The notes below the pieces were generated by a model. That model was not told the origin of the DNA. It made no database searches and saw only the letters and a list, made by a program, of their open reading frames with translations. Below, one piece after another: positions 1-64,000 of a DNA stretch of 64,000 nucleotides. The position numbers were made by a program, and so were the translations under genes. Source of the DNA: Rhodothermales bacterium (GTDB taxonomy: Bacteria > Bacteroidota > Rhodothermia > Rhodothermales > Bin80). Each line of letters opens with the position of its first letter. Within the stretch, counting starts at the first letter, position 1. The stretch covers positions 65,090-129,089 of the forward strand of contig CBDBLZ010000017.1 of assembly GCA_965207385.1 (NCBI GenBank), in the 5' to 3' direction.

Positions 1-1303
1 CCGTAATCTTGGGGAACCAGTAATAGATGCCGGCAAACATGGCCAGGATGGTACCCGGTGCCACGACGTAGTGGAAATGCCCAATCACGTAGTACGTGTC
101 GTGCAACGGAATGTCCGTTGGAGCCAGTCCGAGCGGCAGTCCTGTCAGCCCTCCGATGCCAAACATCGGCAGAAAGCCCAGCGCAAACAGCATCGGGACA
201 GTAAAGCGAATCGAGCCGCCGTACAGCGTAATGAAGAGCGCGGACAGGATCACCACCGACGGAATGGAAATGATCATGGTCGTTACCTGGAAGAAGGCGC
301 TGATGGCCGTTCCCATCCCCGTAATGAACATGTGGTGCGCCCACACGATGAACGACATGAAACCCAAGAACAGCAGCGAATACACCATGAGGCGGTAGCC
401 CCAGAGCGGCTTGCGCGTATTGTTGGCAATGACCTCGGCCACGATCCCCATTGCCGGCAGGATTAGCACGTACACCTCCGGGTGAGCCAGGAACCAGAAC
501 AGGTGCTGCCACAGGAGCGGACTGCCTCCACCGGCAACCTCAAGGGGGCCTTCCGTCACCACGAGTCCGCTTGGCAGGAAGAAACTTGTGCCCAGCAGCC
601 GGTCTGCCAGCTGCAGAAAGCCTGCGGCCTCAAGAGGCGGGAATGCGAGCAGCAGCAGGAACGCCGTGACAAACTGCGCCCAGACGAAAAACGGCATGCG
701 AAAGAACGTCATGCCTTCGGCCCGTAGCTGAATGATGGTTGTGATGAAGTTTATGGCACCCAATAGAGACGACGTAATGAGGAAGACCATCCCCCAAAGC
801 CACATCGTTTGCCCCATGGTCTCTATATCCGCCAGCGGAGGATAAGAGGTCCAGCCTGCCTTCGCAGCGCCCTCCGGCACAAAGAAACTGGCCATCATGA
901 TCACGCCACCCCAGAAAAAGAAATGGTAGCTGGCCATGTTCAGGCGCGGAAACGCCATGTCGGGTGCACCAATCTGCAGTGGCACGACGTAGTTGCCGAA
1001 GGCCCCAACAGCAAGCGGCACAATGCCCATGAACACCATGATGGTGCCGTGCATGGCGCCGAACTGGTTGTACAGCTCCGGCGTGAGCGCGCCCAGAAGC
1101 GGAATCTCGACGCCAGGCGAAGCCAGCTGCCAGCGCATGAGCAGCATCAGGACGAACCCGAAAAGCAGGAAAAACAGCGCAGTGATGCCGTACTGAATGC
1201 CGATCACCTTGTGGTCCGTGGAGAACCAGTAGGTCTTCCAGAACCCTTGGTGATGGTCGCCGGCTCCGTTGTGGGCAGCAGATTCTGCGGAGCTATCTGC
1301 CAT
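1..1303 (-). CDS. ctaD: haem-copper cytochrome c oxidase subunit I, N-terminal ~434 codons; the 3' end runs off the window start
   Basis: Absent from the ORF track because there is no stop in the window. Manual reverse translation from the ATG at 1303 gives MADSSAESAAHNGAGDHHQGFWKTYWFSTDHKVIGIQYG. It contains subunit I signatures LFWFLAHPEVYVLILPAMG, VWAHHMFITGMG and HDTYYVIGHFHYVV. Confidence 0.9.
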   Translation of the reverse strand, partial: MADSSAESAAHNGAGDHHQGFWKTYWFSTDHKVIGIQYGITALFFLLFGFVLMLLMRWQLASPGVEIPLLGALTPELYNQFGAMHGTIMVFMGIVPLAVGAFGNYVVPLQIGAPDMAFPRLNMASYHFFFWGGVIMMASFFVPEGAAKAGWTSYPPLADIETMGQTMWLWGMVFLITSSLLGAINFITTIIQLRAEGMTFFRMPFFVWAQFVTAFLLLLAFPPLEAAGFLQLADRLLGTSFFLPSGLVVTEGPLEVAGGGSPLLWQHLFWFLAHPEVYVLILPAMGIVAEVIANNTRKPLWGYRLMVYSLLFLGFMSFIVWAHHMFITGMGTAISAFFQVTTMIISIPSVVILSALFITLYGGSIRFTVPMLFALGFLPMFGIGGLTGLPLGLAPTDIPLHDTYYVIGHFHYVVAPGTILAMFAGIYYWFPKIT

Positions 1304-1420
1304 GGTTTAGTCTATTTCGTGGTGAATGATGGCGCAGCCACAAAAGTAAGAAAGCGTTCAGCAACCGCGCACTTGCCGTCGCTGAACGCTTTCTCATATC
1401 TGGCCGCGAAGCTGGTCAAT

Positions 1421-2200
1421 TCAGCTGGCGGCACTGTAGGTAACGTCTGCCGTTGACGCTTCACCGTCGGTCACGCTGACTGACATCGACTGCTCGCCCA
1501 ACTCCGAGTGCCATGCCGTTACCGTGTACTCGCCTGCCGGAAGACCGCTGATGGTGAAGCTGCCGTCAGCACCCGAGACCCCGAAGTATGGATGGTCGAG
1601 CACGCCTATGTAGGCCTGCATCCACGTGTGTACATCACACTTGACGGAGATCATCACTTCCGGTATGAGAAACGACTTCTCCAGATAATCTCCCTCATTG
1701 GGCGTTGACTCGTTGAATCCGCGGTTGGTCTCGGGAACCGGATGAATGTTGTGCTGGAACGGATCGCTGTTTTCGATCCGGATCATCTGGCCGGTCTGCA
1801 CACCCATGACGTGAGGCACATACATGCATCCTTCCTGGTCCAGTACAGCTGGCTCGGAAGGCGTGGCATAGGAATACCCGTCGGGAAGGCCGCCGGTAAC
1901 ATAAACAAACACGGACTGGAGCCCGCCCGCCTCGCCTACGACAGTGGCGTCGGATAGTGGGTCGGTATCCCGCTCGTCCATGCAATCGGCAGTCATGCGA
2001 AGCGGCATGCGCTCAGGCGGCGTGCCATCGAAGCTCACCATGCCGGTTATGGACCCGGTTCCCATGGGTGTCGAATCCACCGCTTCCGCCATCTCCTCTC
2101 CACCCTCTTCCATTGCAGGATCTTCGGCCGCGCTTCCGCCACCGCCTCCACAGCCTACAGCGAGAAGGGCAAATACCAGTAGTAGTCCGATAGGTCGCAT
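1421..2200 (-). CDS. cupredoxin-like (type-1 copper-like) lipoprotein with a C-terminal Ig-like domain
   Basis: 259-aa ORF with a lipoprotein signal (LLAVGCGGGG). It has a single-Cys C-x2-H-x2-M site (KCDVHTWM) with upstream His (FQHNIHP), as in amicyanin-type sites. The C-terminus GSFTISGLPAGEYTVTAWHSELG is beta-sandwich-like. It lies directly upstream of ctaD. Confidence 0.6.
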   Translation of the reverse strand: MRPIGLLLVFALLAVGCGGGGGSAAEDPAMEEGGEEMAEAVDSTPMGTGSITGMVSFDGTPPERMPLRMTADCMDERDTDPLSDATVVGEAGGLQSVFVYVTGGLPDGYSYATPSEPAVLDQEGCMYVPHVMGVQTGQMIRIENSDPFQHNIHPVPETNRGFNESTPNEGDYLEKSFLIPEVMISVKCDVHTWMQAYIGVLDHPYFGVSGADGSFTISGLPAGEYTVTAWHSELGEQSMSVSVTDGEASTADVTYSAAS

Positions 2201-2391
2201 CTTAATGTTCAGTTGGTTGTTCAGGATGCACGTTGCAGGCGAAAGCCGGAAGAAAGGTGGCAGGACGCCACACTCTCGAATCTCGTCTCGTCGCCCGATT
2301 GATCAAAGCTAAAATCTTGGAAATAAGGCCTTAATGTCAATACGGTGGACAGGGGTTCGCCGATTCTTATTAATGGGAGCAGGAACAGGAC

Positions 2392-2751
2392 ATGGACTGG
2401 GTTTGGGCCCTATACTCCAAGTATATCATGGCTGAGCTTCAGCAGCAGGGCAACGCCGCTCCAACCGACGACGAGATTGAAGCTGCCTTTCTTGCCGCCC
2501 TTGCGGAGTCCAGCATTACCATCCTGGTGCAGGAGCCCTTCCAGAATTCGGTTCGATTCAAGGGGCTGGCGCGGGATATGGTTCTGAATATGTCGGCGCT
2601 GCTGAACGACCCGATGACGTATCTGGCAGAGCGCTTCGGTGGCGGAAAATTCAAGCTGAACTTTCACCGTGGCTGGAGTTTTGTGGCCACGCGCAATTTC
2701 AAGCCGGAAGGAGAGCCCCTTTGGATGGACCTGCCGGAAATTGAATTCTGA
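2392..2751 (+). CDS. hypothetical protein (the start may be MAELQQQ at 2428)
   Basis: 119-aa ORF with coding-like codon usage; no recognisable motif. Confidence 0.5.
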   Translation: MDWVWALYSKYIMAELQQQGNAAPTDDEIEAAFLAALAESSITILVQEPFQNSVRFKGLARDMVLNMSALLNDPMTYLAERFGGGKFKLNFHRGWSFVATRNFKPEGEPLWMDLPEIEF

Positions 2752-2765
2752 CGGAAGGGCAAGCC

Positions 2766-3278
2766 ATGAGACCAACAGGCCGTAGCAGCACGCATCGTGA
2801 ACGCGTTGTGCTGTTCCTGGCATTCCTGACTTCACGGGAGTGCCGCGAGCTCTGCGGGCGGGCGGCAATTCCCGAAGATGTCGCCTCTTCACTGGCAAGC
2901 ATCTGGTTCGATGACCTGTATGTACCGGGCGACAGCTACCTGGATGCGGTCAAGGGCGACAGGGACGTGGACGAAGTCCATCGATTCCAGGGTTCTTTCA
3001 CGGAAAGCGAGCTGCGGTCACTCGAGCGATTCCATGGCTTTTTCGAGCTGCGCGCAGGCTTCCTGTCCAATAGCAGGCAGGGCCGGGCCCACTTTCCGGA
3101 CAACGATTCCTGGCAAGGGCTGATTCGCCACGCGGAACACGTATTGTCGGAACTGGAGCCAAATCCGGGTTACCTGCGGTCGGTATTGGCGGCGCTGGCA
3201 CGCTGCGCAGAGGCAGGCCCGGAATCGCTTGTGCAGGCGTTCAGATCAGTGCCCGGACTGCCGGAGCACCACGGCTAA
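2766..3278 (+). CDS. hypothetical protein
   Basis: 170-aa ORF 14 nt downstream of the previous gene; no recognisable motif. Confidence 0.45.
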   Translation: MRPTGRSSTHRERVVLFLAFLTSRECRELCGRAAIPEDVASSLASIWFDDLYVPGDSYLDAVKGDRDVDEVHRFQGSFTESELRSLERFHGFFELRAGFLSNSRQGRAHFPDNDSWQGLIRHAEHVLSELEPNPGYLRSVLAALARCAEAGPESLVQAFRSVPGLPEHHG

Positions 3279-3394
3279 TCGTACCCGGAGCCGGCAACTT
3301 TGCAGCTGAATGCCGGTCCATCGCCTACGTGCTGGCCTCGCCGGCGCCGTTTCCAATTCATTCACCATGGGGCGGGCAGTTGGCGGATCGTCCG

Positions 3395-4171
3395 CTACTC
3401 GTCCATAAACTGGTATTCCAGGAACTTTACAGAGGCGCCCTCGGGGTCTTCAATCTGGGCCATGCGCCCGACCTCCGGAATATCCATGATCGGCACCTGT
3501 ATCTTCGCGCCGTGAGACTGCGCAGCTTCCAGCGTCTTTTCGATGTCCGCTACAGTTACGTAGCCACTCCAGTGCGACGGTATTCCGGGATCAGGGGACT
3601 GTGCAATGCCGCCAAATTCGACATCCCCGACTCCTACGGTTCGGTAGATGCCGCCCGGGAATTCCCTGCCGGTGACAGTCCATCCGAAAAGCCTGCTATA
3701 GTACTCGGCCGCGCCTTCCGGATCTGGGGTCAGCAGCTCAAACCAGCTGAAGAGCCCGTGTGTGCGGAAGGTTGCCCGAAAATCCTGCAGGCCTCCCACT
3801 CCTTCAACATCCGTGTACTGGATGGCAGCAAGGTACGCACCATAACGGTCGAAGAATCCGCAAAAGGGCCCCGCGGGGCTATCCTCGACTGGCACTACCA
3901 TCTGCAGGTCATTCCCTTCAACCAGTGCGCGAATGTCTTCCACCGTCACGTAGAATGTCCAGCATGGCGGAATGTCCTCGGATGGACACTTCATGATACC
4001 CCCGGCGTTCAGATCTCCAACGCGCAACGTGTGGTAAACGCCATCAGGCGGCATCGGCCATTCCTGGAATTGCCAGCCGAGCACGCTTTCGTAGAAGCCT
4101 CGCGCGTTGTAGGGATCAGCGACCAGCAATTCCTGCCAGCTTATGGCGCCGTGGGTGGCAAAGGGATTCAT
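3395..4171 (-). CDS. VOC (glyoxalase/bleomycin-resistance/dioxygenase) family protein, two tandem VOC modules
   Basis: ORF 3395..4330 trimmed to the internal ATG at 4171 (MNPFATHGAISWQELLV). The repeated pattern FYESVLGWQF...GGIM and YYSRLFGWTV...GGIA is typical of paired VOC domains. Confidence 0.75.
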   Translation of the reverse strand: MNPFATHGAISWQELLVADPYNARGFYESVLGWQFQEWPMPPDGVYHTLRVGDLNAGGIMKCPSEDIPPCWTFYVTVEDIRALVEGNDLQMVVPVEDSPAGPFCGFFDRYGAYLAAIQYTDVEGVGGLQDFRATFRTHGLFSWFELLTPDPEGAAEYYSRLFGWTVTGREFPGGIYRTVGVGDVEFGGIAQSPDPGIPSHWSGYVTVADIEKTLEAAQSHGAKIQVPIMDIPEVGRMAQIEDPEGASVKFLEYQFMDE

Positions 4172-4400
4172 GGCTTGAAGGGAGAGGAGGCAAGAGAATG
4201 CGATGAACCGCCCGGTGTTACAGCGCTCATCTGGCTTTGTTGCGGCTTTGCGACCGGCTGGTCGAGCCAGGCGTATCCTAGGTGTCGACCGGGCTCGGGT
4301 GCCACCGCAGCTTCGTTTTGCAGATGCCATTCAGCCCGCAACAAGGTTCGCCGCTGCCAGTGCCCGCAACCCGGGACAGCAATAACTGTGGGCAATAACG

Positions 4401-5585
4401 ATGGACGTGACTGAAAGGAAGCTTCGCGCCTGGCACTGGCACGTGCAAGGGCTGGACGGAGGACTCAGGGACCACTCCCCTTCCCGCATACTGTCAGCAG
4501 CCGGATGGGCAAGGTCGGTAGGTGGAGCGTGCGTTTACCTAAGCTTGTTTAGCCGTGGAGGCCATGGTCGCGCAGCTGTGGATGCGGCGGCAGCCGACCG
4601 TGCCATCTATGAGCTGCCCAGCGTTCGCGGATGCGTATACGCAATGGCAGATGCGGACGCAGCTTTGGCACTGGCCGCCTGCCGGCCGTTCAAGGACCCC
4701 GAAATCAGAATCGCACGCCGGCTTGGCGTGACGGAAGAGGAGCAGGATCGGCTTTGCGCCGCGATTATGGAAGCGCTGGCCTCCGGCCCGCAGGATCCGA
4801 CCACACTGCGCAAGGCGGTGCGCCGGCAAGTGCGGAATCTTGGCGAAGAAGGCAAGAAGAAGGGACTGTCGACGACGCTGCCCTTTGCCCTTGGCCTGCT
4901 TCAAGCCCACGGAAGAGTGCGACGGATAGCTGCCAACGGTCGCCTTGACAGTCAGCGCTACCTGTACGAAAGATGGGAAGACGCTCCATCGACTGAAACC
5001 GAGCCTGGCGGTCAGCCGGTCCACACCGAAATTGCCCGAAGGTACTTTGAGTGGGCGGCGCCAGCGACACTCGCCGAATTCAGGTGGTTCTCAGGACTTG
5101 GTGCAAAAGCGGCAAGAGCCGCCATCACACCGATTGGGCTTCTGCCGCTCAAATCGGATGACGACAGGCTCCTCTCCAGGCCCCAGCAATTGCGTTTACA
5201 GGACTTCGAGCCTGCATCAGGCCCCGATATCAAGCTATTGAGCAGCCTCGACAGCCTGTTCCTGCTCCGCCGCGATCTTGATGGCATGGTTGCTGCGGAA
5301 GACCGGCAACATCCTCTGTTGCAACATGCGGCGCGCGGGCTGACGAACCTGCCGCATCATCCGATCGTCGATGGTGGCAGACTGATCGGCTTCTGGGAGT
5401 ACGACCCAGCGGAAGGAGCCATCACATGGGCAACATTTGGCAAGCCCGCAGACCCCGTGCGCGAAGCTGTATCTGAGACGGAGACCTTCATCCGAGAGGA
5501 TCTCGGCGACGCCAGGGCGTACAGTCTGGATACGCCGAAGAGGCGGGCAAAACGCATTTCGGCCCTTTCTCGCTTCGCAGCCTGA
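4401..5585 (+). CDS. winged-helix DNA-binding domain protein (YcaQ/DUF1006-like)
   Basis: 394-aa ORF. The N-terminus RKLRAWHWHVQGLDG, the overall length and the C-terminal pattern GFWEYDPAEGAITWATFG resemble the YcaQ-like family, from memory. Confidence 0.6.
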   Translation: MDVTERKLRAWHWHVQGLDGGLRDHSPSRILSAAGWARSVGGACVYLSLFSRGGHGRAAVDAAAADRAIYELPSVRGCVYAMADADAALALAACRPFKDPEIRIARRLGVTEEEQDRLCAAIMEALASGPQDPTTLRKAVRRQVRNLGEEGKKKGLSTTLPFALGLLQAHGRVRRIAANGRLDSQRYLYERWEDAPSTETEPGGQPVHTEIARRYFEWAAPATLAEFRWFSGLGAKAARAAITPIGLLPLKSDDDRLLSRPQQLRLQDFEPASGPDIKLLSSLDSLFLLRRDLDGMVAAEDRQHPLLQHAARGLTNLPHHPIVDGGRLIGFWEYDPAEGAITWATFGKPADPVREAVSETETFIREDLGDARAYSLDTPKRRAKRISALSRFAA

Positions 5586-5610
5586 CCGGCCGGCCAGGTC
5601 GCGGCGTGCG

Positions 5611-6084
5611 TCAGCGGTCGCCGCTATCCTGCTCCACGCAAGACGCCAGGTAGGACCGAATGCCGGCAAAAACCTCCCGCCAACCCTTGACGCACGCGTC
5701 GTGGAAATCATCCGCCTCGGGCCCCATCGGAAACCCGCGCTGCGTCACGCGAAGGAGCGTGCCGGACCCTTCTGCCTCCAGATCAAAATCAATTTCGAAG
5801 CGCGCTTCGAACGGAAGAGGCCCCGGTCTGCCGTAGTAATAGTGATCGGCCAACCCCAAGTGGCTTGGCGCCTTGAGTTCCCGGATCGACGTTACCGTAA
5901 CGTATTCCGGCGCGTCCTCGTCCTCTCCCCAGGCGACGGCATACCTTCCGCCTTGCTGCGGAACGACGATGGCAGAAGCAGCACTCCACCATATGCGTAT
6001 GGCGCTGGGCCGGAGCAGCACCGAAAAAAGCAGATCGGGTGTCGCATCAAATGATTCCTGGTGCCGTAGCGTACGCGTATCCAT
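5611..6084 (-). CDS. SRPBCC/AHSA1 (activator of Hsp90 ATPase homologue-like) family protein
   Basis: 157-aa ORF. The pattern FDATPDLLFSVLLRPSAIRIWW...LLRVTQRGFP...DACVKGWREVFAGIRSYL is typical of the START-like AHSA1 domain. Confidence 0.65.
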   Translation of the reverse strand: MDTRTLRHQESFDATPDLLFSVLLRPSAIRIWWSAASAIVVPQQGGRYAVAWGEDEDAPEYVTVTSIRELKAPSHLGLADHYYYGRPGPLPFEARFEIDFDLEAEGSGTLLRVTQRGFPMGPEADDFHDACVKGWREVFAGIRSYLASCVEQDSGDR

Positions 6085-6914
6085 TTGTATTGCAGGCTGA
6101 ATGTTCGGGACTCAAAGATAATCGTCGGCCGGTATTCCCAGACAACTGACCCGAAGATAACCGGATTCGACGCTAGCGGCGAGACTTGGATGAGGCGCCT
6201 CGCCGAATCCGACCGCTCAGGCACGGGCAAGCGGCAACGTCAGCCCGAAGCACGCCAGGCGGCCGATCTTGTGCCAGCTCGCCCCCTCCGGAGAAGAAGG
6301 GACCATACCGCAGCTGCAGCTTGCAAGAAGGCTACCCGCACGGACCCCTGGAGAAGCGACCGGGCGCTTTCGACGGAAAATCAGAGTATTGTTCGCGTGC
6401 TAAGCCCCGATGGACCATAACGCATGATTTCGGTTGAGTCCGGAGCTGCCGCCATATCCAGCCGCGCGCTTGCCGATCGCAGAGCCGGCTAACGCAAGAC
6501 CTGGTTGCGGCTGCTCCTGCCTTCCCGGTCGCTTCTCCACAGGTCATCCTTGTGATTGCAAGATACGGGTTCGCGGCTTTCGGAATCAGCACACCTGATC
6601 GACGGTGCAGAGATTGACGGCGTCCTTTGCGAGGTCAAGGCCGCTCCCCTGCTGTCAGTCGTTCTCGAGATTTGCGCATCCACCTGCAGGCACCCGCTTG
6701 AGGTGGCCCTCATCCATTGATTCCCGGGACCACCGCCCATGCACCTTCCGCGGAATCGGCTCTAGTGCCGGGCATCATGTGCTCAGCGAGCGATACGGAT
6801 TCCCGAGCCAGACCCGGACAAAATCGAACAATCGGGGCCGATAACATCCAGCCCGCGGTTTCATTGCGACCCGATTCAGGCGCCGCCAAATTCGCCCTTC
6901 ACGGGCAATGGGCC

Positions 6915-7454
6915 CTACGCGACATCGAACAGGTCGGTTTGCCCCCTCGTGATTCTCGCCATGACCTGGGCGTGCGTCAACATCCTTCCCCCCTCATCGA
7001 CGTGCGAGACGGCGACGCCCCGTTTGTCCAGCTCCTTGCCGATCAGCTTGCTGCGGTGGCACCGCTCCGGTCTTAGTTCGCTGCACAGGAGCGCAATCCG
7101 AATTCCCCGCCCGGCAGCCGCCATCACACGCTCCAGTCCCAGCAAAAACTCCGGCCTTCCGGCAAGAATGCCATAGCTCACTTTGCCATGGACATAACAG
7201 TCCGCATCATCCGGCCTCCCGCCCAGGAATGCACCCATGAACGCGTACCGCAGACCAGCCTCACGCAGCAGGCGTTCGAGGGACGCCTTCCTGAAATCGG
7301 GATTGAATCGGGAATAAGGCATCGATCGTACATCGAAAACATGTCCAACCCCATGCAAGTGCAGCAGAGCGACCATCTCCTGGGCAGTCCTGTTGCCATA
7401 TCCGATCGTGCATACGAGACCGGAGTCTGCGGAGTCGCTCATGCCGCGCTCCAA
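6915..7454 (-). CDS. DUF488 family protein
   Basis: 179-aa ORF. TIGYGNRTAQEMVALLHLHGVGHVFDVRSMPYSRFNPDF and LLCSELRPERCHRSKLI match the DUF488 pattern. Confidence 0.75.
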   Translation of the reverse strand: MERGMSDSADSGLVCTIGYGNRTAQEMVALLHLHGVGHVFDVRSMPYSRFNPDFRKASLERLLREAGLRYAFMGAFLGGRPDDADCYVHGKVSYGILAGRPEFLLGLERVMAAAGRGIRIALLCSELRPERCHRSKLIGKELDKRGVAVSHVDEGGRMLTHAQVMARITRGQTDLFDVA

Positions 7455-7569
7455 TACTGTGCCTGGATGAGTGCGCCCGCTACGCGGCAGCGCCGCTCAG
7501 CAGGAAGGAGGCGATTTTCCACACCCTTTACCCGCCGTTGCATGGAAGCGGCACCCTGGCGATTCGTGA

Positions 7570-8040
7570 CTACATGCCCAGGCTACTCTTCACCTCATCC
7601 AACAATTGCGCGTCAATTGCTGAGTGGCCGCGCTGCCGGGCAAACGATTCGATCTGCCTGCGCACCGAGGCCCGCACAAAGTCCGGAATGGCCGCCAGTC
7701 GCGCTTCGGCTTCGGCCGTCCAGGCGGGCGCACCCGACATGTTGTCTGCCGCCGCTACAACGCCGGTAAACGGGCACTTCGAGCCCGCCGCGGGCTCTGG
7801 ATTCCCCTTGCCCGTGGCAAGCGACGAGCGGAGCATTTCCATGGGCTTAGCCTCCTCGGGACGACCCCCGATCTTGACACCCAGGGAGCGCACCATCTGG
7901 GTCTCCATCCTGTTGGTCAGCATGGCCATATCCCGGCTGCAGGAGGGGCATCGATACACAATGGACATGCTGCCATCCTCCGGCCCCAGAGCATTCTCGA
8001 GCAGCATGGGCTCGTCACAGGGTATACAAAGAAACTTCAT
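7570..8040 (-). CDS. zinc-ribbon protein with a C-terminal PCP_red-like domain; last gene of the cydA-like operon
   Basis: 156-aa ORF. The N-terminus is CIPC...CPSC. The C-terminus is PAWTAEAEARLAAIPDFVRASVRRQIESFARQRGHSAIDAQLLDEV. Its start overlaps the upstream stop by 4 nt. Confidence 0.7.
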   Translation of the reverse strand: MKFLCIPCDEPMLLENALGPEDGSMSIVYRCPSCSRDMAMLTNRMETQMVRSLGVKIGGRPEEAKPMEMLRSSLATGKGNPEPAAGSKCPFTGVVAAADNMSGAPAWTAEAEARLAAIPDFVRASVRRQIESFARQRGHSAIDAQLLDEVKSSLGM

Positions 8041-8945
8041 GGGCTTGCAACTTCGCTTTCGACCAACTCCTGCTGCACGGCCTGCCCGATACGTTCGTAT
8101 GCTAGCGCAGCCATGCTGCCAGCTGCCTGGTCAAAGAATGATATGCCTTGATCCGCGCAGGAACGGATCCGCTTGTCAAACGGAACGGCCCCCAGATAGG
8201 GTAAGCCATTCGCAGCTGCAAATTCTTCAGAACCGCGCGCGGAGCCGAACAGCGTCTCCAAACTGCCGCATCGGGAGCAGCAGAAATGACCCATGTTGTC
8301 TACGAGGCCGAGCATGCGGACGCGGCACGCGTCCGCAGCCATGGTGATTGAGCGCCCGACCACCAGATGCGAAACATCGCTTCCGACAGTCACCGCTAGT
8401 GCACCAGAAAGTCCCGGAACCAGCTCCGCCAGATTGGCCAGCCTGTCGCCGCCAGGCGGAAGATCTACCAGCAGCACATCCAGACTGCCCCATTCGGTAT
8501 CCGCCAGCATCTCGCGAAGCGCGCCCATTTCCACCATGGGGCGCCACGCATACGCACCTGTCTGCGTGGGCGCCCGCCATAGAACAGGCGAGGTATCCTC
8601 CAACAGAAACAGGTCCATGGACATGACCCGAATACCCAGTCTGGCGACTGCGGGCAACATGCCCGAAGATCCGGCGCGAGGAGAATGACTCCGGACGCCT
8701 GTCATCTTGGGAATCGAGGCGCCGTGAATATCTGCGTCCAGTATTCCAATCGCCTGCCCCTGTCGTGCGAGCACATCCGCCAGGTTTACGGTAAAGGTGC
8801 TCTTGCCGACTCCTCCCTTGCCGCTCATGACGGCGACGACGTGCCCAATATCTGCCAGACGCTGCTGCAGCTGACGCTGCTGTGCGCCAACCTGCGCCGC
8901 TACATCCGATCCCCCGTCCCCGGCGATATCATGGTAGGACTTCAA
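8037..8945 (-). CDS. Mrp/NBP35 (ApbC-type) P-loop ATPase, Fe-S cluster carrier family
   Basis: 302-aa ORF with a deviant Walker A (MSGKGGVGKSTFTVNLA), DLPPGGDR, and a CxxC pair (FCCSRCG). It has 4-nt overlaps at both ends. Confidence 0.85.
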   Translation of the reverse strand: MKSYHDIAGDGGSDVAAQVGAQQRQLQQRLADIGHVVAVMSGKGGVGKSTFTVNLADVLARQGQAIGILDADIHGASIPKMTGVRSHSPRAGSSGMLPAVARLGIRVMSMDLFLLEDTSPVLWRAPTQTGAYAWRPMVEMGALREMLADTEWGSLDVLLVDLPPGGDRLANLAELVPGLSGALAVTVGSDVSHLVVGRSITMAADACRVRMLGLVDNMGHFCCSRCGSLETLFGSARGSEEFAAANGLPYLGAVPFDKRIRSCADQGISFFDQAAGSMAALAYERIGQAVQQELVESEVASP

Positions 8946-10846
8946 GGCCCCGCCTGCTCGCGCATCATTTCCTCCATCAGCTTCAGTCCTTCCTTGATCC
9001 CCTCCTCAGTGATGCCAAGTGTAATCAGCGTGGTATTCCGGCCTTTCGCGACGGCCTGAACACGCTCCCTGGTGCGGTTTCGCATGAAGCCTTCCGGAAC
9101 CCGGTCGAGGCGCGCCTTGGCCTTGGGTGTCCACAGAAAATCGCCATCGGCTATGAGTTCGTCCGTAGCCGGGGCCGCTGGCGCATCCCGCGGTCCGTCG
9201 CCATTTGCACCGGGCGTCTTGAGCGAGCCCCGCTCGGACAGGTGCCTGGTCTCCTCGTACTGGACTTCCGTCACATCCAGCACCATCTGGCGCGTAATAG
9301 TCGGAACGCGCTGCACGCGCGCGCGCTTCTCGATCTGCGCCTTGGCGCGCCGCATCTGGTACCCGTCAGGAACCTTGCGCAATTCCTCCCTCGCATCCCT
9401 TGTCCACTTCAGCTTTACGTCGTCGAATGTGGCACTCTCCCTGACACCACCTTCCAGCTGCCGGAGCTGCTCTATGGCCTGCTTATCCAGCTTCTGGAAC
9501 GCCTCCCGCGCCGATCCGCACACTGCGCAGCGTACCGGTTCAAAATCACGGGCTGCATAGCCGCACTGCGCGCATATGTAGGTCACGGAATCAGAGGCCC
9601 GAATCTCTTCGGCCGCCGCATCCTCGGCAACTATGCCCATCTTGACCATAGAAGACCGGGGCAGGATGTTGCCCATAGCCTGCTCTACGATCTTGCGCGT
9701 TATGACGCTGTGGCCCCGCTCCATGGCCCACCTGTGAATCGTGGTCCGCGCTATGCCACGCGCAAAATCCGGCGCCGTATTCAAGAGTCGCGTTGCCGGC
9801 TCCGTCCATAGCATCGACGCTTCGGCCGCCACGTCCACGGGCGGCGTAAACCGCTGACTCGAAAGCAATATGTTGCACGGCGCCTGCCGAAGCAGGTTTT
9901 CCGTGTTGCTGCCGATGTCCATGTCGGTGTCGCTGTGCACGCCAATGCGGCCGAGCACCAGGAGCCAGGGCTGTTCGCGGCGCACGTACTGGAGCAACTT
10001 CTCGAAGGCCTTGCCGTCCAGCAGCGTAATCTTGAGGTCCGCTCCTTCTTCCTCGGCAATTTGCCGCGCCACCTCCAGGTGAGACTGGTAGATCTTCGCC
10101 AGGCCCGTATCGATTACTTCCTCGTGCAGCTGTTCCTGCTCCTTGAAGCGAAATACCTTGGATGCCTTCTCGGTGAGCACGTTCACGATGCTGTTGAACA
10201 TCGCATAGTGCAGGTACGGGTCATACACCGATACCGCTTCAACCTGCCGGCCCGTGGCGCGTCCAAGCTGCAGCGCCGTCCTGAGGCCCGCGAAAGATTC
10301 CGGACTACCGTCGATGCCCACCACAATGGAGCCCTTCTCGAGGCTCTTTTCGGGCTCCAGCCGCTTGATCACCAGCGTGTCCGTCCGCACGCGGCGGGTA
10401 ACGCGCTCGCAGACGCTGCCTAGCACACTGTCCTTGACCGCTCCGAGGCCCAGGGCGCCCAAAACGACCAGATCATAGCCGCTGTCTTCGATGTCCTTGA
10501 CAATGACCTTCCAGTTCTTGCCGTCATACATTTTGGGTTCAAAAGGCACACCCGCTTCGCGACAACGCTGGTCGGCAACCACGAGATAGGAATCGGAAAT
10601 CAGCTCCAGGCCCATCGTGATCAGCGTGTCATGAATCTTGCGCTGCTTCTCCATGGCATCTTCCAGCAGATACTCCTCCGGAAGCGTGTACTCCATTTGC
10701 TTGAACCGGTAGTCATGCATGCGCGCAGCGTAGGCATGGCTGCCGGTAATCGAAGCGCCAAACTCCCTGGCGAGCTCGACGGCCATGTCCACGGCGCAAA
10801 TCGAATGCTCCGAATTGTCTACCGGAACGAAAATATTCTTGTACAT
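8942..10846 (-). CDS. multidomain protein: USP-USP, PCP_red-like, CxxC-x11-CxxC zinc ribbon, PCP_red-like, PCP_red-like
   Basis: ORF 8942..10972 trimmed to MYKNIFVPVDNSEHS (ATG at 10846). Two universal-stress-protein-like halves (VVLGALGLGAVKDSVLGSVCERV; LVLGRIGVHSDTDMDIGSNTENLL) come first. Then follow WTEPATRLLNTAPDFARGIARTTIHRWAMERGHSVIT, YICAQCGYAARDFEPVRCAVCG, WTRDAREELRKVPDGYQMRRAKAQIEKRARVQRVPTIT and WTPKAKARLDRVPEGFMRNRTRERVQAVAKGRNTTLIT. Confidence 0.7.
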   Translation of the reverse strand: MYKNIFVPVDNSEHSICAVDMAVELAREFGASITGSHAYAARMHDYRFKQMEYTLPEEYLLEDAMEKQRKIHDTLITMGLELISDSYLVVADQRCREAGVPFEPKMYDGKNWKVIVKDIEDSGYDLVVLGALGLGAVKDSVLGSVCERVTRRVRTDTLVIKRLEPEKSLEKGSIVVGIDGSPESFAGLRTALQLGRATGRQVEAVSVYDPYLHYAMFNSIVNVLTEKASKVFRFKEQEQLHEEVIDTGLAKIYQSHLEVARQIAEEEGADLKITLLDGKAFEKLLQYVRREQPWLLVLGRIGVHSDTDMDIGSNTENLLRQAPCNILLSSQRFTPPVDVAAEASMLWTEPATRLLNTAPDFARGIARTTIHRWAMERGHSVITRKIVEQAMGNILPRSSMVKMGIVAEDAAAEEIRASDSVTYICAQCGYAARDFEPVRCAVCGSAREAFQKLDKQAIEQLRQLEGGVRESATFDDVKLKWTRDAREELRKVPDGYQMRRAKAQIEKRARVQRVPTITRQMVLDVTEVQYEETRHLSERGSLKTPGANGDGPRDAPAAPATDELIADGDFLWTPKAKARLDRVPEGFMRNRTRERVQAVAKGRNTTLITLGITEEGIKEGLKLMEEMMREQAGP

Positions 10847-10919
10847 GAGACCTCCTGGCACCTCGCGCGGCCTTGTCATACCGCCAAGTCCGACGAATGT
10901 GGCAATGGTATGGGACTTG

Positions 10920-11258
10920 TCAGTAGATGTAGGCCATGCGCTCCTGCACGTAGTTGAGTCTGTCCATGACATAGCTCAGCTCGGCGCTGTCCATTTCGCC
11001 GTGCACCAGCGCTGTTGCAAGAATCGCTGAAGCCAGGTGACGCGAGCAGCCGGATACCTCCTGGAGGCGCGCCCTGGCGACGCAGTCGACAAATCTCCGA
11101 AGCTCAAATCTGGCCCTGACCAGAGTATTGCGCTGTTCGACGGCGAGGTCCGGCTTCTCGAGAATGCCGGCGAGTCGCGTGATCTCCAGGGCCAGAATGG
11201 AGGGCGTCATCTGCTGAAACTCCTTCCAGCTCAGGAACTGGATTTCATTTTCAACCAT
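10920..11258 (-). CDS. hypothetical small, probably helical, protein
   Basis: ORF 10920..11321 trimmed to MVENEIQFLSWKEF (ATG at 11258). This start overlaps the ferredoxin stop by 1 nt (TGATG). Confidence 0.5.
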   Translation of the reverse strand: MVENEIQFLSWKEFQQMTPSILALEITRLAGILEKPDLAVEQRNTLVRARFELRRFVDCVARARLQEVSGCSRHLASAILATALVHGEMDSAELSYVMDRLNYVQERMAYIY

Positions 11259-11446
11259 CACACATTCTCCGTCTCCTCTTCGACCGCTACGATGGCATCG
11301 AACTCGCACATCACCAGACATTCTTCAAAGTCGCAGCACGTGTCATCAATCACGTAGACGGGATCGCCCTCGGAAATGGCCGATATAGGACACACGTCGA
11401 TGCACATGTCGCACGCCGTACAAGCTTCGGTAATCGTATACGGCAT
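11258..11446 (-). CDS. small 4Fe-4S ferredoxin
   Basis: 62-aa ORF with CTACDMCIDVCP (CxxCxxCxxxCP) plus a second Cys cluster, CCDFEECLVMCE. It lies 5 nt downstream of the radical SAM gene. Confidence 0.8.
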   Translation of the reverse strand: MPYTITEACTACDMCIDVCPISAISEGDPVYVIDDTCCDFEECLVMCEFDAIVAVEEETENV

Positions 11447-11451
11447 GGCTG

Positions 11452-12687
11452 CTAGACGAGGTGCTTCGGGGCCTCAATCTCTGCCGCCTCCTGGACAAAG
11501 CGGCTGTTTCGCGTCATGCCGGAAAGCGCGCCCGTCATCACAGCCGTGGTGATGCAAGAGAGTCCGTGCCGCTCTGCGTATGCTTCCACGCCCTTGCGCG
11601 TCTTTTCGCGGATGAAGGCGATGGGAATGCGTTCCAGCCGCCGGAGCGCAGGCTCGCCCCAGACCATCGCCGTCTTCGGCAGTGACCTCCCCGCGGGCTG
11701 GTACCTGCAGGCAGGATCCTCCTCCAGATAGTCTCCCGTCATGGCATATGCTCGGCACCGACAGCCCCCGCAAATCTCCTTGAACTCGCAGACCCCGCAG
11801 CGACCCTTGAGGCGGCCTGCGTCACGCAGATCGCGGAAAACCGGTGAATTCTCCCAGATGTCCGTAAACGACCGCTCAAGAACGCTGCCTCCCACCGCAG
11901 TCATGTACGGACACGGGGTAACGTCCCCCTCCGGCGTGATGCGACAATACTGGGTTGCCGCCATGCATCCTCCACTTTCGAGGCCGGCCAGTCCCCTGTC
12001 GTAGGCGATCTGCTTGAACTGCGGCGCACACTTGGAGCGCACCAGCATCGGTCTGTAGTCATCCTGCATGTCGACCAGGCGCTCAAGCATAGCCTCCGTC
12101 CGCGCTGCCTTCAGTTCAGACATGCCCTGACCCCGGCCCGTCTGCACCAGGAAGTACAGGTTGAAAGCCCAGGCTCCCTTTTCTCTTGCAAACGAGAGCA
12201 ATGCGGGGATTTCGTCGTAGTTCTCCTCCATGACGGTCGTCTGCACGAGAACCTCGAGACCGTGCCTGCGGCACGTGTCGATGGCGCGCACGCTGTGCTG
12301 CCAGGCATTTGGTCCGCCGCGAAAGCTGTTGTGCCGCTCAGGATCGATGGAGTCGATGCTGATGCCCACACCCTTTATGCCACAATCGACCATCCGGCCT
12401 GCTACACGGTCGGTTACCAGGACGCCATTGGTGCCCATGACCACCCAGATGCCCTTCCCGGAGGCCCGCTCGGCGATCGCAAAGATATCCCGACGAAGCA
12501 GCGGCTCCCCGCCCGTCAGGATCAACATCTCCGTGCCGAGCGCCTCCATCTCGTCCAGGAGACGGAGACACTCCTCCGTGGTCAGTTCACGCTCCGCCTT
12601 GCGCCCTGCCGACATGTAGCAGTGCGGACAGCGCAGGTTGCACTTCTTGGTCAGATTCCAGGAGATGAGGGAAGGCTTGTACTTCAC
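11452..12687 (-). CDS. radical SAM / SPASM-domain enzyme with a C-terminal PCP_red-like domain (NirJ/AhbD-like architecture)
   Basis: ORF 11452..12897 trimmed to the in-frame GTG at 12687 (V/M-KYKPSLISWNLTKKCNLRCPHCY, i.e. CxxxCxxC). It has LTGGEPLLRRD and GTNG, SPASM cysteines CGVCEFKEICGGCRC, and the tail VWGEPALRRLERIPIAFIREKTRKGVEAYAERHGLSCIT. The longer ORF would overlap the upstream gene by 180 nt. Confidence 0.8.
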   Translation of the reverse strand: MKYKPSLISWNLTKKCNLRCPHCYMSAGRKAERELTTEECLRLLDEMEALGTEMLILTGGEPLLRRDIFAIAERASGKGIWVVMGTNGVLVTDRVAGRMVDCGIKGVGISIDSIDPERHNSFRGGPNAWQHSVRAIDTCRRHGLEVLVQTTVMEENYDEIPALLSFAREKGAWAFNLYFLVQTGRGQGMSELKAARTEAMLERLVDMQDDYRPMLVRSKCAPQFKQIAYDRGLAGLESGGCMAATQYCRITPEGDVTPCPYMTAVGGSVLERSFTDIWENSPVFRDLRDAGRLKGRCGVCEFKEICGGCRCRAYAMTGDYLEEDPACRYQPAGRSLPKTAMVWGEPALRRLERIPIAFIREKTRKGVEAYAERHGLSCITTAVMTGALSGMTRNSRFVQEAAEIEAPKHLV

Positions 12688-12716
12688 AGCGCTGGTAGCG
12701 GCAATGACACGCGCTG

Positions 12717-14255
12717 CTAGACCTTCCTTTGGCGCCACCGAACCAGGCCAATCAGCCCGATCTCGACAAGCAGCACGACAAGCGCCCATGTGGCCATGGG
12801 GCCCGCTGCAGAAGTGGTCTCCAGTGGCGCCAGGTACACGTGATACCAGGCAGACAGTCCGCGCTTGTTGCCGCGCTCGCCACTCGCGCCGTCCCATACA
12901 GAGAACGAGACGGGCGTAAAGGCGCTCTCGGCGAAATATAGCCCGCTTGGCCGCTCGCGCGCGCCCTTGAAGATGACGGTCCAGACGCCGTCACCATACT
13001 GCAGGTAATGCTCAAGTACCTCGTCTGACTCCGCTATGGAGCCCGACCCCGACCCGATGAGAACTTGCGCCTCTTCTGCTGCCATGTCGGCAAACCAGAT
13101 GGCCATGGGGTTCCTGTCGTCCCCAAACATGAAATAGGGGCGCTCGAGTCCCTCGGGTGTGGTGGCGGGCAATAGCAGGGCCACGGCGTCGGAATACAAC
13201 AGGCTGTCGGGGGCCGCCGTTGAATCAAACGGCGGCACCGCCATGGCCGGATGGTTCGAACCTGTTGCCTCAGCCGTCATGTCGTGCCACGAGAGCATGA
13301 AGGCAATGTCATCCTCGTTGTAGACGGCACTGACCGAAACGCCGTTTACACCGGGATAGAAGGACCGGCCCGGCTCAATGACCTGTGCCACGATGGGGAA
13401 ATAGGCCGTCGGGGCACCGTCAAAGAGCGCCGGCCCGCGCGTGATATCAAGCTCCTCGCTGAGGCCCAGACCTTCCACCACCGTTCCGTATTCGGGCTCA
13501 TCGCGCGATAGTGACCACACGTAGTCTACCAGCGCCCAGCGGTCCTCCTCCTCGATCGTCTGGGCATAGGAAGGCATCGGAGTGCCGTTTAGCCCCGTGG
13601 TAAACGTGCGGTACACGTCTTCGCGCGTCGGGCTCGCCCGGAATGTCCAGCGCTTGGTCAGGTCAGCCGGACGGATGGGGTATCCCCAATCGTCCACGAG
13701 ATCCGGTGCGGAAAACCCGTTTGCGCGACCGTTGTCACCGTGGCAGTCGGCGCACTGGTTGGCTTCGTACACTTCGCGTCCTCGCTCCAGCCTGCCCTCG
13801 TCAAAGGGCGGGGCATCGGGCACCTCCATTACCTGGGGCGTACCGTAGGGACCGGCAAAGGCCGGCTCGAAAGTCTTGATGTAGTATGCCAGATTGGTGA
13901 TCTCCGACTCGCTCAGGATTCCCTCCCAGGCCGGCATGCTGGTATAGGGCATGCCCAGGCGTATGCTGCGCGCAATGTCCTCCGTGGTCGGAAGCTCACC
14001 ACTGGCCGTGGAGCGAAACTTGAAGTTTCCCGAAGCAAAATCGCGCGGCGTCGGGCGCACGTACTGCGTTGCCACGGCCACTGCATCCCCTTCGGAGCCG
14101 TGGCAATGGGCACACTTAGCATCATACACCTCCTTGCCGGCAGAGCGCTGCTGCTCAGTACCCAGGTCGGGTTCCTGGGCAAACGCCACGGACGCCCACA
14201 ACAGCGCGCCAAATGCTAGGGCGGCAGTCCTCATGGTGCCATATCTCCTCATCAA
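12717..14255 (-). CDS. dihaem cytochrome c fused to an EB_dh/DOMON-like domain (tentative), with a C-terminal TM anchor
   Basis: 512-aa ORF with a signal peptide (AFGALLWASVAFAQE), CAHCH and CADCH sites, and MPAWEG. The C-terminal half is beta-rich (SVSAVYNEDDIAFMLSWHD...VSFSVWDGASGERGNKRGLSAWYHVYL). The final segment is hydrophobic (WALVVLLVEIGLIGLV). The start overlaps the upstream stop by 4 nt. Confidence 0.7.
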   Translation of the reverse strand: MMRRYGTMRTAALAFGALLWASVAFAQEPDLGTEQQRSAGKEVYDAKCAHCHGSEGDAVAVATQYVRPTPRDFASGNFKFRSTASGELPTTEDIARSIRLGMPYTSMPAWEGILSESEITNLAYYIKTFEPAFAGPYGTPQVMEVPDAPPFDEGRLERGREVYEANQCADCHGDNGRANGFSAPDLVDDWGYPIRPADLTKRWTFRASPTREDVYRTFTTGLNGTPMPSYAQTIEEEDRWALVDYVWSLSRDEPEYGTVVEGLGLSEELDITRGPALFDGAPTAYFPIVAQVIEPGRSFYPGVNGVSVSAVYNEDDIAFMLSWHDMTAEATGSNHPAMAVPPFDSTAAPDSLLYSDAVALLLPATTPEGLERPYFMFGDDRNPMAIWFADMAAEEAQVLIGSGSGSIAESDEVLEHYLQYGDGVWTVIFKGARERPSGLYFAESAFTPVSFSVWDGASGERGNKRGLSAWYHVYLAPLETTSAAGPMATWALVVLLVEIGLIGLVRWRQRKV

Positions 14256-15079
14256 TGCGGCATGCCCTGAGCGCGCGGCTCAAAGCCGGTGTATTCGTAA
14301 AGAAAAATGATCACGTCCCAGATTTCCTCCTCCGTCAGGAATAGCTCCCAGGCCGGCATGGCGCTCGACCATGGCGTGGACTCCGACGGCAGTCCGGGCG
14401 CTCCCTTGGCAATGCGCCAGAACAGATAGGATTCCTGCAGCATGGCGATGGTGGTGGCATCATTGAAGTTTGCCGGAATGGGATCATATCCGTGTGCAAA
14501 CATGCCCGCTCCTTCCATGTTGTCGCCGTGGCAGTAGAAGCAGTTCTGGAAGTATATGCGGCGCCCGTTCAGGACGTGACGCTCAAAAGCCTCCGGATCC
14601 GACGTCTCGAGCTCCCGGTAGGGATTGACTTCCGTGGCGAGGTTGATCGACCTGCCCTGGAAATTGATGGATCCGGGCGGCGGCGGGTGTATGGTGCGAG
14701 CACTGACAGGCGGCTGTGGCGGCTGCGACATGTCGGAGTAGACCTTGAGCGCCGCAAACAACGGAAGTGCCAGCGTCACCATGAGCAGCGACCAACGGTA
14801 CTTGGGAAGGACGAGGAAATTGACGGCGGAAGTCCGGGCCGAGGCCAGCTCTTCCACGTCGGCTGCCAGGTACGTTGCAAGCGCGAGCGTGATGATCGCC
14901 ATGAAAAGCACGATGATCGAGCTTGGAAGCGGAGGATTGACGCCGAAGCTGAGCCCCAGATACACGGCAGCCCACCATAGGGCAATCCACGCAAGGCGGT
15001 TCAGCTTCAGCCACCGGGTTACCACCAGCTGGATCAGAACCAGTGCAGCGGCAATGCCAAGTACGACTAGCGTATTCAT
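14252..15079 (-). CDS. membrane-anchored monohaem cytochrome c
   Basis: 275-aa ORF with about four N-terminal hydrophobic helices, then CFYCH and SSAMPAWE. Confidence 0.75.
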   Translation of the reverse strand: MNTLVVLGIAAALVLIQLVVTRWLKLNRLAWIALWWAAVYLGLSFGVNPPLPSSIIVLFMAIITLALATYLAADVEELASARTSAVNFLVLPKYRWSLLMVTLALPLFAALKVYSDMSQPPQPPVSARTIHPPPPGSINFQGRSINLATEVNPYRELETSDPEAFERHVLNGRRIYFQNCFYCHGDNMEGAGMFAHGYDPIPANFNDATTIAMLQESYLFWRIAKGAPGLPSESTPWSSAMPAWELFLTEEEIWDVIIFLYEYTGFEPRAQGMPH

Positions 15080-15088
15080 GTAGCCTGC

Positions 15089-15883
15089 CTATAAGGCAGC
15101 CAGGTAGTCGATCAGAATCTGCAATTCTGCCGCCGAGACCTGCTCATGAAACGAGGTCGCGGTCATCATGGCTGACATGACGCCTGCGGCAAACCCCTCC
15201 GTTACGGTCGCGTCCGGGTCCACGATGGATTCGTACAACTCGCCACGGCTCAGCCGACTGCCAACGCCTGCCAGCGTGGGACCGGCACCGACAGCGCCAT
15301 CCAGCGTGTGGCAGGTGTTGCACAGATACGCCGTGAAGAGGGTCTCCGCATCGCGCGGCTCACCCGCTGCCACTGCCGCAGTCGGAGCCGCTGCGGGCGC
15401 GATCTGGCCTTGCCATTCCAGTTCGGTGTCCATGGTCACCGACGGCGTGCCGCCAAGCGACTGCAGATAGGCGATGACAGTCAGAATCTCCGTGTCCGTC
15501 AGTGATATCGGCGGGCGCGCAACGTTGGGCATGCCGGCCACAAAACCCTCCACGACGTAGGCGTTGGGATCGTACATGGACTCCGCCAGATAAACGACGT
15601 CGCTTACTCCTTCCTCCCGCTCGGCAGCGATGGCGCCGATGCCAGCCAGGTCAGGAAAACGGAGCCCCGTCCCGGATTCGCCTACGGTGTGGCATGTCAG
15701 GCACGTTCCCTTGCCCGCTGCAATTTCCTGGCCTACGGCCACCATTTCCTCCGTAGTAAGATTGGCGCCGATCACGATATCCTCGGGCGGATCCGTTCGC
15801 TTCTGCGGTACCCACAGACTGACGTACCAGTAGAAGGCCGATACGATGATCGTAAAGCCGAATATTTGAAGGGCGTGTTTCAC
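15089..15883 (-). CDS. membrane-anchored dihaem cytochrome c
   Basis: 264-aa ORF with an N-terminal TM helix (IFGFTIIVSAFYWYVSLWV) and CLTCH and CNTCH sites. Confidence 0.8.
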   Translation of the reverse strand: MKHALQIFGFTIIVSAFYWYVSLWVPQKRTDPPEDIVIGANLTTEEMVAVGQEIAAGKGTCLTCHTVGESGTGLRFPDLAGIGAIAAEREEGVSDVVYLAESMYDPNAYVVEGFVAGMPNVARPPISLTDTEILTVIAYLQSLGGTPSVTMDTELEWQGQIAPAAAPTAAVAAGEPRDAETLFTAYLCNTCHTLDGAVGAGPTLAGVGSRLSRGELYESIVDPDATVTEGFAAGVMSAMMTATSFHEQVSAAELQILIDYLAAL

Positions 15884-15916
15884 TGCTACTGATGCCTGGC
15901 AGCCGAGGGCTTCGTC

Positions 15917-17647
15917 CTACGCCGGTTTGGGTGCCCACTTCTTCTTGGACGAAAGTCCCGTCAGGAAGAAGACGATGGCAATGAAAAGGAAGAAAATGAT
16001 GACGGTAACCGAAACCACCAGGCCGGCATAGCCAAGCGTGGGAGTAAAGGCGTCCACGGACGTGTCCCTGATGACCCCGTATACGTGCCAGTGCTGCCGC
16101 ATCCCGGCGCGCACATACCCCATCAGACCCATCGTCCACGCGAACGTAATGGCCAGGAAAAACAGCGCATACTGGGACATCGGGGAGATCTTGCCCCAGG
16201 CAATCTCTCCCTTCTTGTCCGCGCCCCGGAAGAGGAAAATGTCAATGACGGTCACGGAAATCATGGCGAAGAGCACCGACATGACCTGCGGCTGCGAAAG
16301 TCCGATCCGCGTCTGGGCATCGACAAAATACCCGTAGACCCCCAGGAAGACCACGAAGATGACCACGATGGCAAAGATGCCAAACTGGATGAGATTGCCG
16401 GCCCTGGCCCAGCTCACGGTGGCGACCTTGTTGGATCTCCGGTACAGCAGGAAGCTTACGTAGGTGGTGAGGATGAGCACGTTCACGGCCGTGTTCTTGG
16501 CCGACATCACGCCCAGTACGTTGAGTATTGGGTGGTGAGAGCCTCCCATGGCCCTGGCCTCCTCCACCGTGGCCACCAGCGAGTGAGGCGTGGCCCAGAC
16601 GATAAAGCACAGCGTGATGACCGCCAGAAGATATTTTATGAACTTTCGATACCGCTCCGCACCGCCGATTCGCCCCATGCTCAGCCACAGGTAGAAGTTG
16701 GCCGCCAGGAACAGATTGCCGATCAGCACGGCCTGTATGATGAACAGCCAGGAAAACGTGCCGCCCATGAGCGTAATGCCCAGGCTCTGATCGTAGGCGT
16801 AGATCTCCACACCGAGCCAGTACCCGGCAAATGGCAGCGGCAACAGGGCGCATATGGCAATGAAATTGCCGATGTAGCCCATCCAGTCATAATGCGCCTT
16901 TTCCTCCAGCGTCTTGGCGCCAAGAAACTTGTAGGCGCCGTAGGCCGCCCCGATGGCCCCGCCAAAGGCCATGTTGGCAATCAGCCGGTGGATGTTGATG
17001 GGCATCCATATGTAATTGTTGATGGCGTCCCAAACGCTCGTCAGATTGCCCAGCTCGTCTATGCCATTGGGCGTGTTCATGAAAGTGAGCCATCCGTTGG
17101 CGATGAACATGATGGCCGTGCCCACGATATTGAGCATCACCCCCAGGAAGAGGTGTACTCTGGGCGAGAATTTGCCCCATCCGTAATAGTAGGCGTAGAG
17201 GAAGAAGGCCTCCAGAAAGAACAGCAGGACGTACGGCAAAAAGGTCCAGCTGAAGATCTTTACCAGGTACTGGGTTAGCGCCGGATAAAAGACCATGAGG
17301 CCAAAGGTGAGCAGCGCACCCAGCGTGGCCGTAAATGAGAAGGAGACAGACAGCAGGCGTGTGAAATCATGCGCCAGTTCATCGAATCTCTTGTCACCGG
17401 TCTTGTAGCCGATGAACTCGATGACGATGGCGAACATGGGCACTGCAAGCACGAATGCCGCGAACATCAGGTGCAGCTCGGCCACGACCCACATGATGAC
17501 CCGGCTGCTGATGAACGGCAGTGCCCGATAGTCTCCCTCGCCCGCTGCCTCCTGGGGTCCGGCCCACGCGGCTTCGCCAGACAGCGCCGCCACAGCCAGC
17601 AAAAGAAGCCCTACGGGCAGTGCGCGAACAAGCCGGATGCGCATCAT
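15917..17647 (-). CDS. cytochrome bd subunit I (CydA)-like membrane haem protein; atypical, with no long Q-loop and no adjacent CydB
   Basis: 576-aa polytopic ORF. FFLEAFFLYAYYYGWGKFSPRVHLFLGVMLNIVGTAIMFIANGWLTFMNTP aligns by eye with E. coli CydA FFLESTFVGLFFFGW...LVANGWMQNP. Conserved His residues occur in AELHLMF and NIHRLIANMAFGG. Confidence 0.75.
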   Translation of the reverse strand: MMRIRLVRALPVGLLLLAVAALSGEAAWAGPQEAAGEGDYRALPFISSRVIMWVVAELHLMFAAFVLAVPMFAIVIEFIGYKTGDKRFDELAHDFTRLLSVSFSFTATLGALLTFGLMVFYPALTQYLVKIFSWTFLPYVLLFFLEAFFLYAYYYGWGKFSPRVHLFLGVMLNIVGTAIMFIANGWLTFMNTPNGIDELGNLTSVWDAINNYIWMPINIHRLIANMAFGGAIGAAYGAYKFLGAKTLEEKAHYDWMGYIGNFIAICALLPLPFAGYWLGVEIYAYDQSLGITLMGGTFSWLFIIQAVLIGNLFLAANFYLWLSMGRIGGAERYRKFIKYLLAVITLCFIVWATPHSLVATVEEARAMGGSHHPILNVLGVMSAKNTAVNVLILTTYVSFLLYRRSNKVATVSWARAGNLIQFGIFAIVVIFVVFLGVYGYFVDAQTRIGLSQPQVMSVLFAMISVTVIDIFLFRGADKKGEIAWGKISPMSQYALFFLAITFAWTMGLMGYVRAGMRQHWHVYGVIRDTSVDAFTPTLGYAGLVVSVTVIIFFLFIAIVFFLTGLSSKKKWAPKPA

Positions 17648-18138
17648 AGACGGTCAATCGGAAAGAGCCGCACCAAAACAACTGCCTGCCATGGACATTG
17701 TCAAGGCAATCCGCACCGGCTCTGAACCCATGAATATCTGTCTGAGACCAACTTTGGCAAAATGTACGAAGCAGCCGGAACCCCGTTCGACCGGTGGGCC
17801 ATATAATAGTGCGTCATAGTCGGAAGCAGGAGTGAATTTTTTTGTTGCTGCCATAGCGGCACTCCTTTTGCCGGCAGCGTTTTGCCTGGCAGTCTGGGGA
17901 GGTGTGTCCCTGCTCAAGCGGATACACCGGAAGGGCCATGCGCTGCGTGCGCTTCCTGTGCCGAGAAAGATCGCTGTCGCCGCGCGTGCCCGGGTCACCG
18001 AGCCGGAGTCGGACGACGGGCCTTGGCCCGATTACACGTATGATTCGGGCATATCGCGCGGCTTTCCGGAAGCATGGGAAGAGGATTTGTTGCTCAGGCG
18101 CAACTAAATTAGCCCCTAACCAGACGGGCACATCCACT

Positions 18139-19305
18139 ATGTTGCAGCGGCTCATCGCCAGGCTGGATGCGTACAGGGAAGTTGCCTTTGACCTGATTCG
18201 CATCTACCTGGGCATCGGGCTCTTTGTCCGGGGCATTCTTTTCGCCTACGATTCCGACGCCTTTGTCGCGCTGCTGCCGACGGGTGCGCCCGCCTGGCTT
18301 ACGCTTTCGTGGGTGCTGACTACCGTGGCGTTCGTCCACATGCTCGGCGGACTGCTGATCGCGGTGGGCTACTGGACGCGCTTCGCCACGCTGGCCCAGA
18401 TTCCAATATTGTTTGGCGCCGTTTTTATCAGCATCGGCGGTCTGTTCTCGCCAGACCAGTCGTTCGAGCTTTCCGCCCTGGTACTTCTGCTACTCGTACT
18501 GGTGCTCATATGCGGCTCCGGAAAGTGGTCCGTTGACTATGCCATTGGAGAGCGCAGGCCATCCATTCAGATCGCCCTTGACCGGATAGCCGAGTACCGG
18601 AATACGGCATTCGATGTCTTGCGGATGTACCTCGGGGTGGCGCTGTTTGTCCGCGGCGTGGTCTTTATTTCCGACGCAGGCGCATTCATGGCCCTTCTCG
18701 GCAATGACTCCGCGGGATTCTTGCAATCCTCCGTCCTGGTGCATTACGTGGCGCTGGGCCACGTATTCGGCGGCTTTATGATGGCGGCTGGACTGCTGAC
18801 GCGCGTGGCGGCATTGGTGCAGATTCCCATTCTCGTAGGTGCCGTCGCTGTCAGCCAGGTGCAGGGCGGTCTCATGGCGGGCACCCAGGGCTTCGAGATC
18901 TCGGCCCTTACCCTGTTTTTGCTGGTCCTGGTGCTGCTGTATGGATCCGGCCAGTGGTCTGCCGACCATTACCTGCTGCGGCGGCCAGCGCCCGCTACCA
19001 GGCGGGAACGTACGGAGCGTGCAACGGAAATACTCTCGCACGACGTGCCGGAGGAGGGTCCCTTCGTGGATCCGGTAGAGATACTGGCCGTACCCGAAGC
19101 CAGAACGGACGCTGCCCTTGCCGCAGCGCTGAAAGACAACCCGCTGGTGGTCACACACGCGCGCTATCCCTTCTGGGGTTGGCTGCTCTTTCTGCTGGAC
19201 GTGACCCCGCGCCCTCGGGAGGTCATCTTCCGGCACATGAAAACGGGGAAGATCATAAAGCGCAGCAAAGATCCTGACGTGCTGCGCCAGTTCCGGTATC
19301 GGTAG
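18139..19305 (+). CDS. tandem DoxX-family membrane protein with a C-terminal soluble extension
   Basis: ORF 17902..19305 trimmed to MLQRLIARLDAYREVAFDLIRIYLGIGLFVRG (ATG at 18139). A second copy of the same pattern follows (IAEYRNTAFDVLRMYLGVALFVRG). Confidence 0.65.
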   Translation: MLQRLIARLDAYREVAFDLIRIYLGIGLFVRGILFAYDSDAFVALLPTGAPAWLTLSWVLTTVAFVHMLGGLLIAVGYWTRFATLAQIPILFGAVFISIGGLFSPDQSFELSALVLLLLVLVLICGSGKWSVDYAIGERRPSIQIALDRIAEYRNTAFDVLRMYLGVALFVRGVVFISDAGAFMALLGNDSAGFLQSSVLVHYVALGHVFGGFMMAAGLLTRVAALVQIPILVGAVAVSQVQGGLMAGTQGFEISALTLFLLVLVLLYGSGQWSADHYLLRRPAPATRRERTERATEILSHDVPEEGPFVDPVEILAVPEARTDAALAAALKDNPLVVTHARYPFWGWLLFLLDVTPRPREVIFRHMKTGKIIKRSKDPDVLRQFRYR

Positions 19306-19357
19306 CGCCGGCTGCTGCCGGCCATGTCATGGCTAATCTCCGCAAGCTGCAGTAGCG

Positions 19358-20314
19358 ATGAGAATCACCGAGATACTGGACCGGGCGAAGGACCCGCTCA
19401 TCTCCTACGAGATCATCCCTCCCGTTCGCGGCAGCTCGGCCGATCAAATCATGGCCGTCGTCGAAGATCTGATGCCGTTCGATCCTCCCTTTATTGACGT
19501 AACCAGCCATTCGGCAGAAGCACACTACGAGGAATTACCCGACGGCACGTGGCGGCGCAGGGTCAAACGCAAGAGACCCGGCACCATTGGCATCTGCGCT
19601 GCCATCCGGAGCCGCTTCGGCGTCGAAACAGTGCCGCACATCCTCTGCCACGGCTTTACCCGCAGCGAAACCGAGGATGCGCTGATTGAACTGAACTACC
19701 TGGGTATCAATAACGTGATGGCGCTCCACGGCGATGACACGGGCTTCCAGAAGACCGTGCCGCCCGGCACGGGAGTCAACACGGCTGCCATTGATCTCGT
19801 GCGCCAGATCGGTGCCATGAACCAGGGCCGCTACCTCGAAGAGCTCATGGATGCGAAGCCGACGGACTTTTGCATTGGCGTAGCCGGATATCCCGAGAAG
19901 CACTTCAAGGCGCCAAATCTTACCTGGGACATCCTGTATCTGAAGAAAAAGGTCGATGCAGGTGCCCATTACATCACCACGCAGATGTTCTTTGATCCTG
20001 AGCACTACGTGGGCTTTGTCGAGCGATGCCGCGCCGTGAATATTGAAGTTCCAATCATTCCCGGCATCAAGGTACTGACAACCAAGAGGCATCTTCACCT
20101 GCTGCCGAGCCGGTTTCACGTGACGGTCCCCGAGGCGCTTGCGGCGGAGGTTGAAGAGGCGTCGCCAGAGCACGTGCGCGATGTCGGCGTCGAATGGGCG
20201 CTTCGGCAATGCGATGCGCTTATGTCGGCCGGCGCGCCGTGCATTCATTTCTACGTCATGCAGCAGTCCGGGCCTGTGCGCCGCGTTGTGGAGGGCTTGC
20301 GCAAGCTGGCCTGA
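19358..20314 (+). CDS. metF: methylenetetrahydrofolate reductase
   Basis: 318-aa ORF with SYEIIPPVRGSS, PFIDVTSH and YITTQMFFD, typical of MetF. Confidence 0.85.
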   Translation: MRITEILDRAKDPLISYEIIPPVRGSSADQIMAVVEDLMPFDPPFIDVTSHSAEAHYEELPDGTWRRRVKRKRPGTIGICAAIRSRFGVETVPHILCHGFTRSETEDALIELNYLGINNVMALHGDDTGFQKTVPPGTGVNTAAIDLVRQIGAMNQGRYLEELMDAKPTDFCIGVAGYPEKHFKAPNLTWDILYLKKKVDAGAHYITTQMFFDPEHYVGFVERCRAVNIEVPIIPGIKVLTTKRHLHLLPSRFHVTVPEALAAEVEEASPEHVRDVGVEWALRQCDALMSAGAPCIHFYVMQQSGPVRRVVEGLRKLA

Positions 20315-20746
20315 TAGAATAGCCGGATCTTCGCAAGGTTGGAATACGGGCGCCAAGCCTCTTGGTTGCCCCGTGAATACCTGCGCGGCAGCCAGCCGGA
20401 GTCGCTCATGGACACGCGCGCGTGCCCGGGTTTGCATTGCAGGCGTGAGCATGTTGACCATGCCTGCAGTCCAGGTAGCTCCCGCCGTGGGTACTGCCGT
20501 CGTACTTACGGAATACTAAGCCCCGTGGTAGACTCAATGGTAGCCAAGGGGGCGCCCAAGCCGGCCGTCAAGGCCACCGGGCCAGCATCCTGGACCGGCT
20601 TCTGGCGGTGTAGCCTGCGCGCAAGGCACATCCGCCTGCCATTGCCTCTGAAGGCGAGCAAAGCCGGCCAGGGAGCGGCAGCCAGTTGGCTTGCATGCCA
20701 GATGCGCAATATGTACTTATAGGGCTGACCGCCAACCTGCCGTTCC

Positions 20747-22057
20747 ATGCGACAATTCCTTCCAGTTTTCCTCGCCTTACTTGCCGGCTGTACCCTGCAG
20801 TACAGCACACCGGAAACCGGGCTCTTTGCAGGAGATCCGTGGCCGGATATCCGCACGCAGCGCATTGAGACGCTACTGCCGCGGGCCATGGACGGCGCAG
20901 GCGTTGACGCCTGGATTACGCTGTGCCGGGAAAACAACAACGACCCCATGGCGCACCACATCGGCTGCGAAAACGCCGGGGGCCTGGCCGCCTTCCTGTT
21001 CTTCCGTACGCAGCAGGGGGTGTATTCCGTGGCCATATCGCCGGTAGGGGAAGCCACGGCGCTGGCCGAGAAAGCCATCATGTCAGAGGTCATTCCCATG
21101 AGCGGACGCGGACTCTGGAGCGAGATCGGCGCCCAGTTTGAACGCTTCCGGCCCGACAGCATCGCCATCAACAGCGGACGCAGCGCCATTGCGGACGGGC
21201 TTTCGCACCGACAGCACACGAGAATGATGCAAGAGCTGGGCGGCGAGTGGACCCGCCGCATGGTTTCATCTGAGCCTCTAATCCTGTCATGGCTGTCGGT
21301 CAAGCTGCCGGACGAGGTCGCAATCATGCGCGAAGCAGCCCGGCTGACGGCCCGCTGGCAAGTCGAGGCCTACGCTGCGGCCATACCGGGCGTCACCACT
21401 GACCGCGACATAGCGGACATGCTGGAGGCGAAGATGGCGGCTGCCGGCGTCGGGGATGCGTGGGCTCCGGAGCAGAACCCGTCCATCAATTCCGGCAAGG
21501 ATCGCGGCCACTCGCATCCGACCGAGCGCGTCATCCAGCCCGGCGACTTCATTCAGACCGACTTCGGCATACGGGTGCATGACCGCTGGGTGACGGACAT
21601 CCAGCGGTTCGCTTACGTGCTGGCCCCGGATGAGACCGCGCCGCCCCCGGACGCCCTGCAGAAATGGGAAGCTGCGCGCGCTGGCAGCCGGGCGGCGTAC
21701 GCGGCCATGGAGCCAGGCGCCACCGGTGCTGATGTGGACCGGGCGCAGCGCATCTCCATGCGGAAGGCAGGCTCCCTGCCCGTGCGCTGGAGCACGGGGC
21801 ACCCCGTCGGCTACTGGGCCCATGACAGCGGCCCGGCGCTAAGCGGCGGCAGGGAAGGCGCAGTGCCGTCAGGCCGCCAGACGCAGCCGCTAGAGCCGGG
21901 AATGACATTCGCCTTCGACGGATTTCATTCGTGGGGGCTGACAGACTCCACCACAAAGACCATTTCCGTAGAGGAGATGGTGGTGATCACGGAGACGGGT
22001 GCGGAGTGGATGACGCCGCCGCAGGAGGAGCTTATTCTGATTCCGTCGCGGCGCTGA
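20747..22057 (+). CDS. M24 family metallopeptidase (Xaa-Pro aminopeptidase-like) lipoprotein
   Basis: 436-aa ORF with a canonical lipobox (FLALLAGCTL). The C-terminal pita-bread-like pattern includes GDFIQTDFG, TGHPVGYWAHD and VEEMVVITETG. Confidence 0.7.
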   Translation: MRQFLPVFLALLAGCTLQYSTPETGLFAGDPWPDIRTQRIETLLPRAMDGAGVDAWITLCRENNNDPMAHHIGCENAGGLAAFLFFRTQQGVYSVAISPVGEATALAEKAIMSEVIPMSGRGLWSEIGAQFERFRPDSIAINSGRSAIADGLSHRQHTRMMQELGGEWTRRMVSSEPLILSWLSVKLPDEVAIMREAARLTARWQVEAYAAAIPGVTTDRDIADMLEAKMAAAGVGDAWAPEQNPSINSGKDRGHSHPTERVIQPGDFIQTDFGIRVHDRWVTDIQRFAYVLAPDETAPPPDALQKWEAARAGSRAAYAAMEPGATGADVDRAQRISMRKAGSLPVRWSTGHPVGYWAHDSGPALSGGREGAVPSGRQTQPLEPGMTFAFDGFHSWGLTDSTTKTISVEEMVVITETGAEWMTPPQEELILIPSRR

Positions 22058-22529
22058 CGCCGGCGGTGCTTCCTCCCGGCGCAAGGTATCGGTCTTCCAG
22101 GGCTCGCATCGCGGCCCTGTCTTCCGTGCCTGCGTCGTCGTAGCCCATCAGGTGCAGGAGGCCGTGCACCACGTAGCGGCCCACTTCCTCTTCAAACGTC
22201 GCACCGAACGCGGCATGGTGCTCGAGCGCGAAGTCCAGATTGACGCAGATCTCGCCGTCCACTTCCGGGCCATCCCCAAGAGGAAAGGACAAAACATCCG
22301 TGTCGTAATCTGCCCCGCGATACGTGCGGTTGAGCATCCGGATGGTGGCGCCGTCCGCGAGGACGATGCCAAGATAGCGGCAGCGCTTGCGCTCCCCGCG
22401 CAAAACCCTGCGCGCCAGTGCACGAAGCGCGGCCTCGTCCACACCGAGGCTCGCGTGCATGCAGGACAGACAGATGCCTTCACCGCGCTCAGGCAGCAAG
22501 GCATCCGAAAGCAACCCGGCGTCCGCCAC
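22032..22529 (-). CDS. ybeY: rRNA maturation RNase YbeY
   Basis: 165-aa ORF with the Zn-binding motif VVHGLLHLMGYDD and TDVLSFPL. Confidence 0.85.
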   Translation of the reverse strand: MADAGLLSDALLPERGEGICLSCMHASLGVDEAALRALARRVLRGERKRCRYLGIVLADGATIRMLNRTYRGADYDTDVLSFPLGDGPEVDGEICVNLDFALEHHAAFGATFEEEVGRYVVHGLLHLMGYDDAGTEDRAAMRALEDRYLAPGGSTAGVSAATESE

Positions 22530-22530
22530 C

Positions 22531-22986
22531 TCAGGCCAGGTCGTTGAAGAGCGTCTCGGTCATGGATAGCGCCACGGCGCTCATGATGAGCTCCGGCGAC
22601 AGCTGCGTAAAGTCTGTGGAGAGCAGACGCTCGTCAAAATTGGCATAGAGCGAGCACGCCGCCTGGCGCTCCACCACAAGGCCGTTCGTGATGCCGCCGC
22701 GGCGCGCAAAGAATATGACCTCTCCCAGTTCCTGGCTCGCAATATAGCCTGTGCATCCCTGCAGTTGCAGAAGCGAACTGGGGGCCATTACCGTTACCAG
22801 CGTATCTGCTTGCTCCTCCTTCATAGCCTTCGGTACAGCGAGGCCACGCGTGATTTCCAGCGTAATGCTGCGCTGCGAAGCTTCATCGTGCAGCTTGAAG
22901 CGGACGCTGCCGCCGTCGGCACGGCCGCCTACCCCAAGCACACTCCCGATGCGGTCAAAGTCCTTGTCCGTAAACTCGAAGTTCAT
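22531..22986 (-). CDS. hypothetical protein
   Basis: 151-aa ORF ending 1 nt before the ybeY start; no recognisable motif. Confidence 0.5.
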   Translation of the reverse strand: MNFEFTDKDFDRIGSVLGVGGRADGGSVRFKLHDEASQRSITLEITRGLAVPKAMKEEQADTLVTVMAPSSLLQLQGCTGYIASQELGEVIFFARRGGITNGLVVERQAACSLYANFDERLLSTDFTQLSPELIMSAVALSMTETLFNDLA

Positions 22987-23009
22987 GGCATCTGTGAAGG
23001 CAATTGCAT

Positions 23010-25919
23010 CTAGGAGCCGCCTGCGCTTTCCGCCTGCTCCCCCGACAGGGAATCCGCCTCATCCGGTCCTTCGAACGTCTGGCGCAACTCCTCGGGTGTA
23101 ATGGGCGCCTCTGCAGCTCCGGTCATCGTTAGCAGCCGATTCTGAAATGCAGCGGCGGCCTCGTAGTCCCGCGCCTCCAAATAGGACATGTAGATGGCAT
23201 CCACAAACGCCGTCGCCCGATCAGTTCCGGCTCCGCGCTCCAGCTGGTGCATGATCAGGTCCTCGGCTCCCTTTGCAAGACCGCTTACGTGGTCCGTGCT
23301 TCCAGCGCTCAGGTAAGCCCTTGCTACCAACAGGAAGGACCGCTCATCGCCGGGGATGGTTTCAAACGGAATCTCCTCCATCATGAAATCCAGCAATTCG
23401 ACAGCCTCGTCGTTGCGCCCGACCTCCGCCAGCTTCATCGCCGTCTGTCCAAAGACGTTGCGGTAGTTGTCCACCATCTGGCGAATGTTCTGGTCGAAGT
23501 AGACATCGGGATCATCCAGGCCCCTGAACCGGAATCTGCGGAGCTTTTCGGGCGTCACGTCCGGCACGACGCGCCCCAACGGCTCATTGTGCCGAACGGG
23601 CACCACGCGTTGCGCCTGTCCTTCGAGCTGAAAATACTCGTTGAGATCCAGCCATCCGTCGGGACTTACGGTGACGGCAAAGTATACGGGGCGCCCCCAT
23701 CCCTGCTGCGCATTCGTGTGCAGAATGTCGAACGCTGCCCTGTCCGCCGCGTACAGCAGCCGCACTTCTTCTCCAGTGGACGGATTCTGGCCCCAGGTCC
23801 TGCCCCTGAGCGTCCAGGTCATGGGGCTCTCGACGCTGTCTTCGAGGGATGCGCCAAGGTATACGTCCGAGAATTCCTCCTGCTGCTTAACGTCCACGGG
23901 AAGCGCGACCGTCTCCGGCCTCCATCGTGTTATTCCCAGGCCCGAGATGGCAGCATCACTCATGGTTATAGGCAGTGGCGCCGACTCGCGCGATGCCTGG
24001 TGCTTGAGCTGCCGGATATACCACGACGTGTTGAGGAGCGACAGATTGACCACGCGTACGTCGCGCCGCACTTGCTCGACTTCCTGGGCATACCACAGCG
24101 GGAATGTGTCGTTGTCCCCGTTGGTGAACAGGATGGAATGCTCGTCCGTGCTAATGAGCATGTTGTAGGCATAGTCCGGCGCCACGTACCGTCCGGAGCG
24201 GTCATGGTCATCATAGTTTTCCACGGCCATCCAGCCCGGCACGGCCAGAAACACCAGCGCGCCCAGCCCAACGAGGGCGTACCGCCGCAGCTCTTGCCAG
24301 CGGCCCTGCATCGAGTCCAGGACCAGCTGCAGCAGCCCCGTTGCCCCGAGGCCTATCCACAGGCTGAAGGCAAAAAAGCTGGCCACATAGCTGTAGTCCC
24401 GCTCCCTGGGCTGCATGGGAGTCTGGTTCAGGTACAGGATGATACCGATGCCGGTGATCAGAAACAGAACCAGCACGCTGAAGGCCCGGCGCCAGTCCCG
24501 CGAAAAATGATACATCATGCCGAAAAGGCCCAGAAGCAACGGCAGCGCAAAATAGCGGTTGCGCCCTGCCCACTCGCTCGGCGTCTGGAAGTAGGTATCA
24601 TACTCGCCGTCGATGAGCCCGAGACCGGTGATGGCCCTTGAGTCCTGCAGGTCCGACTCCTTGCCCGTGAAATTCCACAGGAAGTAGCGCACGTACATGT
24701 GCCCCACCTGGTAGCGCCAGAAGAAGCTCCAATCCGAGTCGTAGCGGGCATACTCGCGCCAGTGCTGCGGCATGGCGGAGTAGCGCCTTGGCAGGTACTT
24801 CTCGGCCGTCTCGCTGACCATGTTTGTGCGGTCGTCGAATGCCGGCCCTTGCAAGAGCGGCGTTTCGCCGTACTGCTCCCTCGTCAGATAGGAAACAATA
24901 GCTGCAGGTGTCTCGGGATCATTCTCGTCAATGGGCGGATTCGAAGCGCTCCGGATGAAAATGAGGGCATACGTCGAGTATCCGATCAGCACCATGAGCA
25001 GACAGAGCGCCGCCAAATTGGCCACGGGCCATCCGCGGCGGTGCGTGTAGTAAACGCTGAAGACCACGAGCGCCACCACGCCGAATAGTGTTACAAGCGG
25101 GGCAGCAGTCCGGCCGGCCATTTCCGGCAGCTTCTGGATGATGCCGGGATAGACAACGAAAAATGCCAGGGACGCCACCAGGAGTGCGGTCAGGATCCCG
25201 CCCCACCGCCTCGTAGACCGCCAGTCAGGCCGGCCTTCCACCGTCCACTCGGACCGGTCGAATTCCTCGAAGAAGATTATGAGGGCGATGAAGAACAGCG
25301 CCAGAAGACTCAGCAGGTGCACGCCGATCGCAAGCCCGAACAGGTAAGCCACGAGCACGAGCACGCGATTGGCACTGAGACCGAACGGGTTGTGTCCGCC
25401 CCGCAGGGAGGCCTCCTCCTTGCGTGCCAGTTCGCTCCAGCGCATGATGAGCCACACCACGAGTGCGGTAAAAAGCATGGAAAGCGCGTACACTTCCGCC
25501 TCCACCGCATTGAACCAGAACGAATCCGTCACCGCAAAGGTACAGGCCCCCACAACGCCTCCCGAAATGGCCAGGAGACGCTGGCTGAACGTCCATTGCC
25601 CGGGATCTCCCTGCCACTGCTGCACCAGCCGTACGATGATCCAGTACGTTAGAAGCACCGTCAGGGCACTTGCCAGCACGGAGAGCAGATTCACGGACAG
25701 CGAGACGTACTCCATGGGCACAAACATGGAAAACAGTCTGCCCACCAGCATGAAGAAGGGAGCCCCCGGAGGGTGCGAAACCTGCAGTCCGTGCGCAATG
25801 GCGATGAACTCGCCGGAATCCCAGAAGCTGGCCGTGGGTGCAACGGTCAGCACGTACAGCACGAGCGCGTAGCCGAACACACAGGCAGCAGCGATGCCGT
25901 GGACCCGATTCCAGTTCAT
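23010..25919 (-). CDS. DUF2723 (glycosyltransferase-like polytopic membrane) protein with a C-terminal TPR-like region
   Basis: ORF 23010..26033 trimmed to MNWNRVHGIAAACVFGYALVLYVLTVAPTASFWDSGEFI (ATG at 25919), the typical DUF2723 N-terminus. This leaves 112 bp to the divergent lptF/G-like gene. Confidence 0.75.
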   Translation of the reverse strand: MNWNRVHGIAAACVFGYALVLYVLTVAPTASFWDSGEFIAIAHGLQVSHPPGAPFFMLVGRLFSMFVPMEYVSLSVNLLSVLASALTVLLTYWIIVRLVQQWQGDPGQWTFSQRLLAISGGVVGACTFAVTDSFWFNAVEAEVYALSMLFTALVVWLIMRWSELARKEEASLRGGHNPFGLSANRVLVLVAYLFGLAIGVHLLSLLALFFIALIIFFEEFDRSEWTVEGRPDWRSTRRWGGILTALLVASLAFFVVYPGIIQKLPEMAGRTAAPLVTLFGVVALVVFSVYYTHRRGWPVANLAALCLLMVLIGYSTYALIFIRSASNPPIDENDPETPAAIVSYLTREQYGETPLLQGPAFDDRTNMVSETAEKYLPRRYSAMPQHWREYARYDSDWSFFWRYQVGHMYVRYFLWNFTGKESDLQDSRAITGLGLIDGEYDTYFQTPSEWAGRNRYFALPLLLGLFGMMYHFSRDWRRAFSVLVLFLITGIGIILYLNQTPMQPRERDYSYVASFFAFSLWIGLGATGLLQLVLDSMQGRWQELRRYALVGLGALVFLAVPGWMAVENYDDHDRSGRYVAPDYAYNMLISTDEHSILFTNGDNDTFPLWYAQEVEQVRRDVRVVNLSLLNTSWYIRQLKHQASRESAPLPITMSDAAISGLGITRWRPETVALPVDVKQQEEFSDVYLGASLEDSVESPMTWTLRGRTWGQNPSTGEEVRLLYAADRAAFDILHTNAQQGWGRPVYFAVTVSPDGWLDLNEYFQLEGQAQRVVPVRHNEPLGRVVPDVTPEKLRRFRFRGLDDPDVYFDQNIRQMVDNYRNVFGQTAMKLAEVGRNDEAVELLDFMMEEIPFETIPGDERSFLLVARAYLSAGSTDHVSGLAKGAEDLIMHQLERGAGTDRATAFVDAIYMSYLEARDYEAAAAFQNRLLTMTGAAEAPITPEELRQTFEGPDEADSLSGEQAESAGGS

Positions 25920-26031
25920 GGGGCTGTCCTGCGGTTCAGACACATAAACTCCTGTAACTCCGGCACTGGATGCGGGTTGCGTTGACGGATTCCAGGCCGG
26001 CGCGCGGGACTCGGTCATACAGGCACAGGCC

Positions 26032-27420
26032 ATGAAGCTGTTTCACCGAATAATCCTGCAGTCGCTGCCCGGACCGTTCCTGGGCTGGCTTGCCGCGCTG
26101 CTCTTTCTGCTGGTGATGCAGTTTTTGATCAAGCACTTGCCGGACATTGCCGGCCGGGGACTCCCCCTGGGCATGATACTGGAACTGATTGCCTACAGCA
26201 TTGCCTACATGGTTGTGCTCGCAGTGCCGATGGCCACGCTGCTCGCCTGCCTCATGGCTTTCGGGCGCCTGATTGAAAGCAGGGCCTACATTGTTATCAG
26301 GAATTCGGGCGTATCGCTCTTTCAGCTCGCCTGGCCCGTGCTGGCTATCGGGGCCCTACTGTCGGCAGGCATGACGTACTTCAACAACGTGATTCTGCCA
26401 GAGTCCAACTTTCGCGCACGGGGCATCTTCCTGGACATCCGGAAGAAGCGCCCGGACTTCGAATTGCAGGTCGGAACGTTTTACGAGGGGATCCGCAACT
26501 ACAGCATCCTGGTCCGCGAGCGAGACGAGGCCACGGGCGAACTGCATGGCATACTGATCTACGACTATTCGCGCGGTAGCCGCAGCGCTGTCACGATCCG
26601 GGCCCGCTCCGCGCGGCTTGTCCCTCGCAGCAACAATGCCGACCTGCTGCTGGAGGATGGCGAAGTGCACCGGCTTGCCTATGCTTCTTCCCTCTCCAGC
26701 CGCGAGCGTTACGAGCGCATGCGCTTCGACCGCCACCGGCTGCGCCTGGATCTCTCCGAATTCGAATTTGAGCGCAGCGACCCGGCAGAAGGCAGCCGGT
26801 CAGACCGGTCTACCCCCACCTCCGCGATGGTAGAGCTGGTGGATTCGCTCGAGGTCGCAGCCGCCGCAACGCGCGATTTGCTTCGGAGCTCGACACTGGC
26901 CGTAGTCCAGGCGGATTCCCTGCACCATGCGGCTCCGGATCATTCGGAGCTTTTCAGCACGCCGCCTTCGCGCGTGGCGCTCGGAGGACTAACCCGGCGC
27001 CAGGGAAGGCAGGTCTACGAGCATGCGGTCGAATCGGCGCGCATTGCACACCGGGACGCCGAACGCCTCGGCCGGCGGCTGTCGCGTGAAGAACGCTGGA
27101 TCAGTCAATACCGCGTCGAAATCTACAAGAAATACGCCATTGCGCTGACCTGCCTGATCTTTGCCCTGATTGGTGCTCCGCTGGGCCTGAGCATCCGCTC
27201 CGGAGGTCTGGGCAAGTCGGCGCTCATCGCGCTCGGACTCTTCCTGTTCTACTGGGTCTTTCTGGTCCAGGGAGAAAAGCTCGCCGACCGCTCATTCATC
27301 AGTCCTTGGGTCGGCATGTGGATGGCCGACATCATCCTGGGCGCGGTGGGCATAGCCCTGTTCCTGTACGTGGCGCTAGATATGAAGACTACGGTGCGAT
27401 CAAGCCGCCGCCGGAGATAG
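26032..27420 (+). CDS. LptF/LptG (YjgP/YjgQ) family permease
   Basis: 462-aa ORF. MKLFHRIILQSLPGPFLGWL, the topology and a central periplasmic beta-jellyroll-sized insert fit the family. Confidence 0.75.
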   Translation: MKLFHRIILQSLPGPFLGWLAALLFLLVMQFLIKHLPDIAGRGLPLGMILELIAYSIAYMVVLAVPMATLLACLMAFGRLIESRAYIVIRNSGVSLFQLAWPVLAIGALLSAGMTYFNNVILPESNFRARGIFLDIRKKRPDFELQVGTFYEGIRNYSILVRERDEATGELHGILIYDYSRGSRSAVTIRARSARLVPRSNNADLLLEDGEVHRLAYASSLSSRERYERMRFDRHRLRLDLSEFEFERSDPAEGSRSDRSTPTSAMVELVDSLEVAAAATRDLLRSSTLAVVQADSLHHAAPDHSELFSTPPSRVALGGLTRRQGRQVYEHAVESARIAHRDAERLGRRLSREERWISQYRVEIYKKYAIALTCLIFALIGAPLGLSIRSGGLGKSALIALGLFLFYWVFLVQGEKLADRSFISPWVGMWMADIILGAVGIALFLYVALDMKTTVRSSRRRR

Positions 27421-27423
27421 GGC

Positions 27424-28092
27424 ATGCTGCATCTCGTTCCCACCCCGGTCGGCAACCTCGAGGATATCACGCTGCGTGCGCTCAAGACGCTGCAAAGCGT
27501 GGACCTGATTGCGTGCGAGGATACGCGACGTAGCGCGGTCTTGCTTCGGCACTACGGCATTGCTACGCCGACCACAAGCTACCACGACCACAACGAGCGG
27601 AAAAAGGCCCCGCGACTGGTGGCACGCATGCTGGCCGGCGAACAGGTGGCGCTCATTTCGGACGCCGGCTCGCCGGGTGTTTCAGATCCTGGCTTCTACC
27701 TCGTGCGCGCCTGCCTGAAAGAAGGCATCGTAGTCTCCGCATTGCCCGGGGCGACGGCTTTTGTACCTGCCCTGACGGCAAGCGGACTGCCTTGCGAACG
27801 GTTCTCCTTCGAAGGATTTCTGCCGGCGCGCAAGGGTCGCGCGCGCCGGCTGCGCGCCCTGGCAGACGAGACCCGCACCGTGGTTCTCTATGAGGCGCCG
27901 CACCGCCTCCTGCGAACCCTTGCAGATCTGGAACAGGCATGCGGCGCGGATCGTCCCGCAGTCATCGGGCGCGAACTGACCAAGAAGTTCGAGGAATTCC
28001 GCCGGGGAACACTGGGTGAGATTCGCCGCATCTTTGCCGACGAGGCTTCCCTGCGCGGCGAGATGGTCATTATCATGGGCGCTGCCCCGTAG
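27424..28092 (+). CDS. rsmI: 16S rRNA (cytidine1402-2'-O)-methyltransferase
   Basis: 222-aa ORF with LHLVPTPVGNLEDITLRALKTLQSVDLIACEDTR and ISDAGSPGVSDPG. Confidence 0.9.
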   Translation: MLHLVPTPVGNLEDITLRALKTLQSVDLIACEDTRRSAVLLRHYGIATPTTSYHDHNERKKAPRLVARMLAGEQVALISDAGSPGVSDPGFYLVRACLKEGIVVSALPGATAFVPALTASGLPCERFSFEGFLPARKGRARRLRALADETRTVVLYEAPHRLLRTLADLEQACGADRPAVIGRELTKKFEEFRRGTLGEIRRIFADEASLRGEMVIIMGAAP

Positions 28093-28107
28093 CCGCCTGA
28101 CGCTCCC

Positions 28108-28744
28108 ATGACGACAATTGCCAGCTTCACCTGCAACCCGTTCCAGACCAACTGCTTTCTGGCGCACAGCGCCGGAGAGGCCGTGCTCGTGGATGCCAGC
28201 TCATACGGACCCGAAGAGCACGCCGGAATCGAGCAGTACGTGGAAGAGCATGGACTCAAGGATCCGGCACCTGCTGCTGACGCATGCGCACATCGACCAC
28301 CTTTACGGATGCACCCATTTCGAGAAGCGTTACGGTCTATCGTGGCAAATCCATCCGGAAGCAAGTCCCATGCTGAAACAGGCGGCTGTTCAGGCCATGC
28401 TTCTGGGTGCCCCGCGGGTGAGCGTGCCTGGGACCCGCCCCACGCTGCAGGATGGCGACACGATCCGTTTCGGCACCTCCACGTGGCAGATTCTGCACAC
28501 GCCGGGGCATGCACCCGGATCTGTCTGCTTTGTGGACGCCGAGAGCGGCTTTGTCCTGGTGGGCGACGTACTGTTCATGGGTTCCATCGGGCGCACGGAC
28601 CTTCCAAAGGGCTCACTGCCGCTTCTCATGCGATCCATATTCGACAAGCTGATGCCCCTGCCGGACGACATGGTGGTCTACTCCGGCCACGGCCCCGCGA
28701 CTACGATCGGGCAGGAAAGAAGAACCAATCCCTTCTTGCAATAA
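28108..28744 (+). pseudogene. MBL-fold metallo-hydrolase (glyoxalase II-like) interrupted by a 1-nt frameshift at ~28261
   Basis: The N-terminus is in frame 28108 (MTTIASFTCNPFQTNCFLAHSAGEAVLVDAS...EEHGLK). The rest is in frame 28118 (IRHLLLTHAHIDHLYG...HTPGHAPGS...SGHG). Removing one G from aaGGatc restores HGLKIRHLLLTHAHIDH. Confidence 0.8.
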
Positions 28745-29004
28745 TCGCAGTGTGGACGGGCAGAAACTCAGCCGACCGTGCACACCCGATTGGGGCAGAA
28801 TGAACAACGTGCGGACCTGCCGTTTGGCATGACGCATAGGGCCTCACACGCTGCGCCCGGCCTCCGGCGGGTTTTGAACCAGCCGCCGGTTGGGGCATGC
28901 CAGGCCTGCCGCCACGCCAGGGACTGGTCAGGCGCAATTCGGCCGCCGATCCGCGCTTCTGTCTGGCACGAGAGACAGGGTGGGCCGAACAGCGACCGAA
29001 CCTT

Positions 29005-31134
29005 ATGGCGGCAAAGCCGGGTATCACGGCCATTATGCAAGAAACCGTGGCGGGGCAGCCATGCTCCGGACCTCCGGCGTCGCCCGGCGCCACGCTGGTC
29101 ACCGTAATCATTGTCAATTACAATGTCCGAGAACTGCTGCAGCAGGCGCTCAGGAGCGTCCAGCGAGCCGCAGCCGGACTGCGGGCTGAGATTTTCGTCG
29201 TGGACAATGATTCAGTGGACGGTTCTGTCGACATGCTACGCCGGGAGTTTCCGGACGTCCATGTGATCGAAAACAAGCAGAATGTCGGCTTTGCCGCGGC
29301 CAACAACCAGGCCATCCTGGCCTCCAGGGGCAAGTACCTGCTGATTCTCAATCCCGACACCATAGTTCAGGAGGACACGCTGGAAGCCCTCGTCGGCTTC
29401 ATGGACAAGCATCCGCAGGCAGGTGCCGCAGGCTGCAAGATCCTCAACCCGGACGGTTCCTTCGCCAGGGAAAGCCGCCGCGCTTTCCCGACGCCCAGAG
29501 TGGCCTTTTATCGGATGACGGGACTCAGCCGGCTGTTTCCCCGGAGCAAGGTATTCGGGCGGTATAATCTCAGCTATCTGCCCATCGACGAGATCGCCGA
29601 GGTGGATGCGCTGAGCGGCTCGTGCATGATGGTGAGGCGGGCGGCCCTCCTTGGGCCGTGGCCGGCCGCTCCCGCCCCGGGCGAAATCCCGGATGCCGAG
29701 GCCTACCAGGGTGGCGGACTGATGGACGAGGGATTCTTCATGTACGGAGAGGATCTGGACTGGTGCTACCGCATTCAGCGCTCCGGATGGAAGATCTTCT
29801 ATACGCCTGAAACCCAGATTATCCATTACAAGGGGGCCAGCACCCGGAAGAGCGAGCTGCGTTACGTGCGGCTGTTTCACGGCGCCATGCTTCGCTTTGC
29901 CGATAAGCACCTGCAGGATTCCTATCCCCGCTTCTTCCTCTGGGTGCTCCGGCTGGCCGTCCTTTTCCGCGCCCTGGCGGCGGCGGTCGGCCATGCGCTC
30001 AGGCGCCAGCTGCTTCTGGATTTCCTGCTATTGGCAGCGGCCGTTTCCGCCCTCGGATGGTTCCGTTCCGTGTCCCTGGTTACCGGGTTTCCACCCGTCT
30101 ACTACGCCGTCATTGCCCCGGGCTTCGCCATGCTGGCGGTGTGCACCATCGGCGCCATCGGCGGGTACCGGGGACGCAGTACCCGGCTGGGCCCCGTACT
30201 GGTCGGCGTGGCCACAGCCGTCGTGCTGCTTTCTGCTGCCTCCTTCTACTTCAAGCAGATAGCCTTTTCCAGGGCCGTGGTACTGGCCTGTCTGCCAGCA
30301 GGCGTATTGCTGTTGGCTGCCGTGCGACTGCTTCGCCGCGGCAAGAGGCACCTTCGCGGACGCACGCTGTTTGTCGGCCACCCGGACGAGGCTTCACATC
30401 TCAGGCGGGCCCTCCATGCAAGCGGCACGCCACCCTATGAACTGGTAGGTTACGTCGCCGCGAAGTCGGGGCGGCACGCCGGCGCCAGCGGTGCCATGAC
30501 GAGGCTGGGCTCGCTCCACCAGCTCAGGGACATCGTGAAGCTGCACCGCATCAGCGATGTTGTATTTGGTGCATCGAGCCTTTCGAACAAGACCATATTC
30601 ACGCTCATGCAGCGTTTGCACGGACTGCCCGCCCAGTGCCGCATCCTGGCAGAAGGCCCGCTGCAGATTATCGGCAACTCGCTGGACCGGAGCCATTCGG
30701 ACGGGACGCTGCTGGAAGCCGAGGAGGCTATCGGAGCCCTTCGAGGCTCCAACTGGCTATTTGACAGCAGCGTCGCGCTGCTGGGGGCCGTCCTGCACCC
30801 GGCGATTGCTGCCACCGCCCGCCTGCAGGGAACGTCGTCCTTCTGGCGGTCGCTGGCCCTGCGCACACGTCAGTGGCCGACCGTCCTTGTGGGACGCCGC
30901 TCCGTCGTCGGCTACCGCTCGAAGGACAATTACATTCCTCCCGGCGAGTGGCGCCTCAGGGAAGGTGTATTCACCGTAACCGAAGCCCTGGACAGAAACC
31001 GGCCCGTGAGCCCGGAGGAAGCGGAGCAAGCGTACTGGTATTACGTTAGGAACCAGTCTGCTTTCCTCGACTGGATCATTGTGCTGCGGGCTATTCGTTT
31101 GATGAAACACGGGCATCGCCGCCCGCTTTCCTGA
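29005..31134 (+). CDS. family-2 glycosyltransferase fused to a polytopic membrane region and a C-terminal cytoplasmic domain
   Basis: ORF 28897..31134; the start is uncertain (29005 or 29035). The GT2 core is VTVIIVNYNVRELL...VVDNDSVDGS...NVGFAAANNQ...LNPDT...GEDLDWCYR, followed by about 6 hydrophobic helices. Confidence 0.7.
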   Translation: MAAKPGITAIMQETVAGQPCSGPPASPGATLVTVIIVNYNVRELLQQALRSVQRAAAGLRAEIFVVDNDSVDGSVDMLRREFPDVHVIENKQNVGFAAANNQAILASRGKYLLILNPDTIVQEDTLEALVGFMDKHPQAGAAGCKILNPDGSFARESRRAFPTPRVAFYRMTGLSRLFPRSKVFGRYNLSYLPIDEIAEVDALSGSCMMVRRAALLGPWPAAPAPGEIPDAEAYQGGGLMDEGFFMYGEDLDWCYRIQRSGWKIFYTPETQIIHYKGASTRKSELRYVRLFHGAMLRFADKHLQDSYPRFFLWVLRLAVLFRALAAAVGHALRRQLLLDFLLLAAAVSALGWFRSVSLVTGFPPVYYAVIAPGFAMLAVCTIGAIGGYRGRSTRLGPVLVGVATAVVLLSAASFYFKQIAFSRAVVLACLPAGVLLLAAVRLLRRGKRHLRGRTLFVGHPDEASHLRRALHASGTPPYELVGYVAAKSGRHAGASGAMTRLGSLHQLRDIVKLHRISDVVFGASSLSNKTIFTLMQRLHGLPAQCRILAEGPLQIIGNSLDRSHSDGTLLEAEEAIGALRGSNWLFDSSVALLGAVLHPAIAATARLQGTSSFWRSLALRTRQWPTVLVGRRSVVGYRSKDNYIPPGEWRLREGVFTVTEALDRNRPVSPEEAEQAYWYYVRNQSAFLDWIIVLRAIRLMKHGHRRPLS

Positions 31135-31140
31135 CTCTGT

Positions 31141-32136
31141 ATGGCAAAGCCCGCCCACAAATATCTTTTGGACTTCGAGAAACCGCTCGTCGAACTTGAG
31201 GAGAAGCTCAATGAGATGAGAGCGGTGGACACGTCGCGCGGCGACGTGGACCTGTCGGAAGAAATTGCGGCGCTGGCGGCCAGGGTGGACGAGCTCCGCG
31301 CGTCCATCTACCAGAATCTGACCCGGTGGCAACGCGTCCAGATTGCGAGGCATCCGCTCAGGCCATACACGCTGGATTATATCGAAGCCATCACGAGCGG
31401 CTTTGTGGAAATGCATGGCGACCGCGCCTTTGCCGATGACCGCGCCATCGTTGGCGGCTTCGCAATGCTGACGGGCAGCACCTTTGGCTATCGCGACCGG
31501 GCAGTGCTGGTGATCGGGCACCAGAAGGGGCGCGATACCAAGAGCCGCAAATTCAGGCGGTTCGGCATGCCCAACCCGGAGGGATACCGAAAGGCGGGGC
31601 GGCTCATGAAGCTGGCAGCAAAGTACAACAAGCCGGTTGTATGCCTGATTGACACGCCCGGCGCCTATCCCGGGATGGAAGCCGAGGAACGAGGCCAGGC
31701 CGAGGCCATAGCCCGCAATCTCTTCGAAATGGCCCGGCTACCGGTTCCCATTGTGATTGTCATCATTGGCGAAGGGGCCTCGGGAGGAGCCCTCGGGATC
31801 GGCGTCGGCGACCGGCTATTGATGCTTGAGAACGCCTGGTACTCCGTTATAGCACCTGAAAGCTGCTCGTCGATTCTATGGCGCTCCTGGGACTACAAGG
31901 AGGAAGCTGCCCGCGCCCTGAAGCTGACGGCGCCGGACCTGATTGAGCTCGGCGTCATCGATACCATCGTGCCGGAACCAACCGGTGGCGCGCACCGTGA
32001 TCCGGAGACGGCCTTTCGCGCCGTGGGTACCGCTGTCTGCAATGTCCTCAGGGAACTCGAGCCGCTCTCAACGGAAGAGTTGCTGGATGGGCGTCTTGCG
32101 CGGCTGGATAAAGTCGGAGTGTTCGAAGAGGGGTAG
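31141..32136 (+). CDS. accA: acetyl-CoA carboxylase carboxyltransferase subunit alpha
   Basis: 331-aa ORF with [37 protein letters not shown] and [11 protein letters not shown]. Confidence 0.9.
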
Positions 32137-32549
32137 GATGCAAGCGGCGTTCTGGCTGTAGCCGGAGCCAACCGTGTCTTGCCTGAGACGACGGGCGGGC
32201 GCCCGTGGCGGCGTCTCGTTCGAGAAATGCTGCATTCGTCGAATCACAGGGCTGGCGCCAGGCGATGCTGCTGCTCTTTGAAGGGTCCTGCGCGCTAGGC
32301 CGAACGATCCTCGTTTGCTACTCCCTTGCAGGCTGGACAGGGCGATTGCTTCCGGGACGATGTGTACCACCACCGCTTTCGTCGGGAGCGGGAGCTATGC
32401 GCGCCTCACCTTCAGTACCTTTCGTGTGGCAGAATAGGTTTGCTCAGGTCCAGGTCCGAGGACGATTGCTGCGTTAGAAGGCATAAACCCGCGTACGTCG
32501 TCAGGCCCAATCCTTTAATGCACCAGACAGTGGAATCCCGTATCAATTC

Positions 32550-32888
32550 ATGATGGAGGCGAAGAAGCGCAGCGTCCAGGAATATGAGGATTTACATGGT
32601 CGCAATCCGTACAAGAAATGGTTCGATGACCTCAATTACCATGCTGCCACCAAAGTGGCTGTGGCGCTTGCCCGGTTGAAGCAGGGCAATCTTTCCAACG
32701 TTAAGGCCTTGCGACGCGGCGTCTTCGAGCTTCGTATCCACTTCGGTCCAGGCTACCGAATCTACTTTGGCAAGGACGGCGACACGCTAATTGTTCTTCT
32801 CGGTGGCGGAACGGAAAAACGTCAGTCTGGTGACATAAATCGTGCGGAACGCCGCTGGCAGCAATACCTTCGACGTAGAACAGGATAA
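32550..32888 (+). CDS. type II toxin-antitoxin system toxin, RelE/HigB-like (addiction module killer family)
   Basis: 112-aa ORF with GVFELRIHFGPGYRIYFGKDGDTLIVLLGGGTEKRQSGDI, the characteristic killer-protein pattern. Confidence 0.75.
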   Translation: MMEAKKRSVQEYEDLHGRNPYKKWFDDLNYHAATKVAVALARLKQGNLSNVKALRRGVFELRIHFGPGYRIYFGKDGDTLIVLLGGGTEKRQSGDINRAERRWQQYLRRRTG

Positions 32889-32893
32889 AGGCT

Positions 32894-33211
32894 ATGCCAC
32901 TGACGCGGGACTACAGAGAGACGATTCGAGAGAGAATCAAGCGGGATCCGGAATTCCGTGAAGCACTTTTGCAGGAAGGTGTGGAGTGTATGTTGGGAGG
33001 CGACCTTGAGACTGGCAAGGCGGTGCTGCGCGACTACATTCTGGCCACCATGGGATTCAAGGATCTGGGCTCTTTGACCAACAAGTCCCCGAGGAGCCTG
33101 ATGCGCATGCTGGACGCACAAGGAAATCCTCAGGCCCGCAATCTATTCAAGATTGTCCAGTGCATTCAGGAACGCGAGGGCCTGCACTTGAGGGTGCACG
33201 CCGTTAGGTAA
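32894..33211 (+). CDS. type II antitoxin, HigA-like HTH (addiction module antidote family)
   Basis: 105-aa ORF 5 nt downstream of the toxin, with DPEFREALLQEGVECMLGGDLETGKAVLRDYI and RSLMRMLDAQGNPQARNLFKIV. Confidence 0.7.
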   Translation: MPLTRDYRETIRERIKRDPEFREALLQEGVECMLGGDLETGKAVLRDYILATMGFKDLGSLTNKSPRSLMRMLDAQGNPQARNLFKIVQCIQEREGLHLRVHAVR

Positions 33212-33879
33212 CCTGTGAAATGGTCGCTCCCTTTGCGACCGCGTTTCGAATCGCACGCACGGCTTTGCCATGCTGCTTAGCATGGATGTGTATCCGGTCC
33301 ACTCTAGAGGTCATTCCCGCAGGACGGTCACCCTTCAGGAAGGGTGCCGTCTGATTGAGGGTAAGATCTGGAGAGACTGCGCTGCCGTGAATCCCTTGTA
33401 CAGAATTCGTTACGGGTTGGCGAAAGAGCCGCCTTCTCGTATGCCACGCTGCCCAATTCATGGAGCGCCGGTTCGGCCGATTTCATTGCGAATGTACGGC
33501 GCTTGACTGAATCACGGGGTCAAGAGGGTCGAGTAATTCCGGGCGTCCCGTGAGTCGATTCTTGGTGAGGGTCGCCAATATACTCCCATGAAGGTCAAAT
33601 ACCGGCCCCTCCGCTTTTCGATGAGTCTTGTCGGGCACTGCTCGGTTGCAGGCACAGCTCCGGGCAAGAACCGATCAACAATCACATCGCACACTGGTAC
33701 AATTCCGGACATACAGGCATAATCGTTGACCCTGCGAGCCAGAATAGCGCCATCAAGGCGGGACTCTTCGGCTCAGGCGGTCTCGTGTGAAATATGAACC
33801 ACTCGCGACGCGCCCCAAACGCCTGAATCAGGTCCAAATACAAGTACTGTCCCGCCAATTAAAGGCTCGTGACGTCACC

Positions 33880-34779
33880 ATGCAGCCCGAATACGCCGAA
33901 TTCGTTCGTCGATTGGAAGTCAGCGGTGTTCTCGCCAAGCTCCTGGAAGAGGACGTGGGGCACGGAGACGTTACCTCTGAATCTACCATCCCACCCACAT
34001 CGAACGGTCTCGGTTCATTCTTGGCAAAGGACGGCGGAATCCTTGCCGGCTGCGCCGTGACGGAACGACTGTTCAGACTGACGGATGCTGACGCCGAGGT
34101 TCAGTGGCTTTACGCAGACGGCAACGAGATGGCACAAGGAGCGGTGATCGGCTCGGTTCGCGCTCGTACGCGCGCACTGCTCATGGCCGAGCGTTTGGCG
34201 CTTAACATCCTGCAACGCATGAGCGGCATTGCCACCGCGACGCGCCGTATGGTTCATGCCGCTGCGCCTTTCCGTGTTCTCATTCGCGACACACGAAAGA
34301 CCGTGCCCGGACTGCGGCTGCTGGACAAGTGGGCGGTTCGCATCGGTGGCGGTGAAAACCACCGGATGGACCTCTACGACCGGATCCTGATCAAGGACAA
34401 CCACATAGCTGCGGCAGGCGGGATCCGGGCGGCTCTGCAGGCTGCGCGCCGCCACGTGCATTCGACGGGCAAGGTAGTGGGTATCGACGTTGAGGCCCGC
34501 ACACTGGAAGAGGTCTCGGCCGCGCTTGCCACGGGCGGATTCGACGTATTGCTTCTGGACAACATGGCGCGTACGGATGTGGACGGGAATCTCGACGCAA
34601 GCATGCTCCACTCGGCCGTGCAGCTGGTCGCGGGCCAATTCCGTACCGAAGCTTCCGGCAACGTGACGCTTGAAACCGTCGCCCAAATTGCTGCTACGGG
34701 CGTGGACTTCATTTCTGTCGGCAGCCTCACCCACTCCGTGAAAGCGCTCGATATATCATTCGAAATCGAGGCCCTCTGA
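33880..34779 (+). CDS. nadC: nicotinate-nucleotide pyrophosphorylase (carboxylating)
   Basis: ORF 33787..34779 trimmed to MQPEYAEF (ATG at 33880). It has EDVGHGDVTSE, TRKTVPGLR, GGGENHR, ILIKDNH and LLDNM. Confidence 0.85.
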   Translation: MQPEYAEFVRRLEVSGVLAKLLEEDVGHGDVTSESTIPPTSNGLGSFLAKDGGILAGCAVTERLFRLTDADAEVQWLYADGNEMAQGAVIGSVRARTRALLMAERLALNILQRMSGIATATRRMVHAAAPFRVLIRDTRKTVPGLRLLDKWAVRIGGGENHRMDLYDRILIKDNHIAAAGGIRAALQAARRHVHSTGKVVGIDVEARTLEEVSAALATGGFDVLLLDNMARTDVDGNLDASMLHSAVQLVAGQFRTEASGNVTLETVAQIAATGVDFISVGSLTHSVKALDISFEIEAL

Positions 34780-34803
34780 GGCGGCCGCGCTGCCTTTCGA
34801 TCC

Positions 34804-35922
34804 ATGCCCGATTCCTCCTTCATTTACCATTGCGAGAGCCGGACGTACGACTTCGGTCCCTCCCATCCGTTCAGTCCGCTGCGGCAGGCTCTGGTGCTTG
34901 ACCTCCTGGACACGTTCGACGCCCTGCCTGCCGCGGTGGAGCCGGGCGTGGCAGGCCGCGGCGATGTACTCTCCGTGCACGACGAAGCATTCGTCGGCCA
35001 GGTCGTTGCTGCCTCCAGCGGCCAGTCCAAGCCGGATGCGGGCCGATACGGCATCGGAACCATGGACGTGCCCGCCTTCGAAGGCATGGACCGTGCCGCA
35101 CGCATCCTCGTCGGAGGGACTCTGACGGCGGCCCGCATGGCGGAGCCCGGAAAACCGGCGCTGCACCTGGGCGGAGGCCTGCATCACGCCATGCGCGGAC
35201 GCGCCGCGGGCTTTTGCGTCTACAACGATGTCGCCATTGCCATCCTGGATCTCGTTCGCCGAGGGCTGAGGGTGGCCTACGTTGACATTGACGCACACCA
35301 CGGTGACGGCGTGCAGAGCATTTTCTATGACGATGCACGCGTACTTACCATAAGCCTGCACGAGTCCGGCCGGTACATCTTTCCCGGTACGGGCTTCGTG
35401 GACGAGATCGGAAATGGCCCGGGCCGCGGCTACTCGCTCAATGTTCCGCTTGCCCCCCGCACGAACCACGAAAGCTACCTTGAAGTCTTCGATCTGGTGG
35501 TGCCGACGGCGCTCAAGCACTTCGGAGCAGACGCGCTGGTCGTCGAGTGCGGCGCCGATGCCCATGCAAGGGACCCGCTTGCCCATTTGCGCCTCGACTC
35601 CCGGACTTTCGTCGAGCTCTTCGACCGGCTTTTTACGCTGGCGGAGACCTGCTGCGGCAACCGCCTCATCCTGCACCTGGGAGGTGGCTATGACCTTGAC
35701 GCCACCGTCAGGATCTGGACCATCCTGGCCCTGCGCCTGCAGGGGCTTCCCCTGCCGGAGCGACTTCCCGCCACGTGGGTATCACGGTGGGAAAGAACCC
35801 TTGGGACAGACCTGTCGACCGGACTGCAAGACGCCGCCCACAGCCCGTCCGTCGGCGCCGCTTCGCGGCTGAACCGGCATGAGGCGCACAGGCTGCTGGA
35901 CCTTGTAGGTAACTACTGGTAA
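34804..35922 (+). CDS. histone deacetylase family protein (AcuC/acetoin utilisation-like)
   Basis: 372-aa ORF with GGGLHHAMRGRAAGFCVYNDVA, DIDAHHGDGVQ and GGGY. Confidence 0.8.
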   Translation: MPDSSFIYHCESRTYDFGPSHPFSPLRQALVLDLLDTFDALPAAVEPGVAGRGDVLSVHDEAFVGQVVAASSGQSKPDAGRYGIGTMDVPAFEGMDRAARILVGGTLTAARMAEPGKPALHLGGGLHHAMRGRAAGFCVYNDVAIAILDLVRRGLRVAYVDIDAHHGDGVQSIFYDDARVLTISLHESGRYIFPGTGFVDEIGNGPGRGYSLNVPLAPRTNHESYLEVFDLVVPTALKHFGADALVVECGADAHARDPLAHLRLDSRTFVELFDRLFTLAETCCGNRLILHLGGGYDLDATVRIWTILALRLQGLPLPERLPATWVSRWERTLGTDLSTGLQDAAHSPSVGAASRLNRHEAHRLLDLVGNYW

Positions 35923-37172
35923 TGGCTGCCATGACCAACGCACTGCAAGTGAATGGCGCGCGGCTGAGGAGTACGTTTGGTGACCTGACCCGCGCCGGCG
36001 CCACGGCACAGGGAGGGCTGGACAGGCCGGCTCTCAGCGAGGCCCACCTTGAGGCGCGGTTCACGTTTGAGCAGATGATTGCGGAGCGCGGCTTCCGGCT
36101 TCGCCGGGACACGGCCGGCAACCTCTCCGCCTGCCTGTCCTGCGGCCTGCCGGATGCCCCGACGCTGGTGCTGGGCTCCCACCTGGATTCAGTCCCCAAT
36201 GGCGGCAGATTCGACGGGACGCTCGGCGTGGCGGCGGCATTCGAGGCGTTGGAATGCATCCGCGAAAGCGGCGCGCCGCTGCGCTGCGACCTCGAAGCCA
36301 TTGACTTCACGGACGAAGAAGGGACGTGGGTCTCGCTGATGGGCAGCCGCGCGGCAACAGGCGTACTCAAGGCAAAGGATCTCCGCAATCCGAGAGGATC
36401 GCGCGAGGCATTCGACAAAGCCCTTGCGCGTGCGGGCCTGACGGCAGAGGGTATTCTGGGAGCAAGCCGCGCTCAGGAGAATCTCGCCGGATACCTGGAA
36501 ATGCACATTGAGCAGGGCACAAGGCTGGAAAAGGCGGCTGTAGACATTGGCGTCGTCAGCGGGATGGTGGGCATATCCATGTATCTCGTGACTTTTGGGG
36601 GGCGGGCCAATCACGCCGGCACGACGCCCATGCGCCAGCGCCGAGACGCTACGCAAGGCGCGGCGGCCCTGGCGCTGGAAACAAGGCGCACCGTCATGCA
36701 GGACTTTCCGGACTGCGTGGCCAACGTCGGCAAGATGACCTTTGCGCCAGGCTCCTTCAACATTGTGGCCGAGCGTGTAACAGCCTACCTTGAAATTCGC
36801 AGCCAGGACCCGGCGCGCATCGAGGCCCTGGAGTCTGCGCTGCGCGAGCTGGCCGGCCGCATTGCCGAGGAGCACCGCCTGACGGTGGACTTCGCCTTTC
36901 TCGAGTGCGTGGAGCCACAGGAAATGCACGCCCAAATATGCCGGAGCATCGAGCAGGCTGCCGCAGGATTGGGGCTGACCTCGATGCGGCTGCCGTCACT
37001 GGCCGGCCACGATGCCCAGTCCATGGCACGCATTTGCCCCTCCGGGCTCTTCTTCGTGCCTTCCATAGGCGGATTCAGTCATTCTTCCCTTGAAGCAACA
37101 GACTGGGATGACTGCCTGCGCGGTGCCAACACATTGCTGCATACCGCGCTAAGGCTGGCATCGCACCGATAG
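35922..37172 (+). CDS. M20-family Zn-dependent amidohydrolase (allantoate amidohydrolase / N-carbamoyl-amino-acid hydrolase type)
   Basis: 416-aa ORF with GSHLDSVPNGGRFDGTLGV, FTDEEG, GRANHAGTTPM and SLAGHDAQ. The start overlaps the upstream stop (TAATG). Confidence 0.8.
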   Translation: MAAMTNALQVNGARLRSTFGDLTRAGATAQGGLDRPALSEAHLEARFTFEQMIAERGFRLRRDTAGNLSACLSCGLPDAPTLVLGSHLDSVPNGGRFDGTLGVAAAFEALECIRESGAPLRCDLEAIDFTDEEGTWVSLMGSRAATGVLKAKDLRNPRGSREAFDKALARAGLTAEGILGASRAQENLAGYLEMHIEQGTRLEKAAVDIGVVSGMVGISMYLVTFGGRANHAGTTPMRQRRDATQGAAALALETRRTVMQDFPDCVANVGKMTFAPGSFNIVAERVTAYLEIRSQDPARIEALESALRELAGRIAEEHRLTVDFAFLECVEPQEMHAQICRSIEQAAAGLGLTSMRLPSLAGHDAQSMARICPSGLFFVPSIGGFSHSSLEATDWDDCLRGANTLLHTALRLASHR

Positions 37173-37195
37173 ACTCGTCCGACTCGCGCCCGTTT

Positions 37196-38593
37196 ATGCT
37201 CCGAGAGCTCAGCCGCCTTTTCCAGCGCCTGCTGTTTGCCGCCGATATCGCACTGGTCTGCCTGGCGTGGATTGCGGCCTATTATCTGAGATTCGAGGTT
37301 CTTGCTGACTGGCCAGTGCCGCTTCCCGAGTGGCTGCCTGTGGGAAGGTATCTCTCCTTTCTTCCGTGGATCGCAGGCGTTGCGGCCATCGTGTTCTGGT
37401 CTTCCGGCCTCTACATTGCCGACCGGGCCCAGCGGCTGACGCAGCTCATTGCCAGCGTCGCCAAGGCCTTCGGCGTGGCGCTGCTCATTCTGATGGCGTT
37501 CTTTTCCCTGTACCGCAATCTGTATGTCTCGCGCCTTACGATCATACACTTTGCTTTCCTGACACCGGTCTTCATGGTGGCCCTGCGGCTCGCATTGTAT
37601 TTCTTTGTGCGACGCGCCCGGAGCCAGGGCAGAAACCTCAGGAGAGTGCTTGTCATCGGAGCAGGCGTTGCAGGCCGCAGGTTGGCCGCCTCGTTTGAGG
37701 CCTACCCCTGGATGGGCTACAAGGTGGTCGGCTTCCTGGACGACCACAAGCGTACTGAACCGGACGTTTTGGGTCCCACGACAGAAGCGGCGCGTTTCGT
37801 GGACGAGGCCAGTCCGGCTATTGACTACGTGTACATTGCCCTGCCGCTGTCTGCGGCAGGGCGCATTGAAACCCTACTGGGCGAGCTTTCCACCCGGCTT
37901 GTGCATGTTTGCCTGGTGCCGGACCTCTTGCAGTACGACATCATCAACAGCCGCATTACCGAAGTGGACGGCCTGCCGGTTCTGCATATAGCGGACGAGG
38001 CTCCCCTGGATGTGGGGCGCCTTGCCAAGCGCACCTTGGACGTGGTATTCTCGGCACTGGTACTCATTGCCCTGCTGCCGGCGTTGCTGCTCATCGCGCT
38101 CGCAGTGCGGCTTTCCTCTCCGGGGCCCGTCTTCTACCGCCAGGAGCGCATGGGTCTAAACGGCCTCCGGTTCCAGATGCTCAAGTTCCGGTCGATGCCG
38201 GTTGACGCCGAGGCGGCCACGGGAGCGGTATGGGCCAGTTCTGCAGACAAGCGACCAACGGCCATAGGCAAATGGCTACGGCGCACTTCACTCGATGAGC
38301 TACCGCAGTTCATCAATGTCCTCAAGGGTGACATGTCCGTGGTGGGCCCTCGCCCGGAGCGGCCCGTGTTCATCGAGCAGTTCAAGGACCAGGTGCCCCG
38401 CTACATGCTGAGGCACAAGATGAAGGCGGGCATCACGGGATGGGCCCAGGTGAACGGATGGAGAGGCAATACGTCTATCGAGAAGCGTATCCAGTACGAT
38501 CTCTATTACATCCGGAACTGGTCACTCGGGCTGGATCTGAGGATCATGCTGATGACGGTGTGGAAGGGTTTTCTCAGCAAGCACGCATACTGA
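37196..38593 (+). CDS. polyprenyl-phosphate hexose-1-phosphate transferase (WcaJ/WbaP-type sugar transferase)
   Basis: 465-aa ORF with SSPGPVFYRQERMGLNGLRFQMLKFRSM, LDELPQFINVLKGDMSVVGPRP and DLYYIRNWSL. Confidence 0.85.
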   Translation: MLRELSRLFQRLLFAADIALVCLAWIAAYYLRFEVLADWPVPLPEWLPVGRYLSFLPWIAGVAAIVFWSSGLYIADRAQRLTQLIASVAKAFGVALLILMAFFSLYRNLYVSRLTIIHFAFLTPVFMVALRLALYFFVRRARSQGRNLRRVLVIGAGVAGRRLAASFEAYPWMGYKVVGFLDDHKRTEPDVLGPTTEAARFVDEASPAIDYVYIALPLSAAGRIETLLGELSTRLVHVCLVPDLLQYDIINSRITEVDGLPVLHIADEAPLDVGRLAKRTLDVVFSALVLIALLPALLLIALAVRLSSPGPVFYRQERMGLNGLRFQMLKFRSMPVDAEAATGAVWASSADKRPTAIGKWLRRTSLDELPQFINVLKGDMSVVGPRPERPVFIEQFKDQVPRYMLRHKMKAGITGWAQVNGWRGNTSIEKRIQYDLYYIRNWSLGLDLRIMLMTVWKGFLSKHAY

Positions 38594-38597
38594 AGAC

Positions 38598-40595
38598 GTG
38601 ATCCAGCTGCACGGCATTTCCCTGGCGTTCGGAGGCCGCAGCATCCTGGATGGGCTCTCCTGGACCATCAAGCCCCAGCGCCGTATCGGGCTCATCGGTG
38701 CCAACGGCGCAGGCAAGACTACGCTGCTGCGGGTGCTCGCGAGGCTGCAGGAAGCGGACGAGGGCCACGTCGCTGGCGATGTGAAGGTGGGCTATCTGGC
38801 CCAGGATGCCCAGGAAGTCTCTTCTTCGCGCACCGTGCTGGAGGAGGCCTTGCAGGCCTTCGCTCACATTGAGCAGCTGCGGGACCAGGAGTATCGGACC
38901 ACGCTCGAACTGGAACGGCAGGCGGACCCCACTTCAGAAGGCTACAGCAAGCTTCTGCAGAAGCTGGACCGCGTGCAAACGCAGCTTGCCGCGCACGACA
39001 CGTCGCGCTTCCGGCCACGGACCGAAGCCGTCCTTGCCGGGCTCGGCTTCGAGAATGCGGACATGGATCGTCCGCTAAGCGCACTGTCGGGAGGATACCG
39101 GATGCGTGTCTCCCTGGCCCAGATCCTGCTTCGCCAGCCCCAGCTGCTTCTCTTGGACGAGCCCACCAACCATCTGGACATCGTCAGCATTGCCTGGCTC
39201 GAATCGTATCTGAAGAGCTACGGCGGAAGCGTAGTCTTCGTATCGCACGACCGGTACTTTCTGAACCGGATGGCTACATCCATTGCACACCTGTGGCGCG
39301 GCAGGATCACCGAATATGCGGGCAATTATTCATTCTTCCTCGCCGAGCGAAAGAAACGCCGCGTCCTGGAGCAGGCGGCATACGAGAACCAGCAGCGGGA
39401 AATCGCCCAGACCCGGCGCTTCATCGAACGCTTCCGGTACAAGAACACCAAGGCACGCCAGGTGCAAAGCCGCATCAAGCACCTTGCCCGAATGGAGCGA
39501 CTGCTGCCTCCCGAGTCGGACGAAGCGGAGATAACCATCCGATTCCCGACACCTCGCAAATCCGGACGCACCGTTTTGGAGCTGTCCGAGTTCTCCAAGT
39601 CATACAACGACAACCCGCCCGTATTTGAATGCGCGGGACCCTTGCACATTGAACGTGGAGACAAGGTTGCGCTCATCGGCAAGAACGGTGCCGGAAAGTC
39701 CACGCTTGCCCGAATCCTGCACGGGACAGAACCCTTCGACGGCACGCGGAAGGTGGGCCACAACGTCGATCTGACCTTTTTTGCGCAGCACCAGGCTGAA
39801 TCCCTGGCGCCGCAGCACACGGCACTCGAATCGCTTCAGCAGGTCTCGGTCGGCAAGACCGAGGGTGAGCTCCGCTCGCTTCTGGGCGCATTTCTCCTGC
39901 GGGGTGATGATGTCTTCAAGCCGGTGAACGTGCTTTCCGGGGGCGAAAAAAGCCGGCTTGCGCTTGCCCGCACCCTCGTCAACCCCGCCAACTTCCTCAT
40001 CCTTGATGAGCCCACCAACCACCTGGATATCCAGTCCATCCAGGTCCTGATCGAAGCGCTTCGGCAGTACCAGGGTACGTTCGTCGTGGTAAGCCATGAC
40101 CGGCATTTTCTGGACCGGATCGTCAACGCAATCTGGTACGTGGAAGGCGGCACCGTAAATGCTTACAAGGGCAATTACACGGATTCTGAGTGGTACCGGC
40201 AGCACGGGACCATGCGTCAAGGACAGGGTGCCACCGCCCGTGCTGCCCAATCGGAGCCAGCCAGGCGGGCGCGCAAGGGCGGGCCCAAGTCGAAGGAGCA
40301 GAAACGACGCGAAGCAAGGGAGCGGCAGCGGGCGTACGAGGCGGCGTCGCAGCCTGCGCCTGCCGACTCGCTGCCCGGGTCCGGCATACGCGCGCTTTGC
40401 AGCGAAACGGAAAGGGCCATCCAAGCCGCGGAAGAAAAGCGCAGCCAGGCAGAAGCTCTCCTGGCCGACCCGGCCGTCTATGCGGATCCTGAACGCGCTG
40501 CCGACGTCACCTCCCGGTACGCAGCGCTGGATCGGGACCTGAAACAGCTCTATGCACGGTGGGAAGAACTGGTGGAACAACTCGAAGTCACCTGA
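38598..40595 (+). CDS. ABC-F family ATPase (Uup/YheS-like)
   Basis: 665-aa ORF with two ABC cassettes (GANGAGKTT / LSGGYRM; GKNGAGKST / LSGGEKSR), no TM segments, and a charged C-terminal coiled-coil tail. Confidence 0.85.
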   Translation: MIQLHGISLAFGGRSILDGLSWTIKPQRRIGLIGANGAGKTTLLRVLARLQEADEGHVAGDVKVGYLAQDAQEVSSSRTVLEEALQAFAHIEQLRDQEYRTTLELERQADPTSEGYSKLLQKLDRVQTQLAAHDTSRFRPRTEAVLAGLGFENADMDRPLSALSGGYRMRVSLAQILLRQPQLLLLDEPTNHLDIVSIAWLESYLKSYGGSVVFVSHDRYFLNRMATSIAHLWRGRITEYAGNYSFFLAERKKRRVLEQAAYENQQREIAQTRRFIERFRYKNTKARQVQSRIKHLARMERLLPPESDEAEITIRFPTPRKSGRTVLELSEFSKSYNDNPPVFECAGPLHIERGDKVALIGKNGAGKSTLARILHGTEPFDGTRKVGHNVDLTFFAQHQAESLAPQHTALESLQQVSVGKTEGELRSLLGAFLLRGDDVFKPVNVLSGGEKSRLALARTLVNPANFLILDEPTNHLDIQSIQVLIEALRQYQGTFVVVSHDRHFLDRIVNAIWYVEGGTVNAYKGNYTDSEWYRQHGTMRQGQGATARAAQSEPARRARKGGPKSKEQKRREARERQRAYEAASQPAPADSLPGSGIRALCSETERAIQAAEEKRSQAEALLADPAVYADPERAADVTSRYAALDRDLKQLYARWEELVEQLEVT

Positions 40596-41792
40596 TGCCC
40601 CGCCTGCGGCCATTTCCCGGCAGCCTCGGCATGGTTGCTGCCTTCTTCTGCGTGATCGGGCCTCCGATAGCGATGGCGCAGATAGACCGCCTTCCCCATG
40701 CCGACACGAGCCGCGGAAACTACTTCGGCGCGGCCGTGGCCATCGACGGAAACCGGATTCTGGTTGGGGCCCACGGCGAAACCAGCTGCGCCGCGAACGG
40801 AGGGGCCGCCTACGTGTTCGAAAGGGATTCCCCGACCGGCACCTGGAACCGGGCGGCACGCCTGGTAGCAACGGACTGCCGCAGCAACCTCTCGTTCGGG
40901 CGCGCGGTGGCACTCAGCGGTGAGCGTGCCCTTATAGCCTCGACTAGCGAGTTCTTCGCGACTGTCCGGGGCAATGCCGTCTACGTTTTCGAGCGCGACT
41001 CCGCCGGAGTTTGGGTGCAGACCGAGCGGCTGGTACCCTCATCCGACGCAGAGGAAGGGCCCGCTGGCGCTGCCGTGGACCTTGATGGCACTCGCGCGCT
41101 CATCACTACATGGGGAGATCCGGCCCGACCGGGCCGTCACGGGTCGGCCTACGTCTATGAGCGCGATGACGGCAAGTGGAATAAGGTGGCGCGGATTACA
41201 GGCGAGAGCCGCGCCGGCGTCTTCGGCGGTGCCGGCGCGCTAGCCGGCGACATGATGATCGTTACCGGCTCCACGTATTTTCAGAACCGGCCGGGCTTCG
41301 CCTACATTATCCGGCTGGGCCCGGACGGTTCGTGGCACCAGACGCAGCGGATTGCCAACCTGGACGACTTCTTTATTTCCATCGACATAGAAGAGAGCCA
41401 CCTCATCATAGGAGAAAGCAGGGACGGACCCGCCAATTCCGGCCTGGCCGCCGTGCATGTTCGGGATTCCACGGGTCTCTGGGGTCTGGCGGCCACGCTC
41501 AAACCTCCTTCACCCTACCGGGACGGCAGCTTCGGGACGGAAGTTGCCATAAGTGCAGACCGCGCCCTGGTGGTTGGATACGACGAGCAGTTGAGACTCC
41601 AGTACAACGTCCACCGCGTGGTGTACGTTTACGGGCTCGAACCCGATACCGGCGCGTGGACGTATCGCAGCATCATCGACCTGGGAGAGGCGGCCTTCGG
41701 GACCGCACTGGATCTCGACGGCCGCCTGGCCGTCATCGGAGCAGGCGTCGGGCGATATTGCCGGTGCCGCCTACGTCGTCCATCTTCATTAG
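40595..41792 (+). CDS. secreted seven-bladed FG-GAP-like beta-propeller repeat protein; the last 14 codons are reachable only after a +1 shift at ~41750
   Basis: The start MPRLRPFPGSLGMVAAFF overlaps the ABC-F stop. There are seven repeats of the form FG..V...G...LVG....G.AYVF (AAYVF, AVYVF, SAYVY, FAYII, LAAVHV, VVYVY). The seventh, GDIAGAAYVVHLH followed by a stop, is in the +1 frame. As given, the frame reads through into the next gene. Confidence 0.55.
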
Positions 41793-41803
41793 CGCCTGAT
41801 ACG

Positions 41804-42730
41804 ATGCAAAGACCTGGCATCATCGTGCTGGCAAGCTTGCTGGTGTTTGGATGCTCCTCGCTGGAGGCGCCTTCCCGGCAAGCTCCCGGCTACGTGCGCG
41901 CATCGGACCATTTCCGGTCATTCGACGCGCCGGCCGCGCTGTCAGACTACCTGCGCGCCAGCTCGGATGCCGGCCCACTAGTGGCCGCACTGCGCGGGGG
42001 CACAGAGGCGGGCTTTCCGGAACATGCGCTGGCTTCCTTCGACCGGGCGCTCCGCCACGGTCCCGTGGTTATACACGCCGACATACGCCTGACACAGGAC
42101 GGCGTACCCGTCCTCATGCACGACGAGACCCTGGACCGGACGACGACCGGAAGCGGACCTGTCCAGGAGCGCAGCTTTGCCACAGTGCGGTCCCTCCTTC
42201 TGCGCGATGCCTACGGCGCCATCACGCCATTCCGCGTGCCGACACTCGAAGAAGCACTGGCGTGGTCGCGCGGCCGCGCCATCCTCCTGTTGGACGTGCT
42301 GGACGCGAGATATCTGGAAATGGTTTTGGACGCCGTGCGCATGCGCGCGGCTGAAGGTCGTGTCATCGTAATGACGCACACGCTCATGGACGCCCTTAAT
42401 GTGAGTGCGCGTGCTTCCGAAGTGACCATTGCCGCGCATGTTGAGGGTCTGGCCGAACTGAATGCTCTCCTGGCAGGCGGCATCGATCCTTCACGCCTGG
42501 TTGTTTTCGCAGGAAGTGGCGATGTGCCAGCCGAGATCGCCGACCTTGCACGCCGGCACGACATCCGCGTGATGCTGGCCACCTTCGGCGAGACGGATGT
42601 GCGCGCACGATCCGCGGGCTCGGCCGTGTACCACTCCCTTCTGGAGCGTGGCGCAGGCATATTGCTGACACAAGAGGTTGCACTTGCTTCACGGGCAGCA
42701 GGCACCTTCCACGCAATACTTTCACGCTAG
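41804..42730 (+). CDS. glycerophosphodiester phosphodiesterase (GDPD) family lipoprotein; active-site motifs appear non-canonical
   Basis: It has its own ATG at 41804 and a lipoprotein signal (MQRPGIIVLASLLVFGCSS). ADIRLTQDGVPVLMHDETLDRTT is GDPD-like. The usual HRG...PEN positions read LRGG...PEH. Confidence 0.65.
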   Translation: MQRPGIIVLASLLVFGCSSLEAPSRQAPGYVRASDHFRSFDAPAALSDYLRASSDAGPLVAALRGGTEAGFPEHALASFDRALRHGPVVIHADIRLTQDGVPVLMHDETLDRTTTGSGPVQERSFATVRSLLLRDAYGAITPFRVPTLEEALAWSRGRAILLLDVLDARYLEMVLDAVRMRAAEGRVIVMTHTLMDALNVSARASEVTIAAHVEGLAELNALLAGGIDPSRLVVFAGSGDVPAEIADLARRHDIRVMLATFGETDVRARSAGSAVYHSLLERGAGILLTQEVALASRAAGTFHAILSR

Positions 42731-43287
42731 TGGCCGCACCGAACGTAGTGGAGGCCCTGGCGGTTGCCACCGGCTTTCTGTGCGTCTGGCTATACATACG
42801 GCAGATTGTGTGGTCATGGCCGGTAACCATCGTAAGTGCAGCACTCTTCTTTGCGCTCTTTCTTGAGGCGCGCCTTTACGCCAACATGGGGCTCCAACTG
42901 GTTTTCGTGGGCGTAGCCGTCTATGGATGGCACCAGTGGCTGCGTGGCGGCGCAGAAGGAAAGGGAGTGACCGTTCGACGTACGCCCGGCAAAGAGGCTG
43001 CCGTGCTGGCTGCGGTCACGGCTGGAGCAAGCCTCAGCCTCTTCCTTGTTCTTCGTTCGTACACGGACGCCAGCGTGCCGCTCTGGGACTCCATTGCCAC
43101 GGCGCTCAGCCTGGCGGGGCAGTGGATGCTGGCAAGAAAGAGGCTGGAGAATTGGCTGGTCTGGATCGCGGCCGATCTCATTTTTGTCGCTATATATTTG
43201 ACGGCTGGCCTGTACCTTACCGCTGGCCTCTACGCCGCCTACCTCGGCCTGGCCGTCAAAGGCTATCTCACTTGGCGAAGTCCGTAA
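42730..43287 (+). CDS. pnuC: nicotinamide riboside transporter PnuC
   Basis: 185-aa ORF with a GTG start sharing 1 nt with the upstream stop. It has VWLYIRQIVWSWP, YGWHQW and WLVWIAADLIFV. Confidence 0.75.
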   Translation: MAAPNVVEALAVATGFLCVWLYIRQIVWSWPVTIVSAALFFALFLEARLYANMGLQLVFVGVAVYGWHQWLRGGAEGKGVTVRRTPGKEAAVLAAVTAGASLSLFLVLRSYTDASVPLWDSIATALSLAGQWMLARKRLENWLVWIAADLIFVAIYLTAGLYLTAGLYAAYLGLAVKGYLTWRSP

Positions 43288-43425
43288 GTTGCCGGAAAAC
43301 TCCCCGGGCAGGCGGCGCATTGCGCAGCGGTTTCCCGGGGAAGCGCCCCGGACTGCCGCAACAACGGCCGGGCTACGGCGTGCAGACTGCAGCCAGGGCC
43401 CTTTTCACGTTAAACCCCGCAGACC

Positions 43426-43749
43426 ATGACGGAATCCCATACCCAGTCAGTTCTCAATAGCCTCAGTGAAGCCGAGAGGGCTGTGTTCCAGTCCGAATTC
43501 AATCGAAGCCGCAAGGATCCGACGCACGGGCTCCTCTTCTGCATGATTCTCGGCTTTATCGGCGGACAGAGGTTTTACCTCGGACAGGCAGGCCTGGGCA
43601 TTCTCTACCTTGTCTTCTTCTGGACCGCGATCCCGCTGATCGTCTCCATCGTGGAGTGCTTTTACATAGTGGAACGCGTGCATGCCCACAACGACCAAAT
43701 CGCAAGCGAGATCATCGCCAGGATTAGCAGGCAACGGGCGGCACCGTGA
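43426..43749 (+). CDS. TM2 domain-containing membrane protein
   Basis: 107-aa ORF with GFIGGQRFYLGQAGLGILYLVFFWTAIPLIVSIVE. Confidence 0.75.
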   Translation: MTESHTQSVLNSLSEAERAVFQSEFNRSRKDPTHGLLFCMILGFIGGQRFYLGQAGLGILYLVFFWTAIPLIVSIVECFYIVERVHAHNDQIASEIIARISRQRAAP

Positions 43750-44001
43750 TTTGAGCGGCGAGAATCCGGCAATGCGCCGGGTGCCGTGCGTGCTCCAACC
43801 GGCGCTGCATGCGAAACGCTTCCGGCACGTGGCGCAACGGGCCGCGGCGCGGGCCCGCTGCATGACAATTTCCTTGCACCTCACGTGCCTGCCAGGCACT
43901 CCGCCACAGCTACAAAGCGCGGCAGGGCCCCATGCGCGAAGAGAGGGCGGCTCCGCTTTCAGGCCAGTACAGCACCACGCGCGGCGTCCGGCCGGGCCGG
44001 C

Positions 44002-45639
44002 CTAACGCACCACCGTCATGGTCCGCGACTGGCCAGCACGTCCAGACTCCAGCCGGTAAAGGTACCTTCCGCTCGGAAGGCCTTGCGCAAAGAAGCGCAC
44101 CTCGTGCAGCCCCGCAGGCCGCGTAGCGTCCACCAGCGTCCGCACGAGACGGCCCTGCAGGTCGAACACGCGCAGGCGGACGTGATCCGTTCGCCGCAGC
44201 GAATACTCGATGCTGGTTACGTCCGCAAACGGATTCGGGTAATTCTGGCGCAGCTCGAATTGCTCCGGCAGCTCTCTGCGCTGCGTGCGCGTCACGAGAG
44301 GATCCGCCGGATCGGCGATCACTCCCATCGACTCGAATGAGCCCCCAAGCACCGTCTCACTTGCTGAAGCGCTGAAACCAAACCAGTCTCGCAGTACGGT
44401 CGCATACACGGAGCGAAAATCTACGCCGTGCTTCAGATTGCCGGCGCCGTCTAGGTCGCTCAGCGACGGCGCGTTGCCGAACAGCCCGCCATTTGCACCG
44501 GGGCCGAAGAGAAACAGCGGTGCAGCCGTCCCGTGATCGGTCCCTAACGAGCCGTTTTCTTCCACGCGCCGTCCAAATTCCGAAAAGGTCATCACCAATA
44601 CGTCTTTTCCCAATCCGGCGGCTCTCAGATCGCGAAGAAACATCGGTACCGCTTCTGCAAGCTGCCCGAGCAGATTGGCGTGCCTTCCGTACGTGGCCCC
44701 CTGCGTGCCGTGGGTGTCGAAACCTCCGATACTCACATGGTACACCCTCGCACCCAGGTCGCCCTTGATCAGGCGCGCCACAACGGACAGCTTGTAGGCC
44801 AAGCTGTTGTAGTCCTGGGCGGAATACTCTACTTCATTACGTCCGGCTTCTGCGGCTGCATGTATGGCCTTGCCGTAGCGAAACGCATCATTCGCTACGC
44901 GCCTCACATAGGACATCTCGTGCCCGTAGGCCGTGTCCGGGATGCCGTCCTCGTCGTATATGCGCCCGGACCTGACAAGCCGCTCGAAACGAGCCGCGCT
45001 TGCAACCGACATGCCCATATTGCGGACCGATCCCTGGAAGAGCACGCCTGGAAGGCCTCCGATCTGTACGGCAAGCGGATACGGCGTAGGATCGCTGACA
45101 AAGTCCGGGTATTCCGTCTCGAGCTGCCTGCCCGTCCATCCACTCAGTTCGTGATTGTCGCCGGGCCGGCCGCTCATCCAGATGTCTGTTCCCCTGAAAT
45201 GAGACAGGCTGGAGGATGGATACCCCACCGCCTGGACGATGGCCATCCGCCCGTCGCCATAGAGTCCCGCAAGCGGGGAAAGTGCGGGATGCATCCCGAG
45301 CGTGGGCGTAAGCGGCAGGGCGACGCTCTTGGGTATGGCCAGGCGCGGACGGGCCCTGAAATAGTGGCCGTCCTCGACCGGAATGATGGTATTGAGACCG
45401 TCGTTGCCACCCTCCAGCTGGATCAGCACCAGGATCCTGTCCGAAGAGCCCCGACGCAGGTGCTCCAGCAGCGGGCTGCGTCCAAGGGCCGTAACGGCGG
45501 TGGAGCCGAGCATGACGCTAGCGCCTGCGGAAAGACCGAGGCCCATGACGAAGTCCCGCCGAGACCATCGGCGGTGCTCCGCCTCGTGCGCGCACCCGTG
45601 TTCCGGGCAACTGCCGAATCTCATGCCGCGCTTGGCCAT
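44002..45639 (-). CDS. DUF1501 family protein with an N-terminal Tat signal and a C-terminal T9SS type-A sorting domain
   Basis: ORF 44002..46071 trimmed to MAKRGMRFG (ATG at 45639, 5 nt after the DUF1800 stop). It has the twin-arginine motif WSRRDFVMGLGLSAGA and the DUF1501 core GGNDGLNTIIPVED. The tail is QNYPNPFADVTSIEYSL...VRLRVFDLQGRLVRTLVD...SGRYLYRLE. Confidence 0.8.
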   Translation of the reverse strand: MAKRGMRFGSCPEHGCAHEAEHRRWSRRDFVMGLGLSAGASVMLGSTAVTALGRSPLLEHLRRGSSDRILVLIQLEGGNDGLNTIIPVEDGHYFRARPRLAIPKSVALPLTPTLGMHPALSPLAGLYGDGRMAIVQAVGYPSSSLSHFRGTDIWMSGRPGDNHELSGWTGRQLETEYPDFVSDPTPYPLAVQIGGLPGVLFQGSVRNMGMSVASAARFERLVRSGRIYDEDGIPDTAYGHEMSYVRRVANDAFRYGKAIHAAAEAGRNEVEYSAQDYNSLAYKLSVVARLIKGDLGARVYHVSIGGFDTHGTQGATYGRHANLLGQLAEAVPMFLRDLRAAGLGKDVLVMTFSEFGRRVEENGSLGTDHGTAAPLFLFGPGANGGLFGNAPSLSDLDGAGNLKHGVDFRSVYATVLRDWFGFSASASETVLGGSFESMGVIADPADPLVTRTQRRELPEQFELRQNYPNPFADVTSIEYSLRRTDHVRLRVFDLQGRLVRTLVDATRPAGLHEVRFFAQGLPSGRYLYRLESGRAGQSRTMTVVR

Positions 45640-45644
45640 AGCAA

Positions 45645-47282
45645 TCAGGTAAGCTGGTATTCCGGAAGCTGCGTCAGGTACAGCAGGTATCGCGTCATAG
45701 CGAAGGCAATGCCCTGCCGATACAGATTCCACGAATACCAGGGGGCGCTGCCGAGAAAGATCTTGGCAAGGTCCCGCACGTGCGCGGGGCCGTTCGCAAT
45801 CTCCTCCGGAATGGGAAAGCTGTCGAGGTCGCCGGCAAATTGCTCCGGCGCATCCAGGCTGAGCTCCGACAGCGGCGCTGCAATAAAGTGCTCCGCGAGC
45901 GCAACAGGCGCGTTGAAGGCAACCAGCGGATCCTCCGCGTCCAGAAGCTCCCGGGCAAGCGGCACCAGGTTCAGCGGACGGTTCGCTACGCCGCCACGCA
46001 CCAGGAAATCCAGCTCCTTCCAGCGCTGCGGCAGCGACGAGGTAGATATCCAGGTCCGGTAACCGGGCCATCCCGCCACGTTGGGCGGATTGAGCAGCCG
46101 CTGGCCGAGAATCCTCAGACTATCCGCCACACGGTACAGCCCGGTCCGTTCCACGTCGATATGACCCAACTCTTTCATCAGACCGACAACCAGGGCTGCC
46201 GGACTCTTGATCTTGGATCCGATGACCTCCTCTGCATAGAAATGCCGGCTGGCCAGGATGGCCTGCACCACCGGAGCAATCTCGAATCCGCTGTCCAGAA
46301 AGATGTCGGCCAGCGAGGCCGCTATCTCGTCCGTGGGGGTTTCGTAGACAAACTCCCGGTAGAGCTTCCTCGCCATGAAGTCCGCGATCTGCCGGGCCCT
46401 GGCTTCGAAGATGAGATCATGCACACCCCTGTAGTCGTACCGACCGCGCTGGCCGAACAGCTCCTTTTCGCTGGCATCGCCCCTGCTGTGGCTATACCGG
46501 GCCTCGAACCTCTGGTAGTCCACCTGCCATCCCGCCAGGGCTCGTGACAGCTCGACAATGTCCTGCTGCGTGTAGTTCGAGGCTCCGCCGGCGTCCAGCT
46601 GCCCCATGGTGTAGAGCTCCAGGAGCTCCCGGGCATAGTTTTCGTTGGGTTCCTGGCGTGTGCTGAGCCGGCCATCCAGGTAGACCAGCATGGCCGGACA
46701 CACGCCGATGCGGATGACGAAGTCCTTGAAATTGCCCAGTGCGCTCGCCTGAATCAGCTCTACGTACTGGTAGGCCATGATGGCGAAGAAGTACGTCTCC
46801 CTTTCCGTAGCGAAATGGTCGTGCCAGAATAGCGCGAGCTTCTCGCGGAGCCCGCCACGGACCATTGCTTCAATCCAAGAGGCCACCATTGCCGCGAACC
46901 ACGGTCCCTGCAAATTGGCGTACTTGCGTCTCTCTTCATCTGTCCCGCCCCAGGGCGGAAAGTAACCGGCCCATGCCGGCGGCTCTATTACCGGTGCAGC
47001 CAGTGCCTCGCGGACGATGCGCGAAGCAGCCTGATCCGCGGGCATGCCAACCAGTTCCGTTACCTGCTCGTTGGCGGCGCCAAAGGCCGCTCTTCGCAGC
47101 AGATGAATGGCCTGCGCACGCGTAAGCGGTTCCACTTTCGGCTCCAGGCCATAAGCCGTCTGCAGCGCCGGCGGCGCATTGGAACGGGCATTGCCGGCGG
47201 CACGAGCGCCACGCGGCCGTCCGTACCTGACAGGTGGCTCGTAGACAGGACCGCTCATTGCTCTTCCATGCGTAGTTGGCAT
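45645..47282 (-). CDS. DUF1800 family protein
   Basis: ORF 45645..47630 trimmed to the ATG at 47282 (or 47258). LTRAQAIHLLRRAAFGA and FWHDHFAT are the family hallmarks. Confidence 0.75.
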   Translation of the reverse strand: MPTTHGRAMSGPVYEPPVRYGRPRGARAAGNARSNAPPALQTAYGLEPKVEPLTRAQAIHLLRRAAFGAANEQVTELVGMPADQAASRIVREALAAPVIEPPAWAGYFPPWGGTDEERRKYANLQGPWFAAMVASWIEAMVRGGLREKLALFWHDHFATERETYFFAIMAYQYVELIQASALGNFKDFVIRIGVCPAMLVYLDGRLSTRQEPNENYARELLELYTMGQLDAGGASNYTQQDIVELSRALAGWQVDYQRFEARYSHSRGDASEKELFGQRGRYDYRGVHDLIFEARARQIADFMARKLYREFVYETPTDEIAASLADIFLDSGFEIAPVVQAILASRHFYAEEVIGSKIKSPAALVVGLMKELGHIDVERTGLYRVADSLRILGQRLLNPPNVAGWPGYRTWISTSSLPQRWKELDFLVRGGVANRPLNLVPLARELLDAEDPLVAFNAPVALAEHFIAAPLSELSLDAPEQFAGDLDSFPIPEEIANGPAHVRDLAKIFLGSAPWYSWNLYRQGIAFAMTRYLLYLTQLPEYQLT

Positions 47283-47657
47283 CCTTGAGGATGCCGATCC
47301 GTGACGATGGTTCCGAAAGGACCTTAATCGCGCCTTAGCGGTGCCGGTGCTGTACAAGAAGCGCTGTGTACTTTCTCGAATGGCAGGGCTACCTTGCCCT
47401 GCATCGATTTTCGGCTTGTGCGCCGCTCCCACAAACCGCAAGCTTATCTGCAAGCCGGTCGCAACAGGTGGCCCCACTTCGCACGCTGATACCACCAGCT
47501 GCTTCATTCGGCCGCGATGCGGCGCTGGACCAAGCAGCGGCATTTGATGTAGTGCCGGGCTATCGCAATCGGCCGCGCACGGACACCGATTCGCCCCTCG
47601 GGGCGGCCTGCGAGGAGATAGTCCTTGCAAGCCGCTTTGGCAATTGGCATAGCTGAC

Positions 47658-49481
47658 ATGAATTCTGCGACGCTCGCCGTTCTTGCGTTTTCGCCCATCG
47701 TGGTGGTGGGCCTGTTCCTGGTCGTGCTACGCTGGCCGGCCAGCCGGGCGATGCCGCTTTCGTACGTTGCGGCGGTCGCACTCGCGGCCCTCGTCTGGCA
47801 GGTGGCGGCCCGTCAAATCGCGGCCGCCACGATTCACGGGCTGATTGTCGCCGCCACCCTGCTCTACATCATTTTCGGAGCCATTCTGCTGCTCAACACA
47901 CTCCAGGAAAGCGGCGCGCTCGCAGTCATTCGCGAGGGCCTCACGGGCATTTCGCCGGATCGGCGCATACAGGTCATCATAATAGCCTGGCTATTCGGTT
48001 CTTTCATTGAAGGATCCGCTGGCTTTGGCACGCCCGCTGCCGTCGCCGTACCTCTCATGGTTGGCCTCGGCTTCCCTGCCATGGCTGCCGTCGTCGCGGG
48101 CATGATCATCCAGAGCACGCCCGTTTCGTTCGGGGCCCTCGGAACGCCCATACTGGTGGGAGTCAACACCGGGATATCTGGAGATGCTTCCGTGGCCGCC
48201 GTCGCCGGCGCGGCCGGCCTCGGACCGGAAAGCGCAGAGTGGCTGTCCTATCTGGCCGTGATTGGCGGCAGGGTCGCCCTGCTGCATGCCGTGGCCGGCA
48301 CGCTGATACCGCTACTGGTAGTCTCCCTCATGACGCGGTTTTTCGGCCGCGACAGGTCTCTTGTCGCCGGGCTGCGCGTCTGGAAGTTCGCCCTCTTTTC
48401 GGCCTTTGCCATGACGGTTCCATACCTGGTTGTAGCGAGCGTGCTGGGCCCGGAATTCCCGTCCTTAGCGGGTGGTCTGGTGGGCATGGCCATAGTGATC
48501 CCGGCTGCCAGGGCGGGCCTTTTCATGCCGCGAAAGGACCGCGTATGGGACTTCGGGCCCCGCGCCACGTGGGAGCGAGACTGGACGGGTTCTCTGGAGG
48601 TAGCAAGCACCGACGGCCGTGACCGGCGCATGCACCTGGTAACAGCCTGGGCGCCGTACATGCTGATCGCACTGCTGCTTGTCGCGACGCGCATTCCCGC
48701 ATTCGGCCTTAAGGCGCTGCTCCAGGCGCCCCTGGCGACACTTACGCTACCGAACCTTCTGGGCACCGGTATTTCGTCGTCGATTCAGCCTCTCTACCTG
48801 CCTGGCACCATCTTCGTCGCGGTGTCAATGGCCACCTTTGCCCTGCACCGCATGCAGGCAGGGGCCTATCGGCGCGCCTGGGTCCACTCGGCAAAGACGA
48901 TGATTCCGGCATCTGTGGCTCTTGTATTCACCGTGCCGATGGTACAGGTGTTCATACAGTCCTCCGGGGGCGCGGCAGGTTTCGACGGCATGCCCATAGT
49001 GCTGGCCGAGGGCGTAGCACAGCTGGCCGGTACGGCCTACCCGCTGTTTGCGCCCGTTATTGGCGGATTCGGTGCGTTTGTAGCCGGAAGCAATACCATC
49101 AGCAACATGATGTTTTCGTTGTTCCAGTTCGGGGTCGGCACGCGTATAGGCGTAGATCCAACGTGGATGGTTGCGCTGCAGGCGGTGGGGGGCGCAGCGG
49201 GCAATATCATCTGCGTTCACAACGTCGTCGCGGCCTCGGCCGTAGCGGGACTGGTCGGCAAGGAAGGTTCCATCATACGCAAGACGCTCCCGGCGTTCTG
49301 CTATTACGCTGCGGTGTGCGGCTTCCTGGGCTACGCCATCGTCCGGGCCGCCGAGGCCGGTATCTGGAACATGGGTTTATTCGGACTGGTCACGGTGTAT
49401 GGGCTGATGGCCATGCTCGCCGTCGTGGCGCTCAGGCGCCGCAAGGCTGTTGCAGGGGCATCCTTTCCCCGGCAGTCATGA
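47658..49481 (+). CDS. L-lactate permease (LctP) family transporter
   Basis: ORF 47625..49481 trimmed to [13 protein letters not shown]. It has [22 protein letters not shown] and [18 protein letters not shown], and is polytopic. Confidence 0.75.
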
Positions 49482-49557
49482 GGGATGTCACCAGCCGGAG
49501 CCTGGGTCTCGTCTGAGGCGCTGCCAGCGCGAAGGGACGCCATAAGCTTACCATACC

Positions 49558-50664
49558 ATGCCCAGGAAAACCCGCGCCGCTGTCCTTTTTGAAATAGGCG
49601 AGCCGATGCGCATCGAGGAGCTGGAGCTTGCCCCGCCGGGCCCTGCAGAGGTCCTGGTGCGCATGCTGGCTGCCGGCATCTGTCGCAGCGACTGGCACGT
49701 ATGTACCGGGGACACGCCGCATCCCCTGCCGGTGGCAGTCGGTCACGAGGGCGCGGGCGTGGTGGAGGCCGTGGGACGGGACATTGCGCATCTCGAGCCT
49801 GGCATGTCCGTCATCCTGAGCTGGGCTCCTGCGTGCAAGGCATGCTTTTACTGCCGGAAGGAGCGGCCCGCTTTGTGCGAGGCGTTCACGCCCACCATCT
49901 GGCAAGGTACCATGCCTGACGGAAGAACGCGTTATTCATGGCACGGAGCACCCGTTTATCACTACTGCGGTCTGGGCTGCTTCTCGGAATACACGGTAGT
50001 GCCTGCCGAGGCCTGTATCGCAGTGGCGGAGCCTTTGCCGCCGGCCATAGCTGCGCTTATCGGCTGCGCGGCGGCAACCGGCGTCGGTGCCGTCCTCAAT
50101 ACCGCGCTCGTTGAGGCCGGCTGCAGTGCAGCCGTCTTCGGTGCGGGCGGCATTGGATTGTCAGCCCTGATGGCGCTGGGACTGGCCGGGGCAAATCCTG
50201 TCATTGCCGTCGATACCGAAAAGCGGCGCCAACCGGACGCGCTGGCTCTTGGCGCCACCCATTTCCTTGCAGGAGGTGCCGGAGCTGCCGCGGCCATACG
50301 AGAGCTGACCCGTACGCGAGGCGTCGACTATGCATTCGATGCCACGGGAGAGCCCTCTGTCCAGGAGCAGTGCCTTGCTGCCGTGCGCCCCGGAGGAACG
50401 GCCGTGCTGACAGGTCTGGCACCTGTGGGAAGTACGACCAATCTGCCGGGCGCCGTCATCACGCGGCAGGAGAAGACCGTAAAGGGATCCTACTATGGAA
50501 GCTGCGTCCCGGAACGCGACTTTGCCCGCATAGCCCGCCTGTACGTAAGCGGAAAGCTTGACCTCGACAGGCTCCTCACGCGGACGTACACGCTGCAGGA
50601 AGTAAACCGCGCCTACTCGGATCTCGCAGGGGGGCTGCTCGCCCGGGGCGCAATTGTCTTTTGA
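49558..50664 (+). CDS. zinc-dependent alcohol dehydrogenase family (class III-like)
   Basis: 368-aa ORF with GICRSDWH, GHEGAGVVEAVG, a structural-Zn Cys cluster (CKACFYCRKERPALC) and GAGGIGLS. Confidence 0.8.
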   Translation: MPRKTRAAVLFEIGEPMRIEELELAPPGPAEVLVRMLAAGICRSDWHVCTGDTPHPLPVAVGHEGAGVVEAVGRDIAHLEPGMSVILSWAPACKACFYCRKERPALCEAFTPTIWQGTMPDGRTRYSWHGAPVYHYCGLGCFSEYTVVPAEACIAVAEPLPPAIAALIGCAAATGVGAVLNTALVEAGCSAAVFGAGGIGLSALMALGLAGANPVIAVDTEKRRQPDALALGATHFLAGGAGAAAAIRELTRTRGVDYAFDATGEPSVQEQCLAAVRPGGTAVLTGLAPVGSTTNLPGAVITRQEKTVKGSYYGSCVPERDFARIARLYVSGKLDLDRLLTRTYTLQEVNRAYSDLAGGLLARGAIVF

Positions 50665-50679
50665 CCGGAAGTGGCTCCG

Positions 50680-52464
50680 TCAAGCCGCCGTCCACAACTC
50701 CTGTTCCTGGTACTGCAGTTCATAGAGCCGCTTGTACAGGCCTGCCGAGGCCAGCAGATCCTCGTGCGTACCCTGCTCACGCAGCACGCCCTTGTGGAGC
50801 ACCATAATCCGGTCTGCATGCCGTATGGTCGATAGCCTGTGCGCGACGACCAGAGATGTGCGGCCCTCCATGAGCTTGTTGAGTGCCCGCTGGATGAGCT
50901 GCTCTGTCTCCGTGTCGACGCTCGATGTGGCCTCATCGAGCACCAGCACATCCGGATCAAACACCAGTGCGCGGGCAAAGGACAACAGCTGGCGCTGACC
51001 GTGCGAAAGCGATGCGCCGCGCTCCCGCACGTCGTGGGCATAGCCTCCTGGAAGTCGCTCGATAAACGGGTGCGCGCCTATAAGCTTGGAAGCCTCCCGG
51101 ATGGCAGCCGGAGTGATATCGGGATTCTCAAGCGAGATGTTCCTCTCTACCGACCCGGAAAACAGGAACACATCCTGCAATACCAGTCCGATGCGCCACC
51201 GCAGGTACTTCAGGCGATACCGCTTGATATCCATGCCATCCAGCAATATCTCGCCGCGCTGGATGTCATAGAACCTCATGAGCAGGCTGATGATGGTGGT
51301 TTTGCCGCTGCCCGTGGCGCCCACAAGGGCCACGCACTGCCCCGGCCGTATGGTGAAGGAAACATCGCGGAGCACCCAGTTAGGCTCGTCCTCGCCGGCG
51401 CCGTCGTAACTGAACCACACATTGCGGAATTCGATCAATCCGTCCAGCTTCCTTGACGGCAGGGGATTGGCCGTTTCGGGGAGTGAATGATCCCTGTCCA
51501 GGACACCAAAAATGCGCTCCGCTCCCGCCATAGCCGATTGCAGCGTGTTGAACTGGTCCGACAGGTTGCGTATGGGCTCGAAGAACTGCCGGGCGTACTG
51601 AATGAATGCAATCAGTACGCCCACCGTAAGGCTGCCGCCAAGCGCCTGCACGCCCCCGGTCCAGATGACGAGGCCGATTGCAATGGACGCCAGTATGTCC
51701 ACCGCTGGCCAGAAGAGCGCGTAGTAGAATACGGTCTTGATCTGCGCGATCCGGTGCTCATCGTTGATGGCGCGGAATCTTCGCATTTCTTCGCGCTCCC
51801 GGCCAAACAGTTGCACGATGCTCATGCCGGATACATGCTCCTGCAGGAATGCATTCATCCGGGCCACCTGACGGCGGGTCTCCCGGTACTGCCCGCGCAC
51901 CTTGATCTTGAACCACATGGTTACCCAGAGCATGAGTGGCATGATGCCGATGGTAACCAGCGCGAGCACCCAGTCCAGCGAGAACATGAATGCGGTGATG
52001 AAGATCAGCCGGAACAGGTCTCCCAGGATCACCACCACTCCGGCGGAAAGCACATCACTGAGCGCCTCCACGTCGGCGGTAGTCCGTGTAATCAGCCTGC
52101 CGATGGGCGTTCGATCGAAAAAACTGAGCGCCTGCCGCTGAATGTGGCGGTAGACCCGCACGCGCACATCATAGATAGCCTGCTGCCCGATCCACTGCGT
52201 GAGATAGGCATTGACGAAGGCGAGACTGCCCTCCAGGGCGAGCGCACCCAGCAGCACCACGATCACGGTCCTCAGGCCCAGCAGGTCACCCGGAACGATA
52301 TAGTCATCAATGGCTATCTGAACCAGCTTCGGGCGCAGTGGACCGAGAAAGGCCGTAACCAGAACCAGCACGAACGCCAGACCTACCCACCCCTTGTAGG
52401 GAATCAGGAAGGCAACAATGCGCCGCAACAGCCGCCTGTCAATGCCTTTGCCTTGCTCTGCCAT
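50680..52464 (-). CDS. ABC exporter, fused permease/ATPase half-transporter
   Basis: 594-aa ORF with a six-helix TMD, Walker A GATGSGKTT, LSHGQRQLLSFARAL and LVLDEATSSVD. Confidence 0.85.
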   Translation of the reverse strand: MAEQGKGIDRRLLRRIVAFLIPYKGWVGLAFVLVLVTAFLGPLRPKLVQIAIDDYIVPGDLLGLRTVIVVLLGALALEGSLAFVNAYLTQWIGQQAIYDVRVRVYRHIQRQALSFFDRTPIGRLITRTTADVEALSDVLSAGVVVILGDLFRLIFITAFMFSLDWVLALVTIGIMPLMLWVTMWFKIKVRGQYRETRRQVARMNAFLQEHVSGMSIVQLFGREREEMRRFRAINDEHRIAQIKTVFYYALFWPAVDILASIAIGLVIWTGGVQALGGSLTVGVLIAFIQYARQFFEPIRNLSDQFNTLQSAMAGAERIFGVLDRDHSLPETANPLPSRKLDGLIEFRNVWFSYDGAGEDEPNWVLRDVSFTIRPGQCVALVGATGSGKTTIISLLMRFYDIQRGEILLDGMDIKRYRLKYLRWRIGLVLQDVFLFSGSVERNISLENPDITPAAIREASKLIGAHPFIERLPGGYAHDVRERGASLSHGQRQLLSFARALVFDPDVLVLDEATSSVDTETEQLIQRALNKLMEGRTSLVVAHRLSTIRHADRIMVLHKGVLREQGTHEDLLASAGLYKRLYELQYQEQELWTAA

Positions 52465-52473
52465 GGGCGCTGC

Positions 52474-53394
52474 CTAAGCCGATTTGAGTGCGTAACGCTG
52501 AAGCTCCACCGCGGCCTCTACACAGGGAAACACCTCTTCCGCTTCCCCGACAAGTTCCGTCAGGTCCTTGTACCGTGCGCTGAAATGGCCCAGAAGCAGG
52601 CGCCGGGCACGCGCCTTGCATGCGATGCCAGCCGCCTCGCGAGCGGTCGAATGGCCGGTCTGGCGCGCACGCCTTCGGTGCGCATCCGCAAATGTGGCAT
52701 CGTGCAGGACAAGCGTGGCATCCGCCGCAAGGCGAACCGCTGCCCGGCACGGCTGTGTGTCCATGATATAGGCAAAGGACACTGGCACCGGAGGCGGCGA
52801 GACGACCTCCTCCGGCTGCACGAGGGAGCCGTCATCAAGCGTCACGGCTTCTCCCCGCTTGAGCTTTCTGTAGTGCTCGTGGCGGCTTATGCCCAGGCGG
52901 CGCGCATGCTCCACGTCCAGGTTGCCGGCCCGTGGTCGCTCCTGTATACGATAGCCCAGCGTGAATACGCGGTGATCAAGGGACCTGGCCATTACCGACG
53001 AACGATCATTCTCGTACACCAATCCGGATCCGAATCCTTCCGGGATCGAGACGTGGCGGATCTCGAAGCAGCGATCCGCGTGGCCCAGCCCCGCCATCGC
53101 ATCCAGACTTGCGGCCAGCGGATCCGGCGCAATTATCGAAAGCGGTGCCGTCCGGCCTGAGAGCACCATCGTGGAGAGCAGTCCGAATAGCCCGAAGTAG
53201 TGGTCACCATGAAGATGGGAAATGCAGATCGCTTCGATGCGGCCATGCCGCAACCCGGCATCCATGAGCCGGTTCTGCGTCCCCTCGCCGCAGTCAAACA
53301 GCACGATGCGACCCGCCTGAAGCACGGCGGTTGCCGAGAGGTGGCGCTCGCGTGTGGGCACGGCCGACGCCGTCCCGAGTGGGATTACGGTCAT
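52474..53394 (-). CDS. rnz: ribonuclease Z
   Basis: ORF 52474..53520 trimmed to MTVIPLGTASAVPTRERHLSA (ATG at 53394, 4 nt after the upstream stop). It has ISHLHGDHYFGL. Confidence 0.8.
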   Translation of the reverse strand: MTVIPLGTASAVPTRERHLSATAVLQAGRIVLFDCGEGTQNRLMDAGLRHGRIEAICISHLHGDHYFGLFGLLSTMVLSGRTAPLSIIAPDPLAASLDAMAGLGHADRCFEIRHVSIPEGFGSGLVYENDRSSVMARSLDHRVFTLGYRIQERPRAGNLDVEHARRLGISRHEHYRKLKRGEAVTLDDGSLVQPEEVVSPPPVPVSFAYIMDTQPCRAAVRLAADATLVLHDATFADAHRRRARQTGHSTAREAAGIACKARARRLLLGHFSARYKDLTELVGEAEEVFPCVEAAVELQRYALKSA

Positions 53395-53398
53395 GCGC

Positions 53399-55198
53399 CT
53401 ACAGTGCCTCGAGTTCGGCCTCCAGCAGCTGTTGCCGGTGAAGCCGGGCGTAGAGCCCGCTTCCCTGCACCAGGTCCTCGTGCGTTCCCCGCTCGGTGAT
53501 GCTGCCCTCCTCAAGCACAATGATCAGGTCGGCCTCCTGCACCGTGGAAATGCGGTGACTGACGATGATCAGCGTGTGTCTGCCGTAGCGCCGCCTTAGA
53601 TGTGACAAGATGCGATGCTCCGTGTTGGTGTCCACGCTGCTCAGGGCATCATCAAGGATCAATATGCGGGGATTGCGGAGCAGGGCCCGGGCAAGCGACG
53701 CGCGCTGCTTCTGCCCTCCGGACAGGGTCACACCCCTTTCACCGACAAATGTATCGAGACCGTCCGGAAAATCCGGTACGCTTTCCAGCAGCTCGGCTTC
53801 GGCAACCGCCTGCTCTATGTCTGCCCGCCCTGCGCCCAACCGGCCGAAAGCAACATTACTGGCGATGGATTCGCTGAAGAGGAACACGTCCTGCGGAACA
53901 TGACCGATAGCCGCCCGCAGCATCGATACCGGATACGTGCGCAAATCGCGGCCGTCCACCAACACGCTCCCGGATGTAGAATCATGAAGGCGGGCAATCA
54001 GCTCCACAAGCGTGGTCTTGCCTGATCCCGTTCGGCCCACCACGGCGAGTGTGCCTCCAGCCGGAATTGAGAAGGAAACGTCCCGCAGCGCCCATCTTCC
54101 GGCACCCGGGTATTGAAAGCTCACGTGATCAAACCTGACGGAGCCCGTAATGTCAGGTGCCAAGAAATCCGTCAAATCCGAATCGGCTATCTCCGGCTTG
54201 GTATCGAGAATGGCATGGATGCGACTGATCGAAGCCGAGGCCCGCTGCACCATGGAGATAACGTATCCGAGCGCCGCTACGGGCCACGTGATCAGCGAGA
54301 TATAGATCATGTACTCGACAATGTTGCCGATTGTGATGAAGCCCTCGGTAACCAGCCTGCCGCCCATCCACACGACGAGTATCTGCGAGAGTCCTATCAC
54401 GGTGACAAAGACAGGACGCCAGGCTGCTTCCACCTTCGCCAGGGACAGCATCCGCCCCTTGTATGCTTCGCTTTCCGCCTCGAATGCTCGCGCTTCCGAC
54501 TCCTGGCGCGAATAGGCCTTCAGCACCCGGATGCCGGAGAGGGCTTCCTGCACCCGGCTGGTAAGTTTGGCATACTGCGCCTGCAGGGCCACGCTCCTGC
54601 CGTAGACCATGTGGGCCACAAAGAAAACGGCCACGGCCAGCAGCGGCATGGGCCCGAGCGCATACACCGTCAGCCGGGGAGAGATGATCAGCATCGCGGT
54701 CACGGCCGTGATCACGATCACGGCCGCGCGCGTGATATACATGATGGCCGGACCGATGTAGCGGCGTACCTGCTCGATGTCGCTCGTGGAGCGAGTGATC
54801 ACGTCTCCTGTCGAGGTGCCCACGTAATAACTCCTGGACAGCGTCTGGATGTGGTCGTAGAGCTGATTGCGCAAATCGAACTCAATGTGCCGGGAGGCCA
54901 CAACGACCGTCTGGCGCATCAGGAACGAGCAGACGCCACTGGCCAGGCTCAGGCCGATTACCACAAGGCCAAACACCATCAGCGTGGTGAAAATGTCCGC
55001 ATGGAGCGCGCCCTGTGCCTGCGTATCCTTAAATTGGTGGTACAGGGCGACGAACCTGGGGATGCTGTCTACGGCCTGGCGAACCACCATCGGTACGATG
55101 ATGGCGAAGATGGCAGAAACGATCGTAAAAAGCAGGCCCGGGATATACAGACGCCGATAGGCAACGAAGAAATGATTTAATCGGGCCAGGGGACGCAT
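53399..55198 (-). CDS. ABC exporter, fused permease/ATPase half-transporter
   Basis: 599-aa ORF with GRTGSGKTT, LSGGQKQRASLARAL and LILDDALSSVD. Confidence 0.85.
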   Translation of the reverse strand: MRPLARLNHFFVAYRRLYIPGLLFTIVSAIFAIIVPMVVRQAVDSIPRFVALYHQFKDTQAQGALHADIFTTLMVFGLVVIGLSLASGVCSFLMRQTVVVASRHIEFDLRNQLYDHIQTLSRSYYVGTSTGDVITRSTSDIEQVRRYIGPAIMYITRAAVIVITAVTAMLIISPRLTVYALGPMPLLAVAVFFVAHMVYGRSVALQAQYAKLTSRVQEALSGIRVLKAYSRQESEARAFEAESEAYKGRMLSLAKVEAAWRPVFVTVIGLSQILVVWMGGRLVTEGFITIGNIVEYMIYISLITWPVAALGYVISMVQRASASISRIHAILDTKPEIADSDLTDFLAPDITGSVRFDHVSFQYPGAGRWALRDVSFSIPAGGTLAVVGRTGSGKTTLVELIARLHDSTSGSVLVDGRDLRTYPVSMLRAAIGHVPQDVFLFSESIASNVAFGRLGAGRADIEQAVAEAELLESVPDFPDGLDTFVGERGVTLSGGQKQRASLARALLRNPRILILDDALSSVDTNTEHRILSHLRRRYGRHTLIIVSHRISTVQEADLIIVLEEGSITERGTHEDLVQGSGLYARLHRQQLLEAELEAL

Positions 55199-55242
55199 CG
55201 CTCGTCGAACGCACCCATTCTGGGCCGGATCCTGCTGCTGCC

Positions 55243-56124
55243 ATGCCTCGCTCTATACGTCTGATAGGGGCTCCGATGGACCTCGGACAGGACCTGAGAG
55301 GCGTAGATGTCGGACCCAGCGCACTGCGCTACGCCGGGCTGGCGCATCGGCTTCGTCAGCTGGATCATCACGTGGAAGACTTCGGCAACGTGGAAGTGGC
55401 AGTGCGCGGCTCGCTTGCCGGCCCGTCCTTCATCGAGCCCATCTGCAGCTCCTGCGAAAGGATCTACGAAGCTGTTCGCAATTCGCTTGCCGACGACAGC
55501 CTGCCGCTTGTGATGGGCGGCGATCATTCCATTGCGATAGGCACCATTGGCGGTGCCACCGAGGCCGGGCCGACGGGCGTGCTGTGGATTGACGCACACG
55601 CGGATTTCAATACGCCGGAGTCGTCACCCAGCGGAAACGTGCACGGCATGCCGCTGGCGGTCCTGTGCGGCCAGGGCCCCGCCGCGCTGGTGAACGTGGG
55701 GCGCAAGGGGGCAAAGCTCAGGCCGGAGGACGTGATGATCATTGCCCTCCGGGCCATTGATGCGCACGAGCGCGACATGCTGCGGGAACGGCGGCTGGGG
55801 CTCTACACCATGCGTGAAATCGATGAGCGGGGCATGGGGACCGTCGTCCGGGAGGCGCTGGAGCGCCTGGAGCACCACGACCGGCTCCACGTCAGCCTCG
55901 ATGTCGACAGCGTCGATCCCATGTTCGCCCCGGGCGTGGGCACGCCTGTGCCGGGAGGACTGAATACGCGCGAAGCCCATCTCATGATGGAACTCATTGC
56001 GGAGGACGGTCGGGTCGGCTCCGTCGATGTCGTGGAAATAAACCCGATCCTGGACGTGGGCAACCGCACGGCCGTGCTGGCGGCGCAGCTGCTGGCCTCG
56101 CTCCTGGGCAAGACCATCCTCTAG
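55243..56124 (+). CDS. rocF: arginase
   Basis: 293-aa ORF with GGDHSIAIG, WIDAHADFNTPESSPSGNVHGMPLA, SLDVDSVDP and GGLNTREA. Confidence 0.85.
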   Translation: MPRSIRLIGAPMDLGQDLRGVDVGPSALRYAGLAHRLRQLDHHVEDFGNVEVAVRGSLAGPSFIEPICSSCERIYEAVRNSLADDSLPLVMGGDHSIAIGTIGGATEAGPTGVLWIDAHADFNTPESSPSGNVHGMPLAVLCGQGPAALVNVGRKGAKLRPEDVMIIALRAIDAHERDMLRERRLGLYTMREIDERGMGTVVREALERLEHHDRLHVSLDVDSVDPMFAPGVGTPVPGGLNTREAHLMMELIAEDGRVGSVDVVEINPILDVGNRTAVLAAQLLASLLGKTIL

Positions 56125-56131
56125 ACGGGTC

Positions 56132-56797
56132 CTACTGCACGGGCGCAACGTGCACGGCACTGGCCAGGTGGTAGCCTACCACGCACTCGCGTCCACCGAT
56201 GCGCAGCGTCAGCGGCCCCTTGAACGGCGCCTTCGACACAACATCAACCCTGTTGGAAGGCAGCAGGCCCATTTCCTCCAGGTACTGGAGCCGTTCGGCA
56301 TCGGAATCCGAAACCTCCAGTATGCGCACCGTCTGTCCGGCCTCTATCTGAACCAGCGGTGTGGTGGCGGCCTCGGTCAACTTTAGATCTGCCGACGGAA
56401 TGGGATGCCCGTGCGGATCGTGCGTCGGAAAGCCCAGAAGCTCATCTATCCGCTGCTCAAATTCCTCCGAAATATGGTGTTCCAGGTGTTCAGCTTCCTC
56501 GTGCATCTCTGCCCAGGAATACCCCAGGACCTCTTTCAGGTATGTCTCCAGGAGCCGGTGGTGACGCAGGATCTCCAAAGCTATTTTCTCTCCTGCCGCC
56601 GTCAGGCGCACGCCGCGATAGGATTCGTACTCCACGAGTTTGGCCTTGGCCAGGCGCTGCATCATGTTGGTGACCGAGGCAGACGAGACACCAAGAGCAC
56701 GGGCGAGGTCCGTCGTAGAGGCCTTGTCCTTTTCCAGCTTGTAGATTGCCTTCAGATAGTCCTGGACCGCGGGGCTGAGAAGTGGCGTACGGGACAT
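56132..56797 (-). CDS. DtxR/MntR family metal-dependent transcriptional regulator with a C-terminal FeoA/SH3-like domain
   Basis: ORF 56132..57286 trimmed to MSRTPLLSPAVQDYLKAIYKL (ATG at 56797). It has VSSASVTNMMQRLAKAKLV, HEEAEHLEHHIS and PTHDPHGHPIP. Confidence 0.85.
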   Translation of the reverse strand: MSRTPLLSPAVQDYLKAIYKLEKDKASTTDLARALGVSSASVTNMMQRLAKAKLVEYESYRGVRLTAAGEKIALEILRHHRLLETYLKEVLGYSWAEMHEEAEHLEHHISEEFEQRIDELLGFPTHDPHGHPIPSADLKLTEAATTPLVQIEAGQTVRILEVSDSDAERLQYLEEMGLLPSNRVDVVSKAPFKGPLTLRIGGRECVVGYHLASAVHVAPVQ

Positions 56798-56805
56798 AAC
56801 GCCAT

Positions 56806-57540
56806 GTGCAACCGGTGGACGCAAACCCGGATCCCCCTGGCATGCCAGACCACGTTCCACGCCACAACCTGAGTATTCGCCAGACGGCCGATGGCGCTGC
56901 CACGCTCTACTCACGCGCCTACGGGCAGACGTACCATAGCGAGCACGGTGCCATTCTCGAGGCGCGCCACGTGTTTCTTCGGGGAACGGCCTATCGCCCG
57001 CCGGCACGCGTACTGGAGGTAGGATTTGGCGCCGGGCTGAATCTCCTGGTAACGGCCTCCGAGACGCAGGAGCACGTCCTGCGCTACACCGCGCTGGAGC
57101 GCTATCTGCCGCCTGCGGACCTGCTGCAGGTACTCGATTACGGCGCCGTCGTCGGCAGGCCGCGGCTATGGGCAGCTCTTGTAGATTGGCGGCGCACCCT
57201 TCCCTTGGACGTGCCGGTCGGCACCTACCGCTTCTCGTGCATGGGCTGCGAGCTTGATCTGCTGATGGGCGAGGCCACCGAATCAAAGCTCCCGGCCCGC
57301 ACGTTTGAGGCCGTGTACCTGGATCCGTTCAGCCCAAGGGCCAATCCCGAGTTGTTCACCCCCGGGTTCCTGTCCGCGCTCTACCGGGCTACGACCCCGG
57401 GCGGGCGTATTGCGACCTACTCTGCTGCCGGGGCCGTGCGACGTGCCCTTGCTGCCGCGGGATATGAGGTGAGGCGCGAGGCCGGCCCGCCGGGCAAGCG
57501 CGAGTTTCTGACAGGGCTCAGGAATGAGTCCTGTCCGTAA
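56806..57540 (+). CDS. mnmD: tRNA (mnm5s2U34) methyltransferase MnmD (stand-alone MnmC methyltransferase domain), full length
   Basis: 244-aa ORF (alternative start at 56842) with TLYSRAYGQTYHS, VLEVGFGAGLN and AVYLDPFSPRANPELFT. Confidence 0.75.
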   Translation: MQPVDANPDPPGMPDHVPRHNLSIRQTADGAATLYSRAYGQTYHSEHGAILEARHVFLRGTAYRPPARVLEVGFGAGLNLLVTASETQEHVLRYTALERYLPPADLLQVLDYGAVVGRPRLWAALVDWRRTLPLDVPVGTYRFSCMGCELDLLMGEATESKLPARTFEAVYLDPFSPRANPELFTPGFLSALYRATTPGGRIATYSAAGAVRRALAAAGYEVRREAGPPGKREFLTGLRNESCP

Positions 57541-57925
57541 TTACTATGCGTCCGTCCTGCTCCAGCGTGGCCCACTGGCCCGAGCGCAGCCGGCAAAAGT
57601 CGTCCTCCGACAGGCTTGCAACCGGCAGCACCTTGCCGTAGAGCTCCTCGGCCACAATCGAGGCCAGGGTCAGGAAGGCGTCCGGGCCGCAGGCAATCAC
57701 GGCGGCCGGCGCCGTCCCCCGCCGCAGGGACTCCAATAGGACCGCCGTGGAGGTGCTTGAGCCGCGCGTGGCGGGAAGCGCGAGGATAGAAGCAGCGGCA
57801 ACGCAGCCCGAAAGCGGATGCCTGCGGTCAATGATCTCACCGGTTGCAGCATCGTAGCCGCCCCAGAAGCTGAGCGGCTCCCGGCTGGCCAGCACCTTGC
57901 CGGCTGCCGGTCCCGCTACAAGCAT
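57518..57925 (-). CDS. DUF126 (aconitase X swivel / small subunit) protein, copy 1
   Basis: ORF 57518..58120 trimmed to MLVAGPAAGKVLASREPLSFWGGYDAATGEIIDRRHPL (ATG at 57925). Confidence 0.7.
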   Translation of the reverse strand: MLVAGPAAGKVLASREPLSFWGGYDAATGEIIDRRHPLSGCVAAASILALPATRGSSTSTAVLLESLRRGTAPAAVIACGPDAFLTLASIVAEELYGKVLPVASLSEDDFCRLRSGQWATLEQDGRIVITDRTHS

Positions 57926-57936
57926 ACGTGCCCGGA

Positions 57937-58455
57937 TCAACCCTTCCACGGCTCTTCGCTCAGCGTTACCCGCCCGCTCGCGGCGGACTCCACGCAGTCC
58001 CGCAGGCTCCCGCACACCACGCGGGTCCCCAGCAGCCCCGGCGCATAGTATGCGTACTTGGCAGAATTGGTCATGATGGTCCGCACGCGCCGCGGCAGCA
58101 TGGGCGTGGTCAGAATGCACGTATCCACGGTCACCGCGCCGCCGAATGCTTCCAGGCGCGCCAGATATCCCATTCGCTTTGCCAGCTGCCGCATCGCGCG
58201 GCTTGAGGTAACCAGGAATTGCACATCATCGTGCCTTTGCCGTCCCTTGAGAAGAGGGGCCAAACGGCCAAACTCGGTGATGGAAAAATGCGGACTCCCC
58301 AGAATCACCATGTCCAGCGCTGCACCCTCTGCCGTAGTGAGCTCGCACCTGGCATCCCTCAGACGGTCCAGCGTAACCTCCACCGTCCGCTCCGGCGCAT
58401 GGCCCTGGAAAGCTGCCTCCGCGGTAGGCGCCTCAGGCGTTACTCCCACAAGGTG
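57937..58455 (-). pseudogene. 3' fragment (C-terminal ~172 codons) of a DUF521 (aconitase X catalytic subunit) gene
   Basis: It aligns with residues ~248-419 of the full-length copy at 62725..63984, with 11 aa differences in 172. Similarity stops at ~58455. The first ~37 codons of ORF 57937..58566 are island sequence. Confidence 0.8.
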
Positions 58456-59494
58456 CAATTCAACAAGCCCTGGCCCACCGGGGCCGACATGCTCTGCAAT
58501 AGCCAACAACCCTGGTTGGGCTATGTCTTGGATTGATCGTGATAGTGCCAAGCATCGCGGATTCACTTCGCTTTGCTGTTCATGCGTGAATCGGCAGCCT
58601 GGGCCTATGGGCGTCCCTGAAATGGAGCGGATTCATGGCGCGTAGGTGTGATGCGTGCTCACCAGGATTTGCATGGCCATGGCTTCTGCCGGCTCGCGCA
58701 AGACCGCTGACTGCACGGGCGCTCTCGGTTTCCAGGCGTTGATGGACGATACTGGCGCTGCACTTGCAAGATCACCTCCTGGCCAGGCAGACCGTCAGCA
58801 GCAGGCGCAAGAGCTGCATCGAATCCTTCGTGCAGCTGACGCCGAAGCGGCAACAGGCAATGTAGCCGCTCGGCGTCTCCCTCGGATACAACTCACGGCA
58901 GGCCGCAGCCAAGGACAACACTCTCAGAGCGCAATTCCTCCAGGATGTGCTATTGGCGCCTCGTCCCTGCCTATCCGATTCTTGGAAATTCGGTCACGAC
59001 ACGGTCTCTGCGACGCGCAACATTCTGCCTGCCATTGATATCAACAATATTGCCATACAATTCTATTTTGTTGCCATATTTATAGCACGTAGTATTCACC
59101 ATTATATCTGTAATGGCGTCATATCATTGAAATTCCGACTTACGACGATTGCTCTCGGGACAGGACTGGTTAAGAGCGGTGGAAAGGATACGGGCTCGGA
59201 GGAAGCCCTGCTAAGCAGACGTGATTCAGTCCCTTCATGGCTACCACCGTCGTCGACTTCATAACACCAAAGTGGTCGGGCTCAACGGAATGTGCAGCAA
59301 TTCCGGAGAATGACGCGAGCAAGCTTGGAGACTTCACGCACTATCCCTCTTCGCGGGCAGGGCGCATGCCACCCGATTGGAGGTTGTCGGCGTCGCTGCC
59401 ACGGAAGCATGATTTGGGCTCTGGAACGACAGTATTGGGATGAGGCCTCGCGGCCAGCTTCCGTTTGGGCGGCAGTTTGGAGGAGTGAAAACCG

Positions 59495-61309
59495 ATGAAA
59501 TTCATGTTACCTGAGACACTCAGCCCTGAAAGGACCAAGCGGATACTGTTGACGGCGGTTGTTGCGGCGACCATTTTCGTTCGCTGCGACAGCTTCAACA
59601 TTGCCGACGTGGATTCGGCGACCGATTCCGCCTCGCTGATAGAATCGGTCAGGACGTACTACGAAGCGGCGATTCAGCCGAACGGGCTTGATGGACAAAT
59701 CGGCGGCAAGATCTCTGGCGACAGCATCAGGGCCGCCGTCCTAGCAGAGATGGTACGACAGTACCCGCCCGACTGGACCCAGGCCGTGACGTGGAGAGAC
59801 GGCAACGAATATCACCTTGCAACCATACTTGGCGCCGGCAAGCCCTCGATCAATCCCGCACAAGACAGCATTGCGGTGGTGCGAACTCTGGTTGCGGATC
59901 TTAATGAAGATGGGAAAGTCACCGATGCCCTTCTGGTCGAGTTCGCCAGTTCCGACCCGCTTGACCCAGCTTCCTTTGCTCATTACGTGAAACAGTGGTT
60001 CACTCAGGACTACGGCGATAACAAGGTCCTGGCCGCGGAGTATTCTCTTGGATACGAGGGATCACAGGCCTACTTATACAACCCATCGGACAGCGTACTT
60101 ACACCAGCCAGCTTGTCGCTGGAAAAGCGCAGGACGGCAGGCAAGGCAGCAAGGGAGGACGGTGTATTCTGCTGGTATTCCCTTGTTGAATTTGGCGAAA
60201 TATGTGGGGAACATCCTACCACAGGGGTTGAGGAGTGTAATGCCCGATATAGGTGGGAACTAACCTGCGTGCAGATGGATTCCGGAGGAGGGGAAGATGG
60301 AGGTGGAGGGGGCGGAGGCGGAGGTGATGACGGCAATGGCGACAGTGTAGGTACGGGAGGTGGAGGTGACGATGGAAAAGACGATGATGGTGAAGACACC
60401 AGTGATTCACTCTACTTGTCCTGCGACTCCTCTGTCGAACGAGGCCGCACGGCCGGGTGCACTGTCAACGCTCCGGATGACGGCAAGGGTTTGAACCCGG
60501 ACCAACTCACGTATGACTGGTCTTCCTCGAGTGGAGCGACATTTACCGGTACGGGGACCGGCGGCAATGAGTGGAGGGGCACCGCAACGGAATCCGTCAC
60601 GGTCAGCGTTGCGGTAGTTTCTCAGGGATTCTCTGATTCCCAGGAAATCACCGTTAATGCACGGTCAGGTTGGGGTGTAGGTCAAGCTAGTGTTACAAGC
60701 GTGACGTATGCGAACTTGGGTTCGATTTTGGGACGGTACACTGTCCCTTCAATCGCTACTCCAACTTTTGGAGACCCTGTCGCAGGTGGTGGACCATGGT
60801 CGGGGCGCTTCGCCTCCGGAAGTGCGCCGTCGTTTTCCGGTGACATTCAAATTAATGACAACTACGGCGGCGGGAGCAACACTTACCGAAATGCAAGGCG
60901 GGACGGCTGCCTGAGTGCACGGAACCAGGCGCAAGAATATGAAACATATAGCAGCATCAATTCCATGTGTGGGACGACTGCAGACATGAATGCCTACGAA
61001 CAGCAGATCCGGACTCACGAGTACGGACACCACAATAACCTCAATAGCTGCTTCGGCGAGGCGCAGGGAGTTAAGGCAATGGCGAGCATGGAAGCCATTG
61101 TCGGCGAGTCGGCTGCCGCCGTAGGAACAGCTTTGGGCAACGAGTGGTCAAGCTTCTACTCAAATTATCTTGGGCCTGCCATGGCGTGGTCACCTGCTGC
61201 GCCGGGAGGAGTTGAATTCTACCACGCCAGAAACAAGGGTCTTGTTAGCGAGCACTGGTCCTTGGGCGTGCCCGCTACCGCCGGACACACGAACGCGAAT
61301 TGCAACTAG
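59495..61309 (+). CDS. secreted, lipoprotein-like multidomain protein with a Gly/Asp linker, an Ig-like segment and a C-terminal HExxH (zincin-like) domain
   Basis: 604-aa ORF with GGAGGAG 10 nt upstream. The N-terminus is hydrophobic and ends in a Cys (LLTAVVAATIFVRCDSF). HEYGH is at 61016-61030 (IRTHEYGHHNNLNSCFGE). Confidence 0.65.
   Translation: MKFMLPETLSPERTKRILLTAVVAATIFVRCDSFNIADVDSATDSASLIESVRTYYEAAIQPNGLDGQIGGKISGDSIRAAVLAEMVRQYPPDWTQAVTWRDGNEYHLATILGAGKPSINPAQDSIAVVRTLVADLNEDGKVTDALLVEFASSDPLDPASFAHYVKQWFTQDYGDNKVLAAEYSLGYEGSQAYLYNPSDSVLTPASLSLEKRRTAGKAAREDGVFCWYSLVEFGEICGEHPTTGVEECNARYRWELTCVQMDSGGGEDGGGGGGGGGDDGNGDSVGTGGGGDDGKDDDGEDTSDSLYLSCDSSVERGRTAGCTVNAPDDGKGLNPDQLTYDWSSSSGATFTGTGTGGNEWRGTATESVTVSVAVVSQGFSDSQEITVNARSGWGVGQASVTSVTYANLGSILGRYTVPSIATPTFGDPVAGGGPWSGRFASGSAPSFSGDIQINDNYGGGSNTYRNARRDGCLSARNQAQEYETYSSINSMCGTTADMNAYEQQIRTHEYGHHNNLNSCFGEAQGVKAMASMEAIVGESAAAVGTALGNEWSSFYSNYLGPAMAWSPAAPGGVEFYHARNKGLVSEHWSLGVPATAGHTNANCN
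60278..60410 (+). repeat. purine-rich low-complexity tract encoding a Gly/Asp linker
   Basis: It encodes DSGGGEDGGGGGGGGGDDGNGDSVGTGGGGDDGKDDDGEDTSDS and produces poly-Pro/Ser shadow ORFs on the opposite strand. Confidence 0.85.
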
Positions 61310-61311
61310 CC

Positions 61312-61923
61312 ATGAAAGCCTTAGCGGTTACACTCTCATTCCTGCTGCTTCCTCTTGCCTCGTTCGCGCAGTCCAAAGCGGGCATGATCATGAAGGGGGG
61401 CATCTTCCTGAAACCTACACCGCCGGTTGCACTTGACCAGCTTGTCGAGAAACGAAATATCGATCCCGCCATAGCTGTGCTTACGCAGAAGTTTGAACCG
61501 CGCCCCGTCCCCGAGCTCGATGCCTTCGCGGATCAGCTTGTTCGATTAATGCTTGAGCACCAGGACAGCACCACAAGGTCACATGCACGCCGCGCACTTT
61601 ATGAGGCGGGTAAGGCTCGGTCCGGCGGGACACCCTACTCCAGGGCGACGGAGATATTCATAGAGATGTATGAGTCTGTCAGCAAGGACGAGGATCACCT
61701 AAAGCCAGACGGATATTTGCTTACCGTGTATAATTCAGGGGGCGAAGATTACGTGCATAACCTGTTCGAGACCAGTCCGCAGCCGCCCGCGTGCCGGATA
61801 GGCTACGATACGCCCTGTCCGCACAAGGGGCCTTGGTGCAACGCAGCTTACGTGCTTACGGTGACCAAGAATCTCCCGGACCCTAAGCTCTGGGAGGACA
61901 GGTGTATGCCCATTGTTGAATAG
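61312..61923 (+). CDS. secreted hypothetical protein, partner of the HExxH protein
   Basis: ORF 61300..61923 trimmed to MKALAVTLSFLLLPLASFAQS (ATG 2 nt after the upstream stop). It has a Sec signal peptide and four Cys near the C-terminus. Confidence 0.6.
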   Translation: MKALAVTLSFLLLPLASFAQSKAGMIMKGGIFLKPTPPVALDQLVEKRNIDPAIAVLTQKFEPRPVPELDAFADQLVRLMLEHQDSTTRSHARRALYEAGKARSGGTPYSRATEIFIEMYESVSKDEDHLKPDGYLLTVYNSGGEDYVHNLFETSPQPPACRIGYDTPCPHKGPWCNAAYVLTVTKNLPDPKLWEDRCMPIVE

Positions 61924-61943
61924 GGCGGGACGCCATGCCCACG

Positions 61944-62328
61944 GCAAGCCCCGGCTGTGGGCAGCGCTGGAAGAATGGCGGCCCACCCTTCCCTTGGACG
62001 TGCCGGTCGGCACCTACCGCTTCTCGTGCATGGGCTGCGAGCTTGATCTGCTGATGGGCGAGGCCACCGAGGCAAGGCTTCCGGCCCGCACGTTTGAGGC
62101 CGTGTACCTGGATCCGTTCAGCCCAAGGGCCAATCCCGAGTTGTTCACCCCCGGGTTCCTGTCCGCGCTCTACCGGGCTACGACCCCGGGCGGGCGTATT
62201 GCGACCTACTCTGCTGCCGGGGCCGTGCGACGTGCCCTTGCTGCCGCGGGATATGAGGTGAGGCGCGAGGCCGGCCCGCCGGGCAAGCGCGAGTTTCTGA
62301 CAGGCTCAGGAAAGCGTCCTGTCCGTAA
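61944..62328 (+). pseudogene. 3' fragment of an mnmD-like gene (C-terminal ~125 codons), with a 1-nt deletion before the stop
   Basis: GKPRLWAALEEWRPTLPLDVPVGTYRFSCMGCELDLLMGEATEARLPART aligns with mnmD residues ~118-244. There is no N-terminal half. The deletion (acaggGctc to acaggctc) removes the stop and creates the chimeric ORF 61913..62527. Confidence 0.8.
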
Positions 62329-62713
62329 TTGCTATGCGTCCGTCCTGCTCCAGCGTGGCCCACTGGCCCGAGCGCAGCCGGCAAAAGTCGTCCTCCGACA
62401 GGCTTGCAACCGGCAGCACCTTGCCGTAGAGCTCCTCGGCCACAATCGAGGCCAGGGTCAGGAAGGCGTCCGGGCCGCAGGCAATCACGGCGGCCGGCGC
62501 CGTCCCCCGCCGCAGGGACTCCAATAGGACCGCCGTGGAGGTGCTTGAGCCGCGCGTGGCGGGAAGCGCGAGGATAGAAGCAGCGGCAACGCAGCCCGAA
62601 AGCGGATGCCTGCGGTCAATGATCTCACCGGTTGCAGCATCGTAGCCGCCCCAGAAGCTGAGCGGCTCCCGGCTGGCCAGCACCTTGCCGGCTGCCGGTC
62701 CCGCTACAAGCAT
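62306..62713 (-). CDS. DUF126 (aconitase X small subunit) protein, copy 2
   Basis: Identical to copy 1 except for two C-terminal residues (IAITDRTLS versus IVITDRTHS). Confidence 0.7.
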   Translation of the reverse strand: MLVAGPAAGKVLASREPLSFWGGYDAATGEIIDRRHPLSGCVAAASILALPATRGSSTSTAVLLESLRRGTAPAAVIACGPDAFLTLASIVAEELYGKVLPVASLSEDDFCRLRSGQWATLEQDGRIAITDRTLS

Positions 62714-62724
62714 ACGTGCCCGGA

Positions 62725-63984
62725 TCAACCCTTCCACGGCTCTTCGCTCAGCGTTACCCGCCCGCTCGCGGCGGACTCCACGCAGTCCCGCAGGCTCCCG
62801 TACACCACGCGGGTCCCCAGCAGCCCCGGCGCATAGTATGCGTACTTGGCAGAATTGGTCATGATGGTCCGCACGCGCCGCGGCAGCATGGGCGTGGTCA
62901 GAATGCACGTATCCACGGTCACCGCGCCGCCGAAAGCCTCCAGGTGCGCCAGATGCCCCTTTCGCATTGCCAGCTGCCGCATCGCGCGGCTTGAGGTAAC
63001 CAGGAATTGCACATCAACGTGCCTATGCCGTCCCTTGAGGAGGGGGGCCAAACGGCCAAACTCTGTGATGGAAAAATGCGGACTCCCCAGAATAACCATG
63101 TCCAGCGCTTCGCCCTCTGCTGTTGTGAGCTCGCGCCTGGCATCTCTCAGGCGGTCCAGCGTCACCTCCACCGTCCGCTCCGGCGCTTGGCCCTGGAAAG
63201 CTGCCTCCATGGTCGGCGCCTCGGGCGTTACGCCCACGAGGTGGAAGAGGGCAACCGCGCCCGAAGAGGCCATGGCTGCACCCAGCGCTTTCAGCGCGTC
63301 CTCGTCCGGCCGCACGTCCAGCCCCGCAAGCACCGGCACGGCATCCCTGGCTTCCTTTCCCACGAGGTGCCCCAGAACGCCGAAAAAGCCGTCGTCTTCC
63401 TGCACGGCCACCGGCACATCCACCAGCCGAATGAGGATACGTCCGGCCCTGTTCTCCTTCAGATGCAACCCGGCTGCCGGTGCCCGCCCCGTGATGGCGG
63501 CACAGATATCCAGAAGATCCGGGTACCGTTCGGTCCTGGCTCCCAGTACGGAATTGGCAAACACCACCGCACTGGATTCTCCCCAGGCCACCTGCTGTCC
63601 GAAGCTCGGGCGCGCGGCCTCCTGGTACGGAGCGCAGGTCCAGGTCGGCCGGCATCCCATTGCGGTGTAGGCCTTCATCTGCCTCCGTGCCGGCTCCGCC
63701 CAGTCCGCAGGGACGCTCCAGGCCTGCCAGCCGTGCACGTCCACGCCGCTCACGTTCAGCGTAGTCGGTACCACAACGCGCGCGCCGAGACCCGCCAGCC
63801 GCTCCGCGTATTCGAGCGTGGCCTGCCCCTGGTAAAGGCTGCTGTCCACGTGTGCGGCTTCGATATCGAGCAGGCTGTCGGTACGGAAAGCGGGCAGCAT
63901 GCGCACCAGGATGCGCATGGCCATGGCTGCTGCCGGACCCCGCTCTCCTGCGAGCGCGGCCCGGTCTGCTTCGCTGAGCTGCAT
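62725..63984 (-). CDS. DUF521 (aconitase X catalytic / large subunit) protein, full length
   Basis: 419-aa ORF with VDSSLYQGQATLEYAERL, PTWTCAPYQ, ESSAVVFANSVLGARTERYP and a C-terminus ending SEEPWKG. Confidence 0.75.
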   Translation of the reverse strand: MQLSEADRAALAGERGPAAAMAMRILVRMLPAFRTDSLLDIEAAHVDSSLYQGQATLEYAERLAGLGARVVVPTTLNVSGVDVHGWQAWSVPADWAEPARRQMKAYTAMGCRPTWTCAPYQEAARPSFGQQVAWGESSAVVFANSVLGARTERYPDLLDICAAITGRAPAAGLHLKENRAGRILIRLVDVPVAVQEDDGFFGVLGHLVGKEARDAVPVLAGLDVRPDEDALKALGAAMASSGAVALFHLVGVTPEAPTMEAAFQGQAPERTVEVTLDRLRDARRELTTAEGEALDMVILGSPHFSITEFGRLAPLLKGRHRHVDVQFLVTSSRAMRQLAMRKGHLAHLEAFGGAVTVDTCILTTPMLPRRVRTIMTNSAKYAYYAPGLLGTRVVYGSLRDCVESAASGRVTLSEEPWKG

Positions 63985-64000
63985 GGTACGTTGACTCCGG

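Follow-up and report, generated by a model that had tools for sequence, protein, structure and literature searches.

Ten co-directional open reading frames on the minus strand, here g1–g10, span positions 7570–17647 of the window, the whole 64 kb stretch of DNA from a Rhodothermaceae bacterium that was analysed (Table 1). From g1 to g10 the junctions, measured from the assigned starts, are +33, +9, −4, +29, +5, −1, +73, −4 and −4 nt. The assigned start of g5, on the 12687 side of the gene, is a GTG; the raw reading frame extends in frame to 12897. ORF calling reproduced exactly the ten genes and junctions given in an earlier note on this DNA, and all of that note's domain calls pass curated thresholds in an HMM check. 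The close spacing suggests that g1–g10 are co-transcribed as a single operon. Its flanks are unrelated to it, with DUF488, AHSA1 and AlkZ-like genes downstream and divergent DoxX and MTHFR upstream. The same gene order was found again in dozens of genomes, a recurrence that rules out a chance arrangement. Gene content, domain identities, cysteine motifs and synteny of the locus are direct observations.

Table 1. Genes of the ten-gene locus, with positions in the window
Gene	Product	Position	Strand	Size and supporting features
g1	OR-N2-type CydA homologue, putative O2-reducing subunit	15917..17647	-	576 aa, about 12–14 TM helices; PF01654
g2	Membrane-anchored dihaem cytochrome c	15089..15883	-	264 aa; two Cytochrom_C stretches
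g3	Four-TM protein with C-terminal monohaem cytochrome c domain	14252..15079	-	275 aa; PF13442, PF00034
g4	Dihaem cytochrome c with EbdC-like (EB_dh) haem b domain and C-terminal TM anchor	12717..14255	-	512 aa; PF13442/PF00034 x2, PF09459
g5	AhbD-type radical SAM/SPASM enzyme with C-terminal PCP_red; proposed O2-independent coproheme decarboxylase	11452..12687	-	411 aa; PF04055, PF13186, PF08369
g6	Ferredoxin, 8 Cys; likely redox partner of g5	11258..11446	-	62 aa; Fer4-type matches
g7	Predicted four-helix-bundle protein without family	10920..11258	-	112 aa; AlphaFold2
g8	Tandem USP, PCP_red, rubredoxin-like CxxC...CxxC knuckle, two PCP_red	8942..10846	-	634 aa; profile matches
g9	Mrp/NBP35 (ApbC-like) P-loop Fe-S cluster carrier	8037..8945	-	302 aa; PF10609
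g10	Cys4 zinc-ribbon/rubredoxin-like knuckle, K-C-P-F-T-G motif, PCP_red	7570..8040	-	156 aa; PCP_red match

Judged by their sequences, g1–g4 are an OR-N2-type cytochrome bd-like oxidase operon, a known kind that is biochemically uncharacterised. PF01654 matches only the N-terminal half of g1 (profile positions 2–240 of 418, E 4.6e-24). When g1 is aligned to solved CydA chains, His59 pairs with His21 of 5doq, Tyr139 with Glu101 and Glu146 with Glu108, and His220 pairs with a His of 9r2g_A that we interpret as the ligand of haem b558 (the E. coli His186 position). These four residues of g1 agree with the OR-N2 signature of Murali et al. (2021, supplementary table 6), who also described the operon type, namely a CydA with several cytochromes c and an EbdC homologue. 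No second CydA-like gene and no CydB were found in the 64 kb window. The g2 product, whose gene stays adjacent to g1 in all related loci, carries CxxCH at residues 61 and 188, and its N terminus forms a TM helix (7–25). In g3, PF13442 and PF00034 match residues 171–260 around a single CxxCH at residue 180, and four hydrophobic segments all fall inside residues 1–115. Two CxxCH motifs and a TM helix (483–508) are present in g4, in which EB_dh (PF09459) scores 44.3 bits against a cut-off of 33.3; TIGR03477 (DMSO-reductase type II gamma) also matches (E 2.4e-17).

The radical SAM (rSAM) enzyme g5 scores best against the NCBIfam models NirJ2 (345.7 bits) and AhbD (306.5 bits), both below the cut-off of 500. 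NirJ (217 bits) and the peptide maturases MftC (160) and PqqE (147) score lower; tetrapyrrole families reach about twice the score of any maturase family. This ranking bears out the earlier assignment of g5 to the NirJ/AhbC/AhbD group, and by sequence g5 belongs among these tetrapyrrole-tailoring NirJ/Ahb enzymes. Since it falls below both equivalog cut-offs, it is a distinct subfamily. Its cysteine spacing (C220-x20-C241-x17-C259-x37-C297-x2-C300-x5-C306-x2-C309-x17-C327) fits the full 8-Cys SPASM motif published for AhbD (PMC10452713), and both CX3CX2C and this spacing are invariant across 12 g5 homologues. A C-terminal PCP_red tail is present in 120 of the 120 best homologues, and in g5 it matches the solved BchB C-terminal domain 2kru.

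The remaining five genes encode smaller or composite partners. The eight cysteines of g6 form a two-cluster-type pattern, so that the ferredoxin call of the earlier note stands and its single 4Fe-4S cluster does not. This protein matches FdxA_fam at 44 bits, keeps the motifs CtaC..C.d.CP and CcDF.eC...C across 40 homologues, and comes after g5 in Rhodothermales and Chloroflexota loci. Searches of Pfam, NCBIfam and PDB sequences returned no match for g7; its AlphaFold2 model (28 sequences, pLDDT 90.6) has four helices and drew no Foldseek match in the PDB at E ≤ 0.001. Very strongly conserved across 58 homologues, g8 carries two Usp domains (131 bits), both with G-x2-G-x9-G-S, three PCP_red domains and a weak RUBY_RBDX match. 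For g9, PF10609 (ParA/NUBPL, Mrp) scores 229 bits, MrpORP 216 and ApbC 159, the latter two under their own cut-offs; the Walker A motif GKGGVGKS and a C..C motif are conserved. The g10 motifs MKFLC..C...CP.C and kCPFtg are kept in at least 70–90% of 58 homologues.

All PCP_red scores exceed the Pfam gathering score of 32.5 (g5, 35.3; g8, 79.6; g10, 58.4), which confirms that the motifs listed in the earlier note are genuine PCP_red domains. The role of tetrapyrrole-binding adaptor that the earlier note gave these proteins fared less well. PCP_red maps to about positions 452–511 of the 512-position BchB model; the contact in trans that BchB is reported to make with protochlorophyllide is through a helix of residues 398–420, upstream of the domain. 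That PCP_red adaptors bind tetrapyrroles is therefore assumed. The functions given to g7, g8 and g10 are suggested by synteny alone.

Conservation of the gene set was examined in the best-scoring 80 of 529 g5 loci, a sample skewed towards close relatives. Among the 45 g5-anchored loci from these best 80 of 529 with at least 6.5 kb on either side, OR-N2 is present in 38, the Usp, Mrp and Zn-ribbon/PCP_red genes in 41, an OR-N2 or haem-copper oxidase in 41, and g7 in 34. The six-gene module g5–g10 is co-conserved with OR-N2, rearrangements included, in Rhodothermales, Calditrichota, Latescibacterota, Marinimicrobia and Myxococcota, and g4 is followed by g5 at every g1-anchored place examined. 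The Myxococcota version is rearranged over two strands with all partners retained, g7 being missing from it and from the Chloroflexota version. The two halves of the operon are thus co-conserved across phyla, as had been predicted. This link between CydA-like and rSAM–PCP_red genes has two exceptions. In Chloroflexota the module directly follows COX2-COX1-COX3-COX4-DUF420 (an A-type haem-copper oxidase) and a CydA-like gene is missing, so that the module is not specific to the CydA-like protein. A second OR-N1/OR-N2 clade lacks g5–g9 and retains a Cys-rich Zn-ribbon/PCP_red protein that resembles g10 and has two PCP_red domains. The existence of this rSAM-less clade implies that the oxidase family has no intrinsic need of g5. 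FGE-sulfatase-like genes lie within the rSAM-less OR-N1/OR-N2 cluster and also after the module in Chloroflexota.

The genes that accompany relatives of g5 point to haem biosynthesis. In one locus SCO1, ferrochelatase (284 bits), HemY and g5 lie back to back, an arrangement shared by five others. In Myxococcota relatives ferrochelatase and a CgoX-like HemY immediately precede g5. ChdC, ferrochelatase and HemY all lie less than 1 kb from g5 in one locus; another has ferrochelatase, HemY and a ChdC-like match about 3 kb downstream, and a third has HemY directly after g5. The HemY proteins beside g5 pass TIGR00562 and resemble B. subtilis CgoX (3i6d) more than M. xanthus PgoX (2ivd). AhbD is known from organisms with the coproporphyrin-dependent (CPD) pathway that have no other Ahb genes, where it has been proposed as an anaerobic substitute for ChdC. 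CgoX, CpfC and ChdC were not seen in the 64 kb window or the Rhodothermales loci; coproheme would be unavailable to g5 if Rhodothermales make haem through protoporphyrin. Taken together, motif and synteny make g5 most likely an AhbD-type haem b synthase (coproheme decarboxylase), with an ordinary and not an exotic haem as its product.

Two other activities for g5 were weighed against this evidence. The earlier note had g5 making a modified haem, d-like or otherwise new, specifically for the CydA-like oxidase, with the PCP_red proteins carrying or inserting it. The close operonic linkage to OR-N2, seen in five phyla or more, the sub-threshold equivalog scores with a unique PCP_red tail in 120 of the 120 best homologues, and the uncharacterised haem complement of the OR-N enzymes would all suit such a product; nirJ and other haem d1 genes sitting with nirS offer a precedent. 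This now seems rather unlikely, given that the module also serves as neighbour to an A-type oxidase, that g5 is missing in the second OR-N1/OR-N2 clade, that its Cys motif is that of AhbD, and that its place after ferrochelatase and CgoX-like HemY, or beside ChdC, is the one expected of an ordinary haem b synthase. It is highly improbable that g5 is a SPASM protein or peptide maturase whose target, an oxidase subunit or a small partner protein (g7, for example), would receive a cross-link or an altered residue. Most SPASM enzymes do modify peptides or proteins, PqqE and SkfB are the solved structures nearest g5, and the FGE-sulfatase-like genes, encoding aerobic protein-modifying enzymes, could hint at analogous chemistry. 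However, the anSME match is weak (37 bits), tetrapyrrole families outscore every maturase family about twofold, two phyla dispense with g7, and the synteny with ferrochelatase, HemY and ChdC would be hard to account for.

On balance, we favour a reading in which the whole operon couples an OR-N2-type oxidase to the final step of its own cofactor supply, with g5 as the AhbD-type haem b synthase. The g1–g4 products would form a cytochrome c-fed, bd-like terminal oxidase that presumably reduces O2; electrons would reach g1, which appears to retain the His19 and His186 haem ligands and to lack a quinol site and CydB, via five haems c and the EbdC-like haem b domain. As a cytoplasmic haem module, g5–g10 would supply the cofactor. 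The probable substrate of g5 is Fe-coproporphyrin III, two propionates of which would be oxidatively decarboxylated to vinyls to give haem b without O2 or H2O2, the job done by ChdC under aerobic conditions in the coproporphyrin-dependent pathway. Ferredoxin g6 may supply or remove electrons, and g9 may load three [4Fe-4S] clusters. The g8 (ATP-binding tandem USP, rubredoxin-like knuckle) and g10 (Zn-ribbon, CP motif) proteins share PCP_red with the g5 tail, and may be adaptors that link haem output to the building of this haem-rich oxidase at the membrane. Scarcity of O2 is the condition under which a cell needs a high-affinity oxidase and under which haem synthesis that depends on O2 fails, and this would explain why oxidase and O2-independent haem synthase stand together.

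The association could instead be regulatory only, g5–g10 being a general hypoxia or haem-housekeeping module for all haem proteins, co-expressed with the oxidase and having neither a physical nor a specific role in its assembly. Thermoanaerobaculia loci, where g5 accompanies haem-pathway genes and no oxidase, fit this idea, as does the variety of neighbouring oxidases (OR-N2, A-type, or cbb3 nearby). A part in the response to hypoxia is typical of tandem USPs, and hemN adjoins cco and fnr genes in proteobacteria. We consider it unlikely: g8, g9 and g10 track oxidase genes through rearrangements, and Zn-ribbon/PCP_red proteins remain with OR-N oxidase genes where the rSAM enzyme is absent, which argues for an oxidase-directed role of at least that component. 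An oxidase, a putative rSAM haem synthase and helpers in one operon across many phyla is an undescribed arrangement, and it points to new oxidase/haem assembly factors. The interpretation in the earlier note is, as a whole, partly supported. Its remark that no characterised system has this composition holds in that no paper was found in the literature linking the six-gene module to bd-like oxidases; g1–g4 themselves match a described operon type.

Comparison with known systems places each half of the operon. Like the OR-N2 proteins of Murali et al. (2021), g1 is a CydA homologue in which only the N-terminal haem-binding helices are conserved, with His19/His186 equivalents, Tyr and Glu at the E99 and E107 positions, about 14 TM helices and neither quinol site nor CydB, accompanied by several cytochromes c and an EbdC homologue. 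The published description makes no mention of radical SAM, PCP_red, USP or Mrp partners. The Rhodothermales type pairs a single CydA with the six-gene module, whereas the second clade has OR-N1 and OR-N2 and no rSAM enzyme. With AhbD of Methanosarcina barkeri and Desulfovibrio vulgaris and the 'AhbD-like' proteins of CPD bacteria, g5 shares CX3CX2C and the full 8-Cys SPASM motif, and NirJ2 and AhbD are its nearest curated families; as in CPD organisms, other Ahb genes are missing and g5 relatives have CgoX-like HemY, ferrochelatase and ChdC as neighbours. It differs in its equivalog scores (306 and 346 against 500), in the extra C-terminal PCP_red of about 70 aa outside the AhbD model, and in its occurrence in diderm phyla (Rhodothermales, Myxococcota, Calditrichota and others) inside oxidase operons. 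The nirS–nirJ haem d1 clusters likewise join a NirJ/Ahb-family radical SAM gene to a haem-containing respiratory enzyme in one operon, but the present locus lacks NirS, NirDLGH, NirF and NirN, and its context points to haem b and not haem d1. The C-terminal domain of BchB/ChlB (PF08369; NMR structures 2kru and 2l09) is homologous to the g5 tail, the three g8 repeats and the g10 C-terminus, which are here detached from any nitrogenase-like fold. Finally, hemN beside ccoNOQP/fnr, and HemW, a radical-SAM-like chaperone that hands haem to a membrane respiratory complex, also tie an O2-independent radical SAM haem enzyme or chaperone to high-affinity respiration. They belong to another radical SAM family (HemN_C) without PCP_red, USP or Mrp partners, and hemN and cco are neighbouring genes, whereas g5 lies within the oxidase operon itself.

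Ten ORFs on the minus strand fill positions 7570-17647 of the window (table). With starts for g5, g7 and g8 chosen by homologue support, the junctions from g1 to g10 measure +33, +9, -4, +29, +5, -1, +73, -4 and -4 nt, identical to the operon layout and spacings of an earlier note, and Pfam and NCBIfam searches of each product upheld all of its domain calls. The flanks are unrelated: DUF488, AHSA1 and AlkZ-like genes lie downstream, and DoxX and MTHFR genes lie upstream in divergent orientation. The DoxX protein, divergent from g1, is a membrane protein of 467 aa that carries two DoxX domains and very weakly matches HvfX (E 3e-4), a Cu-binding RiPP maturation family. Locus L004, from an uncultured Rhodothermaceae MAG, encodes proteins 88-98% identical to their window counterparts, one by one, and on this locus and on named matches the organism is placed in the Rhodothermaceae. 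Conservation of the cluster rules out a chance run of co-directional genes. Promoter and terminator counts across 6800-18300 were not above shuffles and are uninformative on co-transcription. An Rfam scan of 5000-20000 had zero matches, and tblastn of 22000-64000 for extra CydA, haem-pathway and oxidase genes found none (the ORF list was drawn to 34 kb).

Features of the window and of compared loci (L numbers) in other genomes or metagenomes
Feature	Strand	Position	Content
g1	minus		CydA homologue; PF01654 positions 2-240 of 418 only (Pfam)
g2	minus		c-type cytochrome; 2 CxxCH
g3	minus		c-type cytochrome; 1 CxxCH
g4	minus		c-type cytochrome; 2 CxxCH; EB_dh/DMSO-reductase-gamma-like domain, C-terminal anchor
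g5	minus	start GTG 12687	Radical_SAM + SPASM + PCP_red
g6	minus		62-aa ferredoxin; 8 Cys
g7	minus	start ATG 11258	112-aa; no Pfam/NCBIfam family
g8	minus	start ATG 10846	tandem USP, three PCP_red repeats, rubredoxin-like knuckle
g9	minus		Mrp/NBP35 ATPase
g10	minus		Cys4-ribbon + PCP_red
K-C-P-F-T-G of g10		7777-7794	residues 87-92
Partial COX1	minus	5-1270	PF00115, 402 bits
DoxX protein	plus	17902-19305	467-aa
Insertion in R. litoris		L001:15447-16607	IS605 OrfB/TnpB-type gene
257-267-aa protein		L002:16317-17090; L051:11296-12090; L165:15261-16064; L166:16274-17047	soluble
~195-230-aa gene		L051:12254-12952; L165:16670-17263; L166:17048-17629	unannotated
SCO1/SenC, CtaA		L036:6805-7494; L166:4769-5566, 9226-9798; L165:4004-5032	copper chaperone; haem A synthase
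AsnC_trans_reg-only protein		L084:2374-2616	80-aa
FGE-sulfatase-like genes		L050:~12350; L031:~11560-11640	Chloroflexota
Second OR-N clade order		L112:1061-16088	OR-N1 and OR-N2 cluster

By its sequence, the oxidase half (g1-g4) is of a known kind, the OR-N2 cytochrome bd-like oxidases, for which O2 reduction is putative. Similarity of g1 to CydA is confined to the N-terminal helices, with no Pfam match past PF01654 profile position 240. The His19 ligand is kept, since His59 of g1 aligns to His21 of Geobacillus CydA (5doq_A), equivalent to E. coli His19. In alignments to solved CydA chains, Tyr139 falls on Glu101, Glu146 on Glu108 and His220 on a histidine of the 9r2g_A CydA chain, which presumably serves as the haem b558 ligand (position of His186 in E. 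coli). The cytochrome bd superfamily comprises qOR, OR-C and OR-N in the scheme of Murali, Gennis and Hemp (2021), whose supplementary table 6 defines OR-N2 by histidine at H186, tyrosine at E99 and glutamate at E107. The pattern His59/Tyr139/Glu146/His220 is the tabulated one, and g1 thus bears the OR-N2 signature. The operon likewise has the OR-N2 composition of several cytochromes c with an EbdC homologue (g2-g4) and no CydB, and the 64 kb window holds no CydA-like gene besides g1. Crude hydropathy resolved 12 segments in g1, three of them of two-helix length; the OR-N2 criterion is 14 TM and no Q-loop. Recent genome papers still term OR-N enzymes uncharacterised putative O2 reductases, and the papers and supplements searched make no mention of rSAM, PCP_red, USP or Mrp partners for them. 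The earlier statement that no characterised system has this composition needs dividing: the oxidase half matches the known OR-N2 type, and the joint operon was not found in the searched literature.

The radical SAM enzyme g5 matches two curated models best, both over its full length: NirJ2 (TIGR04055, 345.7 bits) and AhbD, the radical SAM haem b synthase (TIGR04545, 306.5 bits). These scores are about twice those of any peptide-maturase model, and a protein-modifying maturase is a very improbable reading of g5; its nearest structure in the PDB, which holds no AhbD or NirJ structure, is PqqE. The anSME match is weak, and NirJ and AhbC were rejected on lower scores and for want of nir or ahbAB genes nearby. 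Both top scores lie below the 500-bit equivalog cut-offs of AhbD and NirJ2, and g5 therefore represents a related but distinct subfamily and not an AhbD equivalog. Its radical SAM motif CX3CX2C (C16-x3-C20-x2-C23) is invariant in A1, an alignment of 12 g5 homologues, as is the SPASM series C220-x20-C241-x17-C259-x37-C297-x2-C300-x5-C306-x2-C309-x17-C327. The latter fits the full AhbD motif CX20-33CX17CX36-37CX2CX5CX2CX17-35C of the Methanosarcina and Desulfovibrio enzymes (Fix et al. 2023, PMC10452713).

The decisive evidence for the identity of g5 is its context in relatives. In Myxococcota L036, genes for SCO1, ferrochelatase (284 bits), HemY and g5 stand back to back on one strand, and the ferrochelatase/HemY/g5 grouping recurs in L044, L046, L056, L045 and L049. 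In L080, and similarly in Thermoanaerobaculia L075, the coproheme decarboxylase ChdC (a ChdC-like match in L075), ferrochelatase and HemY are encoded a few kb from g5 with no oxidase genes alongside, and in L078 HemY directly follows g5. These HemY neighbours pass TIGR00562. Bacillus CgoX (3i6d) is nearer to them than Myxococcus PgoX (2ivd) is, and on that ground they were rejected as classical-pathway protoporphyrinogen oxidases. The haem-gene context is that of the coproporphyrin-dependent pathway, with g5 in the place of ChdC or beside it. According to reviews, AhbD is present in coproporphyrin-pathway organisms without other Ahb genes, and has been proposed as an anaerobic ChdC substitute. 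Because its relatives are syntenic with ferrochelatase, CgoX-like HemY and ChdC, g5 most likely belongs to a new subfamily of haem b synthases, marked by a PCP_red tag, that decarboxylate coproheme without O2. CgoX, CpfC and ChdC were all absent from the stretches searched, namely the window and the Rhodothermales loci. The earlier note had g5 making a modified haem or other cofactor. The AhbD-type Cys motif and the haem-pathway synteny instead favour ordinary haem b, and a special haem made for OR-N2 is unlikely.

The PCP_red domain sets g5 apart and links it to two of its neighbours. PF08369 passes its gathering score of 32.5 bits in g5 (35.3 bits), g8 (79.6 bits, three stretches) and g10 (58.4 bits). 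The profile matches the solved structures 2kru and 2l09, and the g5 tail matches 2kru, the BchB C-terminal domain, so the W..A..L..P.F motifs of the earlier note do mark PCP_red homologues. The accompanying statement that PCP_red caps the protochlorophyllide pocket over-reads the literature, because the BchB helix reported to touch protochlorophyllide in trans (residues 398-420) lies outside the domain, which maps to ~452-511 of the 512-position BchB model. In g10, a K-C-P-F-T-G motif follows the Cys4 ribbon and precedes PCP_red; it is kept across 58 homologues and resembles a haem-regulatory Cys-Pro motif. The two Usp domains of g8 (PF00582 twice, 131 bits) each contain G-x2-G-x9-G-(S/T), the ATP-type motifs reading GALGLGAVKDSVLGS and GRIGVHSDTDMDIGS in conserved sequence; g8 is strikingly conserved, long insertions included. 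The NUBPL-type P-loop domain of g9 (PF10609, 229 bits) has a deviant Walker A, GKGGVGKS, and a C..C cluster-bridging motif, both conserved in 56 homologues, and falls short of equivalog scores for ApbC (159 vs 348 bits) and MrpORP (216 vs 450 bits). With three clusters, g5 is a plausible client of g9 as Fe-S carrier, and g6 is a small ferredoxin of the two-cluster type. With confidence (pLDDT 90.6), g7 is predicted to form a bundle of four helices; Pfam, NCBIfam and PDB gave no match for it, and Foldseek no meaningful structural neighbour.

Further genes accompany the module (g5-g10) in relatives. A 257-267-aa soluble protein is encoded right after g5 in 27 of them; between phyla its members share 72-80% identity, and neither the window nor its nearest relatives encode it. 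It has no NCBIfam or PDB match, and 8 of 12 members match PNPOx_N (FMN-binding split-barrel) weakly. It is a possible eleventh member of the module. Some Rhodothermales-type clusters hold a gene for ~195-230 aa between the ferredoxin gene and g7, in L166 directly after the 257-aa protein.

The two halves of the cluster travel together across phyla. The g1 and g5 families have more than 7,700 database matches each at E ≤ 1e-10, with ~70-75% identity between phyla. Taken with g8, these families are ~65-80% identical between Rhodothermales, Chloroflexota, Myxococcota, Latescibacterota and others, a pattern that suggests horizontal transfer of the cluster, very strong constraint on it, or the two together. 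The three-domain architecture is present in 120/120 of the best g5 matches. Searching a single genome for each species brought up g5 relatives in 529 genomes, and the best 80 of the 529 loci were compared with all ten window proteins, presence counts being limited to 45 of those loci with at least 6.5 kb on either side. OR-N2 CydA occurs in 38 of these 45; Usp, Mrp and Zn-PCP_red occur together in 41, as does an oxidase of either the OR-N2 or the haem-copper type. Rhodothermales keep all ten genes in order, and only the ferredoxin is missing from the set in Calditrichota, Latescibacterota and Marinimicrobia. In Myxococcota-type loci, where CydA is only ~52% identical to g1, g5 lies on the strand opposite to g10-g9-g8-g4-g3-g2-g1, with all partners retained. 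Across such arrangements, co-location for regulation only is quite an improbable account. In all loci anchored on g1 instead (Rhodocaloribacter litoris, a KSB1 MAG and two metagenome contigs), g5 comes next after g4; the co-conservation that the earlier note put up for testing is borne out. The whole cluster stands in the complete genome (CP076718.1) of R. litoris, a named species. Its IS605-type gene sits exactly between g4 and g5, the ten genes being otherwise undisturbed, and provides a natural experiment on the need to co-transcribe both halves.

The module is not dedicated to the CydA-like protein, as had been proposed, because the same set follows an A-type haem-copper oxidase in Chloroflexota. 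There, Usp-PCP_red, Mrp, Zn-PCP_red, rSAM-PCP_red and ferredoxin genes come after COX2-COX1-COX3-COX4-DUF420 on the same strand, and no CydA-like gene was found within 10 kb. Many loci of Rhodothermales, Latescibacterota and Marinimicrobia likewise have haem-copper oxidase genes beside the cluster, and larger islands run alternative complex III - caa3 - OR-N2 - module or cbb3/CtaA - OR-N2 - module. SCO1/SenC and CtaA genes are interleaved with OR-N2 and haem-module genes in three loci, and such regions are therefore oxidase-biogenesis islands. The partial COX1 at the left edge of the window, ~6 kb past g10 and 48% identical to a Chloroflexota COX1, places an A-type haem-copper oxidase near the cluster here too. 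In one Chloroflexota oxidase operon followed by the module, COX1 and COX3 have a gene for an AsnC_trans_reg-only protein between them. Domains related to AsnC_trans_reg occur in the sirohaem decarboxylases NirDLGH/AhbAB.

A second OR-N clade, 46-48% identical to g1, emerged from a metagenome scan with more distant OR-N2-like sequences, in which alignment A6 replaced A5, too divergent for patterns. It has two CydA paralogues (OR-N1 and OR-N2) followed by g2-, g3- and g4-like cytochromes, and g5, g6, g7, g8 and g9 are all absent within 10 kb in 38 long loci. A conserved upstream gene, adjoining DUF420 and O-methyltransferase genes, encodes a 164-aa Cys-rich protein with two PCP_red domains (E 7e-24) and no K-C-P-F-T-G. 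Zn-ribbon/PCP_red proteins thus track OR-N oxidases even without the rSAM enzyme. The order in L112, with ~30-60 similar metagenome loci among L089-L163, is O-methyltransferase, DUF420, two-PCP_red protein, 363-aa protein, OR-N1, DUF3047, 135-aa protein, two FGE-sulfatase-like genes, OR-N2 and three cytochromes c, with no rSAM gene. The FGE-sulfatase-like pair thus lies between the CydA paralogues. Genes 37-41% identical to it occur just downstream of the ferredoxin gene in two Chloroflexota loci, and they are therefore recurrent around these oxidase/haem clusters.

From these domains, motifs and gene orders we infer substrate, partners and physiology as follows. An OR-N2 cytochrome c oxidase with at least eight haems would be made alongside g5, which would form haem b independently of O2 with g6 as reductant and g9 as Fe-S loader, and the PCP_red proteins would act as adaptors between haem output and oxidase assembly. 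We lean towards this account of co-expression. An oxidase and an O2-independent haem synthase in one operon would be sensible for life at low O2. A broader and more tentative idea is that the Zn-ribbon/PCP_red proteins (g10, g8 in its C-terminal half, and the protein with two PCP_red domains in the clade without rSAM) might form a new class of haem-handling assembly factors common to OR-N and haem-copper oxidases. In many phyla their partner would be a dedicated haem synthase, PCP_red-tagged and independent of O2, from which new haem would pass straight to the oxidase being assembled.

The ten-gene cluster is real and conserved, and less exotic than originally proposed. Both the oxidase half and the enzyme class of g5 are known kinds. 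The literature searched holds no report of the two joined in one conserved operon, of a PCP_red tag on a haem synthase, or of a USP/Mrp/Zn-ribbon-PCP_red set recurring after terminal oxidases of two unrelated superfamilies. The locus bears on two problems: anaerobic haem synthesis in coproporphyrin-pathway diderms, and OR-N oxidase biogenesis, including haem supply and insertion. In nitrite oxidisers and in many bacteria of sediments and the sea, OR-N bd-like enzymes are regarded as the main terminal oxidases, and the PCP_red/Zn-ribbon, tandem-USP and Mrp proteins are candidate helpers that track terminal oxidases of both superfamilies. With a g5 relative in 529 species genomes and ~70% identity of the protein between phyla, the locus also offers a widespread candidate for the coproheme decarboxylase long postulated to act anaerobically in the coproporphyrin-dependent pathway of diderms. 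Set beside AhbD, g5 shares the radical SAM and full SPASM motifs but differs by its sub-equivalog score and its PCP_red tail.

What the first reader, a model, noticed from the sequence alone, without database searches (positions are those of the whole stretch)
7570..12687. Five copies of a ~45-aa PCP_red-like motif across three proteins, in unusual fusions
The translations directly show these related segments:
- VWGEPALRRLERIPIAFIREKTRKGVEAYAERHGLSCIT (radical SAM C-terminus, ~11.52-11.66 kb).
- LWTEPATRLLNTAPDFARGIARTTIHRWAMERGHSVIT (USP protein).
- KWTRDAREELRKVPDGYQMRRAKAQIEKRARVQRVPTIT (USP protein).
- LWTPKAKARLDRVPEGFMRNRTRERVQAVAKGRNTTLIT (USP protein).
- AWTAEAEARLAAIPDFVRASVRRQIESFARQRGHSAID (156-aa protein).

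The shared pattern is W-T/G-x-x-A-x3-L-x2-[IVA]-P-x-[FGY]-x-R-x6-[IV]-E/x-x2-A-x3-G/x-x3-I-T.

The host architectures are rSAM-SPASM-PCP_red, USP-USP-PCP_red-Zn ribbon-PCP_red-PCP_red, and Zn ribbon-PCP_red. Such amplification of one small module within a single operon suggests a shared ligand or docking function. Fusion to two USP (nucleotide-binding) domains hints at regulation by nucleotide or energy state. That last point is inference.
Basis: partly seen in the sequence, partly recalled or inferred. Interest (0 to 1): 0.75.

Follow-up and report, generated by a model that had tools for sequence, protein, structure and literature searches.

The report
Haem-synthase gene module tagged by PCP_red
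The five repeated segments are real copies of a small domain otherwise known from a chlorophyll enzyme, and they mark three proteins of a widespread, unstudied gene set that most likely makes haem without oxygen and supplies it to the respiratory oxidases encoded next door.

Summary
All five segments are PF08369 (PCP_red) domains above Pfam's threshold.

They are not rare oddities. The three proteins belong to a conserved minus-strand module:
- a radical SAM-SPASM-PCP_red enzyme
- a small ferredoxin
- a 112-aa helical ORF
- USP-USP-PCP_red-rubredoxin-like ribbon-PCP_red-PCP_red
- an Mrp/NBP35 ATPase
- a Zn-ribbon protein with an invariant KCPF motif and PCP_red

Relatives of the USP protein occur in at least 567 species genomes, spanning about a dozen named lineages.

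The radical SAM enzyme is nearest to the haem b synthase AhbD/NirJ2 and carries AhbD's CX2CX5CX2CX17C cluster motif. In one lineage it follows hemH-hemY directly, where a coproheme decarboxylase would sit.

The module usually lies beside terminal-oxidase genes. In this window those are a bd-like oxidase operon and, about 5 kb away, COX1.

Best reading: an oxygen-independent haem b synthase with its Fe-S and electron-supply helpers. The PCP_red domains would serve as a shared (copro)haem-handling or docking module. The invariant Cys-Pro motif in the small protein is a candidate transient haem ligand. No binding or activity has been shown.

New variant of a known kind; moderately to highly interesting.

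The parts
11452..12738 (-). Radical SAM-SPASM-PCP_red enzyme, AhbD/NirJ2-like; putative O2-independent coproheme decarboxylase (haem b synthase). PCP_red domain at about 11533-11664.
   Evidence: Pfam: Radical_SAM 116.7 bits, SPASM 37.1, PCP_red 35.3. NCBIfam: NirJ2 345.7 and AhbD 306.5 bits, both below the 500 cut-off. CX3CX2C plus the AhbD-type CX2CX5CX2CX17C motif. AF2 pLDDT 82, pTM 0.83. GTG start at 12738.
11258..11446 (-). 62-aa 4Fe-4S ferredoxin; likely electron donor or acceptor for the radical SAM enzyme.
   Evidence: Pfam Fer4 families; NCBIfam FdxA_fam 44 bits, below cut-off. It follows the radical SAM gene in Rhodothermales and Chloroflexi loci.
10920..11258 (-). Conserved ORF of about 112 aa with no family match (start at M22 of the 133-aa ORF).
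   Evidence: 41% identical to the gene in the same position in Rhodocaloribacter litoris. Found in 21 of the first 81 loci (L001-L081). No Pfam or NCBIfam hit. ATG at 11258 overlaps the ferredoxin stop codon.
8942..10846 (-). 634-aa USP-USP-PCP_red-rubredoxin-like ribbon-PCP_red-PCP_red protein. PCP_red copies at 9698-9811, 9293-9409 and 9020-9136; ribbon at about 9497-9580.
   Evidence: Pfam: Usp 131 bits (2 stretches), PCP_red 79.6 bits (3 stretches), weak RUBY_RBDX. ATP motifs at aa 172 and 341 of the 676-aa ORF. 100%-identical 634-aa database copy. W/P/A of each PCP_red copy is invariant or nearly so across phyla.
8037..8945 (-). Mrp/NBP35/ApbC-type P-loop ATPase (Fe-S cluster carrier family) with a CSRC motif.
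   Evidence: PF10609 229 bits. NCBIfam MrpORP 216 and ApbC 159 bits, both below cut-off. CxxC at aa 223. Present in 64 of the first 81 loci (L001-L081), usually immediately upstream of the small PCP_red gene.
7570..8040 (-). 156-aa protein: N-terminal 4-Cys ribbon (about 7939-8028), flexible linker with invariant KCPFTG (7762-7779), C-terminal PCP_red (about 7588-7725).
   Evidence: PCP_red 58.4 bits. Alignment A1: C5, C8, C31, C34, C89, P90, F91 and W107 are invariant in 43 sequences. The CPF motif is present in 120/120 family members, 17-22 aa before the PCP_red Trp. AF2 plus Foldseek match 2KRU and 2L09.
12717..17647 (-). Upstream genes of the same operon: bd-like oxidase subunit I (15917-17647), dihaem cytochrome c (15089-15883), membrane cytochrome c (14252-15079), dihaem c plus EB_dh haem-b domain protein (12717-14255).
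   Evidence: Pfam. Same order in Rhodothermales, Calditrichia and unclassified Bacteroidota loci; all but the cytochrome c/EB_dh gene detected in the Latescibacterota locus; in Methylomirabilota the genes are present but lie downstream of the module and in a different order.
2..2200 (-). Context: haem-copper oxidase subunit I fragment (2-1306, cut by the window edge) and a CarboxypepD_reg-domain protein (1421-2200), as found downstream of the module in relatives.
   Evidence: phmmer against R. litoris COX1 gives 779 bits, and against its CarboxypepD_reg protein 270 bits. Pfam for 1421-2200. Same layout in L001 and L089.

Best explanation
**Shown**
- The five segments are true PCP_red domains.
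- They lie in three proteins of a conserved, tightly packed minus-strand gene set.
- That gene set recurs across many bacterial lineages, mostly next to terminal-oxidase genes.

**Inferred, with good support**
- The catalytic core is an AhbD-type radical SAM enzyme. It would convert coproheme to haem b without oxygen.
- The small ferredoxin would handle its electrons.
- The Mrp/NBP35 ATPase would supply its three [4Fe-4S] clusters.

**Inferred, with weaker support**
- The PCP_red domain is a portable three-helix unit. In BchB, its known host, the C-terminal helix that contains it covers the tetrapyrrole cavity.
- Here it would be the common handle by which the synthase, the small carrier protein and the USP scaffold recognise the same (copro)haem, or each other.
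- Haem made by the synthase would pass to the 156-aa protein. Its invariant Cys-Pro-Phe motif lies in a flexible linker just before its PCP_red domain and would give a transient thiolate ligand.
- Haem would also pass to the three PCP_red copies of the ATP-binding USP protein.
- From there it would go on to the oxidases: the bd-like oxidase and haem-copper oxidase here, and CtaB/CtaA and COX1 elsewhere.
- ATP binding by the USP pair would gate this hand-off.
For: **Domain identity**
- Pfam scores above threshold in all three proteins.
- A profile of the small family hits BchB/ChlB C-termini and the stand-alone domains 2KRU and 2L09 at E 1e-6 to 5e-9.
- Foldseek TM 0.79 to 2KRU.

**AhbD-like enzyme**
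- The best NCBIfam models are NirJ2 (346 bits) and AhbD (306 bits), matched over their full length.
- The AhbD auxiliary-cluster motif CX2CX5CX2CX17C, as described in PMC10114771, is present in the window protein.
- The motif is also in 120/120 homologues and in the Poribacteria, Nitrospirales, Myxococcales, Chloroflexi and Methylomirabilota versions.
- In loci L084, L085 and L088 the gene directly follows, and overlaps, hemH (214 bits, above cut-off) and a hemY-type oxidase (235 bits, above cut-off). That is where a coproheme decarboxylase would be expected in a coproporphyrin-pathway operon.
- Reviews state that AhbD-like enzymes occur in coproporphyrin-pathway organisms and 'might' do this step anaerobically (PMC13564367; PMC10114771).

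**Module conservation**
- The USP-PCP, radical SAM, Mrp and small PCP_red genes co-occur in most of 87 loci drawn from about a dozen named lineages.

**Oxidase link**
- Oxidase or haem a/o genes lie within 10 kb in 65 of 87 loci.
- Poribacteria: COX2-COX1-CtaA-CtaB-COX3-COX4-SCO1-USP-PCP-...-Mrp-small PCP_red-radical SAM.
- Chloroflexi: the module lies between the COX genes and the Cu-assembly factors Caa3_CtaG and Cox11.
- L088 joins the bd-like operon, the module and hemH-hemY in one place.

**Candidate haem ligand**
- [SG][KR]CPF[TS]G is present in 120/120 small-family members.
- It lies in a region of pLDDT below 50.
- Cys-Pro motifs are the classic transient haem-binding motif (PMC11442138).

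**ATP motifs**
- Present in both USP domains.
Against: - No binding or activity data exist for any of these proteins.
- The radical SAM protein scores below the curated equivalog cut-offs for both AhbD and NirJ2 (306 and 346 bits against 500). It is a sister subfamily, not a certified AhbD.
- hemH-hemY adjacency was seen in only one or two related lineages, and not in this window.
- PCP_red domains have no conserved His, Cys, Met or Tyr that could ligate haem iron. The two NMR structures were matched here only as domain structures; their ligand state was not examined.
- The USP-PCP family has no Cys-Pro motif at all (0 of 351 domains).
- Nitrospirales loci show no oxidase genes within 10 kb (0/7).
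- Whether the 45-aa PCP_red unit itself, rather than a neighbouring helix, caps the pigment in BchB was not checked here. PMC4071322 only says 'C-terminal helix'.
- The loci are dominated by Poribacteria, so raw counts overstate the number of independent events.
Confidence: 0.45

Rival explanations
1. PCP_red is purely a protein-protein docking tag. The five copies assemble the synthase, the USP scaffold and the small protein (and perhaps Mrp) into one complex. None of them touches a tetrapyrrole. The small protein could be an adaptor that brings the Mrp Fe-S carrier to the radical SAM enzyme.
For: - No conserved metal-ligating residue inside the domain; only W, P, A and basic positions are kept.
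- The Mrp and small PCP_red genes are almost always adjacent and here overlap by 4 nt.
- The N-terminal 60 residues of the small protein are nearly invariant, as expected for a fixed partner interface.
- Copy number varies from 2 to 6 in USP proteins, which is typical of interaction repeats.
Against: - The only characterised host of the domain is a tetrapyrrole enzyme.
- Here it is again fused to a tetrapyrrole-type radical SAM enzyme.
- The invariant Cys-Pro-Phe motif next to one copy is hard to explain by docking alone.
Confidence: 0.3
2. The radical SAM enzyme is not the general haem b synthase. It would be an oxidase-specific cofactor tailoring enzyme, for example an oxygen-independent modification of haem for the bd-like or haem-copper oxidases. 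The PCP_red proteins would hold the substrate haem.
For: - It scores below the AhbD and NirJ2 equivalog cut-offs.
- It is embedded among oxidase structural and assembly genes (CtaA, CtaB, SCO1, Caa3_CtaG, Cox11) rather than haem-pathway genes in most lineages.
- It is about 70% identical across distant phyla, which suggests a specialised, mobile unit.
Against: - The AhbD-specific Cys motif is kept everywhere.
- In L084, L085 and L088 the gene is translationally coupled to hemH-hemY.
- CtaA and CtaB are already present in many of the same clusters, so the known haem o and haem a steps are covered.
Confidence: 0.12
3. The USP-PCP_red protein is mainly a sensor or regulator. It would read ATP/AMP through the USP pair, and free haem or precursor through PCP_red, and switch haem synthesis or oxidase assembly on or off. 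It would not carry haem.
For: - Both USP domains have the ATP-binding motif, invariant across phyla.
- Stand-alone USP genes sit next to it in Poribacteria.
Against: - No DNA-binding or enzymatic output domain in 41 USP-bearing representatives.
- It does not explain the PCP_red copies on the enzyme and on the small protein.
- It is compatible with, rather than exclusive of, the main explanation.
Confidence: 0.1

Closest known systems
C-terminal PCP_red domain of BchB/ChlB in dark-operative protochlorophyllide reductase (PDB 3AEK, 2XDQ, 2YNM, 8VQI)
   Same: Same Pfam family and same signature: W-T-x-x-A...L...[IV]-P-x-F-[IV]-R...A...G...I-T. Profile E-values are 1e-6 to 2e-8. Both hosts are tetrapyrrole enzymes.
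   Different: The host proteins here are not nitrogenase-like. The domain follows a radical SAM/SPASM core, a USP pair or a Zn ribbon, and is present five times in one operon. The tetrapyrrole would be (copro)haem rather than Mg-protochlorophyllide.
Stand-alone PCP_red proteins solved by structural genomics (2KRU, described as the PCP_red domain of BchB; 2L09, Asr4154 of Nostoc)
   Same: Best fold matches of the small protein's C-terminal domain: TM 0.79 and 0.67, 39% and 31% identity. They show that the domain folds on its own.
   Different: They are about 60 aa, so too short to hold the N-terminal Zn ribbon or the Cys-Pro linker. The literature searched assigns them no function.
AhbD (haem b synthase) and NirJ2 of the alternative haem pathway
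   Same: Radical SAM plus SPASM, full-length match to both models. Identical auxiliary-cluster motif CX2CX5CX2CX17C.
   Different: Scores are below the equivalog cut-offs. It has an extra C-terminal PCP_red domain beyond the end of the AhbD and NirJ2 models. No AhbA/B/C genes were detected next to it. Neighbours are oxidase genes or hemH-hemY.
Cytoplasmic haem chaperones HemW and C. jejuni CgdH2
   Same: The proposed role is the same: take haem from the last biosynthetic enzyme and deliver it to respiratory enzymes (PMC10114771, read; PMC10320005, title and abstract only, listed).
   Different: No sequence relationship. Those are HemN-like radical SAM folds. Here the putative carriers are small helical PCP_red units with a Cys-Pro motif or fused to USP domains.
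Cys-Pro haem regulatory motifs (Irr, HO-2, IRP2)
   Same: A Cys-Pro dipeptide followed by a hydrophobic residue, in a disordered stretch.
   Different: Recognised by sequence only. In this family it is invariant and placed 17-22 residues before a folded domain, which suggests a fixed rather than an opportunistic site.

Membership tests
Pfam PF08369 PCP_red domain | HMM score above the gathering threshold (32.5 bits) | tested here: met
   58.4, 79.6 (three stretches) and 35.3 bits for the three proteins.
Pfam PF08369 PCP_red domain | Small helical fold as in 2KRU and the BchB C-terminus | tested here: met
   AF2 model of the 156-aa protein, residues 107-153, pLDDT 77-89. Foldseek to 2KRU: TM 0.79, rmsd 1.1 A over 54 columns. 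The radical SAM model shows three helices at 346-390 with pLDDT 79-93.
DPOR subunit BchB/ChlB | Nitrogenase-like three-domain core preceding the PCP_red domain; full-length equivalog score | tested here: not met
   NCBIfam BchB models match only their last 55-60 positions (45-66 bits against cut-offs of 490-912). No Oxidored_nitro domain in any of the three proteins.
AhbD haem b synthase | Radical SAM CX3CX2C cluster motif | tested here: met
   CNLRCPHC at residue 17 of the 412-aa numbering.
AhbD haem b synthase | C-terminal auxiliary cluster motif CX2CX5CX2CX17C | tested here: met
   CGVCEFKEICGGCRCRAYAMTGDYLEEDPAC in the window. Spacing of 17 in 120/120 homologues and in six further loci from other lineages. 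Motif as stated in PMC10114771.
AhbD haem b synthase | Score above the curated equivalog cut-off (TIGR04545, 500 bits; or NirJ2 TIGR04055, 500 bits) | tested here: not met
   306.5 and 345.7 bits; 303.8 and 352.6 bits for the Myxococcales orthologue.
AhbD haem b synthase | Gene context in haem biosynthesis | tested here: inconclusive
   Directly after hemH and hemY in L084, L085 and L088. Not in this window, where no other haem gene was found.
AhbD haem b synthase | Converts coproheme to haem b with SAM | not testable with these tools
   Needs enzyme assay.
Universal stress protein, ATP-binding subclass | Usp HMM match and the G-x2-G-x9-G-[ST] motif | tested here: met
   Usp 131 bits, two stretches. 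Motifs at aa 172 and 341. The glycines are invariant in alignment A2.
Mrp/NBP35/ApbC Fe-S carrier ATPase | PF10609 match, P-loop and a CxxC motif | tested here: met
   229 bits over the whole model. CSRC at aa 223. The equivalog cut-offs for MrpORP and ApbC are not reached (216 of 450; 159 of 348).
Cys-Pro haem regulatory motif | Cys-Pro followed by a hydrophobic residue in an exposed, flexible segment | tested here: met
   KCPFTG; 120/120 conserved; pLDDT below 50 around it.
Cys-Pro haem regulatory motif | Binds haem through the Cys thiolate | not testable with these tools
   Needs spectroscopy of wild-type and C89A protein.
Cytochrome bd superfamily, OR-N type (operon context) | CydA-like N-terminal helices, no quinol site, about 14 helices, alternative electron-donor genes in the operon | tested here: inconclusive
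   PF01654 matches only residues 48-285 (85 bits). A crude hydropathy scan gives 12-16 hydrophobic segments. Cytochrome c genes follow. Family definition from bioRxiv 10.1101/2021.01.16.426971. The quinol site was not examined.

The most novel reading that the evidence does not exclude
PCP_red is a portable (copro)haem-handling domain. This module would then be a previously unrecognised cytoplasmic haem relay. An oxygen-independent AhbD-type synthase would hand newly made haem to a Cys-Pro/PCP_red carrier and to an ATP-gated USP-(PCP_red)n scaffold. These would deliver it to terminal-oxidase assembly (CtaB/CtaA, COX1, bd-like oxidases) in many little-studied lineages.
Probability: 0.3. Interest if true: 0.8.

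Novelty: new variant of a known kind. Interest (0 to 1): 0.62.

Why it matters
How haem leaves its last biosynthetic enzyme and reaches membrane oxidases is still poorly understood in bacteria. Which enzyme carries out the anaerobic coproheme decarboxylase step of the coproporphyrin pathway is only presumed (PMC10114771).

This module gives a concrete, widely distributed candidate for both questions. It also gives a first functional context for a domain known only as the tail of a chlorophyll enzyme. It offers small, easily purified proteins to test: the 156-aa protein and the isolated PCP_red units.

It also attaches a likely biogenesis unit to the uncharacterised bd-like oxidases of Rhodothermales, Methylomirabilota and relatives.

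Tried and rejected
- **Exact-sequence look-ups.** The 156-aa protein and its 100% USP neighbour P0001 returned nothing, so the source contig was not recovered. The organism is inferred as Rhodothermales from the best hits.
- **Literature on the domain.** Searches for PF08369/PCP_red, 'PCP reductase' and Asr4154 found nothing on the domain outside DPOR.
- **Literature on the oxidase family.** The bd-superfamily preprint does not contain 'radical SAM' or 'universal stress' (0 occurrences each).
- **Unproductive literature searches.** Two searches gave nothing useful. A DPOR evolution preprint gave nothing on the role of the C-terminal domain.
- **PDB.** No AhbD structure was found by sequence or fold. 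The radical SAM model matches only generic SPASM enzymes: SkfB, PqqE, SuiB, anSME.
- **Lid position of PCP_red.** Model coordinates are not returned, so I could not check whether the PCP_red domain lies over the active site of the radical SAM barrel.
- **Small protein N-terminal domain.** It resembles the NrdR Zn ribbon only weakly (E 0.06-0.3). Nothing is built on that.
- **Promoter and terminator scan of the operon.** Counts were at chance level.
- **hemH/hemY.** Searched in all loci and in the window. Found only in the Myxococcales-type loci.
- **Chance or low-complexity repeats.** Rejected, given the HMM scores and cross-phylum conservation.
- **Peptide-modifying SPASM maturase.** Rejected. 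The best family matches, the Cys motif and the hemH-hemY coupling all point to a tetrapyrrole substrate, and no precursor-peptide gene is conserved beside it.


Full report
**1. What is there**

The region 7570-17647 is one minus-strand gene string. Pfam and NCBIfam give, in order of transcription:
- a cytochrome bd-like subunit I (17647-15917; PF01654 over residues 48-285 only)
- a dihaem cytochrome c (15883-15089)
- a membrane cytochrome c (15079-14252)
- a dihaem cytochrome c fused to an ethylbenzene-dehydrogenase-type haem b domain (14255-12717)
- a radical SAM-SPASM-PCP_red protein (about 12738-11452)
- a 62-aa 4Fe-4S ferredoxin (11446-11258)
- a conserved ORF of about 112 aa with no family (11258-10920)
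- a USP-USP-PCP_red-ribbon-PCP_red-PCP_red protein (10846-8942)
- an Mrp/NBP35 ATPase (8945-8037)
- a 156-aa ribbon-PCP_red protein (8040-7570)

Gaps between neighbours are 0-9 nt or 4-nt overlaps, apart from 33 nt after the bd-like gene and 73 nt before the USP gene. The rest of the window is housekeeping and holds no other haem gene. The exception is a haem-copper oxidase subunit I fragment at 2-1306, next to a CarboxypepD_reg protein at 1421-2200.

**2.

All five quoted peptides are at the stated positions. PF08369 scores 58.4, 79.6 (three stretches) and 35.3 bits against a threshold of 32.5.

A profile of the small-protein family finds BchB/ChlB C-termini and two stand-alone PCP_red NMR structures in the PDB (E 5e-9 to 1e-5).

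The AF2 model of the 156-aa protein (pLDDT 72, C-terminal domain 77-89) matches 2KRU with TM 0.79 and rmsd 1.1 A. An alignment of the five copies with 2KRU and ChlB keeps W, L, P and A in every sequence, and several further positions in most.

**3. The fusions are common, not odd**

- The USP protein has thousands of relatives named only 'universal stress protein'.
- A search of 1.84 billion cluster representatives with its C-terminal half gave 442 hits.
- Ten long hits all read Usp x2 plus 2-6 PCP_red stretches, eight of them with a rubredoxin-like ribbon.
- Among 130 representatives, 123 have PCP_red, 41 have Usp and 38 have the ribbon.
- The small protein belongs to NCBI's 'PCP reductase family protein' (1745 clusters).
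- The radical SAM-SPASM-PCP_red architecture is kept at about 70% identity in hits labelled Rhodothermales, Chloroflexi, Myxococcales and Krumholzibacteriota.

**4. A conserved module**

A scan of one genome per species found at least 567 genomes that encode a relative of the USP protein. The best 80 include Rhodothermales, Krumholzibacteriia, Latescibacterota, Calditrichia, Poribacteria, Entotheonella, Methylomirabilota/Rokubacteria, Binatia, TA06, Planctomycetota and Nitrospirales.

I searched six-frame ORFs of these loci with the window proteins. Within 10 kb, the radical SAM gene appears in 53 of the first 81 loci (L001-L081), Mrp in 64 and the small PCP_red gene in 59. Rhodocaloribacter litoris has the whole operon, with an IS605-type insertion in it.

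**5. What the enzyme is**

The two best NCBIfam models are NirJ2 and AhbD, each matched end to end (346 and 306 bits). Both are below the 500-bit equivalog cut-off. The PCP_red domain lies beyond the end of both models.

The review PMC10114771 gives CX2CX5CX2CX17C as the auxiliary-cluster motif of AhbD. The window protein has exactly this motif. So do 120/120 homologues and six further loci from other lineages.

In three loci (L084, L085, L088) the gene overlaps the end of a hemY-type oxidase gene, which itself follows hemH. Both score above their curated cut-offs. In a coproporphyrin-pathway operon, that is where a coproheme decarboxylase would be expected.

Two reviews say that AhbD-like enzymes occur in such organisms and may perform the step anaerobically. 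This has not been demonstrated. I therefore read the enzyme as an AhbD-like, oxygen-independent haem b synthase. This is inference from homology and context.

**6. The oxidase link**

Oxidase or haem a/o genes lie within 10 kb in 65 of 87 loci.
- Poribacteria: COX2-COX1-CtaA-CtaB-COX3-COX3-COX4-SCO1-USP-PCP-...-Mrp-small PCP_red-(CopD-like)-radical SAM.
- Chloroflexi: the module lies between the COX genes and the copper-assembly factors Caa3_CtaG and Cox11.
- Rhodothermales, Calditrichia, Latescibacterota and Methylomirabilota: the module abuts the bd-like oxidase operon.
- L088 brings the bd-like operon, the module and SCO1-hemH-hemY-radical SAM together.
- Nitrospirales are an exception, with no oxidase gene nearby in 0/7 loci.

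Poribacteria dominate the sample, so the number of independent events is closer to eight lineages than to 65 loci.

**7. New detail on the small protein**

Alignment of 43 members shows an invariant four-Cys ribbon (C5, C8, C31, C34). After it comes an almost invariant stretch, AMLTNxMETQMVRSLGVKIGGR. A variable linker follows, then an invariant C89-P90-F91 and the PCP_red domain.

The motif [SG][KR]CPF[TS]G is present in 120/120 members, 17-22 residues before the PCP_red Trp. It is duplicated in two members (P0163 and, in variant form, P0196). It lies in a segment with pLDDT below 50.

Cys-Pro motifs are the classic transient haem-binding motif (PMC11442138). The USP family has none. Haem binding is inference.

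**8. How it most likely works**

- The synthase makes haem b from coproheme.
- The ferredoxin carries the electron needed for SAM cleavage or released on decarboxylation.
- Mrp loads the three clusters.
- The PCP_red units act as a common recognition handle for the tetrapyrrole or for one another. This would let haem pass to the small Cys-Pro carrier and the USP scaffold, and then to the oxidases.
- In BchB the C-terminal helix covers the pigment cavity (PMC4071322), which is the only functional precedent for the domain.
- ATP motifs in both USP domains make nucleotide control plausible.

The main rival is that PCP_red is only an assembly tag. The lack of any conserved iron ligand inside the domain favours that rival.

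**9. Comparison and novelty**

The domain is a true PF08369 member, but none of the hosts is a BchB. The enzyme works like AhbD but fails the equivalog score.

Nothing in the searchable literature describes the module. It is best filed as a new variant of a known kind: an AhbD-type haem synthase with a dedicated set of PCP_red partner proteins, attached to terminal-oxidase clusters.

Noticed in passing
window 7762-7779 (aa 88-93 of the 156-aa protein): Invariant KCPFTG (Cys-Pro-Phe) motif in a disordered linker 17-22 aa before the PCP_red domain. It is present in 120/120 family members and duplicated in two (P0163; variant second copy in P0196). It looks like a haem regulatory motif.
   Followed up: yes
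window 12717-17647: bd-like oxidase subunit I with only a partial CydA match, followed by three cytochrome c genes. One of these carries an ethylbenzene-dehydrogenase-type haem b domain. This resembles the uncharacterised OR-N type of the bd superfamily.
   Followed up: partly
window 2-1306 and 1421-2200: A haem-copper oxidase subunit I fragment at the window edge. It is preceded by a CarboxypepD_reg/fn3_3 protein that recurs beside oxidase operons in 27 of the first 81 loci (L001-L081), with no known role there.
   Followed up: partly
L076 13477-14004; L023 16353-16898; also L014, L015, L017, L021, L074: A membrane protein of about 175 aa, with weak CopD hits and one weak UPF0093 hit, lies next to the radical SAM or small PCP_red gene in Nitrospirales, Poribacteria, Calditrichia and Latescibacterota. 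It is absent from this window.
   Followed up: partly
L001 6684-7844 (Rhodocaloribacter litoris): An IS605 OrfB/TnpB-type gene is inserted between the oxidase cytochrome genes and the radical SAM gene of the otherwise identical operon.
   Followed up: no
window 7570-8040 versus database copy P0121: The 100%-identical database protein is annotated 11 residues short (145 aa). That start, assuming the copy lacks only the N-terminal residues, removes the first CxxC of the invariant Zn ribbon and is very likely wrong.
   Followed up: partly
window 17902-19305 (+): A DoxX/DoxD-type membrane protein gene is divergent from the bd-like operon. The same neighbour is seen in L089.
   Followed up: no
alignment A5 (representatives): One PCP_red-containing representative carries a Haem_oxygenas_2 domain (E 3e-31), and a TENA/PQQC match was also counted once. 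Whether both lie in the same protein was not checked. This may be another haem-related fusion of the domain.
   Followed up: no
window 56132-57286 (-): An iron-dependent repressor (DtxR-type) with a C-terminal FeoA domain and an unmatched N-terminal extension of about 165 aa.
   Followed up: no
window 59495-61923 (+): Two adjacent ORFs of 604 and 207 aa with no Pfam match at E 1e-5, followed by a Methyltransf_30 protein.
   Followed up: no
window 6915-7454 (-): A DUF488 gene lies 115 nt downstream of the module on the same strand. It is not found near the module in any of the first 81 loci (L001-L081), so it is probably unrelated.
   Followed up: yes

Follow-up and report, generated by a model that had tools for sequence, protein, structure and literature searches.

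A foreign two-gene island between direct repeats at the mnmC2-AcnX locus of a Rhodothermaceae genome, a probable product of host homologous recombination

The 64,000-nt stretch of DNA analysed here (the window) carries a 3.5-kb island enclosed by a long direct repeat of genes for a tRNA methyltransferase (mnmC2) and the two subunits of AcnX. The locus combines this repeat with empty sites in relatives, foreign composition of the island, a lack of mobility genes, xenologue-like divergence between the repeat copies, an internal remnant of AcnX and a single novel joint. On balance, we think it somewhat probable that this is a real, chromosomal duplication-insertion allele gained by host homologous recombination alone, of the single-crossover (Campbell) 'additive' type; that the intermediate was a circle, in which direction transfer ran and which copy of each shoulder is foreign are things we infer. 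The scar would then be that expected from DNA addition by host recombination without a dedicated mobility enzyme, and the locus would neatly illustrate, in nature, a process already known instead of a novel class of element.

Self-BLAST of the whole window aligned 57153-58455 with 61942-63243 in direct orientation (96.5% identity over 1303 columns, with 44 mismatches and one gap; E = 0) and returned no second long repeat. The offset between the copies is 4789 nt, becoming 4788 nt past position 57514, opposite which the right copy lacks 1 nt. This agrees with the first-pass annotation of the same DNA, whose repeat ends are refined here to 57153 and 61942 and whose account of the gene content of both copies holds with updated names (mnmD, DUF126 and DUF521 are mnmC2, AcnX-small and AcnX-large, respectively). 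The left copy comprises the 3' third of mnmC2, AcnX-small and the 3' 172 codons of AcnX-large. Here, the mnmC2 gene ('mnmD', a stand-alone tRNA mnm5s2U methyltransferase; 56806-57540, forward strand) is intact and matches NCBIfam NF033855 (163.6 bits against a cut-off of 136) and Pfam PF05430. AcnX-small (DUF126; 57518-57925, reverse strand; PF01989, E = 3.7e-20) is also intact, its start codon having been checked, but the large-subunit gene upstream of it is now dead, a 3' fragment of AcnX-large (DUF521; 57937-58455, reverse strand) that aligns with codons 247-419 plus the stop codon and with PF04412 positions 244-400. In the right copy, mnmC2 is a 5'-truncated fragment (61942-62328, forward strand) that is frameshifted near its end by the 1-nt deletion after 62302, and AcnX-small (62306-62713, reverse strand) sits within an intact operon with a full AcnX-large (62725-63984, reverse strand; PF04412 positions 1-400, E = 5e-142). 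The two AcnX-small proteins are 2 aa apart, at the C-terminus, as the first-pass annotation had stated.

A check for an empty site, proposed in that annotation, was run on close relatives, all of them MAGs. A single contiguous mnmC2/AcnX-small/AcnX-large arrangement without an island is found in L001, L167 and L002 (92%, 84% and 73% nucleotide identity, respectively); the left-copy counterpart is single-copy in all three, and each aligns to both repeat copies with an overlap of ~1.3 kb. The repeat-island-repeat arrangement is therefore derived. How old it might be bears on another explanation, which we regard as unlikely, that this is an old in situ duplication-insertion from around or before the L001 split, partly homogenised by concerted evolution: gene conversion would keep the interior identical while the edges escaped, and the empty relatives would never have had the structure or would have lost it. 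Since recombination between the repeats would recreate the empty site exactly, finding that site in relatives says little about whether the structure was ever there. Even so, all three relatives, which stand at graded distances, have the empty site, so that repeated losses would have to be assumed, and 1.3-kb direct repeats with a 600-nt identical core would be unstable in the long term unless the cargo were selected.

Divergence along the repeat is non-uniform, as previously claimed. When the copies were divided into four strata, differences were found at 8 of 45 positions (57153-57197), 7 of 345 (57198-57543), 1 of 603 (57544-58146) and 28 of 309 (58147-58455), a clustering at both repeat ends with a chi-square p of 3e-17. 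The near-identical core (57544-58146, counterpart 62332-62934) is still 7% diverged from L001, so conservation does not explain the identity of the copies, and it is a candidate crossover or gene-conversion tract. Later gene conversion, which the first-pass annotation had invoked to homogenise the centre, is not needed, since conversion during the crossover may have produced this centre directly.

The diverged shoulder of the truncated AcnX-large (58147-58455, reverse strand) is 9.1% different from the right copy: per 309 positions, left and right differ at 28, left and L001 at 32, and right and L001 at 36. Polarised by an outgroup, the shoulder differences are split 14/10/4 between the two copies. 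Between left and right, dS is 0.247 and omega 0.20, while the whole AcnX-large gene of the right copy gives a dS of 0.22 and an omega of 0.17 against its sister species L001. Changes specific to the truncated-copy lineage comprise seven synonymous and three non-synonymous (p = 0.005 against neutrality), and 10 of the 11 AcnX-large amino acid differences lie in the island-proximal part, within the first 103 codons of the fragment by alignment, as reported earlier. The shoulder behaves like a sister-species orthologue under purifying selection; because it diverges as such orthologues would, the truncated AcnX copy is best taken as a xenologue, in keeping with what had been suggested for the incoming copy. 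The same dS, omega and 7:3 ratio of changes speak against drift of the truncated gene as a decayed duplicate or pseudogene. An old duplication under concerted evolution likewise predicts neutral drift for this gene, contrary to the excess of synonymous changes and the low omega.

At the opposite end of the repeat, the previously described contrast of LVDWRR with LEEWRP at the mnmC2 edge was seen, and over the 45 nt nearest the island the mnmC2 fragment differs from the intact gene by 18%. Per 45 positions, left and right differ at 8, left and L001 at 6, and right and L001 at 7. The foreign tracts may be island-proximal, as the model has it; island-distal tracts, from later imports into functional genes, would also fit.

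One feature of the first-pass annotation is not supported, namely that a circle carried a clean internal fragment and left reciprocal truncations. Nor is the island wholly unrelated to the repeat. The left AcnX-large keeps a degenerate 5' remnant inside the island, which had been missed. This remnant has its core at 58653-58699 on the reverse strand (about codons 14-29) and may extend over 58608-58725; it carries a frameshift and a stop and has an island-like GC content of 58%. The core is 83% identical to 63897-63943 over 47 nt (E = 1.7e-6), and the remnant matches L001 codons 14-45 at 69% over 94 nt (E = 1e-5). Its local score of 25 was reached by 0 of 300 dinucleotide shuffles (10.9 +/- 1.0, maximum 15), and it keeps the strand and order expected for the 5' end of AcnX-large; at the protein level the profile match is weak. 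The presence of this remnant makes 58455 a deletion breakpoint in a once-longer copy and leaves 61941|61942 as the sole illegitimate joint (61924-61945), where mid-mnmC2 is fused on 18 nt after the stop codon of the cargo; from 61942 onwards the sequence is homologous to L001, L167 and L002.

The remnant is ~31-35% diverged versus 9% in the adjacent shoulder, and the intact AcnX-large is only 6% different from L001 in that 5' region. Our preferred reading, homologous acquisition from a sister lineage, therefore needs the extra assumption that the structure predates its stay in this genome, with the remnant beyond the reach of gene conversion. Concerted evolution of an old duplication would account for such strata, in that shrinking conversion tracts would leave the core 0.2%, the shoulder 9% and the remnant past the deletion breakpoint ~33% diverged, and the frameshifts and stops of the remnant are expected of long decay.

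A single illegitimate joint, a foreign AcnX remnant adjoining the cargo and more differences towards AcnX (28) than towards mnmC2 (15) are also what homology-facilitated illegitimate recombination (HFIR) would leave, a process documented in several bacteria (PMC3240628). A linear AcnX'-spacer-cargo fragment would be anchored in AcnX or DUF126, and its other end would join the sister chromatid mid-mnmC2, duplicating the recipient's own mnmC2'-DUF126. As in HFIR of naturally transformable bacteria (PMC3240628), foreign cargo and a homologous anchor are present with no mobility genes. However, HFIR predicts an mnmC2 fragment from the recipient's own gene, whereas the island-proximal edge is foreign-like and equidistant from L001, and it typically replaces or deletes recipient DNA, whereas 1.3 kb is duplicated here; in E. 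coli, duplications arose from recircularised molecules instead of HFIR (PMC3240628). We therefore hold this route to be decidedly unlikely.

The island is compositionally foreign: its 56% GC and GC3 of 0.60-0.64 compare with 66% GC and a GC3 of 0.75-0.79 in the flanking genes and a window mean of 61.5%, while other loci that hold the same module have an island-like 56-59% GC. Searches with Pfam, NCBIfam, PHROG and PADLOC, along with an ORF survey, gave no integrase, transposase or Rep domain in the island, consistent with the first-pass annotation, which had listed no integrase, transposase or replication gene. The island also gave no tRNA or Rfam match, no inverted or att-like repeats and no plasmid or phage similarity. 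Integrase-borne islands, ICEs and prophages are likewise accessory segments of foreign composition that are bounded by direct repeats and absent from relatives, but the repeats here are 1.3 kb of coding sequence instead of a short att core, and no integrase, excisionase, tRNA/tmRNA target, conjugation or phage genes accompany them.

Between the AcnX remnant and the cargo lies a non-coding spacer (58726-59494; 52-57% GC) with no Rfam match and no ORF with a family match, presumed to be a divergent promoter region. Cargo gene 1 (59495-61309, forward strand) encodes a predicted lipoprotein of 604 aa that has a Gly/Asp-rich linker and, in its middle, an Ig-like domain; its C-terminal region bears an HExxH...NxC motif that is conserved in the homologue alignment. 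This protein has no match in Pfam, NCBIfam, PHROG or PADLOC, its AF2 model is poor (pLDDT 55) and a fold search gave Ig-like matches only. Its homologues are 30-48% identical; in the protein collection, one 604-aa sequence from this contig is followed by nothing between 100% and 48% identity. The donor of the island is absent from every collection searched, the next best cargo homologue being that at 48%. Cargo gene 2 (61300-61923, forward strand) encodes a 207-aa protein with a Sec signal peptide, and tblastn finds relatives of it in L080 (65%), L081 and L083. Of the seven other module loci, six have one to three copies of a gene 2 homologue after gene 1; the seventh, L082, is cut off by the contig end 12 nt into the following gene. 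The HExxH lipoprotein and its 207-aa secreted partner form a conserved two-gene module.

The cargo and its boundary also bear on plain tandem duplication of a 4.79-kb unit running from mid-mnmC2 to the cargo end, with the cargo already upstream of AcnX-large, the left AcnX decaying later and a second cargo copy just beyond the window. Such an event predicts exactly one novel joint, as seen; the AcnX remnant beside the spacer and cargo resembles a former divergent gene pair, and the window ends at 64000, just short of the predicted second cargo. Yet the right-copy AcnX-large has an L001-like 5' end: the window stops 16 nt upstream of this gene, and 13 of those 16 positions match the L001 upstream region, not the spacer. 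Moreover, a PhoD-like gene is next to AcnX-large in L001, L167 and L002, and the 152,821-nt contig from which the window is taken carries an orthologue of it (93% identity) in its remaining part. The lone 604-aa sequence from this contig also speaks against a second cargo, and the xenologue-like shoulders would go unexplained, which leaves tandem duplication highly improbable.

We consider it very unlikely that the assembler threaded an empty-site chromosome through a separate molecule or strain variant that shares the 600-nt core. The close relatives are all MAGs, which makes a metagenome assembly the probable source, graph paths could merge over an exact core of 600 nt, and mis-threading through, for example, a free 4.79-kb circle of repeat and island would be formally identical to a Campbell integrant. 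Against such an artefact, both junction sequences must occur in the reads anyway, and a 4.8-kb circle without a replication gene or plasmid similarity could not persist alone. Short-read assemblers usually break at such repeats instead of yielding a 152.8-kb contig, long reads would span the full 6.1 kb, and the frameshifted mnmC2 fragment and internally deleted AcnX look like biological decay.

Under the preferred reading of homologous acquisition, the ancestral site would have held mnmC2 (forward), AcnX-small and AcnX-large (both reverse) and then the PhoD-like gene. The incoming segment would stem from a sister lineage at roughly the distance of L001 and carry, in order, a stretch homologous to the convergent 3' ends of mnmC2 and the AcnX operon, a dead, internally deleted AcnX-large and the two-gene cargo, with the far cargo end illegitimately fused to mid-mnmC2. 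RecA-type recombination within the shared ~1.3 kb would add this segment to the recipient, in the simplest topology by one crossover of a non-replicating 4.79-kb circle, either a recircularised linear fragment or one popped out of a repeat-island-repeat donor. Because the shared stretch covers gene ends that meet tail to tail, every host gene would survive in one intact copy in the resulting repeat-island-repeat structure; donor sequence would make up the parts of the repeats nearest the island, and the near-identical 600-nt centre would be the exchange or conversion tract. The same product would result if the allele were imported whole by a double crossover, or if a permuted linear fragment underwent inter-chromatid integration. 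Of the Campbell-type insertion first proposed, integrase-free homologous insertion-duplication is kept as the best reading; since all three topologies give the same divergence pattern, the circle is something we infer.

There is experimental precedent in E. coli, where linear DNA that has homology on one side mostly closes into a circle and integrates through one RecA-dependent crossover; as a result, 56 of 60 clones carried a duplication of 109-950 bp of target sequence (PMC3240628). Campbell insertion-duplication of this kind, by suicide vectors or by recircularised DNA after conjugation (E. coli, PMC3240628), resembles the present locus in its direct repeats of a contiguous host segment, in having no target-site duplication, att site or recombinase, and in leaving one intact copy per host gene. 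The 1.3-kb repeat is of the same order as the E. coli duplications (PMC3240628), and the one illegitimate joint is what a recircularised linear fragment might leave. In contrast, the event here is natural, in an uncultivated Rhodothermaceae genome and with a presumed circle, its homology is homeologous at the edges (9-18% diverged), and the homology carried includes a dead AcnX with an old 5' remnant. Merodiploids formed by transformation in S. pneumoniae, through alternative pairing and inter-chromatid integration (PMC3784515), are also repeat-bordered tandem duplications; host recombination generates them when part of a short donor fragment recurs in the chromosome. This route (PMC3784515) would let a permuted linear repeat-island-repeat fragment convert an empty site. 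The pneumococcal duplications (PMC3784515) differ in spanning 100-900 kb between IS-remnant borders, as against a 4.8-kb unit with housekeeping-gene borders and only hypothetical competence here.

The cargo has no detectable homology to described toxin, immunity, protease or defence families, and its likeness to secreted toxin/partner or protease/inhibitor modules such as effector-immunity arrays (for background see PMC5361080) lies in gene order and motif. As in those modules, a large secreted or lipoprotein gene with a conserved HExxH is followed by one to three small paralogous genes for secreted proteins, and in other genomes the module occupies variable regions, which are IS-rich in L081, L083 and L165.

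Self-comparison of the 64-kb window revealed only one long repeat, a direct repeat with copies at 57153-58455 (left) and 61942-63243 (right) that share 96.5% identity over 1303 aligned columns, with 44 mismatches and one 1-nt gap. As the first-pass annotation had reported, the start-to-start offset of 4789 nt falls to 4788 nt past a 1-nt indel, which is a base missing from the right copy opposite 57514. The repeat coordinates and the gene content that it gave for each copy were also correct. The genes at this site are an arginase (55243-56124, plus strand), a DtxR/FeoA-type repressor (56132-56806, minus strand), the stand-alone tRNA methyltransferase gene mnmC2 ('mnmD'; 56806-57540, plus strand), assigned by an NCBIfam equivalog-domain model (NF033855, 163.6 bits versus a cut-off of 136), and, on the minus strand, the small (DUF126) and large (DUF521) subunits of AcnX, a family of aconitase-X dehydratases (PMC5144071, PMC8184944). 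They belong to the two-subunit form of AcnX, the large subunit matching PF04412 across positions 1-400 (E = 5e-142) and the small subunit matching PF01989 (E = 4e-20). The small-subunit gene is present on the left (57518-57925) and on the right (62306-62713), while the large-subunit gene is intact at 62725-63984 and represented a second time by codons 247-419 at 57937-58455. The mnmC2 gene and the AcnX operon are convergent, with a 23-nt tail-to-tail overlap (57518-57540), and the right repeat copy holds the last ~129 codons of mnmC2, frameshifted near their end by the 1-nt deletion. Because the homology spans the mnmC2/AcnX ends in this way, one intact copy of each host gene remains.

The sole indel between the copies lies 4 nt beyond the AcnX-small stop codon and frameshifts only the mnmC2 fragment, near its end (62302-62328), which generates a 204-aa read-through ORF (61913-62527) antisense to AcnX-small. 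The left AcnX-small gene is itself intact and 2 aa different from the right copy, despite the dead gene for its large-subunit partner upstream.

The window comes from a Rhodothermaceae bacterium. A contiguous mnmC2/AcnX site, which the first-pass annotation had suggested looking for as an empty site, was found in three relatives. Loci L001 (92% nt identity), L167 (84%) and L002 (73%, a complete chromosome) each carry a single block of arginase, DtxR, mnmC2, AcnX-small, AcnX-large and PhoD-like genes with no island. The window arrangement is therefore a derived one, unless it has been lost on three or more occasions. The single locus of each relative aligns with both repeat copies with an overlap of ~1.3 kb, which is the repeat structure of a Campbell-type insertion. 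No close relative with an occupied site was found in JGI metagenomes, where the best match had 73% aa identity. The 16 nt upstream of the intact AcnX-large gene match the L001 upstream region at 13 of 16 positions, and the 93% orthologue of the PhoD-like neighbour lies outside the window on the same 152,821-nt contig; together these place the right copy in its native context. Both observations count indirectly against a plain tandem duplication whose second cargo copy would lie past the window end at 64000, as does the presence of a single 604-aa cargo sequence from this contig in the protein collection, and we regard this explanation as very improbable.

The island between the copies (58456-61941) has a foreign composition, with 56% GC and GC3 values of 0.60-0.64 in its two genes, compared with 66% GC and GC3 of 0.75-0.79 in the flanking genes (window mean 61.5%, SD 2.7%). 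In agreement with the first-pass annotation, family and ORF scans identified no integrase or transposase domains in the island. There were no inverted repeats and no short core common to both of its ends, Rfam gave no match within it, and no tRNA or tmRNA was found across the whole window. There was likewise no similarity to 72,556 plasmids, searched in distant mode, or to 50,697 phage records. No ORF of at least 60 aa lying wholly inside the island matched a family, an ORF that runs from 61913 across the right junction matched the mnmC2 family only, and promoter and terminator matches were no commoner than expected by chance. An integrase-type island, ICE or prophage was rejected on the lack of recombinase domains, tRNA/tmRNA and phage similarity, an IS element or composite transposon on the lack of a transposase or inverted repeats, and a plasmid or engineered suicide-vector integrant on the lack of a plasmid match; the 3.5% divergence of the repeat copies is also unlike that of a cloned self-fragment. 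Elsewhere in the window, GC content drops below 59% at 1-2500, 10000-11500, 15500-17500 and 32000-33500, and one open reading frame of 350 aa or more (~15.9-17.3 kb) has a GC3 of 0.51. These patches may represent further horizontally acquired segments.

Differences between the repeat copies are unevenly spread, as first noted, with 8/45 at 57153-57197, 7/345 at 57198-57543, 1/603 in a core at 57544-58146 and 28/309 in a shoulder at 58147-58455, the island-proximal part of the truncated AcnX-large copy (chi-square p = 3e-17). Small clusters of differences occur at 57282-57291 and 57514-57543. The earlier readings at the protein level were also accurate: 10 of 11 AcnX-large differences fall in the first ~100 codons of the shared stretch, DUF126 differs at two C-terminal residues, and LVDWRR is set against LEEWRP at the mnmC2 edge. 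Despite the match between left and right, the core is 7% diverged from L001, which means that its identity reflects recent exchange rather than constraint.

In the 309-nt shoulder, the two copies differ from each other at 28 sites, while the left copy differs from L001 at 32 and the right at 36. Polarisation by L001 assigns the derived state to the intact copy at 14 of the 28 left-right differences and to the truncated copy at 10, and is ambiguous at four. An L167-like lineage was rejected as the shoulder donor, since either copy differs from L167 at ~60 sites (~19-20%). Between left and right, dS is 0.247 and omega is 0.20, values indistinguishable from those for intact AcnX-large and its L001 orthologue (dS 0.22, omega 0.17), and changes specific to the truncated copy are seven synonymous and three non-synonymous, where 26% synonymous changes are expected under neutrality (p = 0.005). 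Over its first 45 nt, the mnmC2 fragment is likewise three-way equidistant (8, 6 and 7 differences). These substitution patterns indicate that the shoulder diverged inside a working gene for approximately as long as this genome has been separated from L001; a dead fragment drifting since an in-situ duplication would show another pattern. The proposal that the incoming copy was a xenologue with a homogenised centre is thus supported by the dS and omega of the shoulder and by the distance of the core from L001, although the core may simply be a conversion tract associated with the crossover.

A degenerate 5' remnant of AcnX-large was identified inside the island at 58608-58725, with the strand and order expected relative to the truncated left copy. 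Within it, 58653-58699 is 83% identical to 63897-63943 (approximately codons 14-29, E = 1.7e-6), and the alignment with L001 reaches across 58608-58699 (codons 14-45, E = 1e-5). The local score of 25 compares with 10.9 ± 1.0 in 300 dinucleotide shuffles (maximum 15), while the protein-profile match is weak taken alone. The remnant has an island-like GC content (58%), a frameshift and a stop. Its divergence is ~31-35%, compared with just 6% between the intact gene and L001 over the same region. The first-pass picture of an internal fragment with reciprocally truncated genes has to be corrected accordingly: with the remnant present, the left AcnX-large is an internally deleted gene instead of a clean truncation, 58455 is a deletion breakpoint as well as the limit of contiguous homology, and 61941/61942, 18 nt past the cargo stop codon, is the only unambiguous illegitimate joint. 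The idea that the left AcnX copy runs on in register beyond codon 247 was discarded, as profile searches did not support it.

Divergence therefore climbs in strata toward the cargo on both sides, from 0.2% through 9-18% to ~33%. Such strata, along with a decayed remnant, would also be left by an old in-situ duplication subject to concerted evolution, but this is at odds with the purifying-selection signature in the dead copy and with the three empty relatives, and we consider it unlikely. Homology-facilitated illegitimate recombination (HFIR) in this genome would explain a single illegitimate joint; however, it predicts a recipient-type mnmC2 fragment, which the edge of the fragment is not, and is accordingly an improbable source of the arrangement.

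The best-supported explanation, on sequence comparison, is additive integration through host homologous recombination. The locus shares with Campbell-type integration the lack of any site-specific recombinase, att core or target-site duplication. The incoming DNA would have come from a sister lineage, with mnmC2'-DUF126-AcnX' homology linked to the cargo, and would have recombined within the shared ~1.3 kb, most simply as a non-replicating 4.79-kb circle that entered by a single crossover. The lone illegitimate joint is compatible with a circular intermediate composed of one repeat unit plus the insert. Experiments in Escherichia coli offer a direct precedent: most linear DNA that entered with one-sided homology was trimmed and recircularised, then integrated through a RecA-dependent single crossover. 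Target stretches of 109-950 bp were duplicated in this way in 56 of 60 clones, while true HFIR explained four of 60 (PMC3240628). The central idea of the first-pass annotation, homologous insertion-duplication without an integrase in which the incoming copy was a xenologue, is retained apart from its internal-fragment scheme. An assembly artefact or a free circle is formally the same as an integrant unless reads are used, but would need a rep-less 4.8-kb circle to persist, and seems more doubtful still than HFIR.

The age of the AcnX remnant suggests that the repeat-island-repeat architecture is older than its arrival in this genome. The circle could have looped out of a donor with this architecture in place, where the shoulder of the fragment would have been kept 'fresh' by conversion from the functional gene of the donor. 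Import of the entire allele by an ordinary double crossover, with the exchanges inside the repeats, would give an identical product, as would inter-chromatid integration of a permuted linear fragment by a merodiploid mechanism (PMC3784515), and these topologies cannot be separated from that of the circle by sequence. We infer the circle itself, which way the DNA was transferred and which of the two copies is the foreign one in each shoulder. Mosaic donor tracts, which a single transformation event can leave (PMC13344027), could also account for the clusters at 57282-57291 and 57514-57543.

Under integration by homologous recombination, a further and rather doubtful extension is that the repeat-island-repeat unit is a self-propagating 'homology cassette' that moves between species without a recombinase, by RecA-mediated pop-out and re-entry. 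Cargo permanently bracketed by copies of the conserved tail-to-tail mnmC2/AcnX ends would loop out as a 4.79-kb circle through host RecA, enter naive relatives by a single crossover that inactivates no gene and so spread across species, and the strata (identical core, 9-18% shoulders, ~33% remnant by the cargo) would then record successive hosts.

Insertion-duplications by homologous recombination are familiar from bench work. To our knowledge, they have seldom been documented in wild genomes, and island finders keyed to integrases, tRNAs or IS elements miss them, so insertions of this class may be under-counted. The present locus is a natural and clean case in which accessory genes were apparently joined to a chromosome through host homologous recombination alone with no host gene lost, and it retains a legible scar in which gene ends are duplicated, one joint is illegitimate and the shoulders on either side of an identical exchange tract are xenologous. 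This natural instance is new, while the kind of event is known, the cargo is uncharacterised and no new mechanism is involved.

The cargo consists of two genes. Cargo gene 1 (59495-61309) encodes a 604-aa protein with a lipoprotein-like N-terminus, a Gly/Asp-rich linker, a middle domain predicted to be Ig-like and a C-terminal region with a conserved HExxH(E/H/N)xxxNxC motif. The 207-aa product of cargo gene 2 (61300-61923) has a Sec signal peptide. Neither protein matched Pfam, NCBIfam, PHROGs or PADLOC, including their defence and phage families. The motif is present in all six homologues that reach this C-terminal region (P0001-P0005 and P0007), a count that leaves out P0006, which ends before the motif, and P0008, which is unaligned there. 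An AlphaFold2 model of the cargo gene 1 product (pLDDT 55) was too poor to define a fold, and a fold search returned generic Ig-like matches only. The best description of the cargo is an uncharacterised secreted/lipoprotein pair with a metallopeptidase-like motif and only a putative function. A strong GC skew spike of +0.23 to +0.25 at 60000-60750 corresponds to the low-complexity Gly/Asp-rich linker (GGGEDGGGGGGGGGDDGNGD...) of the 604-aa protein.

As a pair, the two genes constitute a conserved module, with homologues at seven other loci (30-48% identity). No donor or second copy of the island was found, the closest cargo homologue being 48% identical, and AcnX adjoins the module at none of the seven. 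At six of these loci the large gene is followed by the small gene in one to three copies, and at L082, the seventh, the contig stops 12 nt into the next gene. GC content at the loci with the module is island-like (56-59%), and several of them adjoin transposases, IS110 copies, group II introns or a toxin-antitoxin gene. The locus in the window thus also draws attention to a horizontally mobile, uncharacterised two-gene module in Rhodothermales.

The genome of L002, in which the AcnX site is empty, carries a module homologue elsewhere (L081 9700-12100; L002 chromosome, ~3.08 Mb), where the large gene is apparently split into several reading-frame pieces and the neighbours are Tn5-like, IS21 and Mutator-type transposase genes. 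At L165 (219-4086) and L083 (11620-13260), the large gene is followed by two or three tandem small-gene paralogues, arrays that recall effector-immunity loci without a family assignment. The L083 module, on an unrelated 1.27-Mb contig, comprises a 542-aa gene and two ~265-aa paralogues, and is bracketed by direct ~1-kb repeats (8170-9162 and 13267-14258, 96.8% identical) that are ORF-less group II intron copies (Rfam RF00029 and RF02003, minus strand). This locus was rejected as a parallel to the window, since mobile introns, rather than duplicated host genes, make up its repeats. L083 additionally features 59-nt tandem repeats just upstream of the module (9046-9518), a 1.78-kb inverted pair of identical IS110-family copies beside it (14473-16253 and 17870-19650), and repeats with a 69-72-nt period within a large ORF at the end of the locus (20495-21629).
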